Assembly: GCF_013122565.1 (NCBI RefSeq)
Contig: NZ_CP053258.1
Reading direction: 5' to 3' (one strand)
Origin: Escherichia coli
Lineage (GTDB): Bacteria; Pseudomonadota; Gammaproteobacteria; Enterobacterales; Enterobacteriaceae
DNA length: 64,000 bases
Shown here: piece by piece, positions 1-64,000 of the stretch
Layout of the letters: the number at the start of each line of letters is the position of its first letter
How positions within the stretch are numbered: the first letter of the stretch is position 1
Program-made: the position numbers and the translations under genes
Notes under the pieces: generated by a model
What the model saw: only the letters and a program-made list of their open reading frames with translations
What the model was told of the DNA's origin: nothing
Databases searched by the model: none

Positions 1-290
1 TGCTTATCTTTAATCAGGGCTATGATTTCCTGCTCCAGCTCCTCATCTTCGAGCAGCATAATATGCCCTTCAAAGATGGCTTCTTTTTCTTCACCGAACG
101 TTTCACCAGCTTTCGTTTTGATCGTTTCCAGCTGGGCTGATGCCTTGGCACGACCGCTCAGAAAACGTTCAACTTCCTGATCAACCTGGTCGGCAGAAAT
201 TTTTTTCCGGTCAATGACAATTTCGTCTTCTTTCAGAAGCAGAGCTTTACCGAAAGCGATACCCGGGGATGCTAAAATGCCTGAAATCAT
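1..290 (-). CDS. ptsI: PTS enzyme I (phosphoenolpyruvate-protein phosphotransferase), N-terminal part; gene runs off the window start
   Basis: Reverse-complement translation from the ATG at 290-288 reads [30 protein letters not shown]..., the EI N-terminus; sits directly after ptsH on the same strand. Confidence 0.9.
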
Positions 291-334
291 AACCCTACCT
301 TACTTGTGACTGATTTTTAAAAGAACCCGGGAAA

Positions 335-592
335 TTACTCGAGTTCCGCCATCAGTTTAACCAGATGTTCAACCGCTTTCTGCTCGTCTTCGCCTTCTGC
401 GGAGATAGTCACAACGGTACCTTGAGTCAGGCCCAGAGTCTGCAGTTTAAACAGGCTTTTCGCGCTGGCGCTTTTGCCGTTGGAAGTCACAGTAATTTCA
501 GAAGTGAAGCCCTTAGCTTCTTTTACAAACTGGGCAGCAGGGCGGGTGTGCAGACCGTTCGGAGCGGTAATGGTAACTTCTTGCTGGAACAT
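335..592 (-). CDS. ptsH: Phosphocarrier protein HPr
   Basis: 85-aa [32 protein letters not shown]... with active-site His15 context. Confidence 0.97.
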
Positions 593-925
593 TGTATTTC
601 CCCAACTTATAGGTTTAGTGTTGTGGAACTAAAGTCTAGCCTGGCGGTTCGACTTTAGCCTGGATAGTTAGCGCCAGTTTTTAACAGACGCGACGCACGA
701 AGAGCGCAATACAGTCCATTGCTGGCGGGTGTTGACCGCTGACGTTTCGTACGTCATTAAACATTATGCCGCTAAAGGAAGAATTGAACCAAATCATAAA
801 ATCGATTCAGCTTTGGCTTTTCCTGTAACGATTAATTTCGCGCATCAAAATAATTAGTCTGGTTAAATACCAGTTCCGACAGGCTGAATCAATGCCAGGA
901 GGGGCGAAAGTTTGAAGCAGGCCAC

Positions 926-955
926 AAAAAAGCACCTGAAAAGGTGCTTTTTTAC
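926..955 (-). terminator. Rho-independent terminator downstream of cysK
   Basis: Hairpin agcacct/aggtgct flanked by A and T runs just past the cysK stop. Confidence 0.6.
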
Positions 956-975
956 GCATTTTTAACAAGCTGGCA

Positions 976-1947
976 TTACTGTTGCAATTCTTTCTCAGTG
1001 AAGAGATCGGCAAACAATGCGGTGCTTAAATAACGCTCACCCGATGATGGTAGAATAACCACAACATTCTTGTTGGTAAAGCTTTCATCTTCTTGTAGTT
1101 TCAACGCCGCAGCAACAGCTGCTCCAGAAGAGATACCTGCAAGAATACCTTCTTCTTCCATTAGACGACGGGCGGTAGAAATGGCTTCTTCATTGGTGAT
1201 GCCAATGACTTTATCGACCAGCTTGAGATCGAGGTTAGCCGGGATAAAACCAGCGCCAATACCCTGAATTTTATGCGGGCCAGGTTTAATCTCTTCACCT
1301 GCCAGCGCCTGGGCGATAACTGGAGAATCGGTTGGCTCAACGGCGACAGAGATAAGATCGGTCTTGCCTTTAGTGCCTTTAATGTAGCGGCTAACGCCAG
1401 TCAGCGTACCGCCAGTCCCAACGCCAGCAATAAATACATCAACCTGACCGTCGGTATCTTCCCAGATCTCCGGACCGGTGGTTTTTTCGTGAATTTCAGG
1501 GTTTGCCGGATTGCTGAATTGTTGCAGCAGCAGGTATTTATCTGGATTGCTGGCGACAATTTCTTCTGCTTTTTGGATTGCGCCTTTCATGCCTTTAGCA
1601 CCTTCGGTCAGCACCAGGTTTGCACCTAACGCTTTCAGCAGCTTGCGGCGTTCAATACTCATGGTTTCTGGCATGGTCAGGGTAAGTTTGTAACCGCGAG
1701 CGGCAGCGACATAGGCCAGTGCAATCCCGGTATTACCGCTGGTTGGTTCAACCAGTTCAACGCCTGGTTTAAGCACGCCGCGCTTTTCGGCATCCCAAAT
1801 CATGTTGGCACCGATACGGCACTTAACGCTGAAGCTGGGGTTACGAGATTCCACCTTCGCCAGAATGCGTCCGTTACCGATGCGATTCAGGCGAACCAGC
1901 GGCGTGTGACCGATAGTCAGCGAGTTATCTTCAAAAATCTTACTCAT
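976..1947 (-). CDS. cysK: Cysteine synthase A (O-acetylserine sulfhydrylase A)
   Basis: 323-aa [47 protein letters not shown]..., PLP-dependent fold. Confidence 0.97.
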
Positions 1948-2131
1948 GGCCTGTCCTTAACTGTATGAAATTGGGATACAACAGGTAGCATACCCGCTCA
2001 GAGAATATGCGGAAGTAAGGATTTAGCATATCTATATGCAGAAGGGAAATAATGACATGCAAGATGGAATAAGGGGCGGCATAAGCAACCCCTGTTTCAC
2101 ACAAGCGGTTTACAAAATAACCGGTAGATTG

Positions 2132-2893
2132 TTACCGCCACATCGCGTGTTTATCGCGATAGCAATCGACCCACATCGCCGTCGCGCCACAAACGGCAAC
2201 GGGCATGATGAACAGATTAAGCAGAGGGATCATCGTAAACAGGCTGGTTAAAGCACCAAACTGCATATTGGTGATTTTGCGTGTGCGCAGGGCGGTGCGC
2301 ATCTCTTTAAACGGCACTTTGTGGTTATCGAAGGGGTAATCGCAATACTGGATGGCTAACATCCAGGCGCTAAACAGGAACCACAGTACCGGCGCGACGG
2401 TTTGCCCAATACCAGGGATGAAGTAAAGAATTAGCAATACAATTGCGCGCGGCAGATACCAGGCAAATTTTTGCCATTCGCGTTTCATGATTCGCGGCAC
2501 ATCTTTCATGATACCGAAAATCCCGGTATCTGGCGGTGTAGCGCCAGTCAGTCTTGCTTCCAGTTGTTCAGCCAATAAACCGTTAAACGGAGCGGCAATC
2601 CAGTTAGCAATCGTTGAGAAGAAATAGCCAAACACTAACAGCACAGAGATGACAGCCAGAGGCCACAACAGATAGCTCAGCCATTGTAACCAGTCCGGAA
2701 CATAACTCATGAGAGTCGGGATCCAGACATCGAGTTGCGTAAAGAGCCACCAGAATGCGCCCCCCATCAACAAAATATTGACCAGCAGCGGTAAAATAAC
2801 GAAACGCCGAATCCCTGGTTGCGAGACGAGCTTCCAGCCTTGCGCAAAATAGTAAAAACCGCTGCGTGGGGCAGATGTGAATGATGAAACCAT
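2132..2893 (-). CDS. cysZ: Sulfate transporter CysZ
   Basis: 253-aa membrane ORF immediately upstream of cysK on the same strand. Confidence 0.93.
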
Positions 2894-3122
2894 AATCAGG
2901 ATGAGCTCCTTTTGACCAATCCCAGGAAAATTCTGCGTATTTTACCGGGTAATTGCGCAATGGACAGTTAGGATATGTTCGAAAAAACAGCAAAAAGCAC
3001 GATTTCATCTATCTTTGTGCTGTGAAAGTTAATAGTGCACTTGCACTTGAGGTAATCGGCAAATACTCTTAGTGAGTAAATGTTTGCCGTGGTGGCAAGG
3101 TGTTAGAACAACAGAGAATATA

Positions 3123-4121
3123 ATGATGCAGGATTTGCGTCTGATATTAATCATTGTTGGCGCGATCGCCATAATCGCTTTACTGGTACATGGTTTCTGG
3201 ACCAGCCGTAAAGAACGATCTTCTATGTTCCGCGATCGGCCATTAAAACGAATGAAGTCAAAACGTGACGACGATTCTTATGACGAGGATGTCGAAGATG
3301 ATGAGGGCGTTGGTGAGGTTCGAGTTCACCGCGTGAATCATGCCCCGGCTAACGCCCAGGAGCATGAGGCTGCTCGTCCGTCGCCGCAACACCAGTACCA
3401 ACCGCCTTATGCGTCTGCCCAGCCCCGTCAACCGGTCCAGCAGCCGCCTGAAGCGCAGGTACCGCCGCAACATGCTCCGCGTCCAGCGCAGCCGGTGCAG
3501 CAACCCGTGCAGCAGCCTGCCTATCAGCCGCAGCCTGAACAGCCGTTGCAGCAGCCAGTTTCGCCACAGGTCGCATCAGCGCCGCAGCCAGTGCATTCAG
3601 CACCGCAATCGGCACAACAGGCTTTCCAGCCTGCAGAACCCGTAGCGGCACCACAGCCTGAGCCTGTAGTGGAACCGGCTCCAGTTATGGATAAACCGAA
3701 GCGCAAAGAAGCGGTGATTATCATGAACGTCGCGGCGCATCACGGTAGCGAGCTAAACGGTGAACTGCTTCTTAACAGCATTCAACAAGCGGGCTTCATT
3801 TTTGGCGATATGAATATTTACCATCGTCATCTTAGCCCGGATGGCAGCGGCCCGGCGTTATTTAGCCTGGCGAATATGGTGAAACCGGGAACCTTTGATC
3901 CTGAAATGAAGGATTTCACTACTCCGGGTGTCACTATCTTTATGCAGGTACCGTCTTACGGTGACGAGCTGCAGAACTTCAAGCTGATGCTGCAATCTGC
4001 GCAGCATATTGCCGATGAAGTGGGCGGTGTAGTGCTTGACGATCAGCGCCGTATGATGACTCCGCAGAAATTGCGCGAGTACCAGGACATCATCCGCGAA
4101 GTCAAAGACGCCAACGCCTGA
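3123..4121 (+). CDS. zipA: Cell division protein ZipA (FtsZ membrane anchor)
   Basis: ORF 3072-4121; start placed at internal [21 protein letters not shown] (N-terminal TM), P/Q-rich linker, C-terminal FtsZ-binding domain. Confidence 0.93.
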
Positions 4122-4150
4122 TACACTTAAGGCAAATTAACTCCTCTTCG

Positions 4151-4176
4151 AACCCCCGCTTGTCGGGGGTTTTTAG
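4151..4176 (+). terminator. Rho-independent terminator after zipA
   Basis: cccccg-cttgt-cggggg hairpin followed by tttt. Confidence 0.6.
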
Positions 4177-4182
4177 CATTGA

Positions 4183-6207
<2,025 letters not shown>

Positions 6208-6208
6208 G

Positions 6209-6427
6209 ATGGAAAAAGAGCAGCTGATTGAAATAGCCAATACGATAATGCCGTTTGGCAAATACAAAGGGCGTCGCTTAATCGACCTGCCGGAGGAGTA
6301 TCTGCTGTGGTTTGCCCGCAAAGATGAGTTCCCGGCAGGGAAGCTCGGTGAGCTAATGCAAATCACGCTGCTGATTAAAACCGAGGGGCTGACGCAACTG
6401 GTCCAGCCCCTGAAGCGTCCGCTTTAA
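6209..6427 (+). CDS. ypeB: DUF3820-family small protein YpeB
   Basis: ORF 6110-6427 overlaps the ligA 3' end; start placed at MEKEQLIEIANTIMPFGKYKGRRL one base after the ligA stop. Confidence 0.8.
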   Translation: MEKEQLIEIANTIMPFGKYKGRRLIDLPEEYLLWFARKDEFPAGKLGELMQITLLIKTEGLTQLVQPLKRPL

Positions 6428-7422
6428 GCTTTATCGGCGCTGCTTTCCTGCTGCGCCTGTAACTGTTCGGTCTGGCGTTTGTATCGACGCGCCAGCACCG
6501 CACAGACCATCAATTGGATCTGATGGAAAATCATCAGGGGCAGCACCATCATACCGATCACCGATGTGGGGAACAGAATGTTTGCCATCGGGATGCCATT
6601 TGCCAGACTCTTTTTCGAACCACAAAAGACGATAGTAATTTCATCTGCTTTATTGAAGCCCAGTCGGCGTGCCATAAAGACGTTAACTACAATCACGATA
6701 GCCAGAAGAACGCAGCTGGCCACCACGATAAACAGCAATGATCCCCAGCCAACTTTATGCCAGATACCATTAACGACGGCTTCGCTGAACGCTGTATAAA
6801 CCACCAACAGAATGGACGTCTGGTCAGTTTTCGCAATCCATTTTTTATTGCGCGACACCCAGTCACCAATCCACGGCCGGGAAAGATGCCCTAACACAAA
6901 CGGCAGCAACAGTTGCAGCATAATTTTACCGACCTGCTCAAGGCTGCCCCCTGCACCGTGAACATTCATCACCAGGCCAACCAACAATGGTGAAAGGAAA
7001 ATCCCCAGCAGGCTGGATGCCGACGCAGAACAAACCGCCGCCGCGACGTTACCGCCCGCCATTGACGTGAAGGCGATTGCAGACTGCACGGTCGCGGGGA
7101 GAATGCACAAGTAGAGAAAACCGGAGTAGAGCATCGGGTCGACATTTACCGGTTTCCACCAGGCAAACAGCACGCCCAGAATCGGAAACAGCACGAAGGT
7201 GCTGCACATTACCCACAAATGCAGTCGCCAGTGACCACCGCCAGCAATAATCGCCTCACGCGACAACTTCGCGCCGTGCATAAAGAACAGCAGGGCAATC
7301 GCTGCGGTGGTCAGATTTTCAAAGAAGGGGACGAAATCGCCTCTGGCCGGAAAGAAAGAGGCCAACAACACCACCGTGATCAGGGTTAAGGTGAAAGGAT
7401 CGAGGATACGAAAAAGTTTCAT
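6424..7422 (-). CDS. yfeH: Putative bile acid:Na+ symporter-family (BASS) transporter YfeH
   Basis: 332-aa polytopic membrane ORF MKLFRILDPFTLTLITVVLLASFFPARGDF... Confidence 0.88.
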   Translation of the reverse strand: MKLFRILDPFTLTLITVVLLASFFPARGDFVPFFENLTTAAIALLFFMHGAKLSREAIIAGGGHWRLHLWVMCSTFVLFPILGVLFAWWKPVNVDPMLYSGFLYLCILPATVQSAIAFTSMAGGNVAAAVCSASASSLLGIFLSPLLVGLVMNVHGAGGSLEQVGKIMLQLLLPFVLGHLSRPWIGDWVSRNKKWIAKTDQTSILLVVYTAFSEAVVNGIWHKVGWGSLLFIVVASCVLLAIVIVVNVFMARRLGFNKADEITIVFCGSKKSLANGIPMANILFPTSVIGMMVLPLMIFHQIQLMVCAVLARRYKRQTEQLQAQQESSADKA

Positions 7423-7465
7423 AAAGACTCCAGATGATCGATGCTTTCATTGTGCGTTGTTCTGA

Positions 7466-7494
7466 TTGATAAATAAAACTGAATTGCTTATCAA
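7466..7494. promoter_or_regulatory. Inverted repeat TTGATAA-N15-TTATCAA upstream of yfeH; candidate operator
   Basis: Palindromic arms read directly in sequence about 45-70 bp upstream of the yfeH start; function inferred. Confidence 0.25.
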
Positions 7495-8050
7495 TTTGTG
7501 CGCGAGGAGTGTGAGTGAGTTGCTCGCTCGCTTCGACTGGTTGGCAGAGCGGGGGAGGATATCCCGGATGAGACAAATAAGACGTTCGACAAGAGAATCA
7601 GGTGACTACAGAAAAAATCACAGGATGTTATTACTGCTGATGTTCATGTCGGTTTTCGCGTTATCAGAACTGGTTTTAGAACTGCTATTTAATCGATAAT
7701 GCCATTCTGCAGGAAAGCTTTACCTACTTTATTATTTGCGGTGTGGTAAAACCTGGTCACCAGAGGCAGGTTTAATACCAGACGCTGTCTTTTATCAGAT
7801 ATCCCATGTAAATAATAAATGCAATGAATATTAATTCATTATGTATTTATTTTGTGATTGTTTGGTGTTACTAGTTTGTTGGACAAATAACAACTCTAAC
7901 TAATACATAAACCTTGCATAGTGACAGAGTATCGATCTGAATGTTTTCAACATTGATATCAAATTGCAATTGATATCCGTGGTAAAAAGTATTGGTAAAT
8001 TTGATGAATTTCCGGATATTTAAAGGGGCGGCTCAAAGACGAAGGGGAAG

Positions 8051-9307
8051 ATGGTGAATCTAAAACTACAGTTAAAAGTTCTTTCATTTCTGCAATTCTT
8101 TTTGTGGGGAAGTTGGCTCAACACATTCGGTTCTTATATGTTTATCACGCTGCGTTTTAAGGGCGAAGATATAGGCGCAGTCTACAGTACACTGGGTATC
8201 GCAGCATTAATAACATCAACGTTATTTGGTATCGTGGCCGATAAATGGATTAGTGCTAAATGGATATATGCCGCTTGTCATTTATTTGGCGCGATAACAT
8301 TATTTATCGCAGCATCGGTTACCACGCCTTCGGCAATGTTCATTGTCATTTTACTTAACTCTCTTGTGTATATGCCAACACTCGGTTTGAGTAATACAAT
8401 TTCCTATTACCGCCTACAAACAGCGGGGATGGATATTGTGACAGAATTTCCGCCAATCCGTATCTGGGGCACGATTGGATTTATTGTCGCAATGTGGGCG
8501 GTTAGCCTGGCTGGTTTTGAATTAAGTCATATGCAATTATATATCGGTGCGGCGGCTTCATTAGGCTTGAGCCTGTTCACGTTGACTTTACCAACTGTAC
8601 CAGTGGCGAAATCTAACCAGGCGCAAGGAATGATAGATGTTCTCGGATTGCGTGCATTTACACTGTTTAAAAACAGCAAAATGGCGATTTTCTTTATCTT
8701 TGCCATGCTGCTCGGGGCAGAGTTACAAATTACCGGGATGTTTGGTAATACATTTCTCCACAGCTTTGAGAGCGTTCCAGAGTTTACCAATAGTTTTGTT
8801 GTTACCCATGCTTCTATTCTGTTATCAATTTCTCAGATATCCGAAGTCTGTTTCATTCTTGCCATTCCTTTTTTCCTGAAAAAATACGGTATCAAAAATG
8901 TCATGCTGATGAGCATGGTGGCCTGGATGCTGCGTTTTGGTTTATTCGCTTATGGCGATCCTTCATTCGGTGGTACCATTCTGTTAATTCTTTCGATGAT
9001 TGTTTATGGCTGTGCTTTTGACTTCTTCAATATATCTGGCTCGGTATTTGTTGAACAAGAAGTTGATCCATCGATTCGTAACAGCGCTCAGGGCGTTTTC
9101 CTGATGATGGCCAATGGTTTTGGTTGTATTCTGGGCGGTTTTATCAGTGGTAAAGTCGTCGATTATTTAACAACGGATGGCAATCCACAGTGGTCAACCA
9201 TTTGGCTGGTATTTGCCGGATATTCACTGGTTCTGGCTCTCGCATTTATGGTGTTGTTTAAATATAAACACAACGGTAACCCGACAACGTCCGGTCATTT
9301 CGCCTGA
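8051..9307 (+). CDS. Nucleoside:H+ symporter (NHS family), NupG/XapB paralogue
   Basis: 418-aa 12-TM ORF MVNLKLQLKVLSFLQFFLWGSWL...; by recollection closer to NupG than to the XapB encoded 2 kb downstream; AT-rich; GTG at 8054 is an alternative start. Confidence 0.85.
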   Translation: MVNLKLQLKVLSFLQFFLWGSWLNTFGSYMFITLRFKGEDIGAVYSTLGIAALITSTLFGIVADKWISAKWIYAACHLFGAITLFIAASVTTPSAMFIVILLNSLVYMPTLGLSNTISYYRLQTAGMDIVTEFPPIRIWGTIGFIVAMWAVSLAGFELSHMQLYIGAAASLGLSLFTLTLPTVPVAKSNQAQGMIDVLGLRAFTLFKNSKMAIFFIFAMLLGAELQITGMFGNTFLHSFESVPEFTNSFVVTHASILLSISQISEVCFILAIPFFLKKYGIKNVMLMSMVAWMLRFGLFAYGDPSFGGTILLILSMIVYGCAFDFFNISGSVFVEQEVDPSIRNSAQGVFLMMANGFGCILGGFISGKVVDYLTTDGNPQWSTIWLVFAGYSLVLALAFMVLFKYKHNGNPTTSGHFA

Positions 9308-9361
9308 TACGGAGTTTATCAAAATTAATAATGTTTTATAGGATTCGCAAAAGAGGAAGTT

Positions 9362-10273
9362 ATGGCAAATCAATTGTATAACCAGTGTCGGGTTTATTGT
9401 GCACCCTGGCGATTAGATGCTTTAAATTTAAATGATATCATTGATCAATGGATTGACGAGGGGCTGTTGCCGCCCCTGATCCATACTTTTCTTCCATATC
9501 GCGATGATGCCGGTGCCTCCAGTGAAGAAGAGATTTTTGTTAACGATGTCGCGAATATGGATAACAGTGTTGGGGTTATCGGTTATTTCGATGGTGGAAC
9601 CTATGATTCCGGTTATGCATGGGCTTTAGGGATGCCTGTTCACCTGGTAACGACAGACTTTCTTATATGGGCAGCGGGGAATTCTTCAGAGTTTTATCCT
9701 ATAAGTAAGCTGATGAATTATGTGGCAAAAGTGGTTTCTGTGTCAGATTCCGATACCAGTATCAGCAATTATCGTGAACAAACCGACGATATCATCAAGC
9801 GTGCGTTGCAAATTTTTCAACAAAATTTAATCGCCGACTTCGGCACGACGATTAATCCAGCAGTACCGGTTACTCCATTGCCGATTGAGTATGACTACTA
9901 TATTGATCCTAACTTTATGTATACCGAACCCTCTCGGGACTTACTGGTGAAGATCAAAGATGCGATCATTAGTGCAGGTAAGACTTTCATCGTTGGCGAC
10001 AACATGAATGATATTGCGACTGATATTGATAACTTAAGAAAATCCAGACAGGCCATCTTTTATTCCGATACCTTTGAGCCGAATGTTGACACCGGCATTA
10101 TGAATGGTATTGCCTATGCATTAGGACAGCAATCGATTATTTATTGTAGCAAGCAACAAAAATATCAATCTGCGCTCGCGACAGATTATTTAAATTTAAT
10201 GATTACCTGGTCGTCAACGGTGGCGCATTCATTTGCGGAACTTGAAACATTGATTGGTAACACAGAAAAATAA
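9362..10273 (+). CDS. Hypothetical protein with two repeats of a nucleoside 2-deoxyribosyltransferase-like (SLOG-like) motif
   Basis: 303-aa ORF; motif VIGYFDGGTYDSGYAWALGMPVHLV in the first half and AIFYSDTFEPNVDTGIMNGIAYALGQQSIIY in the second; N-terminal VYCAPW resembles the NDT IYFGAGWF motif; family assignment by eye only. Confidence 0.4.
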   Translation: MANQLYNQCRVYCAPWRLDALNLNDIIDQWIDEGLLPPLIHTFLPYRDDAGASSEEEIFVNDVANMDNSVGVIGYFDGGTYDSGYAWALGMPVHLVTTDFLIWAAGNSSEFYPISKLMNYVAKVVSVSDSDTSISNYREQTDDIIKRALQIFQQNLIADFGTTINPAVPVTPLPIEYDYYIDPNFMYTEPSRDLLVKIKDAIISAGKTFIVGDNMNDIATDIDNLRKSRQAIFYSDTFEPNVDTGIMNGIAYALGQQSIIYCSKQQKYQSALATDYLNLMITWSSTVAHSFAELETLIGNTEK

Positions 10274-10285
10274 TAGTTAATTTTA

Positions 10286-10328
10286 CTGATTATCAGGTGA
10301 GTGATTGCCTGATAATCAGCTTTTTGTT
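10286..10328 (+). terminator. Rho-independent terminator after the 303-aa ORF
   Basis: Perfect 12-bp inverted repeat ctgattatcagg / cctgataatcag with 10-nt loop, followed by cttttt. Confidence 0.65.
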
Positions 10329-10501
10329 AGCCACCAAAGAAAAATATACTGCCGTTATATTTCTCTGCCGGGGAACGATATGATCGATTTCAAAATTATA
10401 TTGAATATCTCTGGAAAATGTATTGGTCACTCGCGACTTTTTCTCGCTATAAAAAAATGTGACTCAGATCTAACGCATAATGCTTATTACAAGGACTTGC
10501 C

Positions 10502-11335
10502 ATGACCCAATCTCATTTTTCACAAAACCCGTGGTATTGCGCAGATATCATTCGTCGTCATAAACCAGACTTTACCCCACGCGTTGCGTTTATTTTGGGT
10601 TCGGGACTGGGAGCGCTGGCTGAACAAATAGAAGACGCAGTTGCCATTTCTTATAGCGATTTGCCGGGGTTTCCGGTGAGCACCGTACACGGCCATGCAG
10701 GAGAGTTGGTCCTCGGCGTGCTTTCTGGTGTGCCTGTAGCCTGCATGAAAGGTCGCGGTCATTTTTATGAGGGCCGGGGAATGACTGTCATGACTGATGC
10801 TATTCGCACGTTCAAGTTGCTGGGCTGTGAATTGTTGTTCTGCACTAACGCTGCAGGTTCGCTTCGCCCGGAAGTAGGGGCGGGTAGTCTGGTTGCGCTG
10901 AAAGATCACATTAATACGATGCCAGGCACACCGATGACAGGCCTTAATGATGAGCGTTTTGGTGAACGTTTTTTCTCATTAGCGAATGCTTACGATGCTG
11001 ATTACCGCGCCGTTTTACAAACCGTCGCGCATGAAGAAGGTTTTCCGCTGACAGAAGGGGTTTTTGTTTCTTATCCGGGGCCGAACTTCGAAACGGCGGC
11101 AGAAATTCGCATGATGCAGCTGTTTGGTGGCGACGTAGTAGGTATGTCTGTAGTGCCTGAAGTGATTAGCGCACGTCATTGCGAAATGAAAGTCGTTGCC
11201 GTGTCAGCAATAACCAACATGGCGGAAGGCTTAAGCGATGTGAAATTGTCGCATGCCCAAACCCTGGCTGCAGCAGAGTTATCACGACAAAACTTTATTA
11301 ATTTGATTTGCGGATTCTTACGCAAAATCGCCTGA
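10502..11335 (+). CDS. xapA: Xanthosine phosphorylase (purine nucleoside phosphorylase II)
   Basis: 277-aa ORF MTQSHFSQNPWYCADIIRRHKPDFTPRVAFILGSGLG..., PNP/MTAP fold. Confidence 0.93.
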   Translation: MTQSHFSQNPWYCADIIRRHKPDFTPRVAFILGSGLGALAEQIEDAVAISYSDLPGFPVSTVHGHAGELVLGVLSGVPVACMKGRGHFYEGRGMTVMTDAIRTFKLLGCELLFCTNAAGSLRPEVGAGSLVALKDHINTMPGTPMTGLNDERFGERFFSLANAYDADYRAVLQTVAHEEGFPLTEGVFVSYPGPNFETAAEIRMMQLFGGDVVGMSVVPEVISARHCEMKVVAVSAITNMAEGLSDVKLSHAQTLAAAELSRQNFINLICGFLRKIA

Positions 11336-11392
11336 AAACAATAAAAATGGCCTCGCGGATGGGGCCATCTCTCTGCGATAAGGAAACGAAAA

Positions 11393-12640
11393 ATGAATAT
11401 CGCAACGCGTTTAAAGGTAATGTCTTTCTTACAATATTTTATCTGGGGGAGTTGGTTAGTTACCCTCGGATCTTACATGATAAACACCTTACATTTTACC
11501 GGGGCTGATGTCGGTATGGCATACAGTTCTAAAGGCATTGCGGCCATTATTATGCCAGCCATTATGGGCATTATTGCCGATAAATGGTTACGGGCTGAAC
11601 GTACCTATATGCTGTGTCACTTAATTTGTGCCGGGGTGCTTTTTTATGCCGCCTCCGTAACTGAACCGAATATGATGTTCTGGGTGATGTTGCTTAACGC
11701 GATGGCTTTCATGCCCACGATTGCGTTATCCAACAGTGTTTCCTATTCGTGCCTGGCGCAGGCCGGATTAGACCCAGTCACCAGTTTTCCGCCAATCCGT
11801 GTTTATGGCACCGTGGGATTTATTGTCGCAATGTGGCTGGTGAGTTTATTGCATCTGGAGTTAAGTAGTGTGCAGTTGTATATCGCTTCTGGAGCATCTT
11901 TAGTGTTAGCGATCTATGCATTAACATTACCGAAAATTCCAGTGGCGGAACATAAAGCCAGTACGACGCTTTCCAGTAAATTAGGCCTGGATGCGTTTGT
12001 GTTATTTAAAAATCCGCGTATGGCGATTTTCTTTTTATTTGCTATGTTATTAGGTGCGGTACTGCAAATTACTAACGTTTTTGGTAATCCTTTCCTGCAT
12101 GACTTTGCCCGCAATCTTGAGTTTGCTGATAGCTTCGTGGTGAAATATCCATCCATTTTGCTCTCGGTTTCACAAATGGCGGAAGTCGGCTTCATTCTTA
12201 CCATTCCATTCTTCCTGAAGCGTTTTGGCATCAAAACCGTCATGTTGATGAGTATGGTAGCGTGGACGTTACGCTTTGGCTTCTTTGCCTTTGGCGACCC
12301 ATCGGCAGGTGGCTTTGTATTATTGTTGTTGTCGATGATTGTGTATGGCTGCGCGTTCGACTTTTTCAATATCTCCGGTTCAGTGTTTGTCGAGCAAGAA
12401 GTGGACTCCAGGATCCGCGCCAGCGCTCAGGGTTTATTTATGACTATGGTCAATGGCGTTGGGGCGTGGATTGGTTCTCTTCTGAGTGGCATGGCAGTTG
12501 ACTATTTCACGGTTGATGGCGTGAAAGACTGGCAAACCATCTGGCTAGTATTTGCTGCGTATGCACTGGCCTTAGCGGTGATTTTTGCCCTGTTCTTCCG
12601 TTATAAGCATGAACCTGATAAATGGCGCAGAAATCATTGA
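11393..12640 (+). CDS. xapB: Xanthosine permease (NHS family)
   Basis: 415-aa ORF MNIATRLKVMSFLQYFIWGSWLVTLGSYMINTLHFTG... directly downstream of xapA. Confidence 0.92.
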   Translation: MNIATRLKVMSFLQYFIWGSWLVTLGSYMINTLHFTGADVGMAYSSKGIAAIIMPAIMGIIADKWLRAERTYMLCHLICAGVLFYAASVTEPNMMFWVMLLNAMAFMPTIALSNSVSYSCLAQAGLDPVTSFPPIRVYGTVGFIVAMWLVSLLHLELSSVQLYIASGASLVLAIYALTLPKIPVAEHKASTTLSSKLGLDAFVLFKNPRMAIFFLFAMLLGAVLQITNVFGNPFLHDFARNLEFADSFVVKYPSILLSVSQMAEVGFILTIPFFLKRFGIKTVMLMSMVAWTLRFGFFAFGDPSAGGFVLLLLSMIVYGCAFDFFNISGSVFVEQEVDSRIRASAQGLFMTMVNGVGAWIGSLLSGMAVDYFTVDGVKDWQTIWLVFAAYALALAVIFALFFRYKHEPDKWRRNH

Positions 12641-12716
12641 CTCACTGATGTAAACAGGGTTTTCCTTGATTGCAATGTGCTAAGTTTGCAGCCTTACCCA
12701 TACCGCGTGGAGCGCA

Positions 12717-13607
12717 ATGATTATGGAAGGTACGCATCGTATTGATCTCAAGTTATTGCGCTATTTTCTTGCGGTCGCAGAAGAACTTCACTTTGGGCGG
12801 GCCGCTGCGCGGCTGAATATGTCGCAACCGCCATTAAGTATTCATATTAAAGATCTGGAGCAACAGTTGGGCACGTTGCTGTTCGTTCGTCATTCGCGCA
12901 GTGTGGCGCTCACTCATGCGGGGAAAATTTTACTGGAAGAGTCACGTCGTCTGCTGGCTAATGCCAGTCAGGCGTTGGCACGAGTAGAACAGATCGGTCG
13001 TGGTGAGGCAGGGCGCATTGAGCTGGGCGTGGTGGGAACCGCAATGTGGGGGCGAATGCGTCCGGTAATGCGGCGGTTTTTGAAAGAGTGCCCTAATGTT
13101 CATGTCTCATTTCGTGAAAAATCACCAGGGATGCAAATGGCATTGCTCGAGCGGCGGGAGCTGGACGCGGGTATCTGGCGGATGGCAATTGAACCCACGA
13201 CGGGATTTACCAGTCTGCGATTACACGAATCTTCGTTTTTGGTGGCGATACCGGAAGATCATCATCTGGCTTGCGAAAACGCTATCCCGTTAATGGCATT
13301 ACGCAATGAATACTTTGTGACGCTGCCATCGGTCCATTCCGACTGGGCGTTTTTACAGCGTGTCTGTCAGCAGGCAGGGTTTTCACCGATGATCGTTCGG
13401 GAGGCCGTAGAACCGCAAACCGTACTGGCGATGATCAGTATGGGGCTGGGTGTGACATTAATGGCAGATAGCTATGCCCAAATGAGCTGGCCGGGTGTGG
13501 TATTTCGTCCACTCGAGGAACGTATTCCAGCAGATTTGTATATTGTTTATGAACAGCAACAGGCAACACCAGCGCTGGAGAGATTAGTTAATGCTTTGAT
13601 AGCATGA
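12717..13607 (+). CDS. xapR: LysR-type transcriptional activator of xapAB
   Basis: 296-aa ORF with N-terminal LysR HTH (LKLLRYFLAVAEELHFGRAAARLNMSQPPLS); start could be the second Met at 12723. Confidence 0.9.
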   Translation: MIMEGTHRIDLKLLRYFLAVAEELHFGRAAARLNMSQPPLSIHIKDLEQQLGTLLFVRHSRSVALTHAGKILLEESRRLLANASQALARVEQIGRGEAGRIELGVVGTAMWGRMRPVMRRFLKECPNVHVSFREKSPGMQMALLERRELDAGIWRMAIEPTTGFTSLRLHESSFLVAIPEDHHLACENAIPLMALRNEYFVTLPSVHSDWAFLQRVCQQAGFSPMIVREAVEPQTVLAMISMGLGVTLMADSYAQMSWPGVVFRPLEERIPADLYIVYEQQQATPALERLVNALIA

Positions 13608-13626
13608 AAGAAGATATCGCAGATAG

Positions 13627-13656
13627 CAAAAAAGCGCCTTTAGGGCGCTTTTTTGC
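13627..13656. terminator. Bidirectional rho-independent terminator between xapR and lysV
   Basis: aaagcgcc-ttta-gggcgcttt hairpin with A run upstream and T run downstream. Confidence 0.6.
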
Positions 13657-13658
13657 AT

Positions 13659-13734
13659 TGGTGGGTCGTGCAGGATTCGAACCTGCGACCAATTGATTAA
13701 AAGTCAACTGCTCTACCAACTGAGCTAACGACCC
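13659..13734 (-). tRNA. lysV: tRNA-Lys (anticodon UUU)
   Basis: Reverse complement reads GGGTCGTTAGCTCAGTTGGTAGAGCAGTTGACTTTTAATCAATTGGTCGCAGGTTCGAATCCTGCACGACCCACCA. Confidence 0.95.
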
Positions 13735-13738
13735 GAAG

Positions 13739-13814
13739 TGGTGGGTGATGACGGGATCGAACCGCCGACCCCCTCCTTGTAAGGGAGGTGCTCTCCCAGC
13801 TGAGCTAATCACCC
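13739..13814 (-). tRNA. valY: tRNA-Val (anticodon UAC)
   Basis: Reverse complement reads GGGTGATTAGCTCAGCTGGGAGAGCACCTCCCTTACAAGGAGGGGGTCGGCGGTTCGATCCCGTCATCACCCACCA. Confidence 0.95.
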
Positions 13815-13860
13815 ACTTCGGTACTTCACATTTTTACAAGAAATTTAGCTGGCGAGAAAG

Positions 13861-13936
13861 TGGTGGGTGATGACGGGATCGAACCGCCGACCCCCTCCTT
13901 GTAAGGGAGGTGCTCTCCCAGCTGAGCTAATCACCC
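13861..13936 (-). tRNA. valX: tRNA-Val (anticodon UAC)
   Basis: Identical copy of the tRNA-Val sequence. Confidence 0.95.
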
Positions 13937-13980
13937 ACTTCTCAATTTCTTGCTACACGGCGGAGACTACATAAAGTAGT

Positions 13981-14056
13981 TGGTGGGTGATGACGGGATC
14001 GAACCGCCGACCCCCTCCTTGTAAGGGAGGTGCTCTCCCAGCTGAGCTAATCACCC
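13981..14056 (-). tRNA. valU: tRNA-Val (anticodon UAC)
   Basis: Identical copy of the tRNA-Val sequence. Confidence 0.95.
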
Positions 14057-14314
14057 CCGCTGTGTGGAGTCGCATTATAGGGAGAGTTCAAAATGAGTCA
14101 ACGCATTTTCTAAAGAAATTGTTCGTTCGTCGTAAATTTAAGCAAGATGATCGCAAAACAGACCGTGTTGCGCAATTTGTCAACGAAAACAATAATGCGT
14201 AAGGTTGCAACCCGAACTACATTGAGGAATCAGGCGGGAGTGATAGAATATCGCCCACTCAATTTTTCCAGGATTTGCCGGTTGTCGGCATCTTTCTAAA
14301 CGTAAGGCCATTTC

Positions 14315-15730
14315 ATGAAAATCAAAACTCGCTTCGCGCCAAGCCCAACAGGCTATCTGCACGTTGGCGGCGCGCGTACTGCTCTTTACTCCTGGCTTTT
14401 TGCACGTAATCACGGCGGTGAGTTCGTGCTGCGTATTGAAGACACCGATCTTGAGCGTTCCACGCCGGAAGCTATCGAAGCCATTATGGATGGCATGAAC
14501 TGGCTGAGCCTGGAGTGGGATGAAGGTCCGTACTTCCAGACCAAACGTTTTGATCGCTACAACGCGGTGATCGATCAGATGCTGGAAGAGGGCACAGCTT
14601 ATAAATGCTATTGCTCTAAAGAGCGCCTGGAAGCGCTGCGCGAAGAGCAAATGGCGAAAGGTGAGAAGCCGCGTTATGACGGTCGCTGCCGCCACAGTCA
14701 TGAGCATCACGCTGATGATGAGCCGTGTGTCGTACGTTTTGCTAACCCGCAGGAAGGTTCTGTTGTTTTTGACGATCAGATCCGTGGTCCGATCGAGTTC
14801 AGCAACCAGGAACTGGACGATCTTATTATCCGCCGTACCGATGGTTCCCCAACCTATAACTTCTGTGTGGTTGTCGATGACTGGGATATGGAAATCACCC
14901 ACGTTATCCGTGGCGAAGACCATATCAACAACACGCCACGCCAGATCAACATTCTTAAGGCCCTGAAAGCGCCAGTGCCGGTTTACGCGCACGTTTCTAT
15001 GATCAACGGCGATGACGGTAAAAAACTGTCCAAACGTCACGGGGCGGTCAGCGTAATGCAGTATCGTGATGACGGTTATTTGCCAGAAGCACTGCTGAAC
15101 TATCTGGTGCGTCTGGGCTGGTCCCACGGCGATCAGGAAATCTTCACTCGTGAAGAGATGATCAAATACTTCACCCTGAATGCCGTCAGCAAATCTGCCA
15201 GTGCGTTCAACACCGACAAGCTGCTGTGGCTGAACCATCACTACATTAATGCGCTGCCGCCGGAGTATGTTGCTACTCACTTACAGTGGCACATTGAGCA
15301 GGAAAATATCGATACCCGTAACGGCCCGCAGCTGGCTGAGCTGGTGAAACTGCTGGGCGAACGCTGCAAGACGCTGAAAGAGATGGCACAGAGCTGCCGT
15401 TATTTCTACGAAGATTTTGCTGAGTTCGATGCCGACGCCGCGAAAAAACATCTGCGCCCAGTAGCGCGTCAGCCGCTGGAAGTGGTTCGTGACAAACTGA
15501 CTGCGATTACTGACTGGACCGCTGAAAACGTTCATCACGCTATTCAGGCGACGGCGGATGAGCTGGAAGTGGGTATGGGTAAAGTTGGTATGCCGCTGCG
15601 TGTCGCCGTAACCGGTGCGGGGCAGTCTCCGGCACTGGATGTTACCGTTCACGCAATCGGTAAGACCCGCAGTATCGAGCGTATCAACAAAGCTCTGGCT
15701 TTTATTGCGGAACGTGAAAATCAGCAGTAA
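14315..15730 (+). CDS. gltX: Glutamate--tRNA ligase
   Basis: 471-aa ORF with class I HIGH-type motif ([13 protein letters not shown]) and KLSKR (KMSKS-type) motif. Confidence 0.97.
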
Positions 15731-15747
15731 TTAGCGCATAAAAGATA

Positions 15748-15779
15748 AACGGCAGGAGAAATACCCCTGCCGTTTTTTA
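15748..15779. terminator. Bidirectional terminator between gltX and yfeD
   Basis: ggcagg...cctgcc hairpin followed by tttttt. Confidence 0.55.
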
Positions 15780-15780
15780 T

Positions 15781-16173
15781 TCATGCTGATTCATCTATGT
15801 CGAGACGAGCAAGGAAATTACGAATTCCTTCGCGTGACAAAAATTGCGCAACTTTTTCCTGCTCACTGTGAGTCATGTTGTCTATTGCGCTGATGATTTG
15901 CCGATAAGCAGGAGTGCGAATCCCCGGTGCGTATTCGGCAAGGGGTTCTTCGGCTTCCAGAAGCATCGGTGTGTTATGGAAGGCTGGCGTGTTCTGAATA
16001 AACTCGCAAACTTGCGTATCGACCAGAATAAGTCTGGCACGACCGCCTTTCACGCCGGGAAATTTTTCCGTTTTCCAGCCTTTTTCTCTGATCCAACGGT
16101 TAACAGTTTGTTTAGCCACACCGAGGCATTCAGCCAGTTCTTCGGTGGTCATTTTATTGCGTAATCTTTTCAT
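15781..16173 (-). CDS. yfeD: Putative DNA-binding protein YfeD (HTH)
   Basis: 130-aa ORF; N-terminal MTTEELAECLGVAKQTVNRWIREKGW HTH; paralogue of adjacent yfeC. Confidence 0.85.
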   Translation of the reverse strand: MKRLRNKMTTEELAECLGVAKQTVNRWIREKGWKTEKFPGVKGGRARLILVDTQVCEFIQNTPAFHNTPMLLEAEEPLAEYAPGIRTPAYRQIISAIDNMTHSEQEKVAQFLSREGIRNFLARLDIDESA

Positions 16174-16174
16174 A

Positions 16175-16534
16175 TTATTTGCTATCGCGAATCCCTAAGC
16201 GTTGTAACAATCCGATAATCCCTTCCCGCAGAAGCAAGGATGTAAACTGTTTTTGTTCAACTGGCGTCATCTCTTTCGCCAGTGTCACCAGCAATACTTC
16301 AAGCGGCGCATCACCAGAAAGGGCAGGCGTTTCTCCCTGACTTTCCGGACGTTCAGCATTGCGAATATATTCACGAACCTGTTCATTGACGTGAACCAGT
16401 CGGGCTTTGCCACCCTGGACGCCAGGTTTTGGTGACGTTGTCCAGCCTTCCTTGCGTACCCATTTATTAATGGTCTGGCGGCTATAGCCGGTCAGTCTGG
16501 CAAGTTCATCTGGCGTCATCCTCTCCTTGAACAT
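16175..16534 (-). CDS. yfeC: Putative DNA-binding protein YfeC (HTH)
   Basis: 119-aa ORF; N-terminal MTPDELARLTGYSRQTINKWVRKEGW HTH; tandem paralogue of yfeD. Confidence 0.85.
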   Translation of the reverse strand: MFKERMTPDELARLTGYSRQTINKWVRKEGWTTSPKPGVQGGKARLVHVNEQVREYIRNAERPESQGETPALSGDAPLEVLLVTLAKEMTPVEQKQFTSLLLREGIIGLLQRLGIRDSK

Positions 16535-16754
16535 AACAATTCCCTGAATGTATGTGGGTCTATTAGTAGTTCATTTTATAACACCACTTTACAGGAAACC
16601 GTGACATGAATAACTACTGAATGCGAGCGGTTTTCCAAAATTGTTCATTTGCCTGATTTTTCAGCGATTGAAACTACACGTTGCAATTTGCCGTTGACAC
16701 ATTCGGACGGAATTCATATGATGCCGCCCGTCAACTCGACAAGCTTTACGTGAC

Positions 16755-16830
<76 letters not shown>

Positions 16831-16869
16831 AATTTTGCACCCAGCAAATTTGGTACGTAAACGCATCGT

Positions 16870-16945
<76 letters not shown>

Positions 16946-16951
16946 AATTTC

Positions 16952-16980
16952 AAACCCTCGCTGCAAAGCGGGGGTTTTTT
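16952..16980 (+). terminator. Rho-independent terminator after the alaX-alaW tRNA pair
   Basis: ccctcgc-tgcaaa-gcggggg hairpin followed by ttttttg. Confidence 0.65.
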
Positions 16981-17152
16981 GTCTCTGCTTTTTGCCGCTT
17001 TTGTAATACAGTCTATGTTCGGGTTAGCGCCGCCTGGTGAAAGCATCATTGGATGAAAAATCGGCAACAGGCTGGCCCCTGTTTGCTTCGCGATGCGAAT
17101 AAACTTATTATTTGTGTGCCTGAAAACCCCGATCAGTGAGAGTAGTGTACTC

Positions 17153-19342
17153 ATGTTTGTGGAGCATAACCTGATAAAAAATATCAAGATATTCACACTA
17201 GCGTTTACGCTCACCGTGGTACTTATTCAGCTATCCCGTTTTATTTCGCCACTTGCTATTATCCATTCCAGTTATATCTTTCTGGCGTGGATGCCACTGT
17301 GCGTAATGCTGTCAATCTTGTTTATCTTTGGCTGGCGCGGTGTCGTTCCCGTTTTATGCGGAATGTTTTGCACCAATCTGTGGAACTTTCATCTCTCTTT
17401 TTTACAGACTGCGGTCATGCTCGGCAGCCAGACGTTTGTCGTGTTGTGTGCCTGCGCAATATTACGCTGGCAGCTAGGGACGCGTTGGCGTTATGGATTG
17501 ACCAGCCGATATGTCTGGCAACGTCTGTTCTGGCTTGGTTTGGTGACGCCGATCGGCATCAAATGCAGCATGTATCTTGTGGGGAGCTTCTTTGATTTCC
17601 CGCTAAAGATTTCCACCTTTTTCGGCGATGCGGATGCCATTTTCACGGTCGTTGATTTGCTAAGCCTTTTCACCGCGGTGCTGATTTACAACATGCTTTT
17701 CTACTATCTCACTCGCATGATTGTAAGTCCCCACTTTGCGCAGATATTGTGGCGCAGGGATATCGCTCCGTCGTTGGGCAAAGAGAAACGCGCATTTACC
17801 TTAAGCTGGCTGGCAGCGTTAAGCGTGCTGCTACTTCTGTTGTGCACACCTTATGAAAACGACTTTATTGCCGGTTACCTGGTACCCGTTTTCTTCATCA
17901 TCTTTACCCTCGGGGTCGGTAAGCTTCGCTATCCGTTTTTAAATCTCACCTGGGCTGTTTCAACGCTTTGCCTGCTGAATTACAACCAGAACTTTTTACA
18001 AGGGGTGGAAACCGAATATTCGCTGGCATTTATTCTCGCGGTGCTGATTTCCTTTAGCGTTTGCCTGCTCTATATGGTGCGCATTTATCATCGCAGTGAA
18101 TGGCTTAATCGACGCTGGCATTTGCAGGCGCTGACCGATCCGTTAACGCTCCTACCCAACTTTCGTGCGTTGGAACAAGCACCGGAGCAAGAGGTGGGCA
18201 AGAGTTTTTGCTGCCTGCGCATTGATAATCTTGAGTTTATGAGTCGTCATTACGGGTTAATGATGCGCGTTCACTGTATCCGCTCAATTTACCGTACGCT
18301 GCTGCCGTTGATGCAGGAAAACGAAAAGTTGTATCAATTGCCGGGCAGTGAACTGCTGTTAGTGCTGAGCGGGCCGGAAACGGAAGGGCGACTCCAGCAT
18401 ATGGTTAACATCCTGAATAGTCGGCAAATTCACTGGAACAATACCGGGCTGGATATGGGCTATGGTGCTGCCTGGGGGCGTTTTGATGGAAATCAGGAAA
18501 CCCTGCAACCCTTGTTGGGGCAGTTAAGCTGGCTGGCGGAGCAATCCTGCGCACATCATCATGTGCTGGCGCTGGATAGCAGAGAGGAGATGGTTTCCGG
18601 GCAGACCACTAAACAAGTGCTATTGCTGAATACCATTCGCGCGGCGTTAGATCAGGGGGATTTGCTGCTCTACGCCCAGCCCATTCGCAACAAAGAGGGT
18701 GAAGGTTATGATGAGATCCTCGCGCGACTGAAATATGACGGCGGCATTATGACCCCGGATAAGTTTCTGCCCCTTATTGCTCAGTTTAACCTTAGCGCGC
18801 GTTTTGATTTGCAAGTGCTGGAATCCCTGTTGAAGTGGCTTGCAACACACCCTTGCGACAAAAAAGGTCCACGCTTTTCAGTCAATTTAATGCCGCTCAC
18901 GCTGCTGCAAAAGAATATTGCCGGGCGGATTATTCGTCTGTTTAAGCGTTATCACATCTCCCCGCAGGCGGTCATTCTTGAGATCACCGAGGAGCAGGCG
19001 TTTTCTAACGCAGAAAGCAGCATGTACAACATCGAGCAGCTGCATAAGTTTGGTTTCCGGATTGCGATTGATGACTTTGGCACCGGCTATGCCAACTACG
19101 AACGGTTAAAGCGTTTGCAGGCTGATATCATCAAAATTGATGGCGTCTTTGTGAAAGATATCGTCACGAACACGCTGGATGCGATGATTGTGAGATCAAT
19201 TACCGATCTGGCGAAAGCGAAGTCATTGAGTGTGGTCGCGGAGTTTGTCGAGACGCAACAGCAGCAGGCGCTATTGCATAAGCTCGGGGTGCAATATCTG
19301 CAAGGGTATTTGATTGGTCGCCCGCAGCCATTAGCTGATTAA
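17153..19342 (+). CDS. pdeA: Membrane-anchored EAL-domain c-di-GMP phosphodiesterase (MASE1-type sensor)
   Basis: ORF 17093-19342; start placed at MFVEHNLIKN; multiple N-terminal TM helices and C-terminal EAL domain (EITEEQ...DDFGTGYANYERLK). Confidence 0.9.
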   Translation: MFVEHNLIKNIKIFTLAFTLTVVLIQLSRFISPLAIIHSSYIFLAWMPLCVMLSILFIFGWRGVVPVLCGMFCTNLWNFHLSFLQTAVMLGSQTFVVLCACAILRWQLGTRWRYGLTSRYVWQRLFWLGLVTPIGIKCSMYLVGSFFDFPLKISTFFGDADAIFTVVDLLSLFTAVLIYNMLFYYLTRMIVSPHFAQILWRRDIAPSLGKEKRAFTLSWLAALSVLLLLLCTPYENDFIAGYLVPVFFIIFTLGVGKLRYPFLNLTWAVSTLCLLNYNQNFLQGVETEYSLAFILAVLISFSVCLLYMVRIYHRSEWLNRRWHLQALTDPLTLLPNFRALEQAPEQEVGKSFCCLRIDNLEFMSRHYGLMMRVHCIRSIYRTLLPLMQENEKLYQLPGSELLLVLSGPETEGRLQHMVNILNSRQIHWNNTGLDMGYGAAWGRFDGNQETLQPLLGQLSWLAEQSCAHHHVLALDSREEMVSGQTTKQVLLLNTIRAALDQGDLLLYAQPIRNKEGEGYDEILARLKYDGGIMTPDKFLPLIAQFNLSARFDLQVLESLLKWLATHPCDKKGPRFSVNLMPLTLLQKNIAGRIIRLFKRYHISPQAVILEITEEQAFSNAESSMYNIEQLHKFGFRIAIDDFGTGYANYERLKRLQADIIKIDGVFVKDIVTNTLDAMIVRSITDLAKAKSLSVVAEFVETQQQQALLHKLGVQYLQGYLIGRPQPLAD

Positions 19343-19350
19343 CAGGCGTA

Positions 19351-19382
19351 AAAAAGCCGGGGAATTATCCCCGGCTTTTTTA
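19351..19382. terminator. Bidirectional terminator between pdeA and nupC
   Basis: aaaaaagccgggg-aatta-ccccggctttttt, perfect hairpin with A and T tracts on both sides. Confidence 0.7.
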
Positions 19383-19391
19383 TGTATGGTC

Positions 19392-20594
19392 TTACAGCAC
19401 CAGTGCTGCGATTGACGCCGACAGCACACTCACCAGGGTAGAGCCGTAAACCAGTTTCAGACCGAAGCGAGAAACCACGTTACCTTGCTCTTCATTCAGG
19501 CCTTTAACTGCACCTGCGATAATCCCGATTGATGAGAAGTTAGCGAAGGAAACCAGGAACACAGAGATGATGCCTTCAGCACGCGGAGAGAGCGTGGAAG
19601 CAATTTTCTGCAGATCCATCATCGCAACGAACTCGTTGGAAACCAGTTTGGTCGCCATGATACTGCCCACTTGCAGTGCTTCACTGGAAGGAACACCCAT
19701 CACCCATGCAATCGGATAGAAGATGTAGCCCAGGATGCCCTGGAAGGAGATGCTGTAGCCAAACCAGCCAGTCACGGTGGCAAACAGTGCGTTCAGCGCG
19801 GCGATCAGGGCGATAAAGCCAATCAGCATTGCGGCAACGATAATGGCAACTTTGAAACCTGCCAGAATGTATTCACCCAGCATTTCGAAGAAGCTCTGAC
19901 CTTCGTGCAGGTTGGACATCTGAATGTTTTCTTCACTGGCATCAACACGGTAAGGGTTGATCAGCGACAGCACGATAAAGGTGCTGAACATGTTAAGTAC
20001 CAGCGCCGCAACGACATATTTCGGCTCCAGCATGGTCATGTATGCACCAACGATGGACATAGAAACGGTGGACATCGCCGTTGCTGCCATGGTGTACATA
20101 CGATTGCGGGAGATTTTGCCGAGGATATCTTTATAGGCAATAAAGTTTTCAGACTGACCCAGAATCAGGGAGCTGACGGCGTTAAAGGATTCCAGTTTGC
20201 CCATACCGTTGACTTTGGAGAGCAGGAAACCAATTGCGCGGATAATCACCGGCAACACGCGAATGTGTTGGAGAATACCGATCAGTGCAGAGATAAAGAC
20301 GATTGGGCACAGCACTTTCAGGAAGAAGAATGCCAGGCCTTGATCATTCATGCTACCAAAGACGAAGTTAGTCCCTTCGTTGGCAAATCCGAGCAGTTTT
20401 TCGAACATTTCGGAGAAGCCTTTCACGAAGCCTAAACCAACGTCGGAGTTCAGGAAGAACCACGCCAGTAACACTTCGATAACAAGCAGTTGAATAACAT
20501 AACGGATACGAATTTTTTTGCGGTCGCTGCTTACCAGCAGTGCGAGAATCGCAACAACGGCAAGTGCCAGTACAAAATGAAGGACGCGGTCCAT
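19392..20594 (-). CDS. nupC: Nucleoside permease NupC (CNT family)
   Basis: ORF 19392-20633; start placed at [21 protein letters not shown], giving the 400-aa length I recall for NupC. Confidence 0.93.
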
Positions 20595-20860
20595 ATTTGC
20601 TCCAAATATGAGGCAGGTTAAATTTCCGTGCACATTCTATGTAACATGGTTAAGGAAAACGAGATCTGACACACACTATAATGACGTCCTGTGACAAGCT
20701 TCAAAAATAGTGATCTGCCATACATTTCTGCTATGTTGTGTATGGAAGCTGAAAGTTATGTAAATGTGCTAACATTAAACATAACCATAACATTCGAGTC
20801 ATCAATCTTTTCGTAGTCATAATCCTGGTCTATCAGAGAAATCACCACAACCCATTTAAA

Positions 20861-20880
20861 TGAATTTGATAATCATTCTC
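20861..20880 (+). promoter_or_regulatory. Fur box in the mntH promoter
   Basis: tgaatttgataatcattctc resembles the Fur consensus GATAATGATAATCATTATC. Confidence 0.6.
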
Positions 20881-20895
20881 GTTTGGCATAGCATG

Positions 20896-20917
20896 AAACA
20901 TAGCAAAGGCTATGTTT
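20896..20917 (+). promoter_or_regulatory. MntR operator in the mntH promoter
   Basis: Palindrome aaacatagc-aaag-gctatgttt immediately upstream of the mntH start. Confidence 0.65.
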
Positions 20918-20920
20918 TAG

Positions 20921-22168
<1,248 letters not shown>

Positions 22169-22175
22169 TTGAATG

Positions 22176-22287
<112 letters not shown>

Positions 22288-22308
22288 GTGCTCCATTGGC
22301 AAATGTGT

Positions 22309-22635
22309 TTAATGGCGGTGCCCATGTCCGCGGCCTTTTCCGCGATGATCGTCACGATCGCGCCAGCCTTCACGATAGCCACGCTCATACGCTTTACGCT
22401 TATCCCAGCCACGGTGGTAGCCATTATCATGACGCCACCAGCGGTTTTTACGCCATTCATAATTGCGATGCCAGTAGTCACGGTCGCGCCAGTGACCACC
22501 GTCCCAGTAATTACCGTAATGATCGCGATCGCCAATTTGTAATTTGATTGATGGCAGTAGGGTGATTTCACCTGCGTTTGCCGCAAGCGGGGTAAATGCC
22601 ATCAGGGCGGCCGCCAGAAACAGTGACCTGAACAT
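22309..22635 (-). CDS. ypeC: Secreted DUF2502-family protein YpeC (His/Arg/Trp-rich)
   Basis: 108-aa ORF with signal peptide [21 protein letters not shown] and low-complexity [18 protein letters not shown]...GHGHRH. Confidence 0.85.
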
Positions 22636-22749
22636 TGTTATTCTCCTTCACGATCGAAGCCGTCAGCGGCCTGTTAACGCAATATTACGGGGAGGTAAAG
22701 CCCCGTATCATCGCCATAACTCTTAAATCATAAAGGAGAGCATTTTTTG

Positions 22750-24006
22750 CTAAACGTTATCGTGGGGTGGCTGTTGCTTCGGACGATTGACCATCATCAT
22801 CGGCTTACCTGCTAATAACAGCCATGCCGGAAGCATGACGATACAGAGCAGCGGTAGCAAGGTGGTATTGGGTACAACGACTGCCGCCATAAAAAGACTT
22901 AACCAGCCATCACGTGTTACCACCAGCACGATGCCGAGAATAGCGCAGGAAACGGTTATTGCCGCTGGAACGGCGGGTACGTGCTCATGCAGCATCAACC
23001 CTAATGCCACGCCGACAAACACTGCCGGGAAGATTCGTCCACCGCGAAAGCCACTGGCGGCAGCAACGACCAGGGCGGTAAGTTTAATTACCGCCAGCAA
23101 AAAGTAATCGCTGGTGCTGAAAGCCTGATTTGCCACCATCTGCTGCATCTCATCCAGTCCTTTAAACAGCGAAACCGGCCCACCAATAACCCCCAGAATA
23201 CCGAGAATAAATCCGCCAATACCCAGCACGAGCACCGGATTTTTCATTTGATGCATCATCGCGTGCAATCGTGGTAAGCACCATACGGCGACCATCCCTG
23301 CTGCGATGGCAATCGCCGCGACAATTGCACCGCTGAGAATATCGGTCATTTCCATCTGTCCGTAATGCGCAATGGGCAGTGAAAAATGAGGATGGAAAAA
23401 TAATCCGGTAGTAAGTGCACCAGCTGCTGCCGCCATTAACGGCGCAAAGAGACGATCCCATAGCGGAACTTCACTACTGCCATTTAAGGTTTGCGAAAAT
23501 ATCAACGCCGCCGCAACAGGTGTGCCAAACAGTGCGCCAATGGTTCCGGCAGAGGCTAAAATAGTCCACTCCATTCGGTTGACGCGCGGTAACAGACGAG
23601 CGCCAATGGCGACGGCAAGGGCGATATTGACGGTCATGATCGGATGTTCCGGCCCCAGGCTGACGCCGCCAGCAAGACCGAGAATTAATGCTACGATAAG
23701 TCCAGGTAGCGCAGAGGGCGGAACCGGTGCGCCGATCAGCGGTTCACAGGCGGGGTCTGGTCCGGCATGACCCTGGCTGAAACGGATAACCAACCCCACC
23801 GCAATACCCGTTAGCGTTAATACACCGATGATCCAGAGGGGTGAATCCTGGGCTATCCCCAGAGTTCCCGGCAGTCGTTGCCAGAGCAAATTCTGTAATA
23901 CCGAGGCGATTTTCATCACCACAATCAGAATAAGACTGGACGCAATCCCAATTGCCACGGCGGGGAGCGATAATAACAACATGGTTCTGGCTCGCGGATG
24001 GAGCAT
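22750..24006 (-). CDS. yfeO: ClC-family voltage-gated chloride channel-like transporter
   Basis: 418-aa polytopic membrane ORF, Gly/Ala-rich ClC-type helices. Confidence 0.85.
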
Positions 24007-24209
24007 GTTCTATTCCTTATGCGGGGTCAGATACTTAGTTTGCCCAGCTTGCAAAAAGGCATCGCTGCAATTGGTGCTGAAACGATAAAGTAATTGTGTG
24101 ACCCAGATCGATATTTACAGGGAGCCTGCCTTTCCGGCGTTGTTGTTATGCCCCCAGGTATTTACAGTGTGAGAAAGAATTATTTTGACTTTAGCGGAGC
24201 AGTTGAAGA

Positions 24210-25175
24210 ATGACAAAGTATGCATTAGTCGGTGATGTGGGCGGCACCAACGCACGTCTTGCTCTGTGTGATATTGCCAGTGGTGAAATCTCGCAGGCTA
24301 AGACCTATTCAGGGCTTGATTACCCCAGCCTCGAAGCGGTCATTCGCGTTTATCTTGAAGAACATAAGGTCGAGGTGAAAGACGGCTGTATTGCCATCGC
24401 TTGCCCGATTACCGGAGACTGGGTGGCAATGACCAACCATACCTGGGCGTTCTCAATTGCCGAAATGAAAAAGAATCTCGGTTTTAGCCATCTGGAAATT
24501 ATTAACGATTTTACCGCTGTATCGATGGCGATCCCGATGCTGAAAAAAGAGCATCTGATTCAGTTTGGTGGCGCAGAACCGGTAGAAGGTAAGCCTATTG
24601 CGGTTTACGGTGCCGGAACGGGGCTTGGGGTTGCGCATCTGGTCCATGTCGATAAGCGTTGGGTAAGCTTGCCAGGCGAAGGCGGTCACGTTGATTTTGC
24701 GCCGAATAGTGAAGAAGAGGCCATTATCCTCGAAATATTGCGTGCGGAAATTGGTCATGTTTCGGCGGAACGTGTGCTTTCTGGCCCAGGACTGGTGAAT
24801 TTGTATCGCGCAATTGTTAAAGCCGACAACCGCCTGCCAGAAAATCTCAAGCCAAAAGATATTACCGAACGCGCGCTGGCTGACAGCTGCACCGATTGCC
24901 GCCGTGCGTTGTCGCTGTTTTGCGTCATTATGGGCCGTTTTGGCGGCAATCTGGCGCTCAATCTCGGGACATTTGGCGGCGTGTTTATTGCGGGCGGTAT
25001 CGTGCCGCGCTTCCTTGAGTTCTTCAAAGCCTCTGGTTTCCGTGCCGCATTTGAAGATAAAGGGCGCTTTAAAGAATATGTCCATGATATTCCGGTGTAT
25101 CTCATCGTCCATGACAATCCGGGTCTTCTCGGTTCCGGTGCACATTTACGCCAGACCTTAGGTCACATTCTGTAA
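24210..25175 (+). CDS. glk: Glucokinase
   Basis: 321-aa [24 protein letters not shown]... (ROK/glucokinase ATP-binding motif). Confidence 0.96.
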
Positions 25176-25393
25176 ATCCTTCCTGTTATATCGGGAGATA
25201 ACTCTCCCGATAATCTTTTAAATCATACAGTTAATTCAATTTTTCTTTGTGTCCCCTCACAAGGCCGACCTGCGTCACACTTCCGTACAGCGGGATTAAT
25301 TCTCCAGTAAATGCATTATTTGTCTGGTAACGGCGATTTGTTTTGCACGTTCATAATTTCACTCGTCAACTATCACTGAACGAGGAATTAACG

Positions 25394-25720
25394 ATGAGTA
25401 AGAAACTGATTGCCTTATGTGCCTGCCCGATGGGCCTGGCTCACACTTTTATGGCCGCTCAGGCGCTGGAAGAAGCAGCGGTAGAAGCCGGTTATGAAGT
25501 GAAAATTGAAACCCAGGGCGCGGACGGTATCCAGAATCGCCTGACGGCGCAGGATATCGCCGAAGCGACAATCATCATCCACTCCGTGGCAGTTACCCCG
25601 GAAGATAACGAGCGTTTCGAATCACGCGACGTTTATGAAATCACTTTGCAGGACGCAATTAAAAACGCTGCGGGCATCATCAAAGAAATCGAAGAGATGA
25701 TTGCCTCTGAACAACAGTAA
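25394..25720 (+). CDS. fryB: PTS fructose-like IIB component
   Basis: ORF 25343-25720; start placed at MSKKLIALCACPMGLAHTFMAAQ (IIB Cys phosphorylation site). Confidence 0.88.
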   Translation: MSKKLIALCACPMGLAHTFMAAQALEEAAVEAGYEVKIETQGADGIQNRLTAQDIAEATIIIHSVAVTPEDNERFESRDVYEITLQDAIKNAAGIIKEIEEMIASEQQ

Positions 25721-25741
25721 TATTCGACAGGGATAATTGTT

Positions 25742-26989
25742 ATGGCCATTAAAAAACGCAGTGCAACCGTTGTGCCTGGCGCATCCGGTGCGGCAGCGGC
25801 AGTTAAGAATCCGCAGGCCTCTAAAAGCAGCTTCTGGGGTGAACTCCCGCAGCATGTGATGTCAGGGATTTCACGCATGGTGCCGACCTTAATTATGGGC
25901 GGTGTGATCCTCGCTTTCAGCCAGTTGATTGCTTATAGCTGGCTTAAAATTCCTGCTGATATCGGCATCATGGATGCTCTTAATAGCGGAAAATTCTCCG
26001 GTTTCGACCTCTCCTTACTGAAATTTGCCTGGCTGTCGCAGTCCTTCGGCGGCGTGTTGTTTGGTTTTGCCATTCCGATGTTTGCTGCTTTTGTGGCGAA
26101 CTCTATCGGTGGCAAATTGGCGTTCCCGGCTGGTTTTATCGGCGGGTTGATGTCTACCCAGCCGACGCAACTGCTGAACTTCGATCCCAGCACTATGCAA
26201 TGGGCGACCTCTTCGCCGGTGCCGTCCACCTTCATTGGTGCCCTGATTATTTCTATCGTTGCTGGTTACCTTGTGAAGTGGATGAACCAGAAAATCCAGT
26301 TACCGGATTTCCTGTTAGCGTTCAAAACCACATTTTTGCTACCGATTCTTTCCGCCATTTTTGTCATGCTGGCGATGTACTACGTCATTACCCCATTTGG
26401 TGGCTGGATCAACGGCGGTATCCGTACCGTGCTGACTGCCGCAGGTGAGAAGGGCGCGCTAATGTATGCGATGGGGATCGCCGCGGCGACAGCAATCGAC
26501 CTTGGTGGACCGATCAACAAAGCCGCAGGTTTCGTTGCCTTCAGCTTTACCACTGACCACGTATTACCGGTCACCGCACGTTCTATCGCTATCGTTATTC
26601 CGCCGATTGGTCTGGGGCTGGCGACCATTATTGACCGTCGTTTAACCGGCAAACGCCTGTTCAATGCTCAGCTTTATCCGCAGGGTAAGACCGCGATGTT
26701 CCTGGCGTTTATGGGGATCAGTGAGGGTGCGATTCCGTTTGCGCTGGAAAGCCCCATCACCGCCATTCCGTCGTATATGGTCGGCGCGATTGTCGGCTCA
26801 ACCGCCGCTGTCTGGCTGGGCGCAGTGCAATGGTTCCCGGAGTCCGCTATCTGGGCATGGCCGCTGGTCACTAACCTTGGCGTCTATATGGCGGGGATCG
26901 CGCTGGGGGCAATCATTACAGCGCTGATGGTGGTGTTCCTGCGTCTGATGATGTTCCGCAAAGGCAAATTGTTAATCGATAGCCTGTAA
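25742..26989 (+). CDS. fryC: PTS fructose-like IIC permease component
   Basis: 415-aa polytopic membrane ORF downstream of fryB. Confidence 0.88.
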
Positions 26990-27003
26990 GAAGGAAAATC
27001 CAG

Positions 27004-28089
27004 ATGACATTACTCGCTTCGCTGCGCGACTGGCTTAAGGCGCAACAACTGGATGCGGTGCTTCTCTCATCACGGCAGAACAAACAGCCGCATCTGGGGA
27101 TCTCCACCGGATCAGGCTATGTGCTGATTAGCCGTGAAAGTGCGCACATTCTGGTGGATTCGCGATATTACGCGGATGTGGAAGCCCGCACGCAAGGCTA
27201 CCAGCTGCATTTGCTTGACGCGACGCACACGCTTGCAACCATCGTCAATCAAATCATTGCCGATGAACAGATACAGACGCTCGGTTTTGAAGGTCAGCAG
27301 GTGAGTTGGGAAACCGCGCACCGCTGGCAGTCTGAACTCAATGCGAAACTGGTTAGCGCCACGCCGGATGTGCTGCGGCAAATCAAAACGCCAGAGGAGG
27401 TGGAGAAAATCCGCCTTGCCTGTGGGATTGCCGATCGCGGTGCAGAGCATATTCGCCGCTTTATTCAGGCGGGGATGAGCGAGCGCGAGATAGCCGCTGA
27501 ACTGGAGTGGTTTATGCGCCAGCAGGGCGCAGAAAAAGCCTCTTTTGACACCATTGTCGCCAGCGGCTGGCGTGGGGCGCTACCGCACGGCAAAGCCAGC
27601 GACAAGATTGTTGCAGCGGGCGAGTTTGTCACTCTCGATTTCGGTGCGCTCTATCAGGGCTACTGCTCTGATATGACGCGCACCTTGCTGGTGAATGGCG
27701 AAGGGGTGAGCGCCGAATCTCATCCGCTGTTTAACGTCTATCAGATTGTTTTGCAGGCACAGCTTGCGGCAATCTCTGCAATTCGCCCCGGCGTGCGCTG
27801 CCAGCAGGTTGACGACGCCGCGCGCCGGGTGATTACCGAGGCAGGTTTTAGCGACTATTTTGGTCATAACACCGGTCATGCTATCGGCATTGAAGTCCAT
27901 GAAGATCCGCGTTTTTCACCGCGGGATACCACGACGCTACAGCCAGGCATGTTACTGACCGTGGAGCCGGGGATTTATTTGCCAGGGCAAGGGGGCGTGC
28001 GCATCGAAGATGTTGTGCTGGTCACCCCGCAAGGCGCAGAAGTGCTCTACGCCATGCCGAAAACAGTGTTGCTCACGGGAGAGGCATAA
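27004..28089 (+). CDS. ypdF: Xaa-Pro aminopeptidase (M24 family)
   Basis: 361-aa ORF with M24 metal-ligand motifs ([19 protein letters not shown]). Confidence 0.88.
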
Positions 28090-29126
28090 TGGATTTATCG
28101 CTATTAAAAGCGTTGAGCGAGGCAGATGCGATCGCCTCCTCGGAACAGGAAGTGCGGCAGATCCTGCTGGAAGAAGCGGATCGCCTGCAAAAAGAAGTGC
28201 GATTTGATGGTCTGGGATCGGTGCTGATCCGCCTCAATGAATCGACAGGTCCGAAGGTGATGATCTGTGCGCATATGGACGAAGTGGGATTTATGGTGCG
28301 CAGCATCTCCCGCGAAGGGGCGATTGATGTGCTGCCGGTTGGCAACGTACGCATGGCTGCCCGCCAGCTGCAGCCGGTGCGCATCACCACCCGTGAAGAG
28401 TGCAAAATTCCAGGCCTGCTTGACGGCGACCGGCAGGGGAATGACGTCAGCGCCATGCGCGTGGATATTGGCGCGCGCTCGTATGACGAAGTGATGCAGG
28501 CGGGAATTCGTCCAGGCGATCGCGTCACGTTTGATACTACTTTTCAGGTTCTCCCTCACCAGCGGGTGATGGGGAAAGCCTTTGATGACCGCCTCGGTTG
28601 CTACCTGCTGGTGACGTTACTGCGCGAACTACACAGCGCTGAACTGCCTGCGGAAGTGTGGCTGGTGGCCAGTTCCAGCGAAGAGGTGGGGTTACGCGGC
28701 GGGCAAACTGCCACCCGCGCGGTGTCGCCGGACGTCGCCATTGTGCTTGATACCGCCTGCTGGGCGAAAAACTTTGATTATGGCGCGGCTAACCATCGCC
28801 AGATTGGTAACGGGCCGATGCTGGTGTTAAGCGATAAATCGCTGATTGCGCCGCCAAAACTTACCGCGTGGATTGAAACCGTGGCGGCAGAAATTGGCGT
28901 GCCGTTGCAGGCGGATATGTTCAGCAACGGCGGCACGGACGGCGGGGCGGTGCACTTAACCGGCACCGGCGTGCCCACGGTGGTGATGGGGCCAGCAACC
29001 CGCCACGGACATTGCGCCGCATCGATTGCCGACTGCCGTGACATTTTGCAGATGCAGCAGCTTTTATCTGCCCTTATTCAACGTCTTACGCGTGAGACGG
29101 TTGTTCAACTGACGGATTTCAGATGA
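28089..29126 (+). CDS. ypdE: M42-family aminopeptidase
   Basis: 345-aa ORF, start overlaps the ypdF stop; M42/FrvX-like. Confidence 0.88.
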
Positions 29127-29150
29127 TCTCCTGATTAACCCGGAGCGGTT

Positions 29151-31646
29151 ATGTTAACGATTCAATTTCTCTGTCCTTTGCCTAACGGTCTTCATGCCCG
29201 TCCGGCGTGGGAACTTAAAGAACAGTGCAGCCAGTGGCAAAGCGAAATCACCTTCATCAACCATCGCCAGAACGCAAAGGCAGATGCGAAAAGCTCGCTG
29301 GCGCTGATTGGCACCGGCACCTTATTTAATGACAGTTGCAGCCTGAACATTAGCGGCAGCGATGAAGAGCAGGCGCGGCGCGTGCTGGAAGAGTACATCC
29401 AGGTGCGCTTTATCGACAGCGACAGCATCCAGCCAACGCAGGCAGAACTGACGGCGCATCCGCTGCCGCGTTCATTAAGCCGCCTGAACCCGGATTTACT
29501 GTACGGCAACGTGCTGGCAAGCGGCGTCGGCGTGGGGACGCTGACCCTGTTACAGAGTGACAGCCTCGACAGTTATCGGGCGATCCCCGCCAGTGCGCAA
29601 GATTCCACCCGGCTGGAGCACAGCCTGGCAACGCTTGCCGAGCAACTGAACCAGCAATTGCGTGAGCGTGACGGCGAAAGCAAAACTATCCTCAGCGCCC
29701 ATTTGTCGCTGATTCAGGATGATGAATTTGCAGGCAATATCCGTCGCCTGATGACAGAACAGCATCAGGGGCTGGGGGCGGCGATCATCAGCAATATGGA
29801 GCAGGTTTGTGACAAGCTTTCTGCCTCTGCCAGCGATTATCTGCGCGAGCGGGTTAGCGACATTCGCGATATCAGCGAACAGTTGCTGCATATCACCTGG
29901 CCGGAACTGAAGCCGCGCAACAATCTGGTGCTTGAAAAACCGACCATTCTGGTGGCTGAAGATTTAACCCCAAGCCAGTTTTTGAGCCTGGATTTAAAAA
30001 ATCTTGCGGGCATGATTCTGGAGAAAACCGGGCGCACCTCGCATACACTGATTCTGGCCCGCGCCTCGGCGATCCCGGTACTGAGCGGCCTGCCGCTGGA
30101 TGCGATTGCCCGTTATGCCGGGCAACCGGCGGTGCTTGACGCCCAGTGCGGCGTGCTGGCGATTAACCCGAATGACGCGGTGAGCGGTTATTATCAGGTC
30201 GCGCAGACGCTGGCGGATAAACGCCAAAAACAACAGGCGCAGGCTGCCGCGCAGCTGGCTTATTCCCGTGATAACAAGCGTATTGATATCGCGGCGAATA
30301 TCGGCACCGCTCTGGAAGCGCCAGGCGCGTTTGCCAACGGCGCGGAAGGCGTTGGACTGTTCCGTACTGAAATGCTGTATATGGATCGCGACAGCGCGCC
30401 GGACGAGCAGGAGCAATTTGAAGCCTACCAGCAGGTGCTACTGGCGGCGGGCGACAAGCCGATTATCTTCCGCACAATGGACATCGGCGGCGATAAAAGC
30501 ATTCCTTACCTCAACATTCCCCAGGAAGAGAACCCGTTCCTCGGCTATCGCGCGGTACGTATTTACCCGGAATTTGCTGGCCTGTTCCGCACTCAACTGC
30601 GGGCTATTTTGCGTGCTGCCAGTTTCGGCAACGCCCAGTTGATGATCCCTATGGTTCACAGCCTCGATCAGATCTTATGGGTGAAGGGCGAGATCCAAAA
30701 AGCGATCGTTGAGCTTAAGCGCGATGGCCTGCGTCATGCAGAGACGATTACGCTGGGTATCATGGTGGAAGTGCCGTCGGTGTGCTACATCATCGACCAC
30801 TTCTGCGATGAGGTCGATTTCTTCAGTATCGGCTCCAACGATATGACCCAGTATCTGTATGCGGTCGATCGTAATAACCCGCGCGTATCGCCGCTGTATA
30901 ACCCGATTACGCCATCGTTCCTGCGCATGTTACAGCAGATAGTTACCACTGCGCATCAGCGGGGCAAATGGGTAGGCATTTGCGGTGAACTGGGCGGTGA
31001 AAGCCGTTATCTGCCGCTACTGCTTGGGCTGGGCCTGGATGAGCTGAGTATGAGTAGCCCACGCATTCCGGCGGTGAAAAGCCAGCTTCGTCAACTGGAT
31101 AGCGAGGCGTGTCGGGAACTGGCGCGTCAGGCATGTGAATGCCGCAGCGCGCAGGAAATTGAAGCGTTACTCACCGCCTTTACGCCGGAAGAAGACATTC
31201 GCCCATTACTGGCGCTGGAGAATATCTTTGTTGATCAGTCCTTTAGCAATAAAGAGCAGGCGATTCAGTTCCTGTGCGGTAACCTCGGCGTTAACGGGCG
31301 CACTGAACATCCGTTCGAGCTGGAAGAAGATGTCTGGCAGCGGGAAGAGATAGTCACCACTGGCGTTGGTTTTGGCGTGGCGATCCCGCACACCAAATCG
31401 CAGTGGATCCGTCATTCCAGTATCAGCATTGCCCGGCTGGCGAAACCGGTTGACTGGCAGTCAGAAATGGGCGAAGTCGAACTGGTGATCATGCTGACGC
31501 TGGGTGCTAACGAAGGTATGAATCATGTGAAAGTCTTCTCGCAGCTGGCGCGTAAACTGGTGAATAAAAACTTCCGCCAGTCGTTGTTTGCCGCGCAAGA
31601 TGCACAAAGTATCCTGACGCTGCTGGAAACAGAATTAACCTTCTGA
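29151..31646 (+). CDS. fryA: Multiphosphoryl transfer protein (HPr-like / enzyme I-like / IIA-like fusion) of the fry PTS
   Basis: 831-aa ORF; N-terminal HPr-like LPNGLHARPA, central EI PEP-utilising domain, C-terminal IIA(Fru)-like. Confidence 0.9.
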   Translation: MLTIQFLCPLPNGLHARPAWELKEQCSQWQSEITFINHRQNAKADAKSSLALIGTGTLFNDSCSLNISGSDEEQARRVLEEYIQVRFIDSDSIQPTQAELTAHPLPRSLSRLNPDLLYGNVLASGVGVGTLTLLQSDSLDSYRAIPASAQDSTRLEHSLATLAEQLNQQLRERDGESKTILSAHLSLIQDDEFAGNIRRLMTEQHQGLGAAIISNMEQVCDKLSASASDYLRERVSDIRDISEQLLHITWPELKPRNNLVLEKPTILVAEDLTPSQFLSLDLKNLAGMILEKTGRTSHTLILARASAIPVLSGLPLDAIARYAGQPAVLDAQCGVLAINPNDAVSGYYQVAQTLADKRQKQQAQAAAQLAYSRDNKRIDIAANIGTALEAPGAFANGAEGVGLFRTEMLYMDRDSAPDEQEQFEAYQQVLLAAGDKPIIFRTMDIGGDKSIPYLNIPQEENPFLGYRAVRIYPEFAGLFRTQLRAILRAASFGNAQLMIPMVHSLDQILWVKGEIQKAIVELKRDGLRHAETITLGIMVEVPSVCYIIDHFCDEVDFFSIGSNDMTQYLYAVDRNNPRVSPLYNPITPSFLRMLQQIVTTAHQRGKWVGICGELGGESRYLPLLLGLGLDELSMSSPRIPAVKSQLRQLDSEACRELARQACECRSAQEIEALLTAFTPEEDIRPLLALENIFVDQSFSNKEQAIQFLCGNLGVNGRTEHPFELEEDVWQREEIVTTGVGFGVAIPHTKSQWIRHSSISIARLAKPVDWQSEMGEVELVIMLTLGANEGMNHVKVFSQLARKLVNKNFRQSLFAAQDAQSILTLLETELTF

Positions 31647-31648
31647 CG

Positions 31649-32506
31649 TTAGCCCTGAAAACGGGCGCTGTACTCTCCCGGCGTCAGACCAAACTGACGC
31701 CGGAAAACGCGACAAAAATAGTCGCTATCCGGAAAACCGCAACGCTGTGCCACTTCATGAATTGACAGATGATATTTCTGCAAAATCATCCTCGCCTTCG
31801 CCATTCGCACCCAACGCACATACTCGATAAAACGCATCGTTCCATGCTGAGCAAACAGTTTTGACAGATGATTGGGCGTGATATTAAAAAACTGCGCCAC
31901 GCTCTCGCGGGTGAGCGGCTGGGCATAATTATCCTGAACCCAGTTACAAATGCTGTGATAGAGAAAATCGCCGCGCGGCTGCGAATTGCCCGGCGGCATA
32001 TTCACCACGTTACGGCAAAGATGCAGCAAACTTAACACCAGCGGCTGAATGATATTTTGCTCCAGCGGCGAACGGCTAAGATGGGTGAGGGCGGTAAGCA
32101 TCGCTTCACCTTCACCGCGTTGCAGGCTGGGCAGCTGGATCTGGCGAGCAGGATGCAACAACGACGTGGTGCGGCTATCGTAAAATGATAACCCAAGCCA
32201 GGTCGGTGAGAACACCAGGCTTAACAGCATCACCGGTTTGTTGTTGACCGGTAAATTAGCCGCGCGCGCCGGAATAAACAGCATTTCTCCTTCCACCAAA
32301 CGTTGCTGCTTTGCTTCCAGCAGATTGCCGTATTCGCCGCGCAGCACGATATCCAGACGGGGAAAATCAATACATAAACTGCCCACCGGCAACGAGGCAG
32401 GCTGGCTGGCAAACCAGACGCGCCCCAGTAGTTGCGGGTTAAGCACCAGGCCGCTGAACAGATCGGCGAAAAATTGTTGATCGGCGGGCAAGCCTGGTGC
32501 TTTCAT
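31649..32506 (-). CDS. ypdC: AraC-family transcriptional regulator
   Basis: 285-aa ORF with C-terminal AraC HTH (IHEVAQRCGFPDSDYFCRVFRRQFGLTPGEY). Confidence 0.9.
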   Translation of the reverse strand: MKAPGLPADQQFFADLFSGLVLNPQLLGRVWFASQPASLPVGSLCIDFPRLDIVLRGEYGNLLEAKQQRLVEGEMLFIPARAANLPVNNKPVMLLSLVFSPTWLGLSFYDSRTTSLLHPARQIQLPSLQRGEGEAMLTALTHLSRSPLEQNIIQPLVLSLLHLCRNVVNMPPGNSQPRGDFLYHSICNWVQDNYAQPLTRESVAQFFNITPNHLSKLFAQHGTMRFIEYVRWVRMAKARMILQKYHLSIHEVAQRCGFPDSDYFCRVFRRQFGLTPGEYSARFQG

Positions 32507-32518
32507 GAAAGTTCCCGA

Positions 32519-33271
32519 TTAAAGATGCATTAACTGGCGGAATTCTTTAACTTTGCTGCGGCTGACCGGCACTTCAAAATCCAGATCTTTCAGCCGCAGA
32601 ATGTAGGTGTTATTAAACCACGGTTCGATCTCGCGGATTTTGTTCAGATTGACACAAAATGAGCGATGGCAGCGGAAAAAATGCGACGGCGGCAGTTTGC
32701 TGCAAAATTCGGTAATGTTCATCGGCATTACGTAGGATTCACGCCGCGTATAAACAAAGGTCATTTTCTCGTGCGCTTCGGCGTAATAGATATCGTTAAT
32801 GGGGGTGACGATTATTCGCTCATCTTTCACCAGATTTATGGTGTCATTCTCACGCGTTACCGTCGCGGCAGGCGTGCTGCTGGTCTGCTGTTGTTGCCAG
32901 GCCGCTTCCAGTTTTTGCAGCATCCCGGTAATGCGTGACTCCTGATACGGTTTGAGAATGTAGTCAAACGCCTCCAGTTCAAACGCTTCTACCGCATGTT
33001 CTTTCCACGCGGTGATAAACACAATAAACGGTTTATGGGCGAACTGGCTGATGTTTTGCGCCAGCAACACACCATCCAGCGACGGAATATTGATATCCAG
33101 AAAAATGGCGTCGACGCGGTTATGCTGCAAAAACTTCAACACGTCCAGACCGTCGTCAAAGGTGCCGACAATCTCCATCTGGCTGTGCTCTTTAATTAGC
33201 CAGCTCAGTTCCTGTTGTGCCAGGAATTCGTCTTCAACAATGATGACTTTCACAATATCACTCCGGCTCAA
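32519..33271 (-). CDS. ypdB: LytTR-family response regulator (pyruvate-responsive two-component system)
   Basis: 250-aa ORF with receiver domain then LytTR domain; ATG overlaps the ypdA stop (ATGA); K-12 may be annotated from an internal GTG at 33253. Confidence 0.9.
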
Positions 33272-34965
33272 AGCAATAACGTAGCCTGTGAGGCGACTGG
33301 GGTGCGTTGGTTAGGAATGTAAAACGCAATTTCCGTTCCTGGTTCCAGGCGGCGGATATGCAGCCCCTCGCCATACAATAACTTCACGCGATGATGGACA
33401 TTCAGCAGGCCAATTTTATTGCCCGGCATTTCATTCGCTTCGACCCGCTCAATCACCTTTGGATCGATGCCGTGCCCGGTATCCCGCACCGCAATGCGTA
33501 CCCGATTACCACACTCTGCAACGCTGATGGTGACAACGCCTTTACCTTTGCAAGGCTGAATACCGTGGACAATGGCGTTTTCCACCAACGGCTGGATCAG
33601 CAGGCTGGGAATGCAGCAATTCACCTCTTCATCAATATCATAGATAACCGTCAGCTTGTCGCCAAAGCGGGCCTGCTCAATGGCAATATAGTCTTTAATT
33701 TGATACAGCTCTTTTTTGATATCGATTTGCTCATCGTCTTTTAATTCAATGTTATAGCGCAGATAGCGCGACAAATTAAAGATCAGCTGGCGAGCAGTAT
33801 CCGGATTCAGACGGATCGACGATGAAATAGCGTTCAGAGCGTTAAACAGAAAATGGGGATTAATTTTGCTTTGCAGGGCGCGAAGCTCTGCCTTATTTGC
33901 CATTTCACGTAGCTGCTCGGCGCGTGAAACCTCCAGTTGGGTGGAGATGATTTGCGACAGACCGACCGCCATTTCCTGTAATGACGAGGTGATCTGATGC
34001 GCGTGGCAGTAGTAAATTTTCAGCGTTCCGGTCACAACGCCTTTCTCCCACAATGGGATCACCAGCATGGAATGAATCTCTGGTGTGCGGTGGGCTTCAT
34101 CATTGTTTTTAATGATTATTTTTCCGTAATTCATCGCCTGACGGGTAGTCGGGCTAATGAAGTCATCGCCATTCTGATAGTTATGTTCACCTACGCCAAC
34201 ATAGGCCAGCACATGATCGGTATTAGTAATCGCCACCGCATCGGCGTGAATATCATCGCGGATAATTTCGCAGACCTTGCGTAATGACTCGCTATTGACA
34301 TGGCGAAACAGCGGCAGCGTTTTGTTGGCGATATCCAGCGCCAGCTTGGCCTGCCGCGCGGCGCTGGCCTCTTTTTCGCCCTCAACGCTTTGCACCAGAA
34401 GCACAATAAAGCCGATACAGACGCTGCCGAGGATCATTGGAATGCCGATTTTAGAGACGATATCGATCCCCAACGCGGTAGTTGGTGCCCAGACAATCAC
34501 CAGAATCATGGTCAACGTTTCGCACAACATGCCGCCGAGAATACCGACGCGCCAGCGCTGCGCTTTGGGGATTTTCAGGTTGATCCAGCCCGATATACAA
34601 CCCGCCAGAATGCTGGTGATAAAGCAGGGGATCGCCGTCACGCCGCCGATATCAATTAAATAACGGTGAATACCCGCAATCACGCCGGTAATGATGCCGA
34701 CCCACGGGCCAAACAGAATCCCGCCTGACATCACCGCGATAATACGTACGTTCACCAGCGAGCCTTCTACGGGGACGCCGGACCAGGTGCTGAACAGGGC
34801 GAACAGCGAGAAAATGGCGGTAACAGCAAGCAACTCTTTTGGGGAGTGTGCCGACTTGTGCAACAGCTCGCGAAACAGGCGGATACGGATGAGAAAGAAC
34901 AGGCAGATAAGCATTAACGCTGCCCGATCGAAGACCGCCAGCAGCATGTTGAATATTTCGTGCAC
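33268..34965 (-). CDS. ypdA: LytS-type sensor histidine kinase (5TM receptor-GAF-HisKA-ATPase)
   Basis: 565-aa ORF; N-terminal TM helices, [19 protein letters not shown]-box, ATPase G-boxes. Confidence 0.92.
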
Positions 34966-35341
34966 GGGTGACTCTGAATAAGGATTAAACCTCTATGATA
35001 GGTAACCTGAAGGCTGATGACCAGCAGGCCGTTTTTGAGGAAAAACCACAATTTTAAAAGGGGATTGAAAGATAAATGGTGTATTAGCAATGCATCTCTT
35101 GATAATGCACATCTGGGTGGTAAATTTATTGAAATTATAATGTTAATAAAATGAGTGGTATTTTTCTTGTTAGCGTAGATAAATTTCCTGTTTTTAAAGC
35201 GGAGTTCCTCATTTAAAGCCATTAACAAAAATGTTCTAAAACGCTGGACAGACAGAAATTAATCAGGCTATTTTCAAAACAGCCACCATCGTGGCAGCGT
35301 CGCTCGGACGGTCCGGGCGCTAACGTTAATCTGAGGAAATT

Positions 35342-36580
35342 ATGGCTGACACTCGCCCTGAACGTCGCTTTACGCGCATTGATCGTCTCCCGCCCTACGT
35401 TTTTAACATTACCGCTGAACTGAAAATGGCTGCGCGTCGGCGCGGCGAAGATATTATCGATTTCAGTATGGGTAACCCGGACGGTGCCACTCCACCGCAT
35501 ATCGTCGAAAAATTATGTACGGTGGCCCAGCGCCCGGACACGCATGGTTACTCCACGTCACGCGGCATTCCGCGGTTACGTCGCGCCATTTCTCGCTGGT
35601 ATCAGGATCGATACGACGTTGAGATCGACCCGGAATCAGAAGCCATCGTCACCATTGGTTCGAAAGAGGGGCTGGCACACCTGATGCTGGCGACGCTGGA
35701 TCATGGTGACACGGTGCTGGTGCCGAATCCAAGCTACCCCATTCATATTTACGGCGCGGTGATTGCCGGGGCTCAGGTACGCTCAGTGCCGCTGGTGGAA
35801 GGTGTCGATTTCTTCAACGAACTGGAACGCGCCATTCGTGAAAGTTATCCGAAACCGAAGATGATGATCCTCGGCTTCCCGTCGAACCCCACCGCGCAAT
35901 GCGTGGAGCTGGAGTTCTTCGAAAAGGTTGTGGCGCTGGCGAAACGCTACGATGTGCTGGTGGTCCATGACCTGGCCTATGCAGACATCGTCTACGATGG
36001 CTGGAAAGCGCCGTCAATCATGCAGGTGCCAGGTGCACGCGATGTGGCGGTCGAGTTCTTTACGCTGTCAAAAAGCTACAACATGGCGGGCTGGCGTATC
36101 GGCTTTATGGTTGGCAACAAAACGCTGGTCAGTGCGCTGGCACGTATTAAAAGCTATCACGATTACGGCACCTTTACGCCGTTGCAGGTGGCAGCGATTG
36201 CGGCGCTGGAGGGCGATCAACAGTGCGTGCGCGATATTGCCGAACAGTACAAACGCCGCCGTGATGTACTGGTAAAAGGGCTGCATGAAGCGGGCTGGAT
36301 GGTCGAAATGCCGAAGGCTTCGATGTATGTCTGGGCGAAAATCCCTGAACCTTATGCTGCCATGGGCTCGCTGGAATTTGCCAAAAAGCTGCTTAACGAA
36401 GCGAAGGTCTGTGTCTCTCCGGGGATTGGCTTTGGCGACTACGGCGACACGCATGTTCGCTTTGCACTGATTGAAAACCGCGACCGTATTCGTCAGGCGA
36501 TTCGTGGGATTAAAGCGATGTTCCGTGCCGATGGTTTACTACCCGCCAGCACCAAACATATTCACGAAAACGCGGAATAA
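35342..36580 (+). CDS. alaC: Glutamate-pyruvate aminotransferase (PLP-dependent)
   Basis: 412-aa [31 protein letters not shown]..., class I aminotransferase with [10 protein letters not shown] Lys motif. Confidence 0.93.
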
Positions 36581-36600
36581 ACACCGACCTCAAAAATGCA

Positions 36601-36628
36601 AACAGGAGCCTGATGGCTCCTGTTTTTC
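36601..36628 (+). terminator. Rho-independent terminator after alaC
   Basis: aacaggagcc-tgat-ggctcctgtt hairpin followed by tttt. Confidence 0.7.
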
Positions 36629-36644
36629 ATTGCACAGTTTGCTT

Positions 36645-36716
36645 TTAGATCATCAGGGCAAAAGTACCGGCCCAAACGATGACCATAAAAGAAATGCCCA
36701 TAAAGAAATATTTCAC
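36645..36716 (-). CDS. ypdK: Small membrane protein YpdK (23 aa)
   Basis: Below the ORF-track cutoff; reverse complement reads GTG AAA TAT TTC ... = MKYFFMGISFMVIVWAGTFALMI*. Confidence 0.7.
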   Translation of the reverse strand: MKYFFMGISFMVIVWAGTFALMI

Positions 36717-37071
36717 TTTACATCTCTCCGCGTAATTACTGTTACGCCTGAATGACTTCATTACACCTGATACAGTGAGTTGACACCGGGCAAAACGACC
36801 TTAAAAGTCCTGTATTTTACCGTGGGCATCACCCCAGAATTCTGAGCTAAACTGCTCCAGACGGCGCTAATGTACGCCTAAAATTGAAACGAGACAATAG
36901 GCATTTTCTTATTTACTTTTAGTAACTTACAGGTGTCTCATATCGGCGACAGTTTAATTTCTGACGGTAATAATTAGAGATTCAGCGAAGGAAAAAACCT
37001 TAAGAAAAAAGCCATAAAAACCATGGGGTTATTATGGCTGATTTGAGGAGGGAAAGAGTCAGAGCAGTTTG

Positions 37072-37992
37072 TTAAATGTATAGCGACGATTCTCCCACCG
37101 GGCGCGTTTTAAAGCGACGGTGGATCCAGAGGTACTGCTCCGGTGCGCGCATGATCTCTTTTTCGATAATCTTGTTCATATAGGCAGCGGCTTGATTTTC
37201 ATCTGCCGGGTAGCCTTCCATCTCTGGGGTGATGAACAAACGATATCCGCTGTAATCCGCTTTTCTTACCATCGTTACGGTCAACATGGCTGCGCCAGAG
37301 AGACGGGAAAGGACATACGTACCATTGGTTGTGGCGACATTTTCCACCGCAAAGAACGGTGCGAAGGAGCTGCCTTTACGACCATAATCCTGATCGGGAG
37401 CAAACCATACCGCTTCACCTTTCTTCAGTGCACTGACAATGCCGCGCAGATTATTTCTGCCGATCATCGCTTTGTTAGAACGCATGCGACCACGGGTCTG
37501 CACCCATTCCATCAGCTGATTATTATGTGGACGATAGGTAGCCATCATTGGTTGGCACAGTCCCATCACGCGACCGCCCAGTTCCAGCGACATAAAATGG
37601 ACGCCGACAACCATTACGCCGCGATTTTGCATTTGTGCGCGTTTAAGGTTATCCAACCCTTCAACATCAAACCATTTACGTACGCGACTGTCGGGCCAGA
37701 ACCACGCCATGCCGGTTTCTACCAGCGCCATGCCGAGTGAACGAAAGTTTTCGGCAATCATCTTCTCGCGTTCTTCCGCAGAATGCTGCGGGAAACAAAG
37801 TTCCAGGTTTTTACGGGCGATAGATTCACGACGTTTCAGGAATGGTCGCGCCATTGCGCCAATACGCGTGCCGAGAAAGCAGAGAACAGGGTATGGAAGT
37901 TGTACCCAAAGCCAGAGTACACCAAGCCCAAACCATGTGAGCCAGTAGCGAGGATGTAGAAACTCGCGGGAAAATTTGCAATGTGGAAACAT
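37072..37992 (-). CDS. lpxP: Lipid A biosynthesis palmitoleoyltransferase (cold-induced late acyltransferase)
   Basis: ORF 37072-38058; start placed at MFPHCKFSREFLHPRYW; LpxL/LpxM/LpxP family. Confidence 0.9.
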   Translation of the reverse strand: MFPHCKFSREFLHPRYWLTWFGLGVLWLWVQLPYPVLCFLGTRIGAMARPFLKRRESIARKNLELCFPQHSAEEREKMIAENFRSLGMALVETGMAWFWPDSRVRKWFDVEGLDNLKRAQMQNRGVMVVGVHFMSLELGGRVMGLCQPMMATYRPHNNQLMEWVQTRGRMRSNKAMIGRNNLRGIVSALKKGEAVWFAPDQDYGRKGSSFAPFFAVENVATTNGTYVLSRLSGAAMLTVTMVRKADYSGYRLFITPEMEGYPADENQAAAYMNKIIEKEIMRAPEQYLWIHRRFKTRPVGESSLYI

Positions 37993-38344
37993 AGTTACCT
38001 TCTGTAGATACGAATTGTTGTATCGCAGAAGATTCCATGTCGACAGCGGTACACTCAATTGGTTGGGCCATCATGTACGACAATGGTTCCTGTAAAGAGT
38101 GTAAAGACTAGTCAGGACATAACCACGAGGAGCATGAATGCGGTGGCTCTACTTTATCACTGGCTGACTGCTTTCAGCTACTGATTATTAATCGTGCAAA
38201 GTAAAAAATTTTCCCCACGCAATAGTGTTGCATTTAACATGCTGTTTTAATTGATGCTTAGCAAAAATTGCCAGAGGTTAAGGATTGTCTTACTATTAAA
38301 GTGACTGAAGTTACAGGTTTTTTAGCGCGGCAGGAGGTTGAGCT

Positions 38345-38587
38345 ATGATTTATTTATGGATGTTTCTCGCCCTGTGTATTGTCTGCGTAAGCGGCTACAT
38401 TGGTCAGGTCCTGAACGTGGTATCGGCGGTCTCTTCTTTCTTCGGCATGGTGATCCTCGCTGCACTCATTTATTACTTCACCATGTGGTTAACTGGCGGT
38501 AATGAACTGGTGACGGGGATATTTATGTTTCTTGCCCCGGCTTGTGGCTTGATGATTCGCTTTATGGTGGGGTATGGCAGGCGCTAG
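38345..38587 (+). CDS. yfdY: DUF2545-family inner membrane protein
   Basis: 80-aa ORF with two hydrophobic helices. Confidence 0.8.
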   Translation: MIYLWMFLALCIVCVSGYIGQVLNVVSAVSSFFGMVILAALIYYFTMWLTGGNELVTGIFMFLAPACGLMIRFMVGYGRR

Positions 38588-38663
38588 TGGGTCAGGATGG
38601 TTCATTTGGGCAGGTGTTCACATCAGCATCAGGCATGATTGTTCACCTGCCATGTGACAGACG

Positions 38664-38939
38664 CTATCGCACAGGATGAATAAGATAATTCGCCTTTGTC
38701 GGAAAAGGGGGCGGAATTTCTTCTGTGAGGTTTAATGGTGGCGCATCTTCTCTCATTTTTAACAAAATCGCCTGTGATGGCTGAAATTTTGTAGAGTGAG
38801 TTGTCGTCATCGCTGACGTTTTTTCCGTCTCTTTATAGCTCGCCTCACTACCACCACCAGAAATAGAAAATGCAAAAACATTGCATGCCATAATAGAGAC
38901 CAATAAAAATAAGCTAAAAAGCATTAAGTTTACTTTCAT
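38664..38939 (-). CDS. ypdI: Small secreted protein or lipoprotein YpdI
   Basis: 91-aa ORF with signal peptide MKVNLMLFSLFLLVSIMACNVFA. Confidence 0.8.
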   Translation of the reverse strand: MKVNLMLFSLFLLVSIMACNVFAFSISGGGSEASYKETEKTSAMTTTHSTKFQPSQAILLKMREDAPPLNLTEEIPPPFPTKANYLIHPVR

Positions 38940-39081
38940 AGAAAGTTATCCTGAAAATGGTTCACTGAAAACCTACGATGTTATGGCTGTATTTACATAT
39001 AATTAATCAGTATTTACATCGATATAATAAATGATATCTCTTTGTGGTATATAAGAATAGTTCTCTGTGACAGGAAGCAGA

Positions 39082-39099
39082 TTCCTACAATTGTAAGAC
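39082..39099 (+). promoter_or_regulatory. Candidate EvgA box upstream of yfdX
   Basis: TTCCTACA-AT-TGTAAGAC fits the 18-bp EvgA inverted-repeat consensus TTCPyTACA-N2-TGTAPuGAA. Confidence 0.5.
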
Positions 39100-39234
39100 T
39101 AAAATACTTCTTGCGATAATAACTACAACTGTAAGACAATCCTTTCAAAATGACCGTTGCTCTCTGATTTCTCATTTCATGCTCACCCAATATGATGGCG
39201 GCGTTTTCTAAAACTGTTAAAGAATGAGGTAAGT

Positions 39235-39870
39235 ATGAAACGTTTAATTATGGCCACGATGGTCACAGCAATTCTGGCATCTTCAACTGTATGGGCTGCT
39301 GATAATGCTCCGGTAGCGGCACAACAGCAAACTCAGCAAGTTCAGCAAACCCAGAAAACGGCAGCGGCAGCAGAGCGTATCTCTGAACAAGGTTTATATG
39401 CGATGCGTGACGTGCAGGTAGCGCGCCTGGCTCTGTTTCATGGCGATCCGGAAAAGGCAAAAGAACTGACCAATGAAGCTTCAGCTTTGTTGTCAGATGA
39501 CAGTACCGAATGGGCAAAGTTCGCTAAGCCAGGTAAAAAGACCAATCTCAATGATGACCAATATATTGTCATTAATGCATCTGTCGGAATTTCTGAGAGT
39601 TATGTAGCGACACCCGAAAAAGAAGCCGCGATAAAAATTGCCAATGAAAAAATGGCGAAAGGGGATAAAAAGGGCGCAATGGAAGAGCTTCGCCTGGCCG
39701 GTGTTGGTGTAATGGAAAACCAATATCTGATGCCGCTTAAACAGACTCGTAATGCACTTGCTGATGCGCAGAAACTGCTTGATAAAAAGCAATACTACGA
39801 GGCAAACCTGGCGCTTAAAGGTGCGGAAGATGGAATCATCGTCGATAGCGAAGCACTGTTTGTGAACTAA
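39235..39870 (+). CDS. yfdX: YfdX-family periplasmic protein (EvgA regulon)
   Basis: 211-aa ORF with signal peptide [21 protein letters not shown]. Confidence 0.88.
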
Positions 39871-40112
39871 TGCTGACAGGCAGTATATTGATGTAAAGGA
39901 TTTAACTCCCTCCAGCCGACAATTTTTTATGACCACAATACGACAGGTTGTGGTCATAAAATTATTTGGCGCTCGCGGTTCTATAAACTCGCATTTTATC
40001 TTCCTCAAAGTAAACCGCAATAACCCGTGTCATCACAAATCATTTATTATGTTATGTTTTATGGTACGCTTTAAAAAGCGTAATCATACCCTTACTTGTA
40101 AATCACCGGCGC

Positions 40113-40130
40113 TTCTTACAGTTGTAAGAA
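40113..40130 (+). promoter_or_regulatory. Candidate EvgA box upstream of frc
   Basis: TTCTTACA-GT-TGTAAGAA, near-perfect 18-bp inverted repeat matching the EvgA consensus. Confidence 0.55.
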
Positions 40131-40380
40131 TAACATCACAAATGTCGCGGCTCTCTCTGATTACCGCGAACCAATATTTATCATATTCTTCTTTTCGTCC
40201 TCACTACTTACCATGCAGAAAGGAATTGGAAGTAGCGATGAAATGATTTTCAGTACTTGATACAGGAATTTAAAAATATCGAGTGCAGCTACGACGATAT
40301 TTTGCGGATTATTTATAGAGGCGTTATGTCTTAAATAAACGCTAAATTAACACATATTTAATTAACTAATAGGTATTGCT

Positions 40381-41631
40381 ATGTCAACTCCACTTCAAGG
40401 AATTAAAGTTCTCGATTTCACCGGTGTGCAATCTGGCCCATCTTGTACTCAAATGCTGGCCTGGTTTGGCGCTGACGTCATTAAAATTGAACGTCCCGGC
40501 GTTGGTGACGTAACGCGTCACCAGCTGCGAGATATTCCTGATATCGATGCGCTTTACTTCACCATGCTTAACAGTAACAAACGTTCTATTGAATTAAATA
40601 CCAAAACAGCGGAAGGCAAAGAGGTAATGGAAAAGCTGATCCGCGAAGCTGATATCTTAGTCGAGAACTTTCATCCTGGGGCCATTGATCACATGGGCTT
40701 CACCTGGGAGCATATTCAAGAAATCAATCCACGTCTGATTTTTGGTTCGATCAAAGGGTTTGATGAGTGTTCGCCTTATGTGAATGTAAAAGCCTATGAA
40801 AACGTTGCTCAGGCAGCGGGTGGCGCGGCATCCACTACGGGTTTTTGGGACGGTCCGCCGCTGGTAAGCGCTGCAGCGTTGGGTGACAGCAACACCGGAA
40901 TGCATTTACTGATCGGTTTACTTGCTGCTTTGCTGCATCGCGAAAAAACGGGGCGTGGGCAACGAGTCACCATGTCAATGCAGGATGCCGTATTGAACCT
41001 TTGCCGCGTGAAATTACGCGACCAGCAGCGTCTCGATAAATTGGGTTATCTGGAAGAATACCCGCAGTATCCGAATGGCACATTTGGTGATGCAGTTCCC
41101 CGCGGCGGTAATGCGGGTGGTGGCGGTCAGCCTGGCTGGATCCTGAAATGTAAAGGTTGGGAAACCGATCCTAACGCCTATATTTATTTCACTATTCAGG
41201 AGCAAAACTGGGAAAACACCTGTAAAGCCATTGGCAAACCAGAATGGATTACCGATCCGGCATACAGTACAGCCCATGCCCGACAGCCACATATTTTCGA
41301 TATTTTTGCTGAAATCGAAAAATACACTGTCACTATTGATAAACATGAAGCGGTGGCCTATTTGACTCAATTTGATATTCCTTGTGCACCGGTTTTAAGT
41401 ATGAAAGAAATTTCACTTGATCCCTCTTTGCGCCAAAGTGGCAGTGTTGTCGAAGTGGAACAACCATTGCGTGGAAAATATCTGACAGTTGGTTGTCCAA
41501 TGAAATTCTCTGCCTTTACGCCGGATATTAAAGCTGCACCGCTATTAGGTGAACATACCGCTGCGGTATTGCGGGAGCTGGGTTATAGCGACGATGAAAT
41601 TGCTGCAATGAAGCAAAACCACGCCATCTGA
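40381..41631 (+). CDS. frc: Formyl-CoA:oxalate CoA-transferase
   Basis: 416-aa [46 protein letters not shown]..., family III CoA-transferase. Confidence 0.95.
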
Positions 41632-41684
41632 TATTAACGGGAGCTTCTGGCTCCCAATTTATAAAAATTTCGAGGTTATTAATC

Positions 41685-43379
41685 ATGTCAGATCAACTTC
41701 AAATGACAGATGGTATGCATATCATCGTTGAAGCATTAAAACAGAATAATATTGACACTATTTATGGTGTTGTAGGTATTCCTGTGACGGATATGGCACG
41801 CCATGCCCAGGCGGAAGGCATTCGTTATATTGGTTTTCGTCATGAGCAGTCGGCAGGCTATGCCGCTGCGGCAAGCGGTTTTCTTACCCAAAAACCGGGG
41901 ATCTGCCTGACAGTGTCTGCGCCAGGATTCCTCAATGGTTTGACCGCATTGGCCAACGCAACGGTAAATGGTTTTCCGATGATCATGATTAGCGGCTCCA
42001 GCGACCGCGCGATCGTCGACCTACAGCAAGGTGATTATGAAGAGCTGGACCAAATGAATGCGGCAAAACCGTATGCCAAAGCAGCATTTCGCGTTAATCA
42101 GCCGCAGGATCTTGGCATTGCATTGGCACGCGCTATCCGGGTCTCAGTATCGGGTCGCCCTGGCGGAGTTTATCTTGATTTGCCTGCAAATGTCCTGGCC
42201 GCGACGATGGAAAAAGACGAAGCGTTAACCACGATTGTAAAAGTTGAAAATCCGTCGCCAGCATTATTGCCATGCCCGAAGTCAGTCACTAGCGCAATTT
42301 CGCTTTTAGCAAAAGCTGAACGACCATTAGTTATCCTTGGCAAAGGCGCGGCGTATTCACAAGCTGATGAACAGCTTCGTGAATTTATTGAAAGTGCCCA
42401 GATTCCATTCCTGCCAATGTCTATGGCGAAAGGGATCCTCGAAGATACGCATCCACTTTCTGCGGCAGCTGCGCGTTCGTTTGCCCTGGCAAATGCTGAC
42501 GTTGTCATGCTTGTTGGTGCACGATTGAATTGGTTACTGGCACACGGTAAAAAAGGATGGGCGGCAGATACACAGTTTATTCAACTGGATATTGAACCGC
42601 AGGAAATTGACAGCAACCGCCCCATTGCTGTGCCAGTCGTTGGCGATATTGCATCCAGTATGCAAGGTATGCTGGCAGAACTGAAACAAAACACATTTAC
42701 GACTCCACTGGTATGGCGCGATATTTTAAATATCCACAAGCAGCAAAATGCACAAAAAATGCATGAAAAATTAAGTACAGATACCCAACCATTAAATTAC
42801 TTTAATGCATTAAGTGCTGTGCGCGATGTATTGCGCGAGAACCAGGATATTTATTTAGTTAATGAAGGTGCAAATACCCTGGATAATGCACGAAATATTA
42901 TTGATATGTATAAACCACGTCGTCGTCTGGATTGTGGTACCTGGGGTGTCATGGGTATCGGTATGGGCTATGCCATCGGTGCTAGCGTGACCTCTGGTTC
43001 TCCGGTTGTCGCTATTGAAGGTGATAGTGCTTTTGGTTTCAGTGGGATGGAGATTGAAACGATTTGTCGATATAACCTGCCGGTGACGATCGTTATTTTT
43101 AATAATGGCGGCATCTACAGAGGAGACGGTGTTGACCTCAGCGGCGCTGGTGCACCATCGCCAACGGATCTGTTGCACCATGCAAGGTATGACAAATTAA
43201 TGGATGCGTTTCGTGGCGTTGGCTATAACGTCACCACGACAGATGAACTTCGTCATGCTTTAACCACCGGAATTCAGTCGCGCAAACCGACCATTATTAA
43301 TGTGGTCATCGACCCAGCAGCAGGAACTGAAAGTGGCCATATTACCAAACTTAACCCAAAACAAGTCGCTGGTAATTAA
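41685..43379 (+). CDS. oxc: Oxalyl-CoA decarboxylase (ThDP-dependent)
   Basis: 564-aa ORF with ThDP-binding motif (GDSAFGFSGMEIETICRYNLPVTIVIFNNGG). Confidence 0.95.
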   Translation: MSDQLQMTDGMHIIVEALKQNNIDTIYGVVGIPVTDMARHAQAEGIRYIGFRHEQSAGYAAAASGFLTQKPGICLTVSAPGFLNGLTALANATVNGFPMIMISGSSDRAIVDLQQGDYEELDQMNAAKPYAKAAFRVNQPQDLGIALARAIRVSVSGRPGGVYLDLPANVLAATMEKDEALTTIVKVENPSPALLPCPKSVTSAISLLAKAERPLVILGKGAAYSQADEQLREFIESAQIPFLPMSMAKGILEDTHPLSAAAARSFALANADVVMLVGARLNWLLAHGKKGWAADTQFIQLDIEPQEIDSNRPIAVPVVGDIASSMQGMLAELKQNTFTTPLVWRDILNIHKQQNAQKMHEKLSTDTQPLNYFNALSAVRDVLRENQDIYLVNEGANTLDNARNIIDMYKPRRRLDCGTWGVMGIGMGYAIGASVTSGSPVVAIEGDSAFGFSGMEIETICRYNLPVTIVIFNNGGIYRGDGVDLSGAGAPSPTDLLHHARYDKLMDAFRGVGYNVTTTDELRHALTTGIQSRKPTIINVVIDPAAGTESGHITKLNPKQVAGN

Positions 43380-43448
43380 ATACTGACATCGTCTCCTCTT
43401 GCCAACTTATTATGCGATGGTGAGGGGACCCTTATCGGAAATACTATT

Positions 43449-44393
43449 ATGCTAACATTTTTTATTGGCGATTTATTGCCTATTATCGTAATCATGCTGT
43501 TGGGTTATTTTAGCGGCAGACGAGAAACTTTTTCAGAAGATCAAGCCCGGGCATTTAATAAACTGGTATTAAACTACGCTCTTCCTGCGGCTCTATTTGT
43601 TTCTATTACCAGGGCAAACAGGGAAATGATTTTTGCGGACACTCGTCTGACCCTTGTATCACTTGTGGTTATTGTCGGATGTTTCTTTTTCTCCTGGTTC
43701 GGTTGCTACAAATTTTTTAAACGTACTCATGCAGAAGCAGCTGTATGTGCATTAATTGCGGGTTCACCTACCATTGGATTCCTGGGGTTTGCAGTTCTCG
43801 ATCCTATTTATGGTGATTCCGTATCAACAGGTTTAGTGGTAGCAATTATTTCTATTATTGTTAACGCAATTACTATTCCTATTGGTCTGTATTTGCTGAA
43901 TCCTTCCTCAGGAGCGGATGGTAAGAAGAATAGTAATCTGAGCGCATTAATTTCTGCGGCAAAGGAGCCAGTAGTATGGGCACCTGTTCTGGCAACGATC
44001 CTGGTGTTGGTTGGGGTAAAAATTCCGGCAGCATGGGACCCAACCTTTAATCTGATTGCGAAGGCTAACTCAGGGGTAGCGGTATTCGCTGCGGGGTTGA
44101 CTCTGGCTGCACATAAATTCGAGTTCAGTGCCGAAATTGCTTATAACACCTTCCTGAAGCTGATTCTGATGCCACTGGCGCTGCTTCTCGTTGGTATGGC
44201 ATGTCATTTGAACAGCGAACATTTGCAGATGATGGTACTGGCAGGCGCATTACCGCCGGCATTCTCCGGAATCATTATTGCCAGCCGGTTTAATGTCTAC
44301 ACCCGCACTGGTACAGCGTCATTGGCTGTGAGCGTACTGGGCTTTGTCGTCACGGCTCCCTTGTGGATTTATGTCAGTCGACTGGTTTCATAA
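43449..44393 (+). CDS. yfdV: AEC-family (auxin efflux carrier-like) transporter
   Basis: 314-aa polytopic membrane ORF. Confidence 0.85.
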
Positions 44394-44420
44394 TTAATCA
44401 TGTTATTGATTTTACATAAA

Positions 44421-44454
44421 TGCCGAAGTGTCTTTTCACCTTCGGCTTTTTTCA
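44421..44454 (+). terminator. Hairpin plus T tract between yfdV and yfdE
   Basis: gccgaag-(loop)-cttcggc followed by ttttttc, 13 bp before the yfdE start. Confidence 0.45.
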
Positions 44455-44466
44455 AGGCATAAGAAA

Positions 44467-45612
44467 ATGACAAATAATGAATGTAAAGGGCCGTTTGAAG
44501 GCTTATTAGTTATCGATATGACACATGTCCTTAATGGACCTTTCGGAACTCAACTTCTTTGTAATATGGGCGCAAGGGTAATTAAAGTTGAGCCGCCGGG
44601 TCATGGTGATGATACCCGCACATTTGGTCCCTATGTGGATGGACAGTCACTCTATTACAGTTTTATTAATCATGGCAAAGAGAGTGTGGTTCTTGATTTA
44701 AAGAATGATCACGATAAAAGTATATTTATAAATATGCTTAAACAAGCTGATGTATTAGCTGAGAATTTTCGCCCAGGTACAATGGAAAAACTGGGGTTTT
44801 CATGGGAAAGGTTACAAGAAATCAACCCGCGCCTCATATATGCTTCATCGTCGGGTTTCGGGCATACCGGTCCGTTAAAAGATGCTCCTGCCTACGATAC
44901 CATTATTCAGGCAATGAGCGGGATAATGATGGAAACAGGGTACCCTGATGCTCCTCCAGTGCGTGTTGGTACCTCTCTTGCGGATCTATGCGGCGGTGTC
45001 TACTTATTCAGCGGAATCGTGAGTGCACTTTATGGCCGCGAAAAGAGCCAGAGAGGGGCGCATGTCGATATAGCGATGTTTGATGCCACGCTGAGTTTTC
45101 TGGAGCATGGTCTGATGGCATATATTGCGACAGGGAAGTCACCACAACGTCTGGGAAATCGCCATCCCTACATGGCACCTTTTGATGTTTTCGATACTCA
45201 GGATAAGCCGATTACGATTTGTTGTGGTAATGACAAGCTTTTTTCTGCGTTATGCCAGGCACTGGAGCTTACGGAACTGGTTAATGATCCCCGATTTAGC
45301 AGCAATATTTTACGTGTACAAAACCAGGCTATTCTTAAACAATATATTGAGCGGACGTTAAAAACGCAGGCAGCTGAAGTTTGGTTAGCCAAAATACATG
45401 AAGTTGGTGTGCCTGTCGCGCCGTTATTAAGTGTGGCTGAGGCCATTAATTTGCCACAAACTCAGGCGAGAAATATGTTGATTGAAGCCGGAGGAATAAT
45501 GATGCCGGGTAATCCGATAAAAATCAGCGGCTGCGCGGACCCGCATGTTATGCCGGGAGCGGCAACGCTCGACCAGCATGGGGAACAAATTCGCCAGGAG
45601 TTCTCATCATAA
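44467..45612 (+). CDS. yfdE: Acetyl-CoA:oxalate CoA-transferase (family III)
   Basis: ORF 44428-45612; start placed at MTNNECKGPFEGLLVIDMTHV; paralogous to Frc. Confidence 0.9.
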   Translation: MTNNECKGPFEGLLVIDMTHVLNGPFGTQLLCNMGARVIKVEPPGHGDDTRTFGPYVDGQSLYYSFINHGKESVVLDLKNDHDKSIFINMLKQADVLAENFRPGTMEKLGFSWERLQEINPRLIYASSSGFGHTGPLKDAPAYDTIIQAMSGIMMETGYPDAPPVRVGTSLADLCGGVYLFSGIVSALYGREKSQRGAHVDIAMFDATLSFLEHGLMAYIATGKSPQRLGNRHPYMAPFDVFDTQDKPITICCGNDKLFSALCQALELTELVNDPRFSSNILRVQNQAILKQYIERTLKTQAAEVWLAKIHEVGVPVAPLLSVAEAINLPQTQARNMLIEAGGIMMPGNPIKISGCADPHVMPGAATLDQHGEQIRQEFSS

Positions 45613-45629
45613 ATGTAAGATGTGCTGGT

Positions 45630-45670
45630 AAATAGCTCCCACATTTGAACATTGTGGGAGCCGCTATTTA
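45630..45670. terminator. Bidirectional terminator between convergent yfdE and evgS
   Basis: aaatagctcccaca...tgtgggagccgctattt extended inverted repeat. Confidence 0.55.
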
Positions 45671-48600
45671 GTCTTTTTGTTGACAGAAAACAGAAATCTC
45701 CTGGTCCAGCTCTGCAATGTGTTCTTTTACAGAGTTCAGCAACTGAAGAATTTCAGGCTTACTGTCATCTGAAACAGGTGTTATTTCTAACTGATGGCTA
45801 ATATTAATCAACTTTTGCAAATTCAGGATGTTAGCCGCACCGTGGATGCGATGAATACACTGATGGAAAGTTCTGTTATCGCCAGCTTCTAGTGCATGAA
45901 ACGCAGCGGGTAGATCTTTATGCGTTTCATGCTGGAAAGTCATGAGAATCTCCTGCATCAGTTGTAGATCGTTCGCCGTATTATTTTTCAGGGCTTCGAT
46001 ATCAAGGTGGCGATACTGAGGTGCAATATGCGCAACCTGGTGTAACTGACTTAAATGTGTTTTCAGTACATCCAGGGTCAACGGTTTGAACAAACATAAG
46101 TTCATGCCGCAATTTAACCCTTTTTCACGTTCGTTAGCCTGTGCGTTGGCAGTAAGCCCCCAGATGGGTAAGGAAGAATTTTGCTCACGGAGTTTGCGAG
46201 TCAACTCAAAACCATCCATATTCGGCATATTAACGTCAGTAATAAGCAGATCATAATGTTGCATACTGACTTTGTGTAGCGCTTGCACACCATCAGTGGC
46301 TTCATCAACATCATATCCTAATAGATTTAGCTGGCGTTTGAGTAATAGCCTGTTGGTTGGATGATCATCCGCGATTAATATGCTCAACTTTTCAGGCAGT
46401 GTGATGGGTTGTTCTGCCTTTGCCTCGACAGTCGCCACTTGTTGGATAATTTCTACCGGGATTGTGATCGTAAATGTTGTTCCTATGCCTGGATGACTTT
46501 CTAATGACAAATCGCCCTGCATGTTTTTAATTAATTCTTTGCAGATCATTAAGCCTAAACCAGAACCTGTTTGCTGACGACCTGCACTTGTTTGGCTATA
46601 ACGTTTAAACAGTTGTTGTTGTTCTTCCTGTGATAATCCACTTCCAGAATCCATAATCGTCATTTTGATTACAGCGTGGTTGTCATCAATGTGAACCAGG
46701 GAGGTCGTAATTTTTACTGCCCCCTCGGTGGTAAATTTGAGAGCATTGCTCAGTAAATTAGATAAGACCTGCTTAAACGCCTGAGGGTCGATCTTAACCA
46801 GGTAATGTTCAGGAAACGTACTGCTGCAACTTAATGCGATCGATTTGCTTGCAGCAATCGCACCGAAAGAGTGACAAGTGTTCTGGACTAAAGTAGGGAT
46901 ATCGACCCATTGTGGTTGAAGTTGATAGTTACCCGATTCAATTTTGTCGACATCAAGGATTTCACCAATTAAGCCGAGGAGTGATTGTCCGGTGGCGTAG
47001 GCAAGTGAAATCGCCTCCACCCGTTGCTCCTTGCTAAGACCAGAACCCGACAGAAGTTCCAGGAAGCCCATAATGGAGCTTATTGGTGTTCTTATTTCGT
47101 GACTCATTGTTGCCAGAAACTGGCTTTTTGCGACAGTTGCATTGATCGCTTTATTTCTCTCTACTTCGAGTGCATGAATTAAATCACGCGTCTCGGTAAT
47201 ATCTTGCCAACCACAAATATAAACAGCATGATCGCTGGCTGGCAGATTGCATAATGTATGCCAGTGATTAATGCATCTTTTCTCGATGCCATTATCAATT
47301 TCAAATACCTGTGTGTATATTGTTCGATTTTCTTTCGTTTCTGCTGTGACTTCATGCGCATTAGAAAAAACATCTTTAAAGGGGGAGTCACTGTTTTCTA
47401 ATGGTAACATTGCATTTTTGTAGTAATCCGCAGTGAAATAATGTTCAAAAGCACTATTATGACTAATGACATTACCTTGCCAGTTTACAACATAAGTTGG
47501 ATTCGGTAAGGAATCCGAGAGTGCTTTCCGGAATGATATTTGGTTTTCTAAATCACCCTGAATGACTTTACGACGACGAACTGAGCGTAACAGGTAGAAT
47601 CCCCATAAAAGGCTACTGCCAACTAATAAAACGGATAATGTCGTAACAATATAAAATTGCTCGCTATAGAGGTCCCATGTGTCAATGGTCACATTGGGCA
47701 TTTTAATCCATTTTTCCGTCAGGCGCAGAACTTCGCTTGGGGGAATTGCATTCAGTGCTTTATTAATAATATCCTTAAGTTCTGGTTCTCCACGAGGAAA
47801 AGCGAACGAAAGCGATGCATTCGGAACGCCAGGAATAAGAAAATGATAAAGCTCATTAGGATAGTAATGGTCGATCATATAACGCGAATTTAGCTGTGTC
47901 GCGACCAGAGCATCAAGTTCACCTTCCTTAACCTTGTGAAATGCAGCGCTGGCATTATCGACTTGTATCCACTCAACCTCCGGATACATCTCTTTTAATT
48001 GCGAATGCAGCTCATAATAATATGGAATGGCAACTTTCATTCCTTTTTTTAATGTTTGTTCACTGTCAGGCGCTTTTTGCATGACAAAAACGTATGGTGT
48101 TGTTATGAAAGCTTCTGCAAATGAAACATTATTTTCTCGATCTTCACTATAAATAGCGCCAGGTATTATATCCCATCCACCGGGGCTAAGCTGTGTTCCG
48201 GCATGGATATTGTGTGAAACGGTGATCGGAGAAAAATTTAAACCTGTTTGCAAGGTAATAATATTAAGAATATCCCCCATAACGCCCCGAACCGAGCCAT
48301 TTTCATCCGTCATAGAATAGGGAGGAGAGTAAGGATTTTCCAGCACCTTTAAATCGGGATGTTGTTTAATCCACTGTTTTTCATGTTCAGTGAGTTCTAA
48401 TGGTTTGTTCAGAAAGGCCAGGTTTCCTGTATCAAGCCAATTTTGTGATACTTCATAGCGAACTTCATTTGTTAAAGCATCAACAAATCTATTGAGTACT
48501 TCATTAAGAATGACAGATTCTTTTCTGGTCAAGAAAAAATTATATTGACGCGGCGAGTTATAATATTTCACTACATTTAAGGAGTGAGTGAAATAGCGGG

Positions 48601-49261
48601 AAATCATACTGCTGGTAATGATGTTACTACCAATAAAGTAATCATTCTGTCCGGCTGATACGGATGCTAATGCCTGATATAAATTTGTAAAAGAGATAAT
48701 TGTTGCTTTTGGAAATGATTGATGAATTACCTCGTCTGGGGGGTAATTTGCTACCCGAGCAATATTTACTGGTTTTGGTGAGGTAAGCGGTCGCATTGAG
48801 TCGTGAAGGGTGGTTACCAGCGCCGGAAAGGTAATTATCAATGGTTTGGTTGCAGCAATGTCATTATTAAGAGGCGGCGAAGTAACTAAATGTGATAACA
48901 CTATATCGACTTCACCTTCTGTAAGCGCGTCCATTGCTTTTTGATGATCTGCGTATTCCCGGAGTGTTAATTTGATATTTAACGCTCTTTTTAAAAGATT
49001 TAAATAATCAGCATTAATACCACGAACCTGTTGCTGCGAATCGGTATGCAACAACGTAGCCGTTTGGGACTTGTGTACTGCAATCACAAGATTTTTTTTG
49101 CTCGCTAACCAACGTAATTCCTTGTTGCTCAGACGTACTGGATCAAGTGTGACACGGTTGTTACTACTGATGCCACGATATTCGATGTAATCTTCGTCTG
49201 CGAAACTTATGGTCGACCAAAGACTACAACAGAGAAGAAAAAAATAGGGTAAAAACTTCAT
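45668..49261 (-). CDS. evgS: Hybrid sensor histidine kinase EvgS (tandem periplasmic binding domains, PAS, HisKA, receiver, HPt)
   Basis: 1197-aa ORF with signal peptide, H-box SHEIRTPISSIMGFLELL, receiver ILIADDHPTNRLL and C-terminal HPt. Confidence 0.96.
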   Translation of the reverse strand: MKFLPYFFLLCCSLWSTISFADEDYIEYRGISSNNRVTLDPVRLSNKELRWLASKKNLVIAVHKSQTATLLHTDSQQQVRGINADYLNLLKRALNIKLTLREYADHQKAMDALTEGEVDIVLSHLVTSPPLNNDIAATKPLIITFPALVTTLHDSMRPLTSPKPVNIARVANYPPDEVIHQSFPKATIISFTNLYQALASVSAGQNDYFIGSNIITSSMISRYFTHSLNVVKYYNSPRQYNFFLTRKESVILNEVLNRFVDALTNEVRYEVSQNWLDTGNLAFLNKPLELTEHEKQWIKQHPDLKVLENPYSPPYSMTDENGSVRGVMGDILNIITLQTGLNFSPITVSHNIHAGTQLSPGGWDIIPGAIYSEDRENNVSFAEAFITTPYVFVMQKAPDSEQTLKKGMKVAIPYYYELHSQLKEMYPEVEWIQVDNASAAFHKVKEGELDALVATQLNSRYMIDHYYPNELYHFLIPGVPNASLSFAFPRGEPELKDIINKALNAIPPSEVLRLTEKWIKMPNVTIDTWDLYSEQFYIVTTLSVLLVGSSLLWGFYLLRSVRRRKVIQGDLENQISFRKALSDSLPNPTYVVNWQGNVISHNSAFEHYFTADYYKNAMLPLENSDSPFKDVFSNAHEVTAETKENRTIYTQVFEIDNGIEKRCINHWHTLCNLPASDHAVYICGWQDITETRDLIHALEVERNKAINATVAKSQFLATMSHEIRTPISSIMGFLELLSGSGLSKEQRVEAISLAYATGQSLLGLIGEILDVDKIESGNYQLQPQWVDIPTLVQNTCHSFGAIAASKSIALSCSSTFPEHYLVKIDPQAFKQVLSNLLSNALKFTTEGAVKITTSLVHIDDNHAVIKMTIMDSGSGLSQEEQQQLFKRYSQTSAGRQQTGSGLGLMICKELIKNMQGDLSLESHPGIGTTFTITIPVEIIQQVATVEAKAEQPITLPEKLSILIADDHPTNRLLLKRQLNLLGYDVDEATDGVQALHKVSMQHYDLLITDVNMPNMDGFELTRKLREQNSSLPIWGLTANAQANEREKGLNCGMNLCLFKPLTLDVLKTHLSQLHQVAHIAPQYRHLDIEALKNNTANDLQLMQEILMTFQHETHKDLPAAFHALEAGDNRTFHQCIHRIHGAANILNLQKLINISHQLEITPVSDDSKPEILQLLNSVKEHIAELDQEISVFCQQKD

Positions 49262-49265
49262 GTGA

Positions 49266-49880
49266 TTAGCCGATTTTGTTACGTTGCGCGAATGTGTAAA
49301 GATCCATCAGTGATTTACATTCTAATTTTTCCATCAGGCGACTTTTATACGTGCTGACAGTTTTGTTGCTGATGAACATTTTTTCCGCAATGTCATTATT
49401 ATCCTTGCCATCAAGAATATACCTCATGACACTAATTTCTTGTTTCGATAAGGAGTCGAGTTTTTGCTGGTCGGACGTTAAACTTCCAACAAACCGGTTG
49501 AGAGAGAAGGGGAAATAGCAGTAGCCATTTTTTGCAGCTTCAATAGCCGCAATGATATTGTTCATGCCTTCTTTTTTACTCACGAATCCATTAGCGCCAG
49601 CATCAGCACAATGTTTCCCGTAAAAATGGTCATTTTTAGCGGAGACAATAATAATAATTCCGCTATATTGGCGCTTCCTCAGCGTTTCTAACACCTGGAT
49701 ACCGTTAACTCCGGGGATATCGACATCAATGATGACGATATCAGGCTTAAGTGTTTCCACCCGCTGAACGGCGCTTCCCCCTTCAGTCAACTCCGCTAAG
49801 ATTTCAATATCGTTTTTGATCAATAGATTACGAATTGCTGCGATAGCAAGAGGATGGTCATCAATAATTATTGCGTTCAT
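49266..49880 (-). CDS. evgA: Response regulator EvgA (NarL/FixJ family)
   Basis: 204-aa ORF MNAIIIDDHPLAIAAIRNLL... with LuxR-type HTH. Confidence 0.96.
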   Translation of the reverse strand: MNAIIIDDHPLAIAAIRNLLIKNDIEILAELTEGGSAVQRVETLKPDIVIIDVDIPGVNGIQVLETLRKRQYSGIIIIVSAKNDHFYGKHCADAGANGFVSKKEGMNNIIAAIEAAKNGYCYFPFSLNRFVGSLTSDQQKLDSLSKQEISVMRYILDGKDNNDIAEKMFISNKTVSTYKSRLMEKLECKSLMDLYTFAQRNKIG

Positions 49881-50104
49881 AGATTATTCCCTTTGCAATG
49901 AAGCATCTCCCTTCTCCCTGTAGTAATACAGACATAAGGCGTCATCTCATTTTCTCAATAAAAATAAGAAAATCCGAGCTTCCTTTAAGATAATTCGAAA
50001 AGTATACCATATAAATAGTCGGCATAAATGAAATGTCAACAATAAAATTAGGGATTATACCGATGATTTATAGTTTCAAGTTAGCACTATAAGTCTTCTC
50101 ACTA

Positions 50105-50122
50105 ATCCTACAGGCGTAAGAA
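50105..50122 (+). promoter_or_regulatory. Candidate EvgA box in the evgA-emrK divergent region
   Basis: ATCCTACA-GG-CGTAAGAA, imperfect match to TTCPyTACA-N2-TGTAPuGAA, about 175 bp upstream of emrK. Confidence 0.4.
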
Positions 50123-50295
50123 TTGTATTGCAAAGGCCACGGTTTAGTCCTCTGTTGTTTTTTTTGCACCTCATTTAAATTAGGCCTCCAACGTTCCTGG
50201 GATAATGTGCAACACATGCACTGTGTTTGATATGAAGAATGAATATTCTTTTCATTCAATTCATAAATTTCATCTACGCGAAATGAGAGATAATA

Positions 50296-51459
50296 GTGGA
50301 ACAGATTAATTCAAATAAAAAACATTCTAACAGAAGAAAATACTTTTCTTTATTGGCGATAGTTTTATTTATTGCGTTTTCAGGTGCTTATGCCTATTGG
50401 TCAATGGAATTAGAAGACATGATTAGTACAGATGACGCCTATGTCACGGGGAATGCAGATCCAATTTCTGCGCAAGTCTCAGGTAGTGTCACTGTCGTTA
50501 ATCATAAAGATACGAACTACGTTCGACAGGGTGACATTTTAGTTTCACTGGATAAAACTGATGCCACTATCGCACTCAATAAAGCTAAAAATAATCTGGC
50601 AAATATTGTTCGGCAAACGAATAAACTGTACTTACAGGATAAACAATACAGTGCCGAAGTCGCTTCAGCACGTATTCAGTATCAACAATCTTTAGAAGAT
50701 TATAACCGTCGTGTGCCTTTAGCGAAGCAGGGGGTTATTTCAAAAGAAACGCTGGAGCATACCAAAGATACGTTAATAAGTAGCAAAGCGGCATTGAATG
50801 CCGCTATCCAGGCTTATAAAGCGAATAAAGCTTTAGTAATGAACACACCATTAAACCGTCAGCCACAAGTCGTTGAAGCGGCGGATGCAACCAAAGAAGC
50901 CTGGTTGGCGCTTAAACGTACGGATATTAAGAGTCCGGTTACCGGCTATATTGCCCAGAGAAGTGTTCAGGTCGGCGAAACAGTGAGTCCCGGACAATCG
51001 TTAATGGCTGTCGTACCGGCACGTCAAATGTGGGTTAATGCCAACTTTAAAGAAACACAACTCACGGATGTACGGATTGGTCAATCGGTCAATATTATCA
51101 GCGATCTTTATGGTGAGAATGTTGTGTTTCATGGTCGGGTGACAGGGATCAATATGGGAACCGGTAATGCGTTCTCCTTATTACCTGCACAAAATGCGAC
51201 AGGGAACTGGATCAAAATCGTTCAGCGTGTACCGGTTGAAGTTTCTCTTGATCCAAAAGAACTCATGGAACACCCCTTGCGCATTGGTTTATCGATGACT
51301 GCAACTATTGATACGAAGAACGAAGACATTGCTGAGATGCCTGAGCTGGCTTCAACCGTGACGTCCATGCCGGCTTATACCAGTAAGGCTTTAGTTATCG
51401 ATACCAGTCCGATAGAAAAAGAAATTAGCAACATTATTTCGCATAATGGACAACTTTAA
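50296..51459 (+). CDS. emrK: Multidrug efflux membrane fusion protein (EmrA paralogue)
   Basis: 387-aa ORF with single N-terminal TM and HlyD-type coiled-coil / biotinyl-like regions. Confidence 0.93.
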   Translation: MEQINSNKKHSNRRKYFSLLAIVLFIAFSGAYAYWSMELEDMISTDDAYVTGNADPISAQVSGSVTVVNHKDTNYVRQGDILVSLDKTDATIALNKAKNNLANIVRQTNKLYLQDKQYSAEVASARIQYQQSLEDYNRRVPLAKQGVISKETLEHTKDTLISSKAALNAAIQAYKANKALVMNTPLNRQPQVVEAADATKEAWLALKRTDIKSPVTGYIAQRSVQVGETVSPGQSLMAVVPARQMWVNANFKETQLTDVRIGQSVNIISDLYGENVVFHGRVTGINMGTGNAFSLLPAQNATGNWIKIVQRVPVEVSLDPKELMEHPLRIGLSMTATIDTKNEDIAEMPELASTVTSMPAYTSKALVIDTSPIEKEISNIISHNGQL

Positions 51460-52997
51460 TGGCAATTACTAAATCAACTCCGGCACCATTAACCGGTGGG
51501 ACGTTATGGTGCGTCACTATTGCATTATCATTAGCGACGTTTATGCAAATGTTGGATTCCACTATTTCTAACGTCGCAATACCGACAATATCTGGCTTTC
51601 TGGGAGCATCAACAGACGAAGGCACCTGGGTTATCACCTCGTTTGGCGTAGCAAATGCTATTGCGATCCCTGTTACCGGCAGGCTGGCACAAAGAATAGG
51701 CGAATTAAGGTTATTTTTACTTTCAGTCACTTTTTTTTCGCTGTCTTCATTAATGTGTAGTTTATCGACCAATCTTGATGTGCTGATATTTTTTAGAGTC
51801 GTTCAGGGATTAATGGCGGGGCCGTTAATTCCACTGTCACAGAGTTTATTATTAAGGAATTATCCACCAGAAAAAAGAACATTTGCTCTGGCATTATGGT
51901 CTATGACCGTGATTATCGCTCCGATATGTGGGCCGATATTGGGCGGTTATATTTGTGATAACTTTAGCTGGGGTTGGATATTTTTAATCAATGTCCCTAT
52001 GGGGATTATCGTCCTGACATTATGCTTAACCTTACTTAAAGGAAGAGAAACTGAGACTTCACCGGTCAAAATGAATCTACCAGGACTGACCCTGTTAGTG
52101 CTCGGTGTTGGTGGCTTGCAAATTATGCTTGATAAAGGGCGGGATCTGGATTGGTTCAACTCGAGTACAATAATAATATTAACAGTAGTATCAGTTATTT
52201 CTCTGATCTCTTTAGTCATTTGGGAGTCGACCTCAGAGAACCCGATTCTTGACCTCAGTTTGTTTAAGTCCCGTAACTTCACCATTGGTATTGTGAGTAT
52301 CACCTGCGCGTATTTATTTTACTCTGGAGCGATAGTCCTTATGCCGCAGTTACTCCAGGAAACGATGGGGTATAATGCGATATGGGCCGGGCTTGCTTAT
52401 GCGCCCATCGGCATCATGCCACTATTAATTTCACCTTTGATAGGACGTTATGGCAACAAAATTGACATGCGGGTGTTGGTGACATTTAGTTTTTTGATGT
52501 ATGCGGTTTGCTATTACTGGCGTTCTGTGACATTTATGCCAACGATTGATTTTACAGGTATCATTTTGCCGCAGTTTTTTCAGGGATTCGCCGTTGCCTG
52601 TTTCTTTTTACCCTTAACAACAATTTCGTTTTCAGGCTTGCCAGATAATAAATTTGCCAATGCCTCGAGTATGAGTAATTTTTTTCGTACCTTGTCAGGA
52701 TCAGTTGGTACGTCGTTGACAATGACGCTGTGGGGACGACGCGAATCGTTACACCATAGTCAGTTAACAGCAACCATCGATCAATTTAACCCGGTGTTTA
52801 ATTCATCGTCACAAATTATGGATAAATACTATGGTTCGCTTTCAGGAGTTCTTAATGAAATTAATAATGAAATAACCCAGCAGTCACTTTCTATTTCTGC
52901 AAATGAGATTTTCCGTATGGCGGCTATTGCTTTTATCTTACTTACGGTTTTGGTTTGGTTTGCGAAACCGCCGTTTACAGCGAAAGGCGTTGGGTGA
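51459..52997 (+). CDS. emrY: MFS multidrug efflux pump (EmrB paralogue, 14-TM DHA2)
   Basis: 512-aa polytopic ORF whose start overlaps the emrK stop. Confidence 0.93.
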   Translation: MAITKSTPAPLTGGTLWCVTIALSLATFMQMLDSTISNVAIPTISGFLGASTDEGTWVITSFGVANAIAIPVTGRLAQRIGELRLFLLSVTFFSLSSLMCSLSTNLDVLIFFRVVQGLMAGPLIPLSQSLLLRNYPPEKRTFALALWSMTVIIAPICGPILGGYICDNFSWGWIFLINVPMGIIVLTLCLTLLKGRETETSPVKMNLPGLTLLVLGVGGLQIMLDKGRDLDWFNSSTIIILTVVSVISLISLVIWESTSENPILDLSLFKSRNFTIGIVSITCAYLFYSGAIVLMPQLLQETMGYNAIWAGLAYAPIGIMPLLISPLIGRYGNKIDMRVLVTFSFLMYAVCYYWRSVTFMPTIDFTGIILPQFFQGFAVACFFLPLTTISFSGLPDNKFANASSMSNFFRTLSGSVGTSLTMTLWGRRESLHHSQLTATIDQFNPVFNSSSQIMDKYYGSLSGVLNEINNEITQQSLSISANEIFRMAAIAFILLTVLVWFAKPPFTAKGVG

Positions 52998-53104
52998 TGG
53001 TAAAAGGAGGGGGTTATAGCAGGTAAGACCGGGGATCTTAAGTCTGCGCCATTGGCAGCATCGCTCACCCAAGGAAAGGATGGCGATGCTGAATTGAAAA
53101 TTAA

Positions 53105-54433
53105 TTAGTGGCCTTTTGCCAGATATTGCTCCATCTCTTCTTCCGGCACCATTCCACCTCCCGTCGCCCACACCAGATGAGTGGCATTATGCAGTTGTTC
53201 TGCGCTGAAACCGTGCATCTGTTGGTAACTTACTGATGCGCACACGCGCTGAGGCCCGGCCATACCCGCCAGTGCCGAAGGTTCAAGACGAATACCTTCT
53301 TCCTGCGCCAGCCAGCCAAGCATGTCATACATGGTTTGATCGCTAAGGGTGTAGAAGCCATCCAGTAGACGCTCCATTGCCCGCCCGACAAAGCCTGATG
53401 CGCGACCAACTGCAAGGCCATCCGCTGCGGTAAGGTTGTCGATACCAATATCCTGAACAGAAATCTGATCGTGTAATCCTGTATGGACGCCTAACAGCAT
53501 ACAAGGGGAGTGCGTTGGTTCGGCAAAAAAGCAGTGAACATGATCGCCAAATGCCAGTTTAAGCCCGAATGCGACGCCACCAGGACCACCGCCAACACCA
53601 CACGGCAGATAGACAAACAGAGGGTTATCAGCATCGACAATACGACCTTGCTCGGCAAATTGCGCTTTAAGACGCTGGCCTGCGACGGAATACCCAAGGA
53701 ACAACGTGCGGGAATTCTCGTCATCAATAAAGAAACAGTTCGGGTCAGACTGCGCTGCTTTACGTCCTTCCTCGACTGCAACACCATAATCTTGCTCATA
53801 TTCCACGACCGTAACGCCATGGCTGCGCAGTTTCGCTTTTTTCCATGCCCGGGCATCAGCAGACATATGTACTGTCACCTTAAAGCCAATGCGGGCGCTC
53901 ATAATGCCGATTGATAACCCCAGATTTCCGGTTGAGCCCACAGCAATGCTGTATTGGCTAAAGAACTGTTTAAACTCCGGAGAAAGCAGTTTGCTGTAGT
54001 CATCTTCAAGCGTCAGCAACCCCGCTTCCAGAGCCAGTTTTTCTGCATGTGCCAGGACTTCATAAATCCCGCCGCGTGCTTTTATGGAGCCGGAAATGGG
54101 CAAATGGCTATCTTTTTTCAGTAGCAGTTGCCCGCTGATCGGTTGTTGATATTCCTTTTCCAGCCGTTTTTGCATAGCCGGAATGGCAACCAGTTCTGAT
54201 TCAATAATCCCCCCAGTAGCAGCAGTTTCAGGAAATGCTTTTGCCAGATAGGGTGCAAAACGAGATAAGCGCGCATGGGCGTCCTGAACATCCTGTTCGG
54301 TCAGGCCAACATAAGGTAAACCTTCAGCCAATGAGGTCGTGTCAGGATTAAACCAGGTGGTTTCTTTAAGAGCAACCAGATCCTTTACCAACGGATACTG
54401 GGCGATGAGCGAGTTCATTTTAGCGTTTTCCAT
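53105..54433 (-). CDS. dsdA: D-serine dehydratase (ammonia-lyase), PLP-dependent
   Basis: 442-aa [33 protein letters not shown]... with PLP-Lys SGSIKARGG. Confidence 0.96.
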
Positions 54434-54450
54434 AGTACGTCTCTTTGCGC

Positions 54451-55788
54451 TTAGATGATAAATGACAGCAGGAATGTGCCCGCCAGAGCGACGACTGAAG
54501 CGATAAATGTCGCGGTCGTATAGTATTTAAATGTTTCATTGAGCGTAGCGCCGCAATATTGCTTCACCAGCCAGAAAAGCGAGTCCGTAACGATCGTGCA
54601 GCCAATTGCGCCTGAACCGATAGCAATCGCAATAATTTCCGGGCTGATGTCGGGATACAGCGGCAGCATGGGTGCAACAATTGCCGTTGCCCCCATCATT
54701 GCCACGGTAGCGGAGCCCACTGCCGCATGCAGAATAAGAGCCACTAACCAGGCCAGAAGAATCGGGTGCATATGCATATTGGAGAGAATAACTGCCAGCG
54801 TATCAGCGAGACTGCTGCTTTTTAAAATGGCGTTAAATGCGCCTCCGGCCCCGATAATCAGCAAAATATTAGCAATAGAACCGAAGCCATTTTCCGTATG
54901 TGTGAGCATCGTCCCCATGCTCATATGCTGGCGTATACCCAACACATAATAGGCGACAAACACGGCGATAAACATGGCAGTGATAGGGTTGCCAATAAAC
55001 TCAAGCAAGGTATACAAACCACTCTCACGCGCCATATTCAATTCGGCAATCGTTTTAACCAACATCAGCGCAATGGGTAGCAGTATGGTGAATAACGTTG
55101 CGCCTAATGACGGTAGTGTTTTTTCATCGCGAACTTTGAGATCGGCAAACTCTGTTGGTACAGGTTTAAAGGGCAGTCGTTGACCCAGAATTTTAAGGAA
55201 AAGTGGGCCACCGATCAGTGATGCCATCAGCCCAACCAGCAAACCGTAGACGATCACCGAACCGATATCTGCGCCCAGCTTATTGGCAACATATAAAGCA
55301 GCCGGATGTGGAGGAACCACGCAGTGCACTGCCATCAATGCGGTACACAGCGGAATGGCCAGCTTTAACAATGAGGTATTGGTTTTTTTGGCAATTGAAA
55401 AAGCCAGAGGAATCAATAGCACGACGCCCACTTCAACAAACAGCGTGATGCCACAAATCAGGCCAACCAGTACCATAATGACATCAGCTGAAAGCCAGCG
55501 ACAGCGCTGAAGTGTCAGACCAATTCTTTCTGCGGCCCCGGATACTTCCATCATTTTTCCCAGTATCGTGCCAAGGCCGATAACCGCAGCGAGGAAACCC
55601 AGCGTTCCGCCAATTCCACTTTCAATAGCATTTACCATATCCAGTGGCCCCATGCCCATCATCGTTCCCACGAAGAAGCTGGCCAGCAACAGCGCCAGAA
55701 ACGGGTGGAATTTGAACTTCACGATGGTCAGTACAATTAACACGATGCTGATAAGCAGCGTGCTCACAACCCAGATTTGAGAGTGCAT
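54451..55788 (-). CDS. dsdX: D-serine permease (GntP family)
   Basis: 445-aa polytopic ORF directly upstream of dsdA. Confidence 0.93.
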
Positions 55789-56005
55789 ATCTCACCTTCC
55801 CCTGTGATTAACCTGATGATATTGGACAAAAAAACAACGCAGGCTGACAAACGATAAAATTTGCCTTTCACATGAGATAAATTGCATCAAGGGAGTGATT
55901 TACATCTAAAAATGAAGGTGAATTGCGATATGGTTCACTTTAGCTCACCTTACAGCTGAAATTTTGCCGCTATTTTTTTACACTTAAGAGAAAAATGAGG
56001 TGAGT

Positions 56006-56941
56006 ATGGAACCCCTTCGTGAAATAAGAAATCGACTGCTTAACGGCTGGCAACTATCAAAAATGCATACTTTTGAAGTGGCTGCCAGGCATCAGTCCTT
56101 CGCCCTGGCGGCAGAGGAATTGTCGCTGAGCCCCAGTGCGGTAAGTCACCGTATCAATCAGCTGGAAGAAGAATTGGGTATTCAGTTGTTTGTTCGTTCC
56201 CATCGCAAAGTGGAATTAACGCACGAGGGGAAACGCGTTTATTGGGCGCTAAAATCGTCGCTGGATACCCTGAACCAGGAAATTCTTGATATCAAAAATC
56301 AGGAGTTATCGGGAACGTTAACTCTGTATTCCCGGCCCTCTATCGCTCAATGCTGGTTGGTGCCCGCATTAGGTGACTTTACACGCCGCTATCCGTCTAT
56401 TTCGCTCACCGTGCTCACTGGTAATGACAATGTCAATCTGCAACGTGCCGGAATCGATTTGGCAATCTACTTTGATGACGCGCCGTCAGCGCAACTGACT
56501 CATCACTTTCTGATGGATGAAGAAATCCTGCCTGTATGTAGCCCGGAATACGCTCAAAGACATGCTTTAACCAACACGATAATTAACCTGCGCCACTGTA
56601 CGTTGCTCCATGACAGACAGGCATGGAGCAACGACTCCGGAACGGATGAATGGCATAGTTGGGCGCAACATTATGAGGTTAATTTGCCGACATCTTCTGG
56701 AATTGGCTTTGATCGCTCTGATTTAGCCGTTATCGCCGCAATGAATCATGTTGGGGTGGCGATGGGAAGAAAACGCCTGGTACAAAAAAGGCTTGCCAGT
56801 GGTGAGCTCGTCGCGCCGTTTGGCGATATGACGGTGAAATGCCATCAGCATTATTACATCACCACATTACCGGGCAGGCAGTGGCCAAAAATTGAAGCGT
56901 TTATTACCTGGTTAAGAGAACAGGTAAAAACCACTTCATAA
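56006..56941 (+). CDS. dsdC: LysR-type activator of dsdXA
   Basis: ORF 56000-56941; start placed at MEPLREIRN (MSMEPL at 56000 also possible); LysR HTH FEVAARHQSFALAAEELSLSPSAVSHRI. Confidence 0.92.
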   Translation: MEPLREIRNRLLNGWQLSKMHTFEVAARHQSFALAAEELSLSPSAVSHRINQLEEELGIQLFVRSHRKVELTHEGKRVYWALKSSLDTLNQEILDIKNQELSGTLTLYSRPSIAQCWLVPALGDFTRRYPSISLTVLTGNDNVNLQRAGIDLAIYFDDAPSAQLTHHFLMDEEILPVCSPEYAQRHALTNTIINLRHCTLLHDRQAWSNDSGTDEWHSWAQHYEVNLPTSSGIGFDRSDLAVIAAMNHVGVAMGRKRLVQKRLASGELVAPFGDMTVKCHQHYYITTLPGRQWPKIEAFITWLREQVKTTS

Positions 56942-57035
56942 TGAATAAAACTACGAGTTCCGGGTGTGCCTTATTCGGCCTGCTAGTTCGAATTTAATTT
57001 ACGGTTTTTTGTGGTTTTAGGGATAAATACAAGGA

Positions 57036-57110
57036 TGGTGTCCCCTGCAGGAATCGAACCTGCAATTAGCCCTTAGGAGGGGCTCGTTATATCCATTTAA
57101 CTAAGAGGAC
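57036..57110 (-). tRNA. argW: tRNA-Arg (anticodon CCU)
   Basis: Reverse complement reads GTCCTCTTAGTTAAATGGATATAACGAGCCCCTCCTAAGGGCTAATTGCAGGTTCGATTCCTGCAGGGGACACCA. Confidence 0.93.
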
Positions 57111-57185
57111 AATGCGGCATGAGTATACCCGCTAATGGACTGCGGGGTAAGTACGCTGCCGCTCGATTGCTTAAACCCTCGCCAT

Positions 57186-64000: not shown

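What the first reader, a model, noticed from the sequence alone, without database searches (positions are those of the whole stretch)
22309..22635. YpeC: secreted low-complexity His/Arg/Trp/Tyr-rich protein next to the Mn/Fe transporter
The mature protein is dominated by [18 protein letters not shown]...[12 protein letters not shown], a composition typical of metal-binding or envelope-interacting peptides. Its position next to mntH (separated by a REP cluster) raises the question of a metal-related role.
Basis: inference. Interest (0 to 1): 0.2.

Follow-up and report, generated by a model that had tools for sequence, protein, structure and literature searches.

The report
YpeC, an envelope-stress periplasmic protein
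This is the known but uncharacterised E. coli gene ypeC, encoding a small secreted protein with a conserved mini-domain and a histidine-tipped disordered tail; published data tie it to envelope and antibiotic stress regulators, not to the neighbouring manganese transporter.

Summary
Window 22309-22635 (- strand) is a real 108-codon gene, identical in protein to E. coli K-12 YpeC (b2390). It is a full-length member of Pfam DUF2502. It lies convergent to mntH across a REP cluster.

The "low-complexity" label is only half right. Residues 22-70 form a conserved, confidently predicted ~47-residue domain with no PDB fold relative. Only residues ~71-108 are a disordered R/G/H/D/W/Y tail.

The metal idea survives in one respect. 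A C-terminal His cluster recurs across the family (52 of 62 non-redundant members), whereas net charge does not (-14 to +11).

The Mn/Fe-MntH link is not supported:
- The genes are convergent.
- The only MntR box sits in front of mntH.
- ypeC has its own conserved promoter, beginning at a marbox.
- Paralogues such as yaaX sit at unrelated loci.

Published data place ypeC in the Rcs regulon (42-60x up after LolCDE inhibition, 24x down when rcsB is disrupted). They also show it is a direct MarA/SoxS binding target.

My best reading is a stress-induced periplasmic binder whose His-tipped tail takes up cations or protons. The ligand is unknown.

This is a known gene of unknown function, of low to moderate interest.

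The parts
22309..22635 (-). ypeC coding sequence (108 codons plus stop), a DUF2502 family member
   Evidence: ORF list. Pfam PF10697 E=3e-24 over the full model. 100% protein identity to K-12 b2390, with only synonymous differences in the CDS.
22573..22635 (-). Sec signal peptide, residues 1-21 ([21 protein letters not shown], cleavage after ANA)
   Evidence: Read from the sequence: basic n-region, hydrophobic core, AXA site, no Cys. It is conserved in all orthologues (A1). No signal-peptide predictor was available.
22426..22572 (-). DUF2502 core mini-domain, residues 22-70. Family motif: hydrophobic-x-L-x-P-x-hydrophobic-x-L-x-I-G-D-R-D-x-x-G-x-Y-W-D-G-x-x-W-R-D-x-x-W-W
   Evidence: Invariant or near-invariant columns in 30- and 54-sequence alignments. 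AF2 core model has pLDDT 82.6 and pTM 0.61, with residues 11-40 above 90. In the full-length model, residues 31-70 average pLDDT 83-90.
22312..22425 (-). Disordered R/G/H/D/W/Y tail, residues 71-108. It includes the YpeC-orthologue motif [15 protein letters not shown].
   Evidence: pLDDT below 50 for residues 72-108. Indel-rich and hypervariable across the family. Pooled tail composition is R 19%, G 17%, H 17%, D 10.5%.
22312..22347 (-). C-terminal His cluster ([12 protein letters not shown], residues 97-108)
   Evidence: His is 34% of the last 12 residues across 62 non-redundant family members, against 7.7% in the rest of the mature protein. 52 of 62 have at least 3 His there.
22643..22646 (-). 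Shine-Dalgarno GGAG, 7 nt before the ATG
   Evidence: Sequence. GTGAAGGAGAA is at least 90% conserved in the 77-locus alignment.
22740..22754 (+). Marbox GCATTTTTTGCTAAA (MarA/SoxS site). It reads backwards relative to ypeC, lies 105-119 nt upstream of the ATG, and overlaps the yfeO stop codon.
   Evidence: Exact match. It is the same 15-mer reported as the MarA ChIP-seq site with strong in-vitro binding (PMC5684230) and as the SoxS ChIP-seq site in Salmonella (PMC10268841). Cross-genus conservation starts exactly here.
22636..22739 (-). Conserved ypeC promoter and 5'-UTR block. Candidate -35 ATGATA (22711-22706) and -10 TAATAT (22687-22682) with an 18-nt spacer. TAAGA RcsB-like half-site (22725-22721). 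Conserved GCGTTAACAGGCCGC.
   Evidence: Phylogenetic footprint over 77 loci. The hexamers are my own reading (8 of 12 matches); the promoter scan reported no site at its 9-of-12 threshold. No full RcsB box with 1 or fewer mismatches.
22177..22284 (.). REP cluster (two full REP hairpins and one partial) between the convergent stop codons of mntH and ypeC
   Evidence: Rfam naRNA4 (REP-derived) hits of 49.4 and 48.7 bits, below the gathering score of 59.5. Inverted repeats. REP consensus found 3 times against 0.27 expected. Fold z-score -3.1.

Best explanation
ypeC is an independently transcribed stress gene of the Rcs and MarA/SoxS regulons. It encodes a small soluble periplasmic protein.

**Anatomy**
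- A Sec signal peptide.
- A compact ~47-residue aromatic DUF2502 domain, with a predicted fold that has no PDB relative.
- A ~38-residue disordered R/G/H/D/W/Y tail ending in a His cluster.

**Shown or published**
- Gene identity and family membership.
- The domain/tail architecture, as a prediction.
- Its own conserved promoter, beginning at a marbox that MarA and SoxS bind.
- Strong RcsB-dependent expression.
- No MntR or Fur site, and no transcriptional coupling to mntH.

**Inferred (my commitment)**
- When envelope damage or Mar/Sox inducers switch the gene on, the protein accumulates in the periplasm.
- The folded domain docks on an envelope partner.
- The flexible tail uses its terminal His cluster, plus flanking Asp and Arg, as a site titrated by divalent cations or protons.
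- By the Irving-Williams series that site would prefer Zn, Ni or Cu over Mn or Fe.
- In logic this is a stress-induced periplasmic cation-binding or buffering protein, comparable to ZraP-type proteins.
- The position next to mntH is inherited gene order, not a functional unit.
For: - **Identity:**
- **Architecture:** conserved core against hypervariable tail. AF2 gives pLDDT 83-90 for the core and below 50 for residues 72-108. The core-only model has pLDDT 82.6.
- **His cluster:** conserved family-wide, while net charge is not.
- **Own promoter:** the conserved block starts at the marbox even where the upstream gene differs.
- **MarA/SoxS:** MarA ChIP-seq plus strong in-vitro binding at this exact 15-mer. 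ypeC is also listed as a SoxS ChIP-exo target in E. coli (PMC5684230) and as a SoxS ChIP-seq peak in Salmonella (PMC10268841).
- **Rcs:** ypeC rises 42x and 60x with a LolCDE inhibitor, among classic Rcs genes (PMC5105897). It falls 23.7x in an rcsB-disrupted O157 isolate (PMC5343319).
- **Paralogue yaaX:** 62% identity over the core. It is induced on RcsB overexpression, by colicin M and by the LolCDE inhibitor. A Serratia homologue's promoter was used as an Rcs reporter.
- **Not Mn/Fe:**
Against: - No experiment on the protein exists: no metal binding, partner or phenotype was found in 15 papers containing the gene name.
- No full RcsB box (TNRGAN4TCYNA) with 1 or fewer mismatches lies upstream of ypeC, so Rcs control may be indirect.
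- Whether MarA or SoxS binding changes ypeC transcription was not established in what I read.
- The promoter hexamers are weak and are my own reading; the scan found none.
- His clusters can arise by codon-repeat slippage and could be tolerated rather than selected.
- The domain model rests on only 54 fairly similar sequences.
- The family is small: 85 clusters at 50% identity among 1.84 billion representatives.
Confidence: 0.55

Rival explanations
1. Envelope-polymer binder. The cationic Trp/Arg/Tyr-rich mature protein sticks to anionic or glycan components of the envelope: phospholipid head groups, peptidoglycan, periplasmic glucans or colanic acid. It stabilises them during Rcs-type stress. 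The His cluster is incidental.
For: - The mature protein has pI about 10, with 18% Arg and 9% Trp. From general knowledge, this composition is typical of membrane-active Trp/Arg peptides and of sugar-binding surfaces.
- It is co-induced with capsule genes and small envelope proteins of the Rcs regulon.
- The core contains the invariant aromatic motif YWDG..W.
Against: - Net charge is not conserved in the family. It ranges from -14 to +11, and pI from 5.3 to 11.5. YaaX-type members are acidic to neutral.
- The conserved aromatics may simply form the core of a tiny domain that has few aliphatic residues.
- No fold similarity to any known carbohydrate- or lipid-binding module was found.
Confidence: 0.18
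2. YpeC is a periplasmic accessory of Mn/Fe uptake. It captures Mn2+ or Fe2+ and presents it to MntH, or it is co-regulated with mntH by metal supply.
For: - The ypeC-mntH adjacency is retained from Escherichia to Chimaeribacter (Yersiniaceae) and Pantoea, although the proteins have diverged to about 40% identity.
- His/Asp-rich sequence can ligate Mn. From general knowledge, His-rich sites such as the calprotectin tail bind Mn2+.
- SoxS binds the promoter. From general knowledge, oxidative stress raises the demand for Mn.
Against: - The genes are always convergent, with separate promoters.
- The MntR box lies only before mntH, and there is no Fur box.
- The whole block glk...nupC is syntenic, so the adjacency carries no specific information.
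- The adjacency is interrupted by 5-kb insertions in some Citrobacter and by a methyltransferase gene in Pantoea.
- Paralogues and distant members with the same His-tipped design sit next to thrC/yaaA, fklB/ytfE, usp, a Na/H exchanger or an amylase gene.
- The MntR regulon is described as mntH, mntS and mntP.
- None of the papers retrieved for the E. coli Mn terms appears among the 15 papers that mention ypeC.
- Exposed His clusters favour Cu, Ni or Zn over Mn or Fe (Irving-Williams series, general knowledge).
Confidence: 0.07
3. Protein-protein modulator. The conserved mini-domain binds another envelope protein, for example a component of the Rcs sensing path or a transporter, and gives feedback or modulation. 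The tail is a variable linker or decoy.
For: - The core is extremely conserved: residues 23-47 are almost invariant among Enterobacteriaceae.
- It is among the most strongly induced Rcs genes.
- The family is centred on Enterobacterales, the order in which the Rcs system is found (general knowledge).
Against: - No partner is known.
- Members also occur in Deefgea and Jeongeupia, which are Neisseriales.
- Some members carry two core modules in tandem, which suits avidity for a repetitive ligand better than a single protein partner.
Confidence: 0.1
4. Not a functional protein. It is a chance ORF or a decaying low-complexity gene.
For: The composition is repetitive. Long overlapping ORFs occur in other frames. 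In-frame deletion variants exist among E. coli sequences (P0072 and P0077).
Against: - It is present in 5425 of 5426 E. coli genomes.
- Only synonymous differences separate it from K-12.
- A Pfam family with 409 genomic relatives exists.
- The Shine-Dalgarno, signal peptide and promoter are conserved.
- The transcript is strongly regulated.
Confidence: 0.02

Closest known systems
YaaX (E. coli b0005), the DUF2502 paralogue
   Same: - Signal peptide followed by the same core: 62% identity over 65 residues, E=2e-30.
- A disordered His/Pro/Gly-rich tail ending in His residues.
- Induced on RcsB overexpression and under envelope stress.
   Different: - Its tail is Pro/His-rich and lacks the [14 protein letters not shown] motif.
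- It lies between thrC and yaaA, not near mntH.
- No marbox was reported at yaaX in the MarA table I read; the nearby MarA peak there is assigned to thrL.
ZraP / Spy / CpxP class of stress-induced periplasmic proteins
   Same: Small soluble periplasmic proteins switched on by envelope stress systems. From general knowledge, ZraP carries His-rich metal-binding segments. spy is co-induced with ypeC in the LolCDE-inhibitor data.
   Different: There is no sequence or fold relation. No LTXXQ helical family match was found; Pfam gives only DUF2502 even at E up to 10, and there is no PDB fold match. The resemblance is in logic only and was not tested.
Other small Rcs-regulon envelope proteins (OsmB, YmgD, YmgG, Bdm, Ivy, YpfG, YcfJ, YaiY)
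   Same: They are co-regulated in the same transcriptome sets. They are small secreted or membrane proteins, mostly of unknown mechanism.
   Different: The families are unrelated. YpeC is not a lipoprotein (it has no Cys), and it additionally has a MarA/SoxS site.
His-rich metal-binding tails and loops (for example the ZnuA/ZinT His-rich segments, Hpn, HypB and SlyD tails)
   Same: They share (HG)n- or Hn-type clusters at a flexible terminus. One Pantoea member is even named 'Zinc ABC transporter substrate-binding protein' by a source, most likely a composition-driven mislabel.
   Different: There is no homology, and no metal-responsive regulation or binding data exist for YpeC. The recalled resemblance is a lead, not a test.
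Trp/Arg-rich membrane-active peptides (indolicidin, tritrpticin, lactoferricin class)
   Same: High Trp plus Arg content and a net positive charge in YpeC orthologues.
   Different: YpeC is a 10-kDa periplasmic protein with a folded domain. The positive charge is not conserved in its family.

Membership tests
Pfam DUF2502 (PF10697) | Match to the family HMM above the gathering score | tested here: met
   85.4 bits against a cut-off of 27, E=3e-24, covering profile positions 1-90 of 90. It is the only Pfam hit even at E up to 10.
Pfam DUF2502 (PF10697) | N-terminal signal peptide followed by the core motif GDRD..G.YWDG..WRD..WW | tested here: met
   Invariant positions are P28, G35, G41, Y43, W44, D45 and G46. 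Near-invariant positions are L26, L32, I34, D36, D38, W49 and W55 (30 sequences; 54 cores).
Pfam DUF2502 (PF10697) | Significant similarity to the named paralogue YaaX | tested here: met
   BLASTP E=2e-30, 62% identity over 65 residues.
mar/sox/rob regulon (direct targets) | Marbox upstream of the gene | tested here: met
   GCATTTTTTGCTAAA at 22740-22754. About 90% conserved per column across 77 loci, and it marks the start of the conserved block.
mar/sox/rob regulon (direct targets) | Regulator bound at the site in vivo and in vitro | not testable with these tools
   Published: MarA ChIP-seq plus strong in-vitro binding, and ypeC listed as a SoxS ChIP-exo target (PMC5684230). SoxS ChIP-seq peak in Salmonella (PMC10268841).
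mar/sox/rob regulon (direct targets) | Transcription changes when MarA, SoxS or Rob is induced | not tested
   Not found in the text I read. The supplementary data were not examined.
Rcs regulon | Expression depends on RcsB and rises with Rcs-activating stress | not testable with these tools
   Published: 42x and 60x up with a LolCDE inhibitor; 23.7x down with rcsB disrupted.
Rcs regulon | RcsB box TN(G/A)GAN4TC(T/C)NA in the promoter (consensus from PMC7913699) | tested here: not met
   No match with 1 or fewer mismatches in 22636-22835. There is only a 2-mismatch match at 22663-22676, plus a TAAGA half-site at 22725-22721 that I read from the sequence. Direct versus indirect control is therefore open.
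MntR/Fur-controlled Mn/Fe uptake system | MntR or Fur operator at the gene's promoter | tested here: not met
   The only MntR-box match is at 20896-20917, before mntH. There is no Fur-box match with 3 or fewer mismatches in the window.
MntR/Fur-controlled Mn/Fe uptake system | Same transcription unit as the transporter | tested here: not met
   The genes are convergent, with a REP cluster between their stop codons.
MntR/Fur-controlled Mn/Fe uptake system | Gene neighbourhood with the transporter conserved across the protein family | tested here: inconclusive
   It is conserved for YpeC orthologues as part of a larger syntenic block. It is absent for paralogues and distant members.
His-rich periplasmic metal-binding proteins (functional class) | Cluster of His residues in a flexible segment | tested here: met
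   [12 protein letters not shown] at the C-terminus. The family-wide enrichment is 34% against 7.7%. The segment has pLDDT below 50.
His-rich periplasmic metal-binding proteins (functional class) | Demonstrated metal binding or metal-responsive expression | not testable with these tools
   No report was found among the papers that mention ypeC, yaaX or DUF2502.

The most novel reading that the evidence does not exclude
DUF2502 is a previously undescribed periplasmic mini-fold, sometimes tandemly repeated, coupled to a selected C-terminal His cluster. Under this reading YpeC and YaaX form a stress-inducible periplasmic metal-handling pair. They would buffer Zn, Ni or Cu during envelope damage or, in the boldest version, concentrate Mn2+ at the inner membrane for MntH when Mar/Sox or Rcs stress raises demand.
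Probability: 0.12. Interest if true: 0.5.

Novelty: already known. Interest (0 to 1): 0.2.

Why it matters
YpeC and its paralogue YaaX are induced by the Rcs envelope-stress response; YpeC ranks among the most strongly induced genes in the LolCDE-inhibitor data. YpeC is also a conserved direct MarA/SoxS target. Yet nobody knows what either protein does.

Assigning a function would fill a gap in how enterobacteria repair or protect the envelope under antibiotic, lipoprotein-trafficking and oxidative stress.

The analysis gives experimenters three concrete starting points:
- A separable folded domain (residues 22-70).
- A removable His-tipped tail (residues 97-108).
- A defined promoter carrying a marbox.

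It also removes a tempting but unsupported link to manganese uptake.

Tried and rejected
- **Sequence and profile searches of the PDB** found nothing below E=1.
- **Other libraries.** NCBIfam and PADLOC gave no hit.
- **RcsB box.** No match with 1 or fewer mismatches upstream of ypeC or yaaX. I had read TAAGAGTTATGG as a possible box, but it is only a half-site.
- **Shared regulatory motif between ypeC and yaaX upstream regions.** The best local match is the 11-mer GGAGAATAACA. It is borderline (9 of 500 shuffles reach it) and lies at different positions relative to the start codons, so I dropped it.
- **5'-UTR hairpin GCCGCTGACGGC.** It is conserved in sequence but no more stable than shuffles (z=-0.15), so I do not claim it as a structure.
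- **Rfam.** There were no hits apart from the REP-derived family and one chance hit at E=0.61.
- **Promoter scan.** It found no sigma-70-like site at its threshold, so my -35 and -10 are weak candidates only.
- **Literature searches.** 'b2390' returned only one relevant paper. No paper mentioning ypeC deals with metals.
Full report
**1. What is at the coordinates**

The region 19.4-26 kb of the window is the E. coli block nupC(-), mntH(+), ypeC(-), yfeO(-), glk(+), fryB....

- The ORF at 22309..22635 on the minus strand encodes 108 residues.
- It matches Pfam DUF2502 over the entire model (E=3e-24, 85.4 bits against a cut-off of 27). It has no NCBIfam model.
- Its product is 100% identical to K-12 YpeC (b2390). 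The six nucleotide differences within the CDS are all synonymous.
- The locus is found in 5425 of 5426 complete E. coli genomes.
- A GGAG lies 7 nt before the ATG.
- The N-terminus is a textbook Sec signal peptide ([21 protein letters not shown]|GE) with no lipobox cysteine. This is my reading of the sequence; no predictor was available.

The neighbour mntH (20930-22168, +) is an Nramp/MntH equivalog. Between the two convergent stop codons lie two complete REP hairpins and one partial one, at 22177-22284.

**2. Composition and architecture**

The mature protein (87 aa) is R16, G13, D10, H9, W8, Y7, with pI about 10.

- R+H+W+Y make up 46%, against a mean of 11.6% and a maximum of 18.8% in the 46 long ORFs of the window.
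- The composition is therefore far outside chance.
- The other ORFs that overlap ypeC most likely reflect its repetitive codon content.

"Low complexity" describes only the C-terminal part.

- Alignments of 15 orthologues (A1), 30 family members (A2) and 54 cores (A3) show a nearly invariant N-terminal module: x-L-x-P-x-x-x-L-x-I-G-D-R-D-x-x-G-x-Y-W-D-G-x-x-W-R-D-x-x-W-W.
- That module is followed by a tail that varies by indels and repeats.
- AlphaFold2 on the full-length alignment gives mean pLDDT 83-90 for residues 31-70 and below 50 for residues 72-108.
- The core alone gives pLDDT 82.6 and pTM 0.61. Its secondary structure runs: two short strands, a string of bridges, one helix and a hairpin.
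- Some family members carry two core modules in tandem.

**3. The family**

The family is small and narrow.

- 278 clusters at 90% identity.
- 85 representatives at 50% identity among 1.84 billion proteins.
- 409 genomic relatives in about 100,000 species genomes, with the best 80 all Enterobacteriaceae.
- Named distant members come from Yersiniaceae (Chimaeribacter, Rouxiella, Nissabacter), Erwiniaceae (Pantoea) and Pectobacteriaceae (Dickeya). A few come from Neisseriales (Deefgea, Jeongeupia).

I examined 62 non-redundant, apparently intact members.

- The extreme C-terminus is strongly enriched in His: 34% of the last 12 residues against 7.7% in the rest of the mature protein.
- 52 of 62 have at least 3 His in the last 12 residues. 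Typical endings are HGHGHH, HHHHH and HHHDD.
- Net charge ranges from -14 to +11, and pI from 5.3 to 11.5.
- The conserved design is therefore "core domain plus flexible tail plus terminal His cluster", not "polycation".

It also argues against a purely electrostatic envelope-binding role.

**4. Is it linked to mntH?**

- The genes are convergent, so they cannot share a transcript.
- A perfect MntR operator (AAACATAGCAAAGGCTATGTTT) lies at 20896-20917, immediately before mntH, and nowhere else. No Fur-box match with 3 or fewer mismatches exists in the window.
- Across the 80 loci, mntH lies directly downstream of ypeC in convergent orientation in most cases, as part of a longer syntenic block glk-(ipdC-gpr)-ypeC-mntH-nupC. 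About 5 kb is inserted between the two genes in several Citrobacter (L008, L012, L013, L016, L070, L071). The upstream neighbour also changes: yfeO is adjacent only in Escherichia. This agrees with the synteny description in PMC5770404.
- The block persists in Chimaeribacter and in an unnamed metagenomic lineage. It persists in Pantoea with an extra methyltransferase gene in between.
- Other family members with the same design lie elsewhere:
  - between thrC and yaaA (YaaX type);
  - after glk and before a Gig2-like gene;
  - next to a usp gene;
  - between fklB and ytfE in Dickeya;
  - next to a Na/H exchanger and a peptide ABC permease in Jeongeupia;
  - next to SUI1 and an amylase gene in Deefgea.
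- The E. coli MntR regulon is described as mntH, mntS and mntP (PMC4361602). None of the papers retrieved for the E. coli Mn terms appears among the 15 that contain "ypeC".

I conclude that the adjacency is inherited gene order of one orthologous lineage and carries no specific functional signal.

**5. What controls it**

I aligned the 200 nt upstream of ypeC from 77 loci.

- Conservation begins abruptly at TTTAGCAAAAA(A/G)TGC. This is the reverse complement of GCATTTTTTGCTAAA at window 22740-22754, which overlaps the yfeO stop codon.
- Conservation then continues to the start codon, irrespective of which gene lies upstream.

That 15-mer has published binding evidence.

- It is the MarA ChIP-seq site reported for ypeC in E. 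coli, with the strongest class of in-vitro binding. ypeC is one of seven MarA targets also found as SoxS ChIP-exo targets (PMC5684230).
- The same marbox is a SoxS ChIP-seq peak in Salmonella (PMC10268841).

Within the conserved block I read three candidate elements:

- a weak candidate promoter, ATGATA (22711-22706), 18 nt, TAATAT (22687-22682);
- a TAAGA half-site at 22725-22721;
- a strongly conserved GCGTTAACAGGCCGC.

These are inferences. The consensus scan found no promoter at its threshold.

Published transcriptomes place ypeC firmly among Rcs-dependent genes.

- It rises 42x and 60x at two doses of a LolCDE inhibitor, alongside osmB, bdm, wca, ypfG, yaiY and spy (PMC5105897).
- It falls 23.7x in an O157 isolate whose rcsB is disrupted (PMC5343319).
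- It also appears in multi-stress, "core perturbome", acid-shift and conjugation-response gene lists.

The paralogue yaaX behaves similarly.

- It is induced on RcsB overexpression (PMC2731931), by colicin M (PMC3599342) and by the LolCDE inhibitor.
- The promoter of a Serratia DUF2502 gene was used as an Rcs reporter (PMC8470065).

I could not find a full RcsB box (TN(G/A)GAN4TC(T/C)NA, PMC7913699) with 1 or fewer mismatches upstream of ypeC or yaaX. Whether Rcs acts directly remains open.

**6. How it most likely works**

Shown or published:

- It is a real, conserved, independently transcribed gene.
- Its product has a Sec signal, a conserved and confidently predicted mini-domain, and a disordered His-tipped tail.
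- MarA and SoxS bind its promoter.
- Its expression depends strongly on RcsB.
- It has no Mn/Fe operator.

Inferred:

- On envelope damage, or on Mar/Sox induction, the protein accumulates in the periplasm.
- The folded domain supplies specificity for an envelope partner that is still unknown.
- The tail's terminal His cluster, with its flanking Asp and Arg, forms a site titrated by divalent cations or protons.
- From general coordination chemistry (Irving-Williams series), that site would favour Cu, Ni or Zn over Mn or Fe.

[quoted passage not shown] This is a lead towards Zn, not evidence.

I give the overall reading a confidence of 0.55, most of which rests on the regulatory and architectural parts. 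The specific cation-binding step alone would deserve about 0.3.

Rivals:

| Rival | Confidence | Main point against |
|---|---|---|
| Envelope-polymer binder | 0.18 | Charge is not conserved in the family |
| Protein-protein modulator of an envelope pathway | 0.10 | No partner known; members occur outside Enterobacterales |
| Non-gene | 0.02 | Conservation, synonymous-only variation, regulated transcript |

**7. Comparison with what is known**

- Membership of DUF2502 is met on every testable criterion.
- The closest relative is YaaX: 62% identity over the core, E=2e-30.
- Functionally the nearest analogies are the stress-induced periplasmic proteins of the ZraP/Spy/CpxP class and the many small Rcs-regulon envelope proteins. 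There is no homology to any of them.
- The resemblance to His-rich metal-binding tails is compositional only. One database name for a Pantoea member, "Zinc ABC transporter substrate-binding protein", is probably a composition-driven mislabel.

**8. Novelty and verdict**

The gene, its family and its Rcs and MarA/SoxS connections are already in databases and papers. Its function is unknown.

This analysis adds four points:

- The protein is a conserved mini-domain with no PDB fold relative, plus a disordered tail.
- A terminal His cluster, not positive charge, is the conserved tail feature.
- The gene carries its own deeply conserved promoter, starting at the marbox.
- The mntH adjacency is lineage-specific synteny.

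Category: already known (an uncharacterised member of a known family). Interest is about 0.2. The finding is useful for anyone studying the Rcs or Mar regulons, but it is not surprising.

Noticed in passing
window 20860-20949 (+): The 29-codon small ORF ypeD (K-12 b4819) is present and identical. It overlaps the first 20 nt of mntH, and the MntR operator (20896-20917) lies inside it.
   Followed up: partly
window 7688-7702 (-) and 58138-58152 (+): Two further matches to the degenerate marbox pattern GCAYNNWNNRYYAAA. The count of 3 in the window is no more than chance (2.1 expected), so they may be meaningless.
   Followed up: no
L008, L012, L013, L016, L070, L071 (Citrobacter), about 6300-11500: About 5 kb of extra DNA sits between ypeC and mntH in several Citrobacter genomes. 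L042, L074 and L075 have a smaller (~0.7 kb) extra gap. The content was not examined.
   Followed up: no
L002 (398-bp contig labelled Rhizobium wenxiniae) and L053 (labelled Chryseobacterium sp. 18061): These contigs carry enterobacterial ypeC. L002 is 100% identical to the query. L053 carries the full nupC-mntH-ypeC-yfeO-glk block. This is very likely contamination or mislabelling of the assemblies.
   Followed up: no
proteins P0138, P0147, P0160, P0164, P0170, P0187, P0188, P0198, P0199: Family members with two tandem copies of the G(D/E)R(D/N)xxGxYWDGxxWRxxxWW unit. This suggests the repeat unit is about 29 residues and can be duplicated.
   Followed up: partly
proteins P0168 (Deefgea) and P0170 (Jeongeupia); loci L091, L092: DUF2502 proteins occur in Neisseriales, outside Enterobacterales. 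Their neighbourhoods are unrelated to the enterobacterial ones. P0170 and P0183 end in a Cys-containing CPPGQAKKGNC motif instead of a His cluster.
   Followed up: partly
protein P0216 (Pantoea stewartii): A source names this DUF2502 protein 'Zinc ABC transporter substrate-binding protein'. This is probably a composition-driven annotation error.
   Followed up: no
window 22636-22646 (-) and L095 256-266: The 11-mer GGAGAATAACA is shared between the ypeC Shine-Dalgarno/spacer and a position about 70 nt upstream of the yaaX start codon. It is borderline against shuffles (9 of 500).
   Followed up: partly
proteins P0072 (85 aa) and P0077 (86 aa): These are close YpeC variants (listed at 79-80% identity to the query) with in-frame internal deletions between repeated RDRD/W segments. 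This is consistent with recombination or slippage within the repetitive coding sequence.
   Followed up: no
window 22750-24006 (-): yfeO (a CLC-type 'ion channel protein', NCBIfam PRK03655) lies immediately upstream of ypeC only in Escherichia. Its stop codon overlaps the ypeC marbox. In other genera ipdC and gpr lie between them.
   Followed up: partly

What the first reader, a model, noticed from the sequence alone, without database searches (positions are those of the whole stretch)
25394..31646. Cryptic fry PTS operon with two embedded aminopeptidase genes, next to the ypdABC regulatory cluster
fryB-fryC-ypdF-ypdE-fryA is co-oriented with short or overlapping junctions (the ypdE start overlaps the ypdF stop). 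A sugar PTS (IIB, IIC, HPr-EI-IIA fusion) is thus co-transcribed with an M24 Xaa-Pro peptidase and an M42 peptidase, and sits immediately beside the LytS/LytTR pyruvate-sensing two-component system and an AraC regulator. The true substrate (glycated or amino-sugar conjugates?) is not known to me.
Basis: partly seen in the sequence, partly recalled or inferred. Interest (0 to 1): 0.3.

Follow-up and report, generated by a model that had tools for sequence, protein, structure and literature searches.

The report
Known fry sugar-transport operon with peptidases
This is the already catalogued but functionally unsolved E. coli fryBC-ypdFE-fryA operon; comparison with other bacteria shows that its odd pairing of a sugar importer with two peptide-trimming enzymes is conserved across phyla, and suggests it imports a mannose-type sugar attached to a short peptide.

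Summary
Window 25394-31646 carries intact, co-oriented fryB, fryC, ypdF (M24), ypdE (M42) and fryA (HPr-EI-IIA). Junctions are 21, 14, -1 and 24 nt, with no internal terminator or promoter signal above background. ypdC (AraC family) lies convergent, 2 nt from the fryA stop, followed by ypdB and ypdA. The locus is annotated identically in K-12 and found in 5424 of 5426 complete E. coli genomes, so it is not new.

The comparative result adds something. The YpdE clade of M42 enzymes is monophyletic and is PTS-linked in every locus examined. With 4 kb or more of flank, M24 is present in 19 of 20 clade loci against 0 of 47 for other M42 genes.

In Firmicutes and Coriobacteriia the operon is PRD regulator-EIIA/B/C-M24-M42-PatB C-S lyase, sometimes followed by manA. 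The same FryC-type EIIC (57-64% identical to E. coli FryC) also occurs with a GH38 alpha-mannosidase in place of the peptidases.

Best reading: a self-contained PTS for a mannoside with an amino-acid or peptide aglycone, trimmed in the cytoplasm by YpdF and YpdE and probably activated by YpdC. The adjacent ypdAB and alaC genes look incidental. The substrate remains inferred, not shown.

The parts
25189..25212 (+). Terminator-like hairpin after glk; marks the upstream boundary of the fry transcription unit
   Evidence: 10-bp stem, 5 G-C pairs, followed by a T-rich tail; the glk stop is at 25175.
25267..25331 (+). Conserved upstream regulatory block, containing two direct repeats TCTCCAGTAA (25301-25310) and TGTCTGGTAA (25321-25330) spaced 20 bp start to start; proposed activator (YpdC?) site abutting the -35 position
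   Evidence: Alignment A2 of 8 Enterobacterales upstream regions shows invariant columns through this block, even in Hafnia. The two-repeat pattern occurs once in the 64-kb window against 0 expected, but the pattern was derived from this sequence. The function is inferred.
25352..25357 (+). Candidate -10 hexamer CATAAT with no good -35 hexamer (an activator-dependent promoter is inferred)
   Evidence: CATAAT/CATACT is conserved in all 8 aligned species. The promoter scan found no canonical sigma-70 site here. No transcription start data were available.
25394..25720 (+). fryB, PTS EIIB (108 aa); phosphorylatable Cys in the CACPMGLAHT motif
   Evidence: 100% amino-acid identity to K-12.
25742..26989 (+). 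fryC, PTS EIIC (415 aa), Fru-family; the membrane permease
   Evidence: It is 57-64% identical to Firmicute EIICs that sit in M24-M42-PatB operons or GH38 operons, and 24% identical to the E. coli FrvB EIIC domain.
27004..28089 (+). ypdF, M24B Xaa-Pro-type aminopeptidase (361 aa)
   Evidence: solved structure 5CNX 'Aminopeptidase YpdF'. Metal ligands D212, D223, H292, E321, E335 are invariant across 24 operon-linked homologues.
28089..29126 (+). ypdE, M42 (TET-type) aminopeptidase (345 aa); its start codon overlaps the ypdF stop by 1 nt
   Evidence: solved structure 1YLO. H62, D166, E198, E199, D221 and H308 are invariant. Clade-specific residues are R71, K106, S196, S197, R237.
29151..31646 (+). 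fryA, fused HPr-Enzyme I-EIIA(Fru/Mtl type) phosphoryl-transfer protein (831 aa)
   Evidence: The phospho-transfer motifs are intact: GLHARPA (His15), GRTSHTLILAR, ICGELGG, VAIPH.
31649..32506 (-). ypdC, AraC-family regulator, convergent with fryA (2-nt gap between the stops); proposed dedicated regulator of the fry operon
   Evidence: full-length similarity to RhaR, residues 47-281. It lies convergent directly after fryA in every Enterobacterales-type locus with enough right flank: L011-L015, L017, L018, L095. No binding was seen in ChIP-exo under the conditions tested (PMC8464067).
32519..33253 (-). ypdB (pyrR), LytTR response regulator; a neighbour, probably not part of the fry system
   Evidence: Absent next to fry-ypdC in L017, L018 and L095.
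33268..34965 (-). ypdA (pyrS), LytS-type histidine kinase; a neighbour, probably not part of the fry system

Best explanation
The region is the known E. coli operon fryB-fryC-ypdF-ypdE-fryA with its convergent regulator gene ypdC.

Shown: five intact genes under purifying selection, arranged as one tightly packed unit. They encode a complete, self-contained phosphotransferase chain (FryA = HPr + Enzyme I + EIIA; FryB = EIIB; FryC = EIIC) and two catalytically competent metallo-aminopeptidases.

Inferred mechanism: FryC imports, and the FryA-FryB relay phosphorylates, a small glycoside whose sugar is most likely mannose and whose aglycone is an amino acid or short peptide with a free N-terminus. 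O-mannosyl Ser/Thr peptides from yeast, fungal, actinobacterial or host glycoproteins are the leading candidates. In the cytoplasm YpdE (broad aminopeptidase) and YpdF (Xaa-Pro bonds) trim the peptide.

In Firmicutes a PatB-family PLP lyase encoded in the same operon would then release the sugar phosphate from the remaining amino acid, and manA would feed mannose-6-phosphate into glycolysis. In Enterobacterales that last step is not encoded in the operon and is unknown.

Transcription probably starts about 30 nt upstream of fryB, from a promoter lacking a -35 element that needs an activator, most plausibly YpdC with the substrate or a derivative as inducer.
For: Locus identity and integrity.

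Functional coupling of PTS and peptidases:
- YpdE-like M42 proteins scoring 204 bits or more form a monophyletic set of 29 loci.
- With 4 kb or more of flank, an EIIC is present in 20/20 and an M24 in 19/20. For other M42 loci the figures are 10/47 and 0/47 (Fisher p = 8e-16 for M24).
- The linkage holds for two unrelated EIIC types, Fru-like and Lac-like.
- Sampled from the EIIC side, 6 of 9 contexts again show M24-M42.
- All three K-12 M42 paralogues sit in PTS operons (PMC3511314 states that E. coli has three M42 enzymes).

Mannose as the sugar:
- A manA gene follows PatB in L019, L096 and L097.
- The other 3 of the 9 FryC-type EIIC contexts (L094, L098, L099) carry a GH38 alpha-mannosidase instead of the peptidases. 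L094's GH38 scores 602 bits to the mannosylglycerate hydrolase model; the other two rest on their Pfam GH38 domains.
- This is the mngA/mngB arrangement, in which the GH38 enzyme cleaves a 6-phospho-alpha-mannoside (PMC2815779).
- E. coli FryC is 60-64% identical to these GH38-linked EIICs.

Regulator: ypdC co-travels with fry where ypdAB does not. A conserved repeat block abuts the missing -35.

Phenotypes consistent with activity in complex or host media:
- UTI89 delta-ypdE has a competitive index of 0.297 in mouse bladder (PMC8767336).
- An in-frame fryA deletion improves growth on LB plates after prolonged culture (PMC5364489).
Against: - No substrate, transport or induction experiment exists for Fry. 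Every step after 'these genes are co-encoded' is inference from gene neighbourhood.
- The E. coli operon lacks PatB, manA and GH38, so release of the sugar phosphate is unexplained there.
- manA was seen in only 3 of about 9 complete Firmicute Fru-type operons.
- The Lac-type operons give no hint about their sugar.
- PLP-dependent beta-elimination of an O-glycosyl serine has not, to my knowledge, been described.
- PTS permeases are not known to carry peptide-bearing glycosides.
- YpdC gave no ChIP-exo peaks under the conditions tested.
- The EIIC residues that distinguish peptidase-type from GH38-type operons do not clearly place E. coli FryC (6 against 2, 4 neither, of 12 columns).
Confidence: 0.5

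Rival explanations
1. The system takes up glycated (Amadori/Heyns) amino acids or peptides such as fructosyl-amino acids. The peptidases free the glycated residue, which is then deglycated.
For: PTS or permease systems for fructoselysine, glucoselysine and fructose-asparagine exist in Enterobacteriaceae (established knowledge: frl, gfr, fra loci). FryBC is annotated 'fructose-like'. The LB phenotype of the fryA deletion would fit heat-glycated peptones.
Against: None of the operons whose gene lists were read contains a SIS-type deglycase, an oxidase or a kinase between the regulator and the last enzyme. The recurrent extra enzymes are a PatB C-S lyase (TIGR04350), manA and, in sister operons, GH38 alpha-mannosidase, none of which acts on fructosamines. 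An N-alkylated N-terminus would block aminopeptidases. The 'fructose' label rests on a borderline family score (157.6 against 157.55).
Confidence: 0.1
2. YpdE and YpdF do not work as peptidases here. They act as amidohydrolases or deacylases on a phosphorylated sugar derivative, for example an N-aminoacyl or N-acyl amino sugar, releasing the sugar phosphate directly.
For: The M24 fold includes non-peptidase hydrolases such as creatinase, ectoine hydrolase and DddP (weak hits). M42 proteins were long annotated as glucanases (PMC3511314). frvABXR has an M42 enzyme as its only catabolic enzyme. The YpdE clade has its own active-site-adjacent signature (SSEE instead of VQEE) plus R71, K106 and R237, which could bind an anionic group.
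Against: YpdE and YpdF were characterised as genuine aminopeptidases (Zheng et al. 2005, cited in PMC3511314; recalled, the paper was not readable here). All peptidase metal ligands are conserved. Two different peptidases plus a lyase suggests stepwise trimming of a heterogeneous peptide rather than cleavage of one amide bond.
Confidence: 0.15
3. There is no shared substrate. The peptidase genes are general cytoplasmic peptidases that happen to be embedded in a silent, decaying PTS operon.
For: The operon is not known to be induced in laboratory media. YpdC shows no binding. A rare 27-aa in-frame deletion allele of ypdE exists.
Against: dN/dS is 0.00-0.09 for all five genes. The locus is present in 5424/5426 genomes. 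Synteny of EIIB-EIIC-M24-M42 extends from Enterobacterales to Clostridia, Staphylococcus, Solobacterium and Coriobacteriia. ypdF and ypdE overlap by one base. Mutant phenotypes exist.
Confidence: 0.05
4. Fry is mainly a regulatory phosphorelay, like the PtsP-PtsO-PtsN system. FryA senses the PEP/pyruvate state and, with the neighbouring pyruvate-sensing YpdAB, tunes peptide catabolism.
For: FryA has its own Enzyme I and HPr domains, as regulatory PTS branches do. The locus lies next to ypdAB, annotated pyrSR, pyruvate-responsive (PMC5552118 abstract).
Against: A full EIIB and a 10-plus-TM EIIC permease are present and highly conserved. ypdAB is not linked to fry in Hafnia, Superficieibacter or L095. 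Firmicute versions use PRD regulators typical of substrate-inducible catabolic PTS operons.
Confidence: 0.05

Closest known systems
E. coli mngA/mngB (PTS for 2-O-alpha-mannosyl-D-glycerate plus GH38 6-phospho-alpha-mannosidase)
   Same: A Fru-family PTS imports and phosphorylates a mannoside carrying a small non-sugar aglycone, and a cytoplasmic enzyme then frees mannose-6-phosphate. FryC-type EIICs occur in exactly this arrangement with GH38 in L094, L098 and L099.
   Different: Fry has two aminopeptidases instead of the glycosidase, separate EIIB and EIIC proteins, and its own HPr-EI-EIIA protein. FryC is only distantly related to MngA (102 bits).
E. coli frvABXR and sgcXBCQAER cryptic PTS operons
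   Same: Uncharacterised PTS operons that each embed an M42 family gene, frvX or sgcX.
   Different: They have no M24 partner and use different EII families and regulators. FrvX and SgcX fall outside the YpdE clade (185 and 129 bits against 204 or more).
Firmicute/Coriobacteriia operons PRD regulator-EIIA-EIIB-EIIC-M24-M42-PatB (uncharacterised; found here)
   Same: They carry orthologous M42 (about 37-49% identity) and M24 (35-45% identity). The Fru-type versions also have EIIB/EIIC about 60-70% identical, in the same order EIIB-EIIC-M24-M42.
   Different: They use a PRD-domain regulator and the general EI/HPr instead of YpdC and FryA. They add a PatB-family lyase, sometimes manA or an RDD membrane protein. 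A second version uses an unrelated Lac-type EIIC.
Fructoselysine/glucoselysine and fructose-asparagine systems (frl, gfr, fra)
   Same: Uptake of a sugar-amino acid conjugate followed by intracellular cleavage; gfr uses a PTS.
   Different: Those rely on kinases and SIS-type deglycases, not peptidases. No such gene is present in the fry-type operons whose gene lists were read.
Staphylococcus hominis thioalcohol pathway (peptide transporter, dipeptidase, PatB C-S lyase)
   Same: Sequential peptidase trimming followed by a PatB-family PLP lyase acting on the remaining substituted amino acid (PMC7385124 and PMC11742315, abstracts).
   Different: No sugar and no PTS. The substituent is a thioether, and the genes are not in one operon with a transporter of this kind.
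E. coli malXY
   Same: A PTS permease gene is paired with a PatB/MalY-family lyase of unknown physiological substrate (established knowledge).
   Different: Glucose-family EIICB; no peptidases.

Membership tests
PTS, fructose-mannitol (Fru) family Enzyme II | EIIB domain with an N-terminal phosphorylatable cysteine | tested here: met
   PF02302 71 bits, TIGR00829 92 bits (cut-off 76.85); Cys in the CACPMGLAHT motif.
PTS, fructose-mannitol (Fru) family Enzyme II | EIIC permease domain of the Fru type | tested here: met
   PF02378 53 bits (cut-off 30.7). TIGR01427 157.6 bits against a cut-off of 157.55, i.e. borderline. No equivalog model (FruA, FrwC, FrvB, MngA) is reached.
PTS, fructose-mannitol (Fru) family Enzyme II | PEP-dependent phosphorylation and transport of a defined sugar | not testable with these tools
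   No experiment is reported; the substrate is stated as unknown in PMC5364489.
PTS general phosphoryl carriers (Enzyme I / HPr / EIIA) as a fused protein | HPr His15 motif, EI active-site His and Cys motifs, EIIA His | tested here: met
   GLHARPA at 13-19, GRTSHTLILAR, ICGELGG, VAIPH at 743-747. TIGR01417 506 bits (cut-off 341.7); PF00381, PF00359.
Peptidase family M42 (TET aminopeptidases) | Family profile match at equivalog level and the five metal-binding/catalytic residues | tested here: met
   PF05343 286 bits; PRK09961 680 bits (cut-off 412). H62, D166, E198, E199, D221 and H308 are invariant. Matches PDB 1YLO at 7.7e-225.
Peptidase family M42 (TET aminopeptidases) | Dodecameric assembly and aminopeptidase activity | not testable with these tools
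   PMC3511314 says YpdE activity was characterised previously and that it is dodecameric (unpublished data there).
Peptidase family M24B (Xaa-Pro peptidases) | Creatinase_N plus pita-bread catalytic domain with the D, D, H, E, E metal ligands | tested here: met
   PF00557 245 bits, PF01321 73 bits, PRK09795 815 bits (cut-off 393). D212, D223, H292, E321 and E335 are conserved in 24 homologues. PDB 5CNX.
AraC/XylS transcription regulators (YpdC) | C-terminal double helix-turn-helix (HTH_18/HTH_AraC) | tested here: met
   PF12833 74 bits, PF00165 49 bits.
AraC/XylS transcription regulators (YpdC) | Binds and activates the adjacent catabolic promoter in response to the substrate | tested here: inconclusive
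   Co-travels with fry in 8 of 8 loci with flank, and a conserved direct-repeat block lies at the -35 position. However, no ChIP-exo binding was seen and no experiment links it to fry.
Single operon (co-transcription of fryB through fryA) | Same strand, short or overlapping junctions, no internal terminator or promoter, conserved order | tested here: met
   Listed as one unit in PMC2731931. Transcript mapping was not available.
Amadori-product (glycated amino acid) utilisation systems | Deglycase (SIS domain) or fructosamine kinase/oxidase encoded with the transporter | tested here: not met
   No such gene lies inside the fry-type operons whose gene lists were read.
Alpha-mannoside PTS systems (mngAB-like) | Cytoplasmic enzyme releasing mannose-6-phosphate (GH38) and/or manA encoded with the PTS | tested here: inconclusive
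   Met in relatives: GH38 in L094, L098 and L099; manA in L019, L096 and L097. Not met in the E. coli operon itself.

The most novel reading that the evidence does not exclude
The fry operon and its Firmicute/Actinobacterial counterparts define an undescribed catabolic route. A PTS imports and phosphorylates O-mannosylated (or similarly glycosylated) amino acids or short peptides. M24 and M42 aminopeptidases trim them down to the glyco-amino acid. A PatB-family PLP lyase then removes the sugar phosphate by beta-elimination instead of glycoside hydrolysis. This would give M42 'TET' peptidases in bacteria a dedicated role in glycopeptide scavenging in the gut and urinary tract.
Probability: 0.2. 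Interest if true: 0.7.

Novelty: already known. Interest (0 to 1): 0.35.

Why it matters
FryABC is one of the few E. coli K-12 phosphotransferase systems with no known substrate. YpdE and YpdF are solved, biochemically characterised peptidases with no known physiological role. The locus is core to the species, and ypdE contributes to bladder colonisation in one study.

The comparative pattern found here turns 'unknown substrate' into a short list of testable compounds: mannosyl-Ser/Thr peptides and related mannosides. That pattern is a cross-phylum PTS + M24 + M42 module, a PatB lyase and manA as frequent partners, and GH38 alpha-mannosidase as the alternative partner of the same permease family. 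It also points to YpdC as the regulator to manipulate.

If confirmed, this would explain why all three E. coli M42 peptidases sit in PTS operons, and would add glycopeptides to the PTS substrate range.

Tried and rejected
1. alaC as a missing operon member. Firmicute operons carry an 'Aminotran_1_2' gene and alaC lies just beyond ypdA. However, the Firmicute gene is a PatB/MalY C-S lyase (TIGR04350, 321-369 bits) only 19-23% identical to AlaC. Rejected.

2. ypdAB as part of the system. It is absent beside fry-ypdC in Hafnia, Superficieibacter and L095. Treated as a neighbour.

3. Internal promoters or terminators. The counts equal shuffled expectation and none lies upstream of ypdF or ypdE. 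An RNAfold scan found only hairpins inside coding sequence.

4. Structured RNAs and repeats. There were no Rfam hits in 22000-38000, and only short chance repeats.

5. A common ypdE deletion allele. Many 318-aa clusters suggested a frequent 27-aa deletion. The deletion junction is present in only 7 of 5426 complete genomes, and the lower hit count for the 81-bp segment reflects divergence.

6. Extra catabolic genes in the flanks of Firmicute operons. These were housekeeping or unrelated genes, apart from manA and RDD.

7. EIIC residues discriminating peptidase-type from GH38-type operons. There were only 12 such columns, and E. coli matched 6, 2 and 4 (peptidase-type, GH38-type, neither), which is inconclusive.

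8. Literature. Ten searches found no paper on the PTS + M24 + M42 (+ PatB) module or on a Fry substrate. Zheng et al. 2005 could not be read.

9. A CRP site in the upstream region. The TGTGT-N4-TCACA spacing is wrong and the element is not conserved outside Escherichia.

Full report
**1. The observation**

The window between 25394 and 31646 contains five co-oriented ORFs on the + strand.
- fryB: PTS EIIB.
- fryC: PTS EIIC.
- ypdF: Creatinase_N + Peptidase_M24; NCBIfam equivalog PRK09795, 815 bits.
- ypdE: Peptidase_M42; PRK09961, 680 bits.
- fryA: HPr + the Enzyme I domains + EIIA_2.

The junctions are 21, 14, -1 and 24 nt. The ypdE ATG shares one base with the ypdF stop codon (TAATG), and every downstream gene has a Shine-Dalgarno-like element.

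On the opposite strand, ypdC (AraC family) ends 2 nt from the fryA stop. It is followed by ypdB (receiver + LytTR) and ypdA (5TM-LytS, GAF, histidine kinase). glk lies upstream and ends in a terminator-like hairpin at 25189-25212.

RefSeq annotation of a closely matching E. coli genome, and of K-12 MG1655, lists the same genes in the same order. In K-12 ypdA/ypdB are now named pyrS/pyrR.

The 6.25-kb segment matches 5424 of 5426 complete E. coli genomes at 95-99% identity. Against K-12, all genes are the same length with no internal stops. dN/dS is 0.00-0.09 for the five operon genes. The phospho-transfer motifs of FryA and FryB are intact. So the operon is 'cryptic' only in the sense of having no known inducer; it is not decaying.

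**2. One transcription unit?**

The consensus scans give as many promoter-like and terminator-like sites as shuffled sequence, and none lies upstream of ypdF or ypdE. [quoted passage not shown]

An alignment of the region upstream of fryB from eight Enterobacterales, including Hafnia, shows two conserved elements:
- a -10-like CATAAT at 25352-25357, with no recognisable -35 hexamer;
- directly upstream, a conserved block (25267-25331) containing two direct repeats, TCTCCAGTAA and TGTCTGGTAA, spaced 20 bp start to start and abutting the -35 position.

This is the layout of an activator-dependent promoter of the AraC/RhaS type. That reading is an inference. The repeat pattern is unique in the window, but it was derived from this very sequence.

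**3. Which neighbours belong to it?**

In every Enterobacterales-type locus with enough right flank, an AraC-family gene lies convergent directly after fryA. These loci are Escherichia coli, E. albertii, two Citrobacter, Pseudocitrobacter, Superficieibacter, Hafnia and one unassigned metagenome contig.

ypdAB and alaC are adjacent only in Escherichia, Citrobacter and Pseudocitrobacter. They are absent from the 21-kb loci of Superficieibacter and Hafnia and from L095. So ypdC travels with fry, and the pyruvate-sensing two-component system is most simply a neighbour. YpdC gave no ChIP-exo peaks under the conditions tested (PMC8464067), as expected for a regulator that lacks its inducer.

**4. 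Is the PTS-peptidase pairing meaningful?**

This is the core of the finding. A search of 1.84 billion representative proteins shows that YpdE orthologues (75% identity or more) are confined to Enterobacteriaceae. The next relatives are at about 44% identity. Those relatives also sit in PTS operons with an M24 gene.

A scan of one genome per GTDB species with an M42 alignment returned 80 loci. I annotated them by phmmer with the window proteins and with proteins from two of the distant operons. The results:
- Every M42 scoring 204 bits or more to YpdE (29 loci) is next to PTS genes, and these 29 form a monophyletic group in a neighbour-joining tree.
- Among loci with at least 4 kb on both sides, an EIIC is present in 20/20 and an M24 in 19/20.
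- For the remaining M42 genes the figures are 10/47 and 0/47 (Fisher p = 5e-10 and 8e-16).

The catalytic residues of both peptidases are invariant across the clade.

Two architectures occur outside Enterobacterales:
- Fru-type: PRD regulator-EIIA2-EIIB-EIIC-M24-M42-PatB. Found in Clostridia (Caproiciproducens, Hungatella, Lachnospiraceae, Enterocloster) and, from the EIIC-side sampling, in Staphylococcus equorum, Tissierellia, Solobacterium and Ruminococcaceae.
- Lac-type: PRD regulator-M42-EIIA(Lac)-EIIB-EIIC-M24-PatB, sometimes followed by an RDD-family gene. Found in Clostridium, Terrisporobacter, Faecalibacillus, Erysipelotrichales, Olsenella, Collinsella and Streptococcus cuniculi (the one locus without M24). 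A variant lacking PatB occurs in Vibrio marinisediminis.

The two EIIC types are unrelated in sequence. The conserved core is therefore the enzyme set, not a particular permease.

The 'aminotransferase' in these operons is a PatB/MalY-family C-S lyase (TIGR04350, 321-369 bits, cut-off 340). It is not an AlaC orthologue (19-23% identity), so my earlier idea that alaC belongs to the E. coli system was dropped.

All three M42 genes of K-12 (ypdE, frvX, sgcX) lie in PTS operons. PMC3511314 confirms that E. coli has three M42 enzymes. The linkage is ancient and specific.

**5. What is the sugar?**

I tested the association from the permease side as well. E. coli FryB and FryC are 71% and 62% identical to the EIIB and EIIC of a Firmicute-type operon. 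This EIIC family is widespread at 65-87% identity to that Firmicute-type EIIC. By contrast, E. coli FryC is only 24% identical to its own paralogue FrvB.

Nine contexts were sampled from this family:
- Six are M24-M42 operons (L091, L092, L093, L095, L096, L097).
- Three (L094, L098, L099) have the same PRD regulator-EIIA-EIIB-EIIC followed by a single GH38 alpha-mannosidase in place of the peptidases. L094's GH38 scores 602 bits to the E. coli mannosylglycerate hydrolase model; the other two rest on their Pfam GH38 domains.

The GH38 arrangement is that of mngA/mngB, in which the GH38 enzyme cleaves 2-O-(6-phospho-alpha-mannosyl)-glycerate into mannose-6-phosphate and glycerate (PMC2815779).

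In three of the peptidase-type operons (L019, L096, L097) a class I mannose-6-phosphate isomerase gene follows PatB. E. coli FryC is 60-64% identical to the GH38-linked permeases, the same as to the peptidase-linked ones. No operon whose gene list was read carries a deglycase, kinase or other sugar-phosphate enzyme between the regulator and the last enzyme.

The simplest reading is that this permease family carries mannosides, and that the product entering metabolism is mannose-6-phosphate. The nature of the aglycone would decide whether the operon carries a glycosidase or peptidases plus a lyase.

**6. Proposed mechanism**

Each step is marked as shown or inferred.
- Shown: a complete, autonomous phosphorelay (FryA, FryB) and a permease (FryC) are co-encoded with two active-site-intact aminopeptidases under one upstream regulatory region.
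- Inferred, moderate confidence: the cargo is a glycoside with an amino-acid or peptide aglycone bearing a free N-terminus. YpdE (broad specificity) and YpdF (Xaa-Pro bonds) trim it after uptake.
- Inferred, lower confidence: the sugar is mannose. O-mannosyl Ser/Thr peptides, which come from Ser/Thr/Pro-rich regions of yeast, fungal, actinobacterial and host glycoproteins, are the leading candidates.
- Inferred, lower confidence: in Firmicutes PatB frees the sugar phosphate from the last residue by PLP-dependent beta-elimination, giving pyruvate and ammonia. This parallels the dipeptidase-then-PatB order of the staphylococcal thioalcohol pathway (abstracts).

In E. coli the operon has neither PatB, manA nor GH38, so the last step is unassigned. 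MalY, MetC or MngB are guesses.

The YpdE clade differs from other M42 enzymes next to the catalytic glutamates (SSEE instead of VQEE). It also has three clade-specific basic residues, R71, K106 and R237. This is compatible with an anionic, phosphorylated ligand, but I could not place these residues in space.

Two published phenotypes are compatible with activity in complex or host media:
- A UTI89 delta-ypdE mutant is outcompeted in mouse bladder, with a competitive index of 0.297 (PMC8767336).
- An in-frame fryA deletion improves growth on LB plates after prolonged culture (PMC5364489).

**7. Rivals**

Disfavoured by the absence of any deglycase and by the mannose-related partners.
- A non-peptidase amidohydrolase role for YpdE and YpdF. 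It cannot be excluded, and it would fit frvABXR, where an M42 enzyme is the only catabolic enzyme.
- Accidental co-location, or decay. Contradicted by selection, synteny and the one-base gene overlap.
- A purely regulatory phosphorelay. Contradicted by the conserved permease and by the substrate-type PRD regulators in the relatives.

**8. Comparison with what is known, and novelty**

The locus itself is fully known: K-12 b2383-b2387. Both peptidases have solved structures, 1YLO and 5CNX. The enzymes were characterised in 2005 (cited in PMC3511314). The operon is listed as a unit in the literature.

In ten literature searches I found no report of a substrate, an inducer, or the cross-phylum PTS + M24 + M42 (+ PatB) module with its GH38 sister operons. 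The library covers only open-access papers, so this absence is not proof. I rate the feature 'already known'. It carries a useful, testable functional hypothesis attached to a long-standing orphan system. Interest: 0.35.

Noticed in passing
window 28296-28384 (ypdE codons 72-98): An in-frame 81-bp (27-aa) deletion allele of ypdE exists in public E. coli, Shigella and E. albertii sequences (318/319-aa clusters). The deleted segment is flanked by the 8-bp direct repeat GGTGCGCA. The window carries the full-length allele. The deletion junction is present in only 7 of 5426 complete genomes.
   Followed up: yes
window 24210-36580: Divergence from K-12 is very uneven along the locus: dS is 0.015 in ypdC, about 0.06 in glk and fryB, 0.14 in ypdF and 0.22 in alaC. 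No complete genome is more than 97.4% identical over the whole operon. This suggests a recombination mosaic or a divergent lineage.
   Followed up: partly
window 26000-31000: The operon is richer in G+C (54-59%) than its flanks (about 48-52%), peaking in ypdE. This is compatible with an old horizontal acquisition.
   Followed up: no
window 31644-31703: fryA and ypdC converge with only 2 nt between their stop codons and no terminator. A perfect 10-bp hairpin (CCGGCGTCAG...CTGACGCCGG) lies inside the 3' end of ypdC. Convergent transcription could make the two genes interfere with each other.
   Followed up: no
L003 4856-7824 and L004 3906-8652 (K-12 frv and sgc loci): All three M42 family genes of E. 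coli K-12 (ypdE, frvX, sgcX) are embedded in uncharacterised PTS operons of three different architectures.
   Followed up: partly
L017 14511-15425 (Superficieibacter) and L095 14246-15076: An alpha/beta-hydrolase gene (Abhydrolase_1 and S33 'serine aminopeptidase' Pfam hits in both; weak prolyl-aminopeptidase-family NCBIfam matches for L095) lies next to and co-oriented with ypdC in two Enterobacterales-type loci. It is not present in E. coli. It could be an additional enzyme of the pathway.
   Followed up: partly
L027 15363-16040, L029 15512-16153, L032 14586-15251, L034 10756-11358: In four loci the Lac-type M42/M24 operon is followed by an RDD-family membrane protein of unknown role (after PatB in L027, L029 and L034; after M24 in L032, where PatB lies upstream on the opposite strand).
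   Followed up: partly
L038, L046, L087 (Clostridium sp. Ade.TY, C. baratii, a Lachnospiraceae MAG): A different arrangement: two tandem M42 genes follow a Lac-type EIIB-EIIC, without any M24 gene. These M42 proteins fall outside the YpdE clade.
   Followed up: no
representative proteins P0139, P0146, P0156, P0159, P0160 and others: Proteins of about 700-790 aa show two M42-matching stretches, i.e. tandem-fused M42 domains.
   Followed up: no
L093 5467-6951 (Solobacterium): An ISL3-family transposase gene is inserted between the EIIB and EIIC genes of an otherwise complete PRD regulator-EIIA-EIIB-EIIC-M24-M42-PatB operon.
   Followed up: no
RefSeq annotation under H1-H8: NCBI's pipeline names fryA 'ptsP: phosphoenolpyruvate--protein phosphotransferase' in many E. 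coli genomes. This label belongs to a different Enzyme I paralogue and hides the HPr and EIIA domains.
   Followed up: no

Follow-up and report, generated by a model that had tools for sequence, protein, structure and literature searches.

The segment 36645-36716, read on the minus strand of the 64,000-nucleotide stretch of Escherichia coli DNA analyzed here (the window), is the gene ypdK. Both ypdK and ypeB, the second small gene to which the first-pass annotation had drawn attention, are real, conserved, previously annotated and published, and as a finding this is correct but ordinary. Their confirmation is best regarded as a quality check, and it does not overturn current understanding. The one item at ypdK for which we could not find a description in the literature is the combination of a conserved promoter, a structured leader and an invariant GUG start codon. 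The account as a whole, which takes in the two gene calls together with the ypdK transcription unit, the role of its leader, the mode of action of the peptide and the translational coupling of ypeB that we infer, is in our judgment very likely to be right. From a practical perspective, a cut-off of 60 codons conceals ypdK, ypeD and evgL in this 64-kb window, and ypeB is masked by a longer overlapping open reading frame (ORF); all four are curated genes (Table 1).

Table 1. Coordinates of the genes, signals and RNA elements considered in this work
Feature	Position	Strand	Description
ypdK CDS	36645..36716	minus	GTG start, 23 codons plus TAA; one hydrophobic segment of transmembrane length
Shine-Dalgarno core GGAG of ypdK	36726..36729	minus	9 nt 5' of the ypdK GTG
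Predicted leader hairpin	36730..36747	minus	6 bp (GCGUAA-CAGUAA-UUACGC); abuts the Shine-Dalgarno; from RNAalifold and pair counts
Predicted long-range leader helix	36777..36835	minus	GGGGUGAUGC.C pairs with G.GUGUCAACUC; encloses a variable insert
Promoter-like element of ypdK	36869..36897	minus	TTGTCT (36897-36892), 17-nt spacer, TACATT (36874-36869), GC-rich AGCGCC; read against the consensus
Predicted intrinsic terminator of ypdK	36590..36625	minus	11-bp stem, then GCAUUUUUGA; between convergent alaC and ypdK
ypeB CDS	6209-6427	plus	72 aa, PF12843/DUF3820; ATG one base after the ligA TGA (6205-6207)
ypeD	20860-20949	plus	29 aa; overlaps the first 20 nt of mntH (mntH ORF start 20930)
evgL	49877-49906	minus	9 aa; stop overlaps the evgA start (ATGA)

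Identity and published expression of ypdK

Translation of the reverse complement of 36645-36716 gives V(M)KYFFMGISFMVIVWAGTFALMI*, and the resulting 23-residue peptide, MKYFFMGISFMVIVWAGTFALMI, is hydrophobic nearly throughout; the coding strand reads GTG AAA TAT TTC TTT ATG GGC ... ATC TAA. The 72-nt sequence matches b4680 of E. coli K-12 MG1655 without a single difference, and the flanking DNA is ~98% identical to that of K-12. NCBIfam NF033437, an equivalog model named "YpdK" that is 23 positions long and carries a curated threshold of 30 bits, gives the peptide 57.5 bits (E 9.4e-16), with residues 1-23 aligned to model positions 1-23. Of 5426 complete E. coli genomes, 5422 contain the 601-nt region that carries the gene. 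RefSeq labels the ORF "ypdK: membrane protein YpdK," between alaC and lpxP, in the E. coli records that match. In the window these neighbors lie at 35342-36580 (alaC, plus strand) and 37072-37992 (lpxP, minus strand), and the ypdK stop at 36645 faces the alaC stop at 36580 in a tail-to-tail arrangement. This is the position of the gene in K-12, its 3' end facing the 3' end of alaC, and a comparison of the two loci gives the same coding sequence, the same neighbors (convergent alaC, lpxP upstream) and the same GTG start, with no difference in the gene itself. The first-pass annotation had called a 23-aa gene with a GTG start between alaC and lpxP, and both the translation and the RefSeq annotation bear this out; that it escapes a 60-aa ORF cutoff, as was also stated, follows from an ORF of 23 codons.

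The published record on expression is consistent with these assignments. According to PMC3009722, ypdK belongs to a set of 18 small ORFs from Hemm et al., and its product is a putative peptide with a single transmembrane segment. In PMC12350097, Supplementary Table 1 sets the transposon-fusion (TIS) results of that study beside published Ribo-RET and mass-spectrometry sets for E. coli BW25113 or a derivative in LB; its "Ribo-ret only" class includes ypdK and its "Proteomics only" class ypeB. In this comparison ypdK is not among the mass-spectrometry or transposon-fusion detections. An absence of ribosome footprints had been named beforehand as the observation that would speak against both genes, and with ypdK on the Ribo-RET list and ypeB on the mass-spectrometry list of the same table (PMC12350097), neither gene call is refuted. 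All of this expression evidence pertains to BW25113 or K-12 rather than to the strain of the window. Protein-level support for YpdK rests on a 2008 tagging study by Hemm et al., in which the protein is reported to have been detected by SPA tag. The supplements of three other papers contain nothing on ypdK.

A conserved coding sequence rather than a chance ORF

By size alone the ypdK ORF lies within chance, and it is conservation that, to judge from the comparison of orthologs below, lifts it above chance. There are 524 ORFs of 8-59 codons in the ~10.3 kb of the window without long-ORF cover, and the Shine-Dalgarno duplex energy of ypdK places it 30th among them. The ribosome-binding-site strength of evgL places that gene 13th, and a ranking of intergenic small ORFs based on the ribosome-binding site alone was rejected, as it does not single out the known genes. 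Given so many small ORFs in so little uncovered DNA, and an ordinary Shine-Dalgarno score, one could read ypdK as an untranslated open frame that arose by chance in an intergenic spacer.

The comparative evidence speaks against this. A scan for orthologs anchored on AlaC, with one genome per species, yielded 80 Enterobacterales loci, drawn from Escherichia, Citrobacter, Salmonella, Enterobacter, Kosakonia, Kluyvera, Buttiauxella, Cedecea, Pantoea, Erwinia, Mixta, Serratia and other genera. In 77 of the 80, a YpdK-like ORF of 23-24 codons was found on the strand opposite alaC, with the two 3' ends facing each other as in K-12. The ORF lies ~130 nt or less from the end of the AlaC match in nearly all loci; the remainder are within ~400 nt, with one exception at ~1.7 kb. 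Three to four AlaC loci gave no YpdK ORF match, and for one of these the contig ends there. There is a single ypdK copy per locus, with fixed synteny, across three Enterobacterales families.

Among 69 distinct ypdK orthologs there is not one stop codon. Entropy at codon positions 1, 2 and 3 is 0.59, 0.19 and 1.18, respectively, and seven residues (Y3, M6, G7, S9, G17, T18 and F19) are invariant, with third codon positions free to vary in all of them save M6, which has a single codon. Synonymous changes make up 46.9% of pairwise codon differences in frame, versus 8.1% and 7.7% in the two shifted frames. Because the frame stays open, variation is concentrated in third positions and the synonymous excess is confined to the reading frame, we conclude that ypdK is translated and that, on this comparative evidence, its amino acid sequence is under purifying selection across the Enterobacterales. 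Together with the match to a curated NCBIfam equivalog above its cut-off and the presence of ypdK in a list of Ribo-RET detections, this effectively refutes the notion of a chance ORF, to which we give next to no credence. In short, comparative genomics finds ypdK cleanly, and ribosome-binding-site scoring alone does not.

Start codon and ribosome-binding site

The start codon of ypdK is GTG in all 77 loci. A GGAG, GAGG or AGGA core lies 7-10 nt 5' of it in every one of the 76 loci scored, and the mean energy of the Shine-Dalgarno duplex with the anti-Shine-Dalgarno sequence over these loci is -6.6 kcal/mol, which is also the value computed for the window. A longer product was weighed against the 23-residue form. 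An ATG at 36761, 45 nt 5' of the GTG, lies in the same frame, and no stop separates the two in the window, in K-12 or in any other E. coli locus examined; a 38-residue form beginning MKSFRRNSNYAERCKVKYFF would result from it. This ATG is confined to Escherichia among the loci examined, and most loci outside that genus have an intervening in-frame stop or no equivalent start. Moreover, the putative extension overlies the Shine-Dalgarno and a covarying hairpin, both of which evolve as RNA, with length changes that are not multiples of three, and the NCBIfam model has only 23 positions, matched end to end. We therefore consider it extremely improbable that the 38-residue form is the true product, and we retain the GTG start.

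Two other candidates in this region were also discarded. A conserved ATG 7 nt 5' of the GTG was rejected as a start: it is 2 nt from the GGAG and out of frame, it is absent in Erwiniaceae, it forms an ATG-TAA start-stop in Escherichia, and it pairs with an upstream UCAU in several genera (e.g., Salmonella). A thermometer-like element, in which the Shine-Dalgarno pairs with codons 3-6 in the minimum-energy fold of the E. coli sequence, was not adopted because the pairing sequence is lost where codons 4-5 differ, as in Erwiniaceae.

A probable ypdK transcription unit

The gene upstream of ypdK varies by genus. In Escherichia, Citrobacter, Salmonella and Enterobacter, and only there, it is lpxP; other genera have histidine ammonia-lyase-like, beta-lactamase-like and EmrA-like genes, transporters and others in its place, as named from their translations. 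The tail-to-tail arrangement with alaC is constant whatever lies upstream. With a changing upstream neighbor and a constant alaC, ypdK must therefore carry its own expression signals.

Candidates for such signals are present on both sides. Of the 76 loci scanned, 72 have the motif GTAnATT[A/T] 5' of the GTG (36875-36867 in the window); in nearly all it takes the form GTAnATTAG, usually followed by CGCC, and it lies 49-193 nt 5' of the GTG, at ~120-170 nt in most loci. A second conserved element, cTTGtc in Enterobacteriaceae or TTTATT in Erwiniaceae, lies exactly 17 nt 5' of the TAnATT core, and an A/T-rich tract is found 5' of this element. A stricter promoter scan, in which 9 of 12 matches were required, did not report the ypdK promoter. 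From the consensus assignment, transcription is predicted to start at ~36862-36864, 146-148 nt 5' of the GTG. According to supplementary file 3 of PMC3009722, a K-12 tiling-array transcript begins 148 nt 5' of ypdK and extends into the ORF, and the predicted start agrees with this published edge; the same supplement reports that the transcript is up by 1.06 log2 (2-fold) after UV. On the other side, a hairpin with a T-run after it, at 36625-36600, forms the putative terminator, and its stem-loop appears again in a fold of 271 nt.

Our reading is that ypdK forms a transcription unit of its own. A sigma-70-type promoter (TTGTCT, 17 nt, TACATT and a GC-rich discriminator) would start a monocistronic ypdK mRNA of ~260 nt, and this mRNA would end at a hairpin terminator shared with alaC.

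We also weighed whether a conserved TCTATACT/TATAAT box ~55 nt 5' of the GTG might be a second promoter, and set it aside because it has no -35 element at a workable spacing, is degenerate in Escherichia and is deleted in some Citrobacter. When the promoter region was read by eye against the sigma-E, LexA and CpxR consensus sequences, only a loose, putative GTTAC-N5-GTAAA was noted, centered ~57 nt 5' of the predicted transcription start.

A predicted structured leader

The region between the predicted transcription start and the GTG has conserved secondary structure in silico. For the hairpin abutting the Shine-Dalgarno, 84.6% of cells in an alignment of 51 Enterobacteriaceae sequences are paired versus 73.8% after shuffling, and 39 cells are changed on both sides versus 14.2, in a shuffle control that takes no account of phylogeny; controls with the helix slid along the alignment are 8-58% paired. 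This hairpin was recovered in a second alignment (A3). The long-range helix comprises 10 pairs, with 93.7% of cells paired and 5 of the 10 pairs changed on both sides (RNAalifold, 32 sequences), and when both leader helices are counted jointly the slid controls are 31-49% paired. A hairpin proximal to the 5' end is seen in most loci, with quite different sequences, and in the consensus fold for Erwiniaceae a 5'-proximal UCCU is predicted to pair with the Shine-Dalgarno AGGA. These covariation counts support the leader structure well, short of proof. Rfam 15, applied to 36550-37120, gave best scores of 17-24 bits versus gathering scores of 41-70, all for unrelated families, and over the whole 64-kb window it reported only tRNAs. 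The leader element is conserved across at least three Enterobacterales families and has no Rfam family.

Our scheme has a leader of ~146 nt with three elements, namely the 5'-proximal hairpin, the long-range helix and the hairpin touching the Shine-Dalgarno, which together with the weak, invariant GUG would probably set or regulate the yield of YpdK. That the yield is constrained or regulated is suggested by the combination of a folded leader with a weak GUG that is never replaced. The stronger proposal, that the ~146-nt leader is a previously undescribed cis-regulatory RNA that gates YpdK translation together with the invariant GUG, is offered as a tentative possibility, and we think it rather less probable than not. 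If true, the leader would be a modest new member among the structured 5' leaders of small-protein mRNAs.

The same features could be accommodated by a different model, in which the ~260-nt transcript is a dual-function RNA that both encodes YpdK and pairs with other RNAs through a single-stranded segment, CUCUAUACUCAG, conserved in most genera. The transcript would be of small-RNA size with its own promoter and terminator, and the segment is a conserved unpaired stretch between two covarying helices. In Escherichia itself, however, the segment is degenerate (CACUGUAUCAGG), and in some Citrobacter it is partly deleted; moreover, its conservation would be explained just as well by a site for protein binding or for ribosome standby. 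We regard the dual-function model as unlikely and keep to a leader acting on YpdK yield as the preferred reading.

The YpdK peptide

To our knowledge, YpdK belongs, with many other small membrane proteins of E. coli, to those without a known function. Its GRAVY is 1.73, and 19-residue windows average 1.45-2.12, with the three such windows over residues 3-23 scoring 1.86-2.12. This hydropathy fits one transmembrane segment, in line with the "single TM" of the first-pass annotation, and membrane location is predicted accordingly from the sequence. When angles are computed for a helix, residues 3, 6, 7, 17 and 18 fall together on one face, as does the nearly invariant L21, and the hydrophobic positions 10 and 14, which are conservatively substituted, lie on that same face. 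Such a conserved face resembles a helix-helix contact surface. A search of the PDB with the YpdK sequence returned no match.

By analogy with AcrZ, KdpF, CydX, MgtS and PmrR, we propose that inner-membrane insertion of YpdK would leave Lys2 facing the cytoplasm and that the peptide would pack its conserved face (Y3, M6, G7, G17, T18 and the near-invariant L21) against a larger membrane protein. We put the likelihood of this mode of action, insertion with Lys2 cytoplasmic and binding to a larger inner-membrane protein, somewhat below an even chance.

A competing explanation is that YpdK is a type I toxin-like membrane peptide, on the model of tisB, dinQ, shoB and ibs, with a folded leader that silences the mRNA until it is relieved by processing or through an RNA antitoxin. 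The peptide is small and very hydrophobic, and its leader is long and structured, with the UCCU-AGGA pairing over the Shine-Dalgarno predicted in Erwiniaceae. The UV response of the ypdK transcript (2-fold up) could be brought in as well, in that tisB and dinQ are induced by DNA damage. No LexA box was seen, however, when the sequence was read by eye. Type I toxins are typically patchy in distribution, multicopy and fast-evolving, and ypdK shows none of this: it is a single-copy gene at one chromosomal position, strongly conserved across three Enterobacterales families. Moreover, neither an antisense nor a neighboring small RNA turned up, and Rfam has no match in 36550-37120; a scan for an antisense promoter at the ypdK locus gave no convincing candidate, and a literature search found no small RNA between ddg (lpxP) and yfdZ (alaC). 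We consider the toxin explanation quite improbable and continue to favor a peptide that binds a larger membrane protein. In any case, the conservation, residue by residue, of one face of the helix from Escherichia through to Pantoea and Serratia, the constant GUG, and the predicted promoter and structured leader of its own provide handles for studying YpdK.

ypeB

Against Pfam PF12843 (DUF3820, QSregVF_b), which has a gathering threshold of 22 bits, YpeB scores 100.7 bits, with residues 3-68 aligned to model positions 2-66 of 66, and matching E. coli records in RefSeq, where the gene lies between ligA and yfeH, label it "ypeB: DUF3820 family protein." The order ligA-ypeB-yfeH is found in K-12 and in Kosakonia too, and as a member of the PF12843 family the window YpeB occupies the same place after ligA as in these, with no difference. 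The ypeB stop overlaps the 3' end of the convergent yfeH by 4 nt. The family is broad, with 894 representatives at E <= 0.001 in a set of 1.84 billion proteins; most of the representatives stand alone and are 70-110 residues long.

The gene is nested in frame in a 105-codon ORF with a TTG start (6110-6427) that overlaps the 3' end of ligA (4192-6207), and the question is which start is used. The longer frame is open, and some database entries carry versions of 100-105 aa. As an extension, however, it overlaps ligA out of frame by 98 nt. Moreover, most homologs of YpeB are 70-72 aa in length, and in an alignment of 52 family members the conserved part sets in near residue 3 of the 72-aa form and the N-terminal extensions cannot be aligned, which supports the 72-aa start; the Pfam match likewise covers residues 3-68 of the short form. 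The likelihood that the 105-residue ORF is the true YpeB is very small, and the description of ypeB (6209-6427) in the first-pass annotation, as a gene hidden inside a longer spurious ORF overlapping ligA, holds for the 72-aa form. We think that ypeB is probably translated by coupling to ligA, with which the abutment of the two genes, found also in Kosakonia, is consistent.

The AlphaFold model of YpeB has a pLDDT of 95.5 and four helices; it had no significant neighbor among solved structures, and a PDB search with the YpeB sequence gave only an insignificant match. Residues 10-42 show a weak, sub-threshold likeness to the C-terminal part of DnaQ-like "epsilon" models and to ExoX-like_C. This likeness and the adjacency of ligA hint at a role for YpeB in DNA metabolism, and we would not lean on it.

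Other small genes in the window

The suggestion that further genes of less than 60 aa might exist in this window proved correct, in that ypeD (29 aa) and evgL (9 aa) were found, both taken from the curated K-12 annotation of the collinear region. YpeD scores 84.6 bits over 29 of 29 positions against PF23644 (YpeD-like; gathering threshold, 27 bits), and evgL is identical to K-12 b4781 at 30 of 30 nt. Both were discovered by ribosome profiling, ypeD as described in bioRxiv 10.1101/2021.07.02.450978 and evgL in bioRxiv 10.1101/511675, the latter also being detected by SPA tag. The two are intact at their K-12 positions, ypeD before mntH and evgL before evgA, and each overlaps the start of the downstream gene; following the published descriptions (10.1101/511675, 10.1101/2021.07.02.450978), they may be leader ORFs rather than free-standing proteins. 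The window lacks the CPS-53 prophage and, with it, three small genes that this prophage carries in K-12, yodE, ypdJ and torI. A scan of eight high-ranking small-ORF candidates of at least 20 aa gave no match to a Pfam or NCBIfam family.

Comparison with known small membrane proteins

A number of E. coli small proteins bind larger membrane proteins, as in the pairs AcrZ-AcrB, KdpF-KdpABC, CydX-CydAB, MgtS-MgtA and PmrR-LpxT. Sequence similarity of YpdK to these is not expected and membership in a family with any of them is not claimed; unlike KdpF and CydX, it shares no operon with a candidate partner. The likeness to AcrZ, KdpF, CydX, MgtS and PmrR lies in the build of the peptide: like them, YpdK is shorter than 50 aa, consists of a single hydrophobic helix with an N-terminal basic residue, and has conserved small or polar residues within that helix.

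Upstream region and translation start of ypdK

Conservation across loci anchored on AlaC, one genome per species, outlines a putative control region in front of ypdK, the 23-codon gene between alaC and lpxP. Of the 76 loci scanned, 72 share a conserved promoter-like motif, GTAnATT[A/T]. The leader of about 146 nt that follows contains covarying helices and matches no family in Rfam. The predicted transcription start is consistent with the edge of a published K-12 tiling-array transcript, which begins 148 nt upstream of ypdK (PMC3009722, supplement).

Upstream of the -35 element lies a further sequence conserved in Enterobacteriaceae, GTTAC-N5-GTAAA (36905-36925, minus strand), its centre lying some 57 nt before the predicted start. 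It bears a loose likeness to the CpxR box consensus. Farther upstream, several genera carry an inverted repeat, GTGTCG...CGACAC.

The start codon of ypdK is GTG, and never ATG, in 77 loci. The Escherichia spacer that separates this GTG from the Shine-Dalgarno sequence contains an ATG-TAA start-stop pair; the spacer ATG is also conserved in other Enterobacteriaceae, but there it begins an out-of-frame reading frame. In the predicted folds of several genera, Salmonella for example, this ATG is paired with an upstream UCAU.

The AlaC-anchored scan found no YpdK-like ORF at 4 AlaC-bearing loci (L071, L076, L079 and L080), which belong, in that order, to Erwinia endophytica, Candidatus Symbiopectobacterium, a record titled Pseudomonas resinovorans, and Lonsdalea. 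The AlaC on the Pseudomonas-labelled contig is of the Enterobacterales type (91% identity), and this record may reflect mislabelling or contamination.

Features of the ypdK start region and an additional small ORF
Feature	Coordinates	Strand	Basis or scope
43-codon ORF, unannotated, MRQIRRSTRESGDYRKNHRMLLLLMFMSVFALSELVLELLFNR	7568-7699	+	small-ORF ranking
ypdK upstream region: promoter-like motif and leader	36717-36900	-	conservation across loci
ATG-TAA start-stop pair, Shine-Dalgarno-to-GTG spacer of ypdK	36718-36723	-	Escherichia

Other small ORFs and differences from K-12

YpeB (P0123; gene at 6209-6427, plus strand) is predicted with high confidence to form a four-helix domain, and comparison of the predicted fold with the PDB returned no significant neighbour. 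One library protein of 630 residues carries nine tandem copies of the domain.

The 43-codon ORF, absent from the annotation of strain LHM10-1, has the strongest Shine-Dalgarno match among all intergenic small ORFs (-11.3 kcal/mol). Its product, hydrophobic in the C-terminal half, has no match in Pfam or NCBIfam, and an extra nucleoside permease gene lies downstream. Flanked by yfeH and the tRNA-Lys/Val cluster, the segment 7486-13614 carries a variant nucleoside locus (nucleoside permease, nucleoside 2-deoxyribosyltransferase, xapA, xapB and a LysR regulator). By megablast this segment has no close match to the yfeR-yfeN-xapABR segment of K-12, and of the 5426 complete genomes of E. coli only 15 contain 80% or more of it.

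Two K-12 elements are absent at 19360-19371 and about 57035-57050. K-12 has an IS186 copy adjoining nupC and the 10-kb CPS-53 prophage adjoining tRNA-Arg (argW), whereas the window has neither and therefore also lacks yodE, ypdJ and torI, which are small genes of K-12.

Follow-up and report, generated by a model that had tools for sequence, protein, structure and literature searches.

The DNA analysed here, a stretch of 64,000 nucleotides referred to below as the window, contains a region matching 5,421 of 5,426 complete Escherichia coli genomes, with 95-99% identity, where the corresponding genes are annotated as ypdI, yfdX and frc. The gene order is the same as in K-12, namely fryA, ypdCBA, alaC, lpxP, yfdY, ypdI (minus strand), yfdX (plus), frc-oxc-yfdV-yfdE (plus), evgS-evgA (minus) and emrK. 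Comparison with the NCBIfam models supported the gene names used in a first-pass annotation of the same DNA: EvgA, EvgS, Frc, Oxc, YfdV, YfdE and YfdX score above the curated cut-offs, by equivalog models except for YfdX, which is matched by a family model. The products of the frc operon are a formyl-CoA transferase, an oxalyl-CoA decarboxylase, a transporter and an acetyl-CoA:oxalate CoA-transferase. The genes evgS and evgA are intact and adjoining, and place the cognate regulator 5.5 kb downstream of the inverted repeat found in front of frc. The divergent gene ypdI has been described as a colanic-acid lipoprotein gene. The features of the region are collected in Table 1.

Table 1. Genes, EvgA boxes and predicted promoter and terminator elements, with positions in the window
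Feature	Positions	Strand	Sequence, size or basis
ypdI	38664-38939	-	91 aa lipoprotein, divergent from yfdX; RefSeq annotation
Hypothetical EvgA-dependent ypdI promoter	39024-39056	-	Fixed-offset score; hypothesis only
EvgA box 1 (yfdX-distal)	39082-39099	.	TTCCTACAATTGTAAGAC
EvgA box 3 (yfdX-proximal)	39120-39137	+	TAACTACAACTGTAAGAC; predicted centre about -74.5 of yfdX promoter
Second conserved element, yfdX	39163-39168	+	TCTGAT, within CTCTCTGATT (39160-39169), 26 nt after box 3
Predicted yfdX core promoter	39169-39196	+	TTCTCA, 16 nt, TATGAT; promoter scan
yfdX	39235-39870	+	211 aa; NF007645, 379 bits
Intrinsic-terminator-like hairpin after yfdX	39925-39961	+	14-15 bp perfect stem, then UUAUUU
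EvgA box of frc promoter	40113-40130	+	TTCTTACAGTTGTAAGAA; predicted centre about -74.5
Second conserved element, frc	40156-40161	+	TCTGAT, within CTCTCTGATT (40153-40162), 26 nt after box
Predicted frc -10	40184-40189	+	TATTCT; geometry in common with yfdX, conservation in the L007 cluster (see text)
frc-oxc-yfdV-yfdE	40381-45612	+	NCBIfam equivalog models, RefSeq annotation
evgS	45668-49261	-	NF007420, 2881 bits (cut-off 1995)
evgA	49266-49880	-	NF007419, 438 bits (cut-off 251)
EvgA box, evgA-emrK spacer	50105-50122	+	ATCCTACAGGCGTAAGAA; pattern scan and promoter alignment

The window was scanned with the pattern TTCYTACANNTGTARGAA, allowing up to three mismatches, and the result was compared with 100 dinucleotide-preserving shuffles. 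Four matches were found, against 0.74 +/- 0.85 in the shuffled sequences, none of which contained four. Relative to TTCYTACA-N2-TGTARGAA, the match starting at 40113 is perfect, while those at 39082, 50105 and 39120 carry one, two and three mismatches. The two 18-mers that the first-pass annotation had reported upstream of yfdX and frc were thus read at exactly the positions given there. It had also described a third copy, said to consist of a half-site only, at 39122-39139 and 23 bp after the first. This copy exists, but the 18-mer in register begins two bases earlier, and its distance from box 1 is a gap of 20 nt (38 nt from start to start, by repeat-family analysis). Moreover, box 3 retains CTACA-N2-TGTAAG, i.e. 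the cores of both half-sites, and is a degenerate full dyad; tacaactgtaagac, a 14-mer forming part of it, occupies 39124-39137. Box 1 lies 135 nt from the ATG of yfdX and 142 nt from that of ypdI, and the frc box 250 nt from the frc ATG. In K-12, matches to the pattern are present upstream of safA (one mismatch), ydeP (two) and yegR (one). The only match in the gadE region of K-12 falls inside mdtE, with two mismatches; it is probably due to chance and was left unused.

A scan with an EvgA weight matrix, the check suggested in the first-pass annotation, was also carried out. The matrix was symmetrised and trained only on the K-12 safA, ydeP and yegR boxes and on the emrK box; it assigned 22.2 bits to the frc box, 14.4 to box 1 and 8.9 to box 3, which rank second, third and fourth in the whole window. 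Top scores in 30 shuffled windows averaged 11.2 bits and never exceeded 14.0. Sequence alone is thus sufficient for the frc box and box 1, both scoring above the maximum of every shuffled window. The score of box 3 taken by itself falls among the values expected by chance when 64 kb are scanned, and is not significant on this basis; this box is supported by its position and conservation.

To evaluate position, the promoters of six genes, yfdX (with box 3), frc, emrK, safA, ydeP and yegR, were aligned on their 18-mers, each read toward its gene. All of them fit a single layout, in which the box is followed by 25 nt, an element of the form TCYNAT, a six-base slot for the -35 region, 15-16 nt and the -10 hexamer. 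The second element starts 26 nt after the box in each of the six. Its form is TCTGAT for yfdX and for frc, TCCTAT for safA and yegR, TCTTAT for ydeP and TCCTCT for emrK. Over its best 8 columns the alignment contains 7.2 bits, a value to be compared with 5000 circular-shift nulls, none of which exceeded 5.3 bits, and the signal persists when both yfdX and frc are removed from the alignment. When box 1 replaces box 3 as the yfdX anchor, the common signal falls from 7.2 to 5.8 bits.

In this layout the frc promoter would be made up of TACCGC, 16 nt and TATTCT (40162-40189). An alternative frc -10, TATCAT (40179-40184), was rejected, being lost in the diverged cluster L007 described below, where the TATTCT site is conserved or improved. 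Transcription is predicted to start near 39203 for yfdX and near 40196 for frc, the latter with a leader of about 185 nt; box 3 and the frc box would accordingly be centred some 62.5 bp before the -10, i.e. at about -74.5 from the predicted starts. The position of a box relative to the core promoter, as used here, is a measure derived in the present analysis rather than a published definition. By this measure box 3 and the frc box occupy the common position, and box 1 does so only if read toward ypdI, with the minus strand as reference. The roles given to the two yfdX dyads in the first-pass annotation have thus to be revised: 39082-39099, proposed as the yfdX box, is indeed a site upstream of this gene, but its promoter register fits only toward ypdI, while 39120-39137, treated as a minor copy, takes the register common to the other EvgA-dependent promoters. 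TCYNAT resembles the EvgA half-site TCCTA, and its distance from the left half of the dyad is 42 bp, equal to four helical turns. By analogy with BvgA at Bordetella promoters, it may serve for contact, or as a further half-site bound by EvgA with low affinity, beside the -35 region.

Conservation within the species was assessed on the 295-bp spacer between ypdI and yfdX in nine E. coli sequences, which differ at 57 columns. In box 1 the only variable position is the spacer base 39091; in box 3 variation concerns 39121, the spacer bases 39128-29 and the last base, 39137. The segment 39159-39199 is invariant. The half-sites are under purifying selection, as variation in the nine sequences is limited to the N2 spacer and to outer positions. 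At the frc box, similarly, the half-sites are invariant and the 2-nt spacer varies among GT, GC and CG, the last being found in L007.

A wider comparison was based on a search for the YfdX locus, using one genome per species, which recovered one E. coli (L006), the cluster L007 and six Buttiauxella contigs (L008-L013) and no other Escherichia species, so that the depth of the comparison is limited. L007, from a contig with the label Yersinia vastinensis, is a cluster in which yfdX, frc and oxc have diverged, with amino-acid identities of 83% for YfdX, 96% for Frc and 91% for Oxc. All three dyads are kept, including the 38-bp spacing, with box 1 degenerate in both cores. Upstream of frc, hardly any change is seen between the box and the end of CTCTCTGATTAC, within strongly diverged flanks; the spacer leading to the -10 has diverged, and TATTCT is changed to TATTAT. 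In Buttiauxella, yfdX is found beside a convergent evgS homologue. Differently from E. coli, the frc-oxc operon does not lie between them, ypdI and box 1 are both absent, and a single dyad is present, at the position of box 3. The dyad reads TTCTGACA-N2-TGTAAGAC, the half-site having G for T at position 5, in three of the six loci, and is more degenerate in two; in the remaining one it falls below the five-mismatch limit of the scan. As in E. coli, the dyad is followed by 25 nt, TCTGAT, the six bases of the -35 slot, 16 nt and a -10, here TATTCT. No change affects the box 3 core ACA..TGT.(A/G)GA on passing from E. coli to Buttiauxella, nor CTCTGAT among E. coli, L007 and Buttiauxella, and the TAT of the yfdX -10 is invariant across genera. 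From the pattern of conservation in L007 and Buttiauxella, the ancestral state is considered to be the proximal site with its geometry, and box 1 a later addition.

Several elements of this picture are known from the literature. The passage of PMC3720670 that cites Masuda & Church 2003 describes inverted repeats bound by EvgA that separately drive yfdX and yfdWUVE, and a PyfdX reporter is presented in PMC5706723 as 'directly activated by phosphorylated EvgA'. The evgS-constitutive mutant of PMC4283999 shows its highest induction for frc, and the EvgA sites detected in that study were limited to targets known before; log2 values in the supplement of the paper are 8.37 for frc, 7.75 for yegR, 6.97 for yfdX and 2.75 for ypdI. 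Induction by acid is documented for yfdX, frc, oxc and yfdV (PMC10746267), and exposure to glutathione raises ypdI 5.5-fold, alongside yfdX, yegR, ydeO, emrK, frc and oxc (PMC5811628). Literature searches for ChIP or DAP results concerning EvgA or ypdI yielded none of relevance. The presence of EvgA boxes at yfdX and frc, with separate activation of the two, is hence already known.

The organization of yfdX and frc as two transcription units was evaluated starting from the region between them. The hairpin that follows yfdX has a folding energy of -25.7 kcal/mol (z -7.7), and no shuffled sequence folds as well; its stem is identical in L007, between diverged flanks. This conserved, terminator-like hairpin and the block formed by the box and promoter of frc itself, both predicted from sequence, support the separate wiring of yfdX and of frc-oxc-yfdV-yfdE to EvgS/EvgA that had been proposed in the first-pass annotation, and that was already published. 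The alternative organization, a single operon running from the yfdX promoter through yfdE, to which the repeat near frc would add little, is improbable. It would agree with the name 'yfdXWUVE operon', used by several papers, and with the common orientation and co-induction of all five genes. It has to face, besides the strong conserved hairpin, the fact that the frc box is the one with the perfect consensus and the highest score, the maintenance in L007, for the most part, of the block from frc box to promoter amid diverged flanks, an induction of frc exceeding that of yfdX in evgS-constitutive cells (log2 8.37 vs 6.97), and the separate sites marked for yfdX and yfdWUVE in PMC3720670. Some read-through from yfdX into frc is possible within the two-unit organization. 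Additional regulatory elements were looked for in the same region. Rfam searches of the spacers and of the 185-nt frc leader returned no family beyond two sub-threshold microRNA matches. An RNA element in the spacers or in the leader was discarded, as neither showed significant structure, the leader having a fold z of -1.27 and no convincing covariation in the alignment, and so was a 15-codon upstream ORF (approximately 40214-40261), the start codon of which is not conserved in L007.

The role of box 1 is less easily assigned. On the minus strand it is followed, at +26, by TCTTAT (39056-39051), identical to the ydeP element, and then by ATACCA (39050-39045), 15 nt and TATTAT (39029-39024). Scored with a fixed-offset profile of the six reference promoters, this arrangement obtains 5.84, inside the range of their leave-one-out scores (4.6-12.7), with an empirical p of 0.0016 that refers to a single site, five orientations having been tried. 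The other four orientations, i.e. box 1 forward, box 3 backward, the frc box backward and the emrK box toward evgA, all have negative profile scores, and in the last three the downstream element is absent. Box 1 may thus chiefly be the activator site of ypdI, transcribed divergently under EvgA control from the minus strand with a start expected near 39017, leaving yfdX to box 3; two EvgA promoters placed back to back, instead of a single promoter with two sites, would then occupy the ypdI-yfdX spacer. This reading is a plausible one, although not the one preferred. Along with the register and with the loss of signal seen when box 1 is taken as the yfdX anchor, it would account for the invariance of TCTTAT and TATTAT in the nine E. 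coli sequences, for the increase of ypdI both in the evgS-constitutive strain and, together with genes of the EvgA regulon, on glutathione exposure, and for the joint absence of ypdI and box 1 in Buttiauxella. L007, too, is devoid of ypdI, and both cores of its box 1 are degraded, in favour of this reading; that the box is still recognizable there speaks against it. The 38 bp separating the centres of boxes 1 and 3 correspond to about 3.6 helical turns, a phasing at odds with simple cooperation of the two sites side by side. On the other hand, induction of ypdI is much weaker than that of yfdX (log2 2.75 vs 6.97) and could be indirect, neither a transcription start nor EvgA dependence of ypdI was found in the accessible literature, and a symmetric dyad could serve both directions or just raise the occupancy of EvgA for yfdX. 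The complete scheme, in which EvgA promoters have a fixed architecture, 39120-39137 drives yfdX, and 39082-39099 drives ypdI as an unrecognized direct target, is put forward tentatively, as a rather doubtful proposal based on promoter geometry. In the preferred reading, 39082-39099 would be an extra site upstream of yfdX, for which the in-register box would be 39120-39137.

The dyads are very probably EvgA operator sites of the acid-response regulon of E. coli. The present analysis contributes sequences, statistics, conservation, common geometry, terminator and gene identities; EvgA binding, cited at second hand through PMC3720670, and the EvgA-dependent induction of yfdX and frc are taken from the literature discussed above. 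According to the mechanism proposed, mild acid would activate the hybrid kinase EvgS, leading to phosphorylation of EvgA, which would bind the 18-bp dyad TTCYTACA-N2-TGTARGAA as a dimer, through a helix-turn-helix of the NarL/FixJ type. With the centre of the dyad about 74-75 bp upstream of a predicted sigma-70 start, served by a recognizable -10 and a poor -35, EvgA would act as activator. Two units, yfdX and frc-oxc-yfdV-yfdE, would each be controlled by their own box and promoter, with an intrinsic terminator in between, and TCYNAT may provide an additional low-affinity contact for EvgA near the -35, in a way comparable to BvgA.

Half-sites of regulators of the NarL/FixJ family resemble each other, so that the repeats might in principle be operators of another member, e.g. 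RcsB, or else palindromes arisen by chance. RcsB has been reported to regulate yfdX in Klebsiella pneumoniae (PMC6394985), but the RcsB motif given in the same paper, KMRGAWTMWYCTGS, differs from the EvgA-type dyad, and the same type of dyad is found at the independent EvgA targets safA, ydeP, yegR and emrK. The yfdX and frc sites are, in addition, assigned to EvgA in the literature (PMC3720670, PMC4283999, PMC5706723), and chance is excluded by the pattern scan, the weight matrix and the pattern of conservation. Taken together, this makes a different origin of the dyads very unlikely.

Comparison with the K-12 boxes of ydeP, safA-ydeO, yegR and emrKY shows the same dyad, TTCYTACA-N2-TGTARGAA, the same distance from TCYNAT and from the predicted -10, and the same regulator, encoded next door to yfdX and frc. 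The literature already counts the sites of yfdX and frc among the members of the EvgA box set, and no essential difference separates them from the others. yfdX is unusual in having two dyads 38 bp apart: the canonical register is taken by the weaker of the two, and the stronger is geometrically oriented toward ypdI. The closest characterized homologue of EvgA is BvgA of Bordetella, acting on vir-activated promoters such as fha, where a high-affinity dyad is placed far upstream and weak half-sites reach toward the -35 region. The two regulators share this general arrangement and inverted, heptad-like half-sites (TTCCTAC for EvgA, TTTCCTA for BvgA), but EvgA promoters contain only one conserved downstream element resembling a half-site, TCYNAT. 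Organism and regulon also differ, and oligomerization of EvgA along the DNA is not indicated by the sequences.

As a whole, the analysis confirms the EvgA boxes and re-identifies a textbook circuit of acid resistance in E. coli, and its practical value is that of a positive control for motif reading. A small addition is made by the positional rule for EvgA promoters, which re-assigns the dyad serving yfdX and also nominates ypdI as a possible direct target of EvgA. The relevance is modest, and concerns models of the EvgA regulon and PyfdX, a widely used reporter promoter for EvgA.

At each EvgA box examined, both in the window and at the K-12 targets safA, ydeP and yegR, a conserved TCYNAT element starts exactly 26 nt past the 18-mer, an arrangement found in 0 of 5000 nulls. 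When read toward ypdI, the box at 39082-39099 in the ypdI-yfdX spacer (box 1) is followed by TCTTAT, ATACCA, 15 nt and TATTAT, which matches the layout of the other EvgA promoters. The ypdI gene, which is induced in evgS-constitutive cells, may be a direct target of EvgA, unlisted so far. The corresponding features are reported below.

Features associated with EvgA boxes, with window coordinates
Feature	Position	Strand	Remarks
TCYNAT element, yfdX promoter	39163-39168		
TCYNAT element, frc promoter	40156-40161		
TCYNAT element, emrK promoter	50148-50153		
Candidate EvgA-dependent ypdI promoter	39024-39056	minus	downstream layout as in other EvgA promoters
ypdI	38664-38939	minus	induced in evgS-constitutive cells
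ACTATAAG	50086-50093 (emrK)		also upstream of the safA box in the K-12 region L003

Other sequences were detected around the boxes. The motif ACTATAAG is common to the emrK and safA boxes, where it is located at -19 to -12 ahead of the 18-mer, and its opposite strand resembles an additional half-site, CTTATAG. A sigma-70-like site at 39091-39120, composed of TTGTAA, an 18 nt spacer and (TG)GATAAT, overlaps box 1 in the right half of the dyad and reaches as far as box 3 (39120-39137); it may be due to chance, because the promoter scan returned 6 promoter-like sites against 4.5 expected.

Within yfdX, three tandem 9-bp repeats of the CAGCAA type (39325-39357) encode a Gln-rich stretch located after the signal peptide. 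The gene measures 636 bp in the window and 633 bp as annotated in several strains, a difference which might reflect length variation of this stretch.

Among about 5,400 complete genomes of E. coli, just 7 match the region 38600-40400 at 99% identity or more, and identity to K-12-like strains is about 97.3%; the window therefore derives from an uncommon E. coli lineage. The closest genome over this region is that of PT62, a pigeon isolate, where ypdI carries an IS1 insertion.

Outside E. coli, a contig labelled Yersinia vastinensis encodes yfdX, frc and oxc products with 83%, 96% and 91% amino-acid identity to those of the window, and contains all three EvgA-type dyads, which suggests either that the genes were transferred horizontally or that the contig is mislabelled or contaminated. 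In an assembly of Limosilactobacillus vaginalis, a 241-bp contig matches the 54 C-terminal residues of E. coli YfdX at 100% identity; contamination of that assembly is almost certainly the cause. In the Buttiauxella loci (L008-L013), a convergent evgS homologue directly adjoins yfdX, with frc-oxc-yfdV-yfdE absent between them; the linkage of yfdX to evgAS thus looks older than the position of the oxalate operon in Escherichia.

Follow-up and report, generated by a model that had tools for sequence, protein, structure and literature searches.

The two-component system EvgAS of Escherichia coli has its closest paralogous system in BvgAS, whose response regulator BvgA is of the NarL/FixJ type and, at the fha and ptx promoters of Bordetella, occupies a high-affinity inverted repeat well upstream of the -35 region. 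NarL recognises pairs of heptamers in a 7-2-7 arrangement (half-site TACYYMT), often present in multiple copies, and can also repress. The binding site of EvgA, the EvgA box, is reportedly the inverted repeat TTCYTACA-N2-TGTARGAA, said to have been described by Masuda & Church in 2003 and by Itou et al. in 2009. Boxes of this form, 18 bp long, are given for ydeP, safA-ydeO, yegR, yfdX and frc (PMC4283999 and PMC3720670); PMC3720670 describes inverted repeats ahead of yfdX and yfdW as sites for EvgA, and all genes known as directly regulated are stated to have an EvgA binding site (PMC4283999). According to PMC9496106 and PMC8174306, both citing Kato 2000, the promoter region of emrKY is bound by EvgA and is under its direct control. 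In Shigella, an emrK-gfp fusion fails to be activated once evgA is deleted (PMC6393483), and PemrK-yfp has served as an EvgA-dependent reporter, PemrK being strictly dependent on EvgA (PMC5706723). Since both EvgA binding and the use of PemrK as a reporter are on record, the site is already known.

We have analysed the emrK box in a stretch of E. coli DNA of 64,000 nucleotides (contig NZ_CP053258.1 of assembly GCF_013122565.1), referred to below as the window. With the other EvgA boxes (ydeP, safA, yegR, yfdX and frc) it has the 8-2-8 architecture in common, and its gene-proximal half-site reads GTAAGAA as theirs do; the outer bases of the distal half-site are degenerate, as in ydeP (AGCC...) and safA (TGCC...). 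It differs from all other boxes examined in the C at position 11 of the E. coli sequence, which breaks the TACA/TGTA core, and in lying in a divergent spacer that is shared with the regulator's own operon. With NarL 7-2-7 sites it shares the inverted repeat, the central spacer of 2 bp and a response-regulator dimer with a helix-turn-helix of the GerE/LuxR type, whereas the half-site sequence differs, and multiple copies and repression are features of NarL. The BvgA sites at fha and ptx resemble it in having an inverted repeat far upstream, and may resemble it in a weaker half-site-like element nearer the polymerase; the half-sites of the two regulators differ, and a spreading of EvgA from the box toward the -35 region is something that we infer only from the RTCYT element described below.

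The EvgA box in the evgA-emrK spacer

Gene identities at the locus were assigned by megablast against the complete E. coli genomes and the gene order was confirmed by the K-12 annotation (Table 1). The evg/emr locus is found in 5398 of the 5426 complete genomes, among which the highest identity to window positions 49200-50400 is only 98.6-98.8%. The window is therefore not K-12 itself and belongs to a lineage that this collection does not contain exactly, possibly Shigella or an E. coli clade yet to be sampled. The box, ATCCTACAGGCGTAAGAA, can be read directly from the sequence and sits in a 415-bp spacer between evgA on the minus strand and emrK on the plus strand, 174 bp upstream of the emrK start codon and thus upstream of a gene whose dependence on EvgA is taken from the literature. 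Its emrK-proximal half-site is CGTAAGAA and its distal half-site ATCCTACA. Compared with TTCYTACANNTGTARGAA there are two mismatches, A for T at position 1 and C for T at position 11; the preliminary description had rightly placed an EvgA box with few mismatches between the divergent evgAS and emrKY operons, and its count of two or three can be fixed at two.

Only 5 of the 8 arm positions are self-complementary, and for this reason an inverted-repeat finder did not report the emrK box, while it did report other weak palindromes of no evident meaning. A reading of the box as a hairpin or terminator was rejected on its weak pairing and the lack of a T-run, and an Rfam search of positions 49700-50500 at E <= 1 returned no RNA family. 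On the other side of the spacer, translation of evgA in K-12 is coupled to that of the leader peptide evgL, and the same open reading frame is present unchanged in the window.

Table 1 Coordinates of features at the evgA-emrK locus (window positions)
Feature	Position	Strand	Remarks
evgS	45668-49261	-	1197-aa ORF; sensor kinase; evgA and evgS together span 45668..49880
evgA	49266-49880	-	204-aa ORF; regulator binding the box
evgL leader peptide ORF	49877..49906	-	9 codons; K-12 annotation; identical to K-12; stop codon overlaps the evgA start codon
evgA promoters (documented)	49994..50039	-	leaders from two CsrA studies, mapped via the K-12 alignment
EvgA box	50105..50122	.	18-bp imperfect inverted repeat ATCCTACA-GG-CGTAAGAA
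Conserved flank TTGTATTGCAAA	50123..50134	+	emrK side of the box; 12 bp; with the proximal half-site forms the conservation peak
GTCCT (RTCYT element)	50147..50151	+	offset of exactly 25 nt from the box; would occupy about -42 to -38 relative to the predicted start
Predicted -10 of the EvgA-dependent emrK promoter, TAAATT	50176..50181	+	spacing as in ydeP and safA
emrK	50296-51459	+	387-aa ORF; K-12 annotation, megablast
emrY	51459-52997	+	512-aa ORF; with emrK the activated operon, 50296..52997

The match was set against dinucleotide shuffles, 2000 of the window and 20000 of the 415-bp spacer alone. Matches with at most two mismatches number 3 in the 64 kb, where the shuffles have a mean of 0.045, and the probability of at least one such match in the spacer is 0.0008 (20000 shuffles). 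Allowing three mismatches gives 4 matches in the whole window against 0.74 expected, the other three being those that precede yfdX (39082 and 39120) and frc (40113). A symmetrised matrix trained on the ydeP, safA, yfdX and frc boxes, with the emrK box left out, assigns the latter 18.9 bits and rank 3 of 63,983 positions; the only two positions that outscore it, at frc and yfdX, are both training sites, and the top site outside the evg and yfd promoters reaches 7.0 bits. By mismatches, matrix score and spacer probability alike, the 18-bp repeat fits TTCYTACA-N2-TGTARGAA. At yfdX there are two tandem boxes (39082-39099 and 39120-39137, 38 bp apart, with 1 and 3 mismatches), and the frc box (40113-40130) is a perfect consensus. 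Both promoters also carry GCTCTCT(CT)GATT further downstream (39159-39169 and 40150-40162), at differing distances from their boxes.

Conservation of the box

The K-12 box is identical to that of the window in a pairwise alignment. Among ten diverse E. coli sequences 37 positions of the 415-bp spacer vary, and the sole variable position in the box, 50113, belongs to the central pair of bases, which is unconstrained. A genome scan with EvgA gave two more distant, informative carriers of the emrK-evgA pair. L002 is a divergent genome labelled E. coli whose spacer is 87% identical to that of the window; L003 (NZ_CACVAF010000001.1) is a 590-kb contig labelled Yersinia vastinensis, with an EvgA 94% and a spacer 64% identical. 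The L002 box, TTCCTACAGGTGTAAGAA, is a perfect consensus and the L003 box, TGCCTACACGTGTAAGAA, has 1 mismatch, so that substitutions at constrained positions are mostly toward the consensus. This is the pattern that would be expected of a selected operator.

In the four-way alignment of window, K-12, L002 and L003, 16 of 18 columns are invariant in windows over 50108-50131. Within the central spacer, conservation is highest over the proximal half-site together with the 12-bp flank on its emrK side, and a comparable level is reached only in the evgA leader and in the region of the emrK start. Conservation of the box thus stands above the neutral background of the spacer on three counts, the peak in L003, the perfect box in L002 and the polymorphism within E. 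coli, and, judged from these alignments, selection on the emrK box is clearly purifying, and this extends to a distant carrier of the locus. The evgA leader, over its whole length, ranks with the best-conserved stretches of the spacer, in L003 as well.

None of the evgA homologues that are 66-71% identical (Hafnia, Klebsiella, Enterobacter and Buttiauxella) has a box with at most three mismatches. Palindromes with 4 mismatches, GTCCTACGTATGTAGGCG and TTCCTACGTCTGTAGTCC, occur upstream of homologues 66-68% identical, at 2065-2082 in Hafnia alvei and 2413-2430 in an Enterobacter MAG, with the spacing CCTAC-N4-GTAG of the emrK box; Hafnia alvei has in addition several half-site-like elements, TGTAAG or TGCCTACA, at 2090-2365. 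On the L003 contig the emrK-evgA pair lies at 949-3115, and a 29-bp deletion in its spacer spans the evgA sigmaS promoter and the region of the -114 start; the divergent spacer on a contig with a Yersinia label suggests horizontal transfer or mislabelling. A 398-bp contig from an assembly labelled Rhizobium cauense (NZ_JAEUAT010000078.1) codes for residues 1-114 of an EvgA that is 100% identical to the window protein over this length, most likely a contamination of that assembly.

With shuffles, matrix rank and conservation in hand, a match that arose by chance and has no function is effectively refuted. What could be said for it, that there are two mismatches and that one of them falls inside the TACA/TGTA core, has to be held against a spacer probability of ~0.0008, a rank by an independent matrix behind two training sites only, and a conservation peak at the box where the spacer is only 64% identical to that of L003; we regard the probability of this reading as negligible. 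RcsB boxes have half-sites TAAGAA and TTCCTA. Their resemblance to EvgA half-sites lends something to the idea that the 18-mer serves another regulator of the LuxR/NarL type (RcsB, GadE or NarL) or an unrelated factor, its likeness to EvgA sites being incidental, but the TTCYTACA-N2-TGTARGAA arrangement and spacing are those of the ydeP, safA, yfdX, frc and yegR boxes, and expression of emrK is evgA-dependent in the literature, which makes such a site very improbable. An RcsB box in particular was rejected on half-site orientation, as the repeat does not fit the everted RcsB arrangement. We therefore take the 18-mer to be the EvgA operator of the emrKY promoter, with a probability of about 0.9; the call of the box rests on its sequence, binding and activation on papers that cite the original work, and the promoter geometry on analogy. 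The C at position 11, in breaking the core, may give it an affinity below that of perfect boxes.

Promoters on the two sides of the box

Six promoters were aligned on their EvgA boxes and oriented toward the activated gene. In ydeP the leader start at -178 falls 66 nt after the box, which puts the box centre at -74.5, and an extended -10 element, TGT-TAATTT, lies 53-58 nt after the box. In safA, TGT-TATATT is found at the same offset; yegR has TATTAT/TATATT at +54-62, emrK has TAAATT at +54-59, and the L003 counterpart has TAGAAT at +53-58. By analogy this suggests an emrK start at ~50188, with a leader of ~108 nt and the box centre near -75. As a -10 element TAAATT is a weak hexamer, and a generic sigma70 promoter scan did not pick it up; that scan gave fewer hits than the shuffles and one weak candidate, in the wrong direction. 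An extended -10-like sequence, TGGGATAAT, at 50198-50206 is an alternative to the predicted -10 and is followed, upstream of the emrK start codon, by a short hairpin with a T-rich tail (50207-50231). This segment is kept in E. coli and L002 and is not found in L003.

A second element, RTCYT, is found exactly 25 nt gene-proximal of the box at emrK (in all three lineages: the window, L002 and L003) and at K-12 ydeP, safA and yegR. In each of these four promoters it occurs once within 80 nt, its background frequency being 0.00275 per position. yfdX and frc have no RTCYT at +25, with copies at other offsets, and on the evgA side of the emrK box it is absent at +25. The RTCYT at +25 and the -10-like hexamers at about +53-59 recur in emrK, ydeP, safA and yegR, and the position of the box relative to the core promoter may accordingly be the same in all four, the emrK start being a predicted one. 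RTCYT resembles the EvgA half-site TTCYTA and is four helical turns (42 bp) away, counted from where the box begins; GTCCT at emrK may be a promoter-proximal element of the EvgA half-site kind. That EvgA-activated promoters share a two-part operator, an 18-bp box at about -75 and RTCYT(A/C)T 25 nt downstream at about -42 to -38, is a tentative proposal on which we would place rather little weight. If it is true, the presence of the element on the emrK side only would explain how a palindromic site between divergent operons comes to activate in a single direction.

On the evgA side, two CsrA studies place the starts of the leader at -124 (sigma70) and -114 (sigmaS) from the ATG, which correspond through the K-12 alignment to 50004 and 49994 in the window. 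The sigma70 core reads TTGACA (50034-50039), N17 and ATTTAT (50011-50016) on the minus strand, and an extended -10, TGGTATACT, at 50001-50009 is paired with the sigmaS start. Relative to these starts the box is centred at -109.5 and -119.5, further upstream than activators usually act and outside the interval of about -40 to -95 where an operator acting on its own promoter would be sought. As judged from the literature only, evgAS appears not to be induced when EvgA is activated: earlier results of the Utsumi/Eguchi group are quoted to the effect that evgAS is not autoregulated (PMC8174306), acid has little effect on evgAS expression (PMC3177180), and in macrophages evgA is unchanged while emrK is induced (Pasqua et al., PMC6393483). 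Genomic SELEX with the RpoS holoenzyme gave a very strong peak for emrK/evgA; the peak is listed within emrK (type D, 2480972), beside evgA, and indicates a constitutive promoter. Only one compilation enters EvgA as an autoregulator with one site, at a weaker evidence grade, citing Tanabe 1998 and Eguchi 2003. Nearer the box, at 50054-50059 on the minus strand, there is a hexamer that reads TATAAT in the window and L002, TACAAT in K-12 and TATAGT in L003; from its sequence it could be a strain-variable extra promoter of evgA.

Two other geometries have to be weighed against these data. A centre near -41.5 is the typical class II position for activators of the NarL/FixJ type, and the emrK box would take it if it overlapped the -35 region of a promoter with TTTAGT (50143-50148) as its -10 and a start at ~50155. 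The distance from box to hexamer is 20 nt in every case (E. coli TTTAGT, L002 TTTAAT, L003 CATTGT), and TTGTAT in the conserved flank next to the box resembles a -35. TTTAGT, however, is without the conserved A at position 2, and at the 20-nt offset ydeP has CAGAGT and safA ACCAGT; in these two the start and the extended -10 come ~30 nt further downstream, and the shared AGTCYT is therefore not a -10. By this comparison the class II arrangement seems less likely than a box centre near -75, and we consider it an improbable one. The preliminary description also read the site as consistent with autoregulation. In that case the palindrome would work in both directions, activating evgAS (positive autoregulation) as well as emrKY, and the evgAS promoter might use the box-proximal -10 at 50054-50059. 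The site is indeed a palindrome within a divergent spacer, a -10-like hexamer in one of its three forms is kept on the evgA side at a distance of 46-51 nt, box-like palindromes occur upstream of the Hafnia and Enterobacter evgA homologues too, and there is the weakly graded compilation entry. Against this, the documented evgA starts leave the box at -109.5 and -119.5, the later literature has evgAS non-autoregulated, little affected by acid and unchanged in macrophages that induce emrK, the RpoS-holoenzyme SELEX peak points to a constitutive promoter, and the evgA side has no RTCYT at +25 while its -10-like hexamer is ~8 bp out of the register of ydeP, safA and emrK. Autoregulation through this box is thus doubtful, one compilation with weak evidence standing on its side, and the box probably contributes little to evgAS transcription. 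The call of an EvgA box and the claim of emrKY activation are supported by the statistics, by phylogenetic footprinting, and by the literature on EvgA binding and PemrK dependence.

Discussion

From its geometry and by analogy with ydeP and safA, the emrK box would be wired toward emrK. In the mechanism that we propose, EvgS senses mild acid and EvgA, a response regulator of the NarL/FixJ type, is phosphorylated; a dimer of phosphorylated EvgA would occupy the 8-2-8 inverted repeat centred at about -75 and activate rightward transcription of emrK-emrY from ~50188. GTCCT may be a point of contact with further EvgA or with the polymerase, and the upstream dimer would then nucleate a second EvgA contact beside the polymerase, as BvgA does. 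Transcription of evgAS would depend on its sigma70 and sigmaS promoters, which are constitutive and lie over 100 bp from the box.

The EvgA box upstream of emrKY is real, conserved and already textbook-level knowledge. Confirming it brings no new biology, as the interaction has been known for a long time and PemrK is in routine use as a reporter for EvgA. The additions made here are modest: the box is under clear purifying selection, autoregulation of evgAS through it is poorly supported, and the emrK-side element and the -10 spacing predict a start for emrK. The shared RTCYT and its spacing are putatively new, and only mildly so. What the emrK box does for the cell is to connect the acid sensor system EvgS/EvgA with EmrKY, an efflux pump that has a part in resistance to bile and drugs and in the survival of Shigella in macrophages.

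Follow-up and report, generated by a model that had tools for sequence, protein, structure and literature searches.

Gene order around argW

The window analysed here is a 64,000-nt stretch of Escherichia coli contig NZ_CP053258.1. The open reading frames (ORFs) and called genes around the argW site are dsdA, dsdX, dsdC, yfdC, mlaA, yfdF, and fadL, and the features of the argW–dsdC interval are collected in Table 1. ARAGORN called argW as a tRNA-Arg with anticodon CCT. Against the Rfam tRNA model the gene scored 63.4 bits (gathering score 29), and it was identical to K-12 argW at 75/75 aligned positions. The neighboring dsdC encodes a LysR-type protein that is identical to K-12 DsdC at 306 of 311 residues (98%) and ends in a TAA stop codon at 56939–56941 (+). 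Exactly 94 bp (56942–57035) separate this stop from argW. On the other side of the tRNA gene, position 57185 is the final base ahead of the stop codon of yfdC, which ends at 57186 (-). All three dsd genes, dsdC as well as dsdX and dsdA upstream of it, are full length.

Table 1. Features of the argW–dsdC interval and its flanks (positions in the window). The Pfam assignments were made on an identical Logan contig.
Feature	Position	Strand	Basis
dsdA, D-serine ammonia-lyase, intact, 442 aa	53105–54433	-	ORF; Pfam PALP; collinear with K-12
dsdX, D-serine transporter, intact, 445 aa	54451–55788	-	ORF; Pfam GntP_permease; collinear with K-12
dsdC, LysR-type regulator, intact, 311 aa plus stop	56006–56941	+	Translation; K-12 comparison
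Chromosomal spacer, dsdC stop to att core	56942–57034		K-12 alignment
Single 16-nt att core CTGCAGGGGACACCAT, comprising the final 15 nt of argW and one further base; very probable attB	57035–57050	-	
argW, tRNA-Arg(CCU), intact	57036–57110	-	ARAGORN; Rfam; K-12 identity
argW upstream region/yfdC 3' intergenic region, 75 bp	57111–57185		K-12 alignment
yfdC, formate/nitrite transporter family, 310 aa	57186–58118	-	ORF; translation; annotation in matching genomes

No integrase, RDF, or phage genes were found adjacent to argW among the ORFs and called genes. A sequence-only reading of the same DNA had placed the dsdC stop 94 bp from the 3' end of tRNA-Arg(CCU) at 57036 and had noted the lack of an integrase, an att duplication, and phage genes. 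Its coordinates and counts proved exact when compared with the ARAGORN call and the ORFs, and the absences were borne out by the ORFs, the called genes, and the searches for the att core described below.

The 3' end of argW was present once. Its last 25 nt, searched with up to three mismatches, had one match in 64 kb (argW itself), and the 15-mer core, searched with up to two mismatches, also had one (the site itself). Between positions 52000 and 62000, no 16-mer other than the site itself matched the core at 12 or more of 16 positions. Smith–Waterman local alignment of the spacer with argW, direct or inverted, yielded a score of 7, below the means for shuffled spacers (7.5 direct, 7.7 inverted). 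A seed-6 repeat search returned only short matches at chance level. Among the chance-level matches rejected as att remnants was one of 11 nt, in which TGCTAGTTCGA pairs in inverted orientation with the T-arm at 82% identity. The search of the spacer for a partial argW 3' repeat, proposed in the sequence-only reading, therefore recovered no attR remnant and left the reading of the site as empty unchanged.

The spacer was also screened for other content. No consensus promoter or terminator was found in it, its fold was no more stable than those of shuffled sequences (z = −0.08 and +0.60), and it contained no credible Rfam family. The Rfam family 'Plastid-ycf2' gave one weak hit on the opposite strand from argW (24.8 bits; gathering score 65.7), which was rejected as chance.

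Comparison with K-12

The MG1655 record lists the order yfdC, argW, CPS-53, pawZ, spacer, and dsdC, confirming the statement of the sequence-only reading that the CPS-53 (KpLE1) prophage sits between argW and dsdC in K-12. In that genome, argW occupies positions 2466309–2466383, and the 'cryptic prophage CPS-53' (KplE1), a defective element of 10.2 kb, occupies positions 2466369–2476583. CPS-53 contains intS, yfdG, yfdH, yfdI, tail-fibre remnants, yfdK–T, and torI; the yfdG/yfdH/yfdI region encodes a bactoprenol glucose translocase and glucosyl transferases (gtr-like). At the far end, pawZ (2476584–2476598) is a 15-bp pseudo-argW copying the argW 3' end, located 95 bp from dsdC. The 16-nt core CTGCAGGGGACACCAT is present at both ends of CPS-53.

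We joined the K-12 region up to and including the 3' end of argW directly to what follows pawZ, and compared this 'excised' sequence with the window by alignment. The two were collinear base for base and joined exactly across the 16-nt core. Over the aligned stretch, the differences from K-12 were one substitution upstream of argW and, within the spacer, three substitutions and a 1-nt deletion. The deletion falls in an A run and accounts for the spacer length of 94 bp, compared with 95 bp in K-12. The window spacer corresponds to the stretch of chromosomal backbone that runs from pawZ/attR to dsdC in K-12.

When the whole window was compared by BLAST with about 80 kb of K-12 sequence, the picture was the same. 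The K-12 match jumps from 2476584 to 2466384 at window positions 57035–57050, the shared core, and the collinear parts of the window are 97.8–98.4% identical to K-12. No counterpart of K-12 2466385–2476583 (CPS-53 including intS and torI) was found in the window, where the core is single. The flanks are shared and collinear between the window and the MG1655 argW–CPS-53–dsdC region, and K-12 alone has the 10.2-kb prophage and the second core, pawZ. The alignment of the argW–dsdC interval suggested by the sequence-only reading thus returned K-12 minus CPS-53, joined at the core. Together with the uniqueness of the core, it supports that reading's description of the site as 'empty' or 'cleanly excised'.

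Besides CPS-53, the window differs from K-12 in lacking IS186C, in its variant xap region, and in the divergence of its yfdF and fadL regions; no integrase is involved in any of these differences. IS186C, which lies between nupC and pdeA in K-12, is missing at window position ~19360–19371, where the K-12 flanks join directly. At 7486–13614, the K-12 block yfeR-yfeN-xapA-xapB-xapR is replaced by one that encodes a nucleoside permease (8051–9307) and a nucleoside 2-deoxyribosyltransferase (9362–10273), along with divergent xapA, xapB, and LysR/xapR genes that are 70–77% identical to those of K-12. This block adjoins the valU-valX-valY-lysV tRNA cluster, and its arrangement was found in only 11 of 5,426 complete E. 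coli genomes. The YfdF allele (59349–60641, -) is 430 aa long compared with 352 aa in K-12, and had no Pfam match. Its residues ~65–130 appear to be internally duplicated, with two BLASTP segments covering overlapping K-12 residues; in the public collection, an identical protein occurred on just two contigs. Finally, the fadL-yfcZ-fadI region (60273–64000) is 89.5% identical to K-12, compared with ~98% elsewhere in the window, which suggests a block of alleles that is either recombinant or highly divergent.

The att core and the distribution of the undivided site

The core CTGCAGGGGACACCAT matches exactly the sequence annotated as 'attP core' in phages HK620 and Sf6, where it lies between the torI-like xis and int, and it also occurs in an Stx2 prophage record, at the attL in argW. 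Integrases at least 95% identical to IntS are encoded by 23 phage records, which include CUS-3, N7, HF4s, Sf6, IME10, Kapi1, HK633, HK620, and VT2phi_272. KplE1/CPS-53 is bordered by the duplicated 16-nt core at the argW 3' end and is still excisable in vivo (Panis et al., PMC2951348). Phage Kapi1 integrates between yfdC and dsdC (Pick et al., PMC8787464). Its non-lysogen host, E. coli KP7, has an undivided yfdC–tRNA-Arg–dsdC site, and deletion of the core abolishes Kapi1 integration between these genes (PMC8787464). The argW attB of KplE1, HK620, Sf6, and Kapi1 shares the tRNA gene, the 16-nt core, and the yfdC and dsdC flanks with the window, and we found no structural difference from this module in the window attB. 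The core reported for Kapi1 is 17 bp, of which the window matches 16, with C as the base after the core.

Moritz & Welch (2006), as cited in PMC8787464 and PMC4366372, are the source for argW-dsdCXA as a variable recombination-hotspot island of E. coli, in some forms of which csc sucrose genes replace dsdCX. The window represents the same locus with dsdC, dsdX, and dsdA intact and nothing inserted. A csc replacement of dsdCX was rejected for the window because all three genes are full length.

We assessed the frequency of the undivided junction in 5,426 complete RefSeq E. coli genomes using a 151-nt query spanning the spacer, the core, and argW. The junction was undivided in 937 genomes (17%, about one in six); in a separate search, dsdC, argW, and yfdC were contiguous in 915. 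The query was found in two separate places, the K-12-like state with an insert flanked by conserved spacer, in 826 genomes; this number follows from the 6,251 places recorded across 5,425 genomes, with at most two per genome. The remainder, about 3,660 genomes by derivation, have argW without a detectable dsdC-proximal spacer. This fits islands, csc replacement, and deletions at a hypervariable locus (PMC4366372, PMC8787464, PMC7545054). Strains 23CRST029 and 2014C-3075 are examples of genomes with an empty site. An unoccupied argW attB is a common polymorphism that is already known.

To see at the genus level whether the empty junction is ancestral, the GTDB species representatives (one genome per species) were scanned for exact 30-mer matches, and only a contig of Terrisporobacter mayombei was retrieved. 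This contig, from the draft genome of strain DSM 6539 (NZ_JAHZMP010000156.1), is 486 bp long, has 0.8x coverage, and shares 97% identity with the yfdC-argW attB region of E. coli. It is almost certainly E. coli contamination.

Window 1–14100 reaches 99.1% identity to three strains, and over window 14100–64000 the best identity to a complete RefSeq E. coli genome is no more than about 98.0–98.3%. O145:H28 genomes match window 39001–64000 as one unbroken piece. A Logan contig (SRR11451224) is 100% identical to the window over 51006–61941, spanning the junction (10.9 kb), and may come from the same strain, so that it is not fully independent of the window. The DNA seems to come from an Escherichia lineage that has seldom been sampled.

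In XJ5.2, which is closer to the left part of the window than any other complete genome, the argW site is occupied, which means that argW occupancy turns over among relatives. In XJ5.2 (NZ_CP074354.1 1388256–1401528), argW is accompanied by an integrase, followed by a degraded ~12-kb island with a PapB-family regulator, IS3, IS1, a Mu transposase fragment, and a 1,165-aa autotransporter. This genome has lost dsdC, dsdX, and the 5' portion of dsdA by deletion.

State and history of the site

In the window, argW is intact, the core is single, the two chromosomal flanks between which a lysogen has its prophage meet directly at the core, and no phage genes lie adjacent. We are therefore highly confident that the argW 3' end in the window is an unoccupied attB of IntS-family tyrosine integrases. 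Judging from its identity to sites that work experimentally (PMC8787464, PMC2951348), the site is probably competent for integration.

The proposed mechanism follows that of the family. The attB at the argW 3' end is the site that the IntS-family integrases of CPS-53/KplE1, HK620, Sf6, Kapi1, CUS-3, and some Stx2 phages use. Integration would proceed by strand exchange within the 16-nt core common to attP and attB; argW would stay intact, and a second copy of the core would arise. A heterobivalent tyrosine integrase would perform the strand exchange and a TorI-type RDF would direct excision, roles that are established for the family and presumably apply to the strain of the window. As the core is single, no element is integrated. 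The chromosome runs from yfdC through the intact argW and the 94-bp backbone spacer into the intact dsdCXA with no break.

A site that was never occupied and one from which a prophage was precisely excised look identical, because excision by the integrase and RDF regenerates attB without a scar. By default, we infer that the empty state was inherited and did not arise from recent excision. The main alternative is that a recent ancestor held an IntS-family prophage and that precise excision by the integrase and a TorI-type RDF (curing) restored the site. The junction is exactly what such excision would regenerate, in vivo excision of KplE1 has been reported (PMC2951348), and most E. coli genomes have an occupied argW site, the near relative XJ5.2 among them. 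However, no attP, phage DNA, or scar was found in the window, a never-occupied site would look the same, and the empty state is shared by 17% of complete genomes. We consider this history doubtful, although it deserves some weight. The more specific proposal that recent precise curing of an IntS-family phage in a sparsely sampled Escherichia lineage explains the empty site seems to us improbable. If true, it would provide a natural example of reversible lysogeny at the argW hotspot.

Two further explanations fare worse than an inherited empty site or curing. Repeats can in principle collapse assemblies, so that a prophage present in the strain might have been lost when its two att copies were joined. 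Nothing specific points to such an artefact, a 16-bp repeat does not collapse a 10–40-kb element, the Logan contig is identical across the junction, and the same junction is present in the 937 finished genomes, making this explanation highly improbable. Loss of a prophage by non-site-specific deletion, with a degraded remnant left in the spacer, has a precedent in the degraded islands with adjacent deletions known at the site (XJ5.2), but is hardly conceivable here: it is refuted by the alignment, in which the spacer is the K-12 attR-to-dsdC backbone apart from the few differences given above, no phage-derived or att-like sequence is present in the spacer, and dsdCXA and argW are intact.

The unoccupied attB that we favor has little importance beyond annotation, argW being a textbook tRNA-linked integration hotspot. 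For the strain itself, it indicates a non-lysogen at argW whose D-serine utilisation operon is intact and which could serve as a recipient for seroconverting or Stx2 phages of the IntS family.
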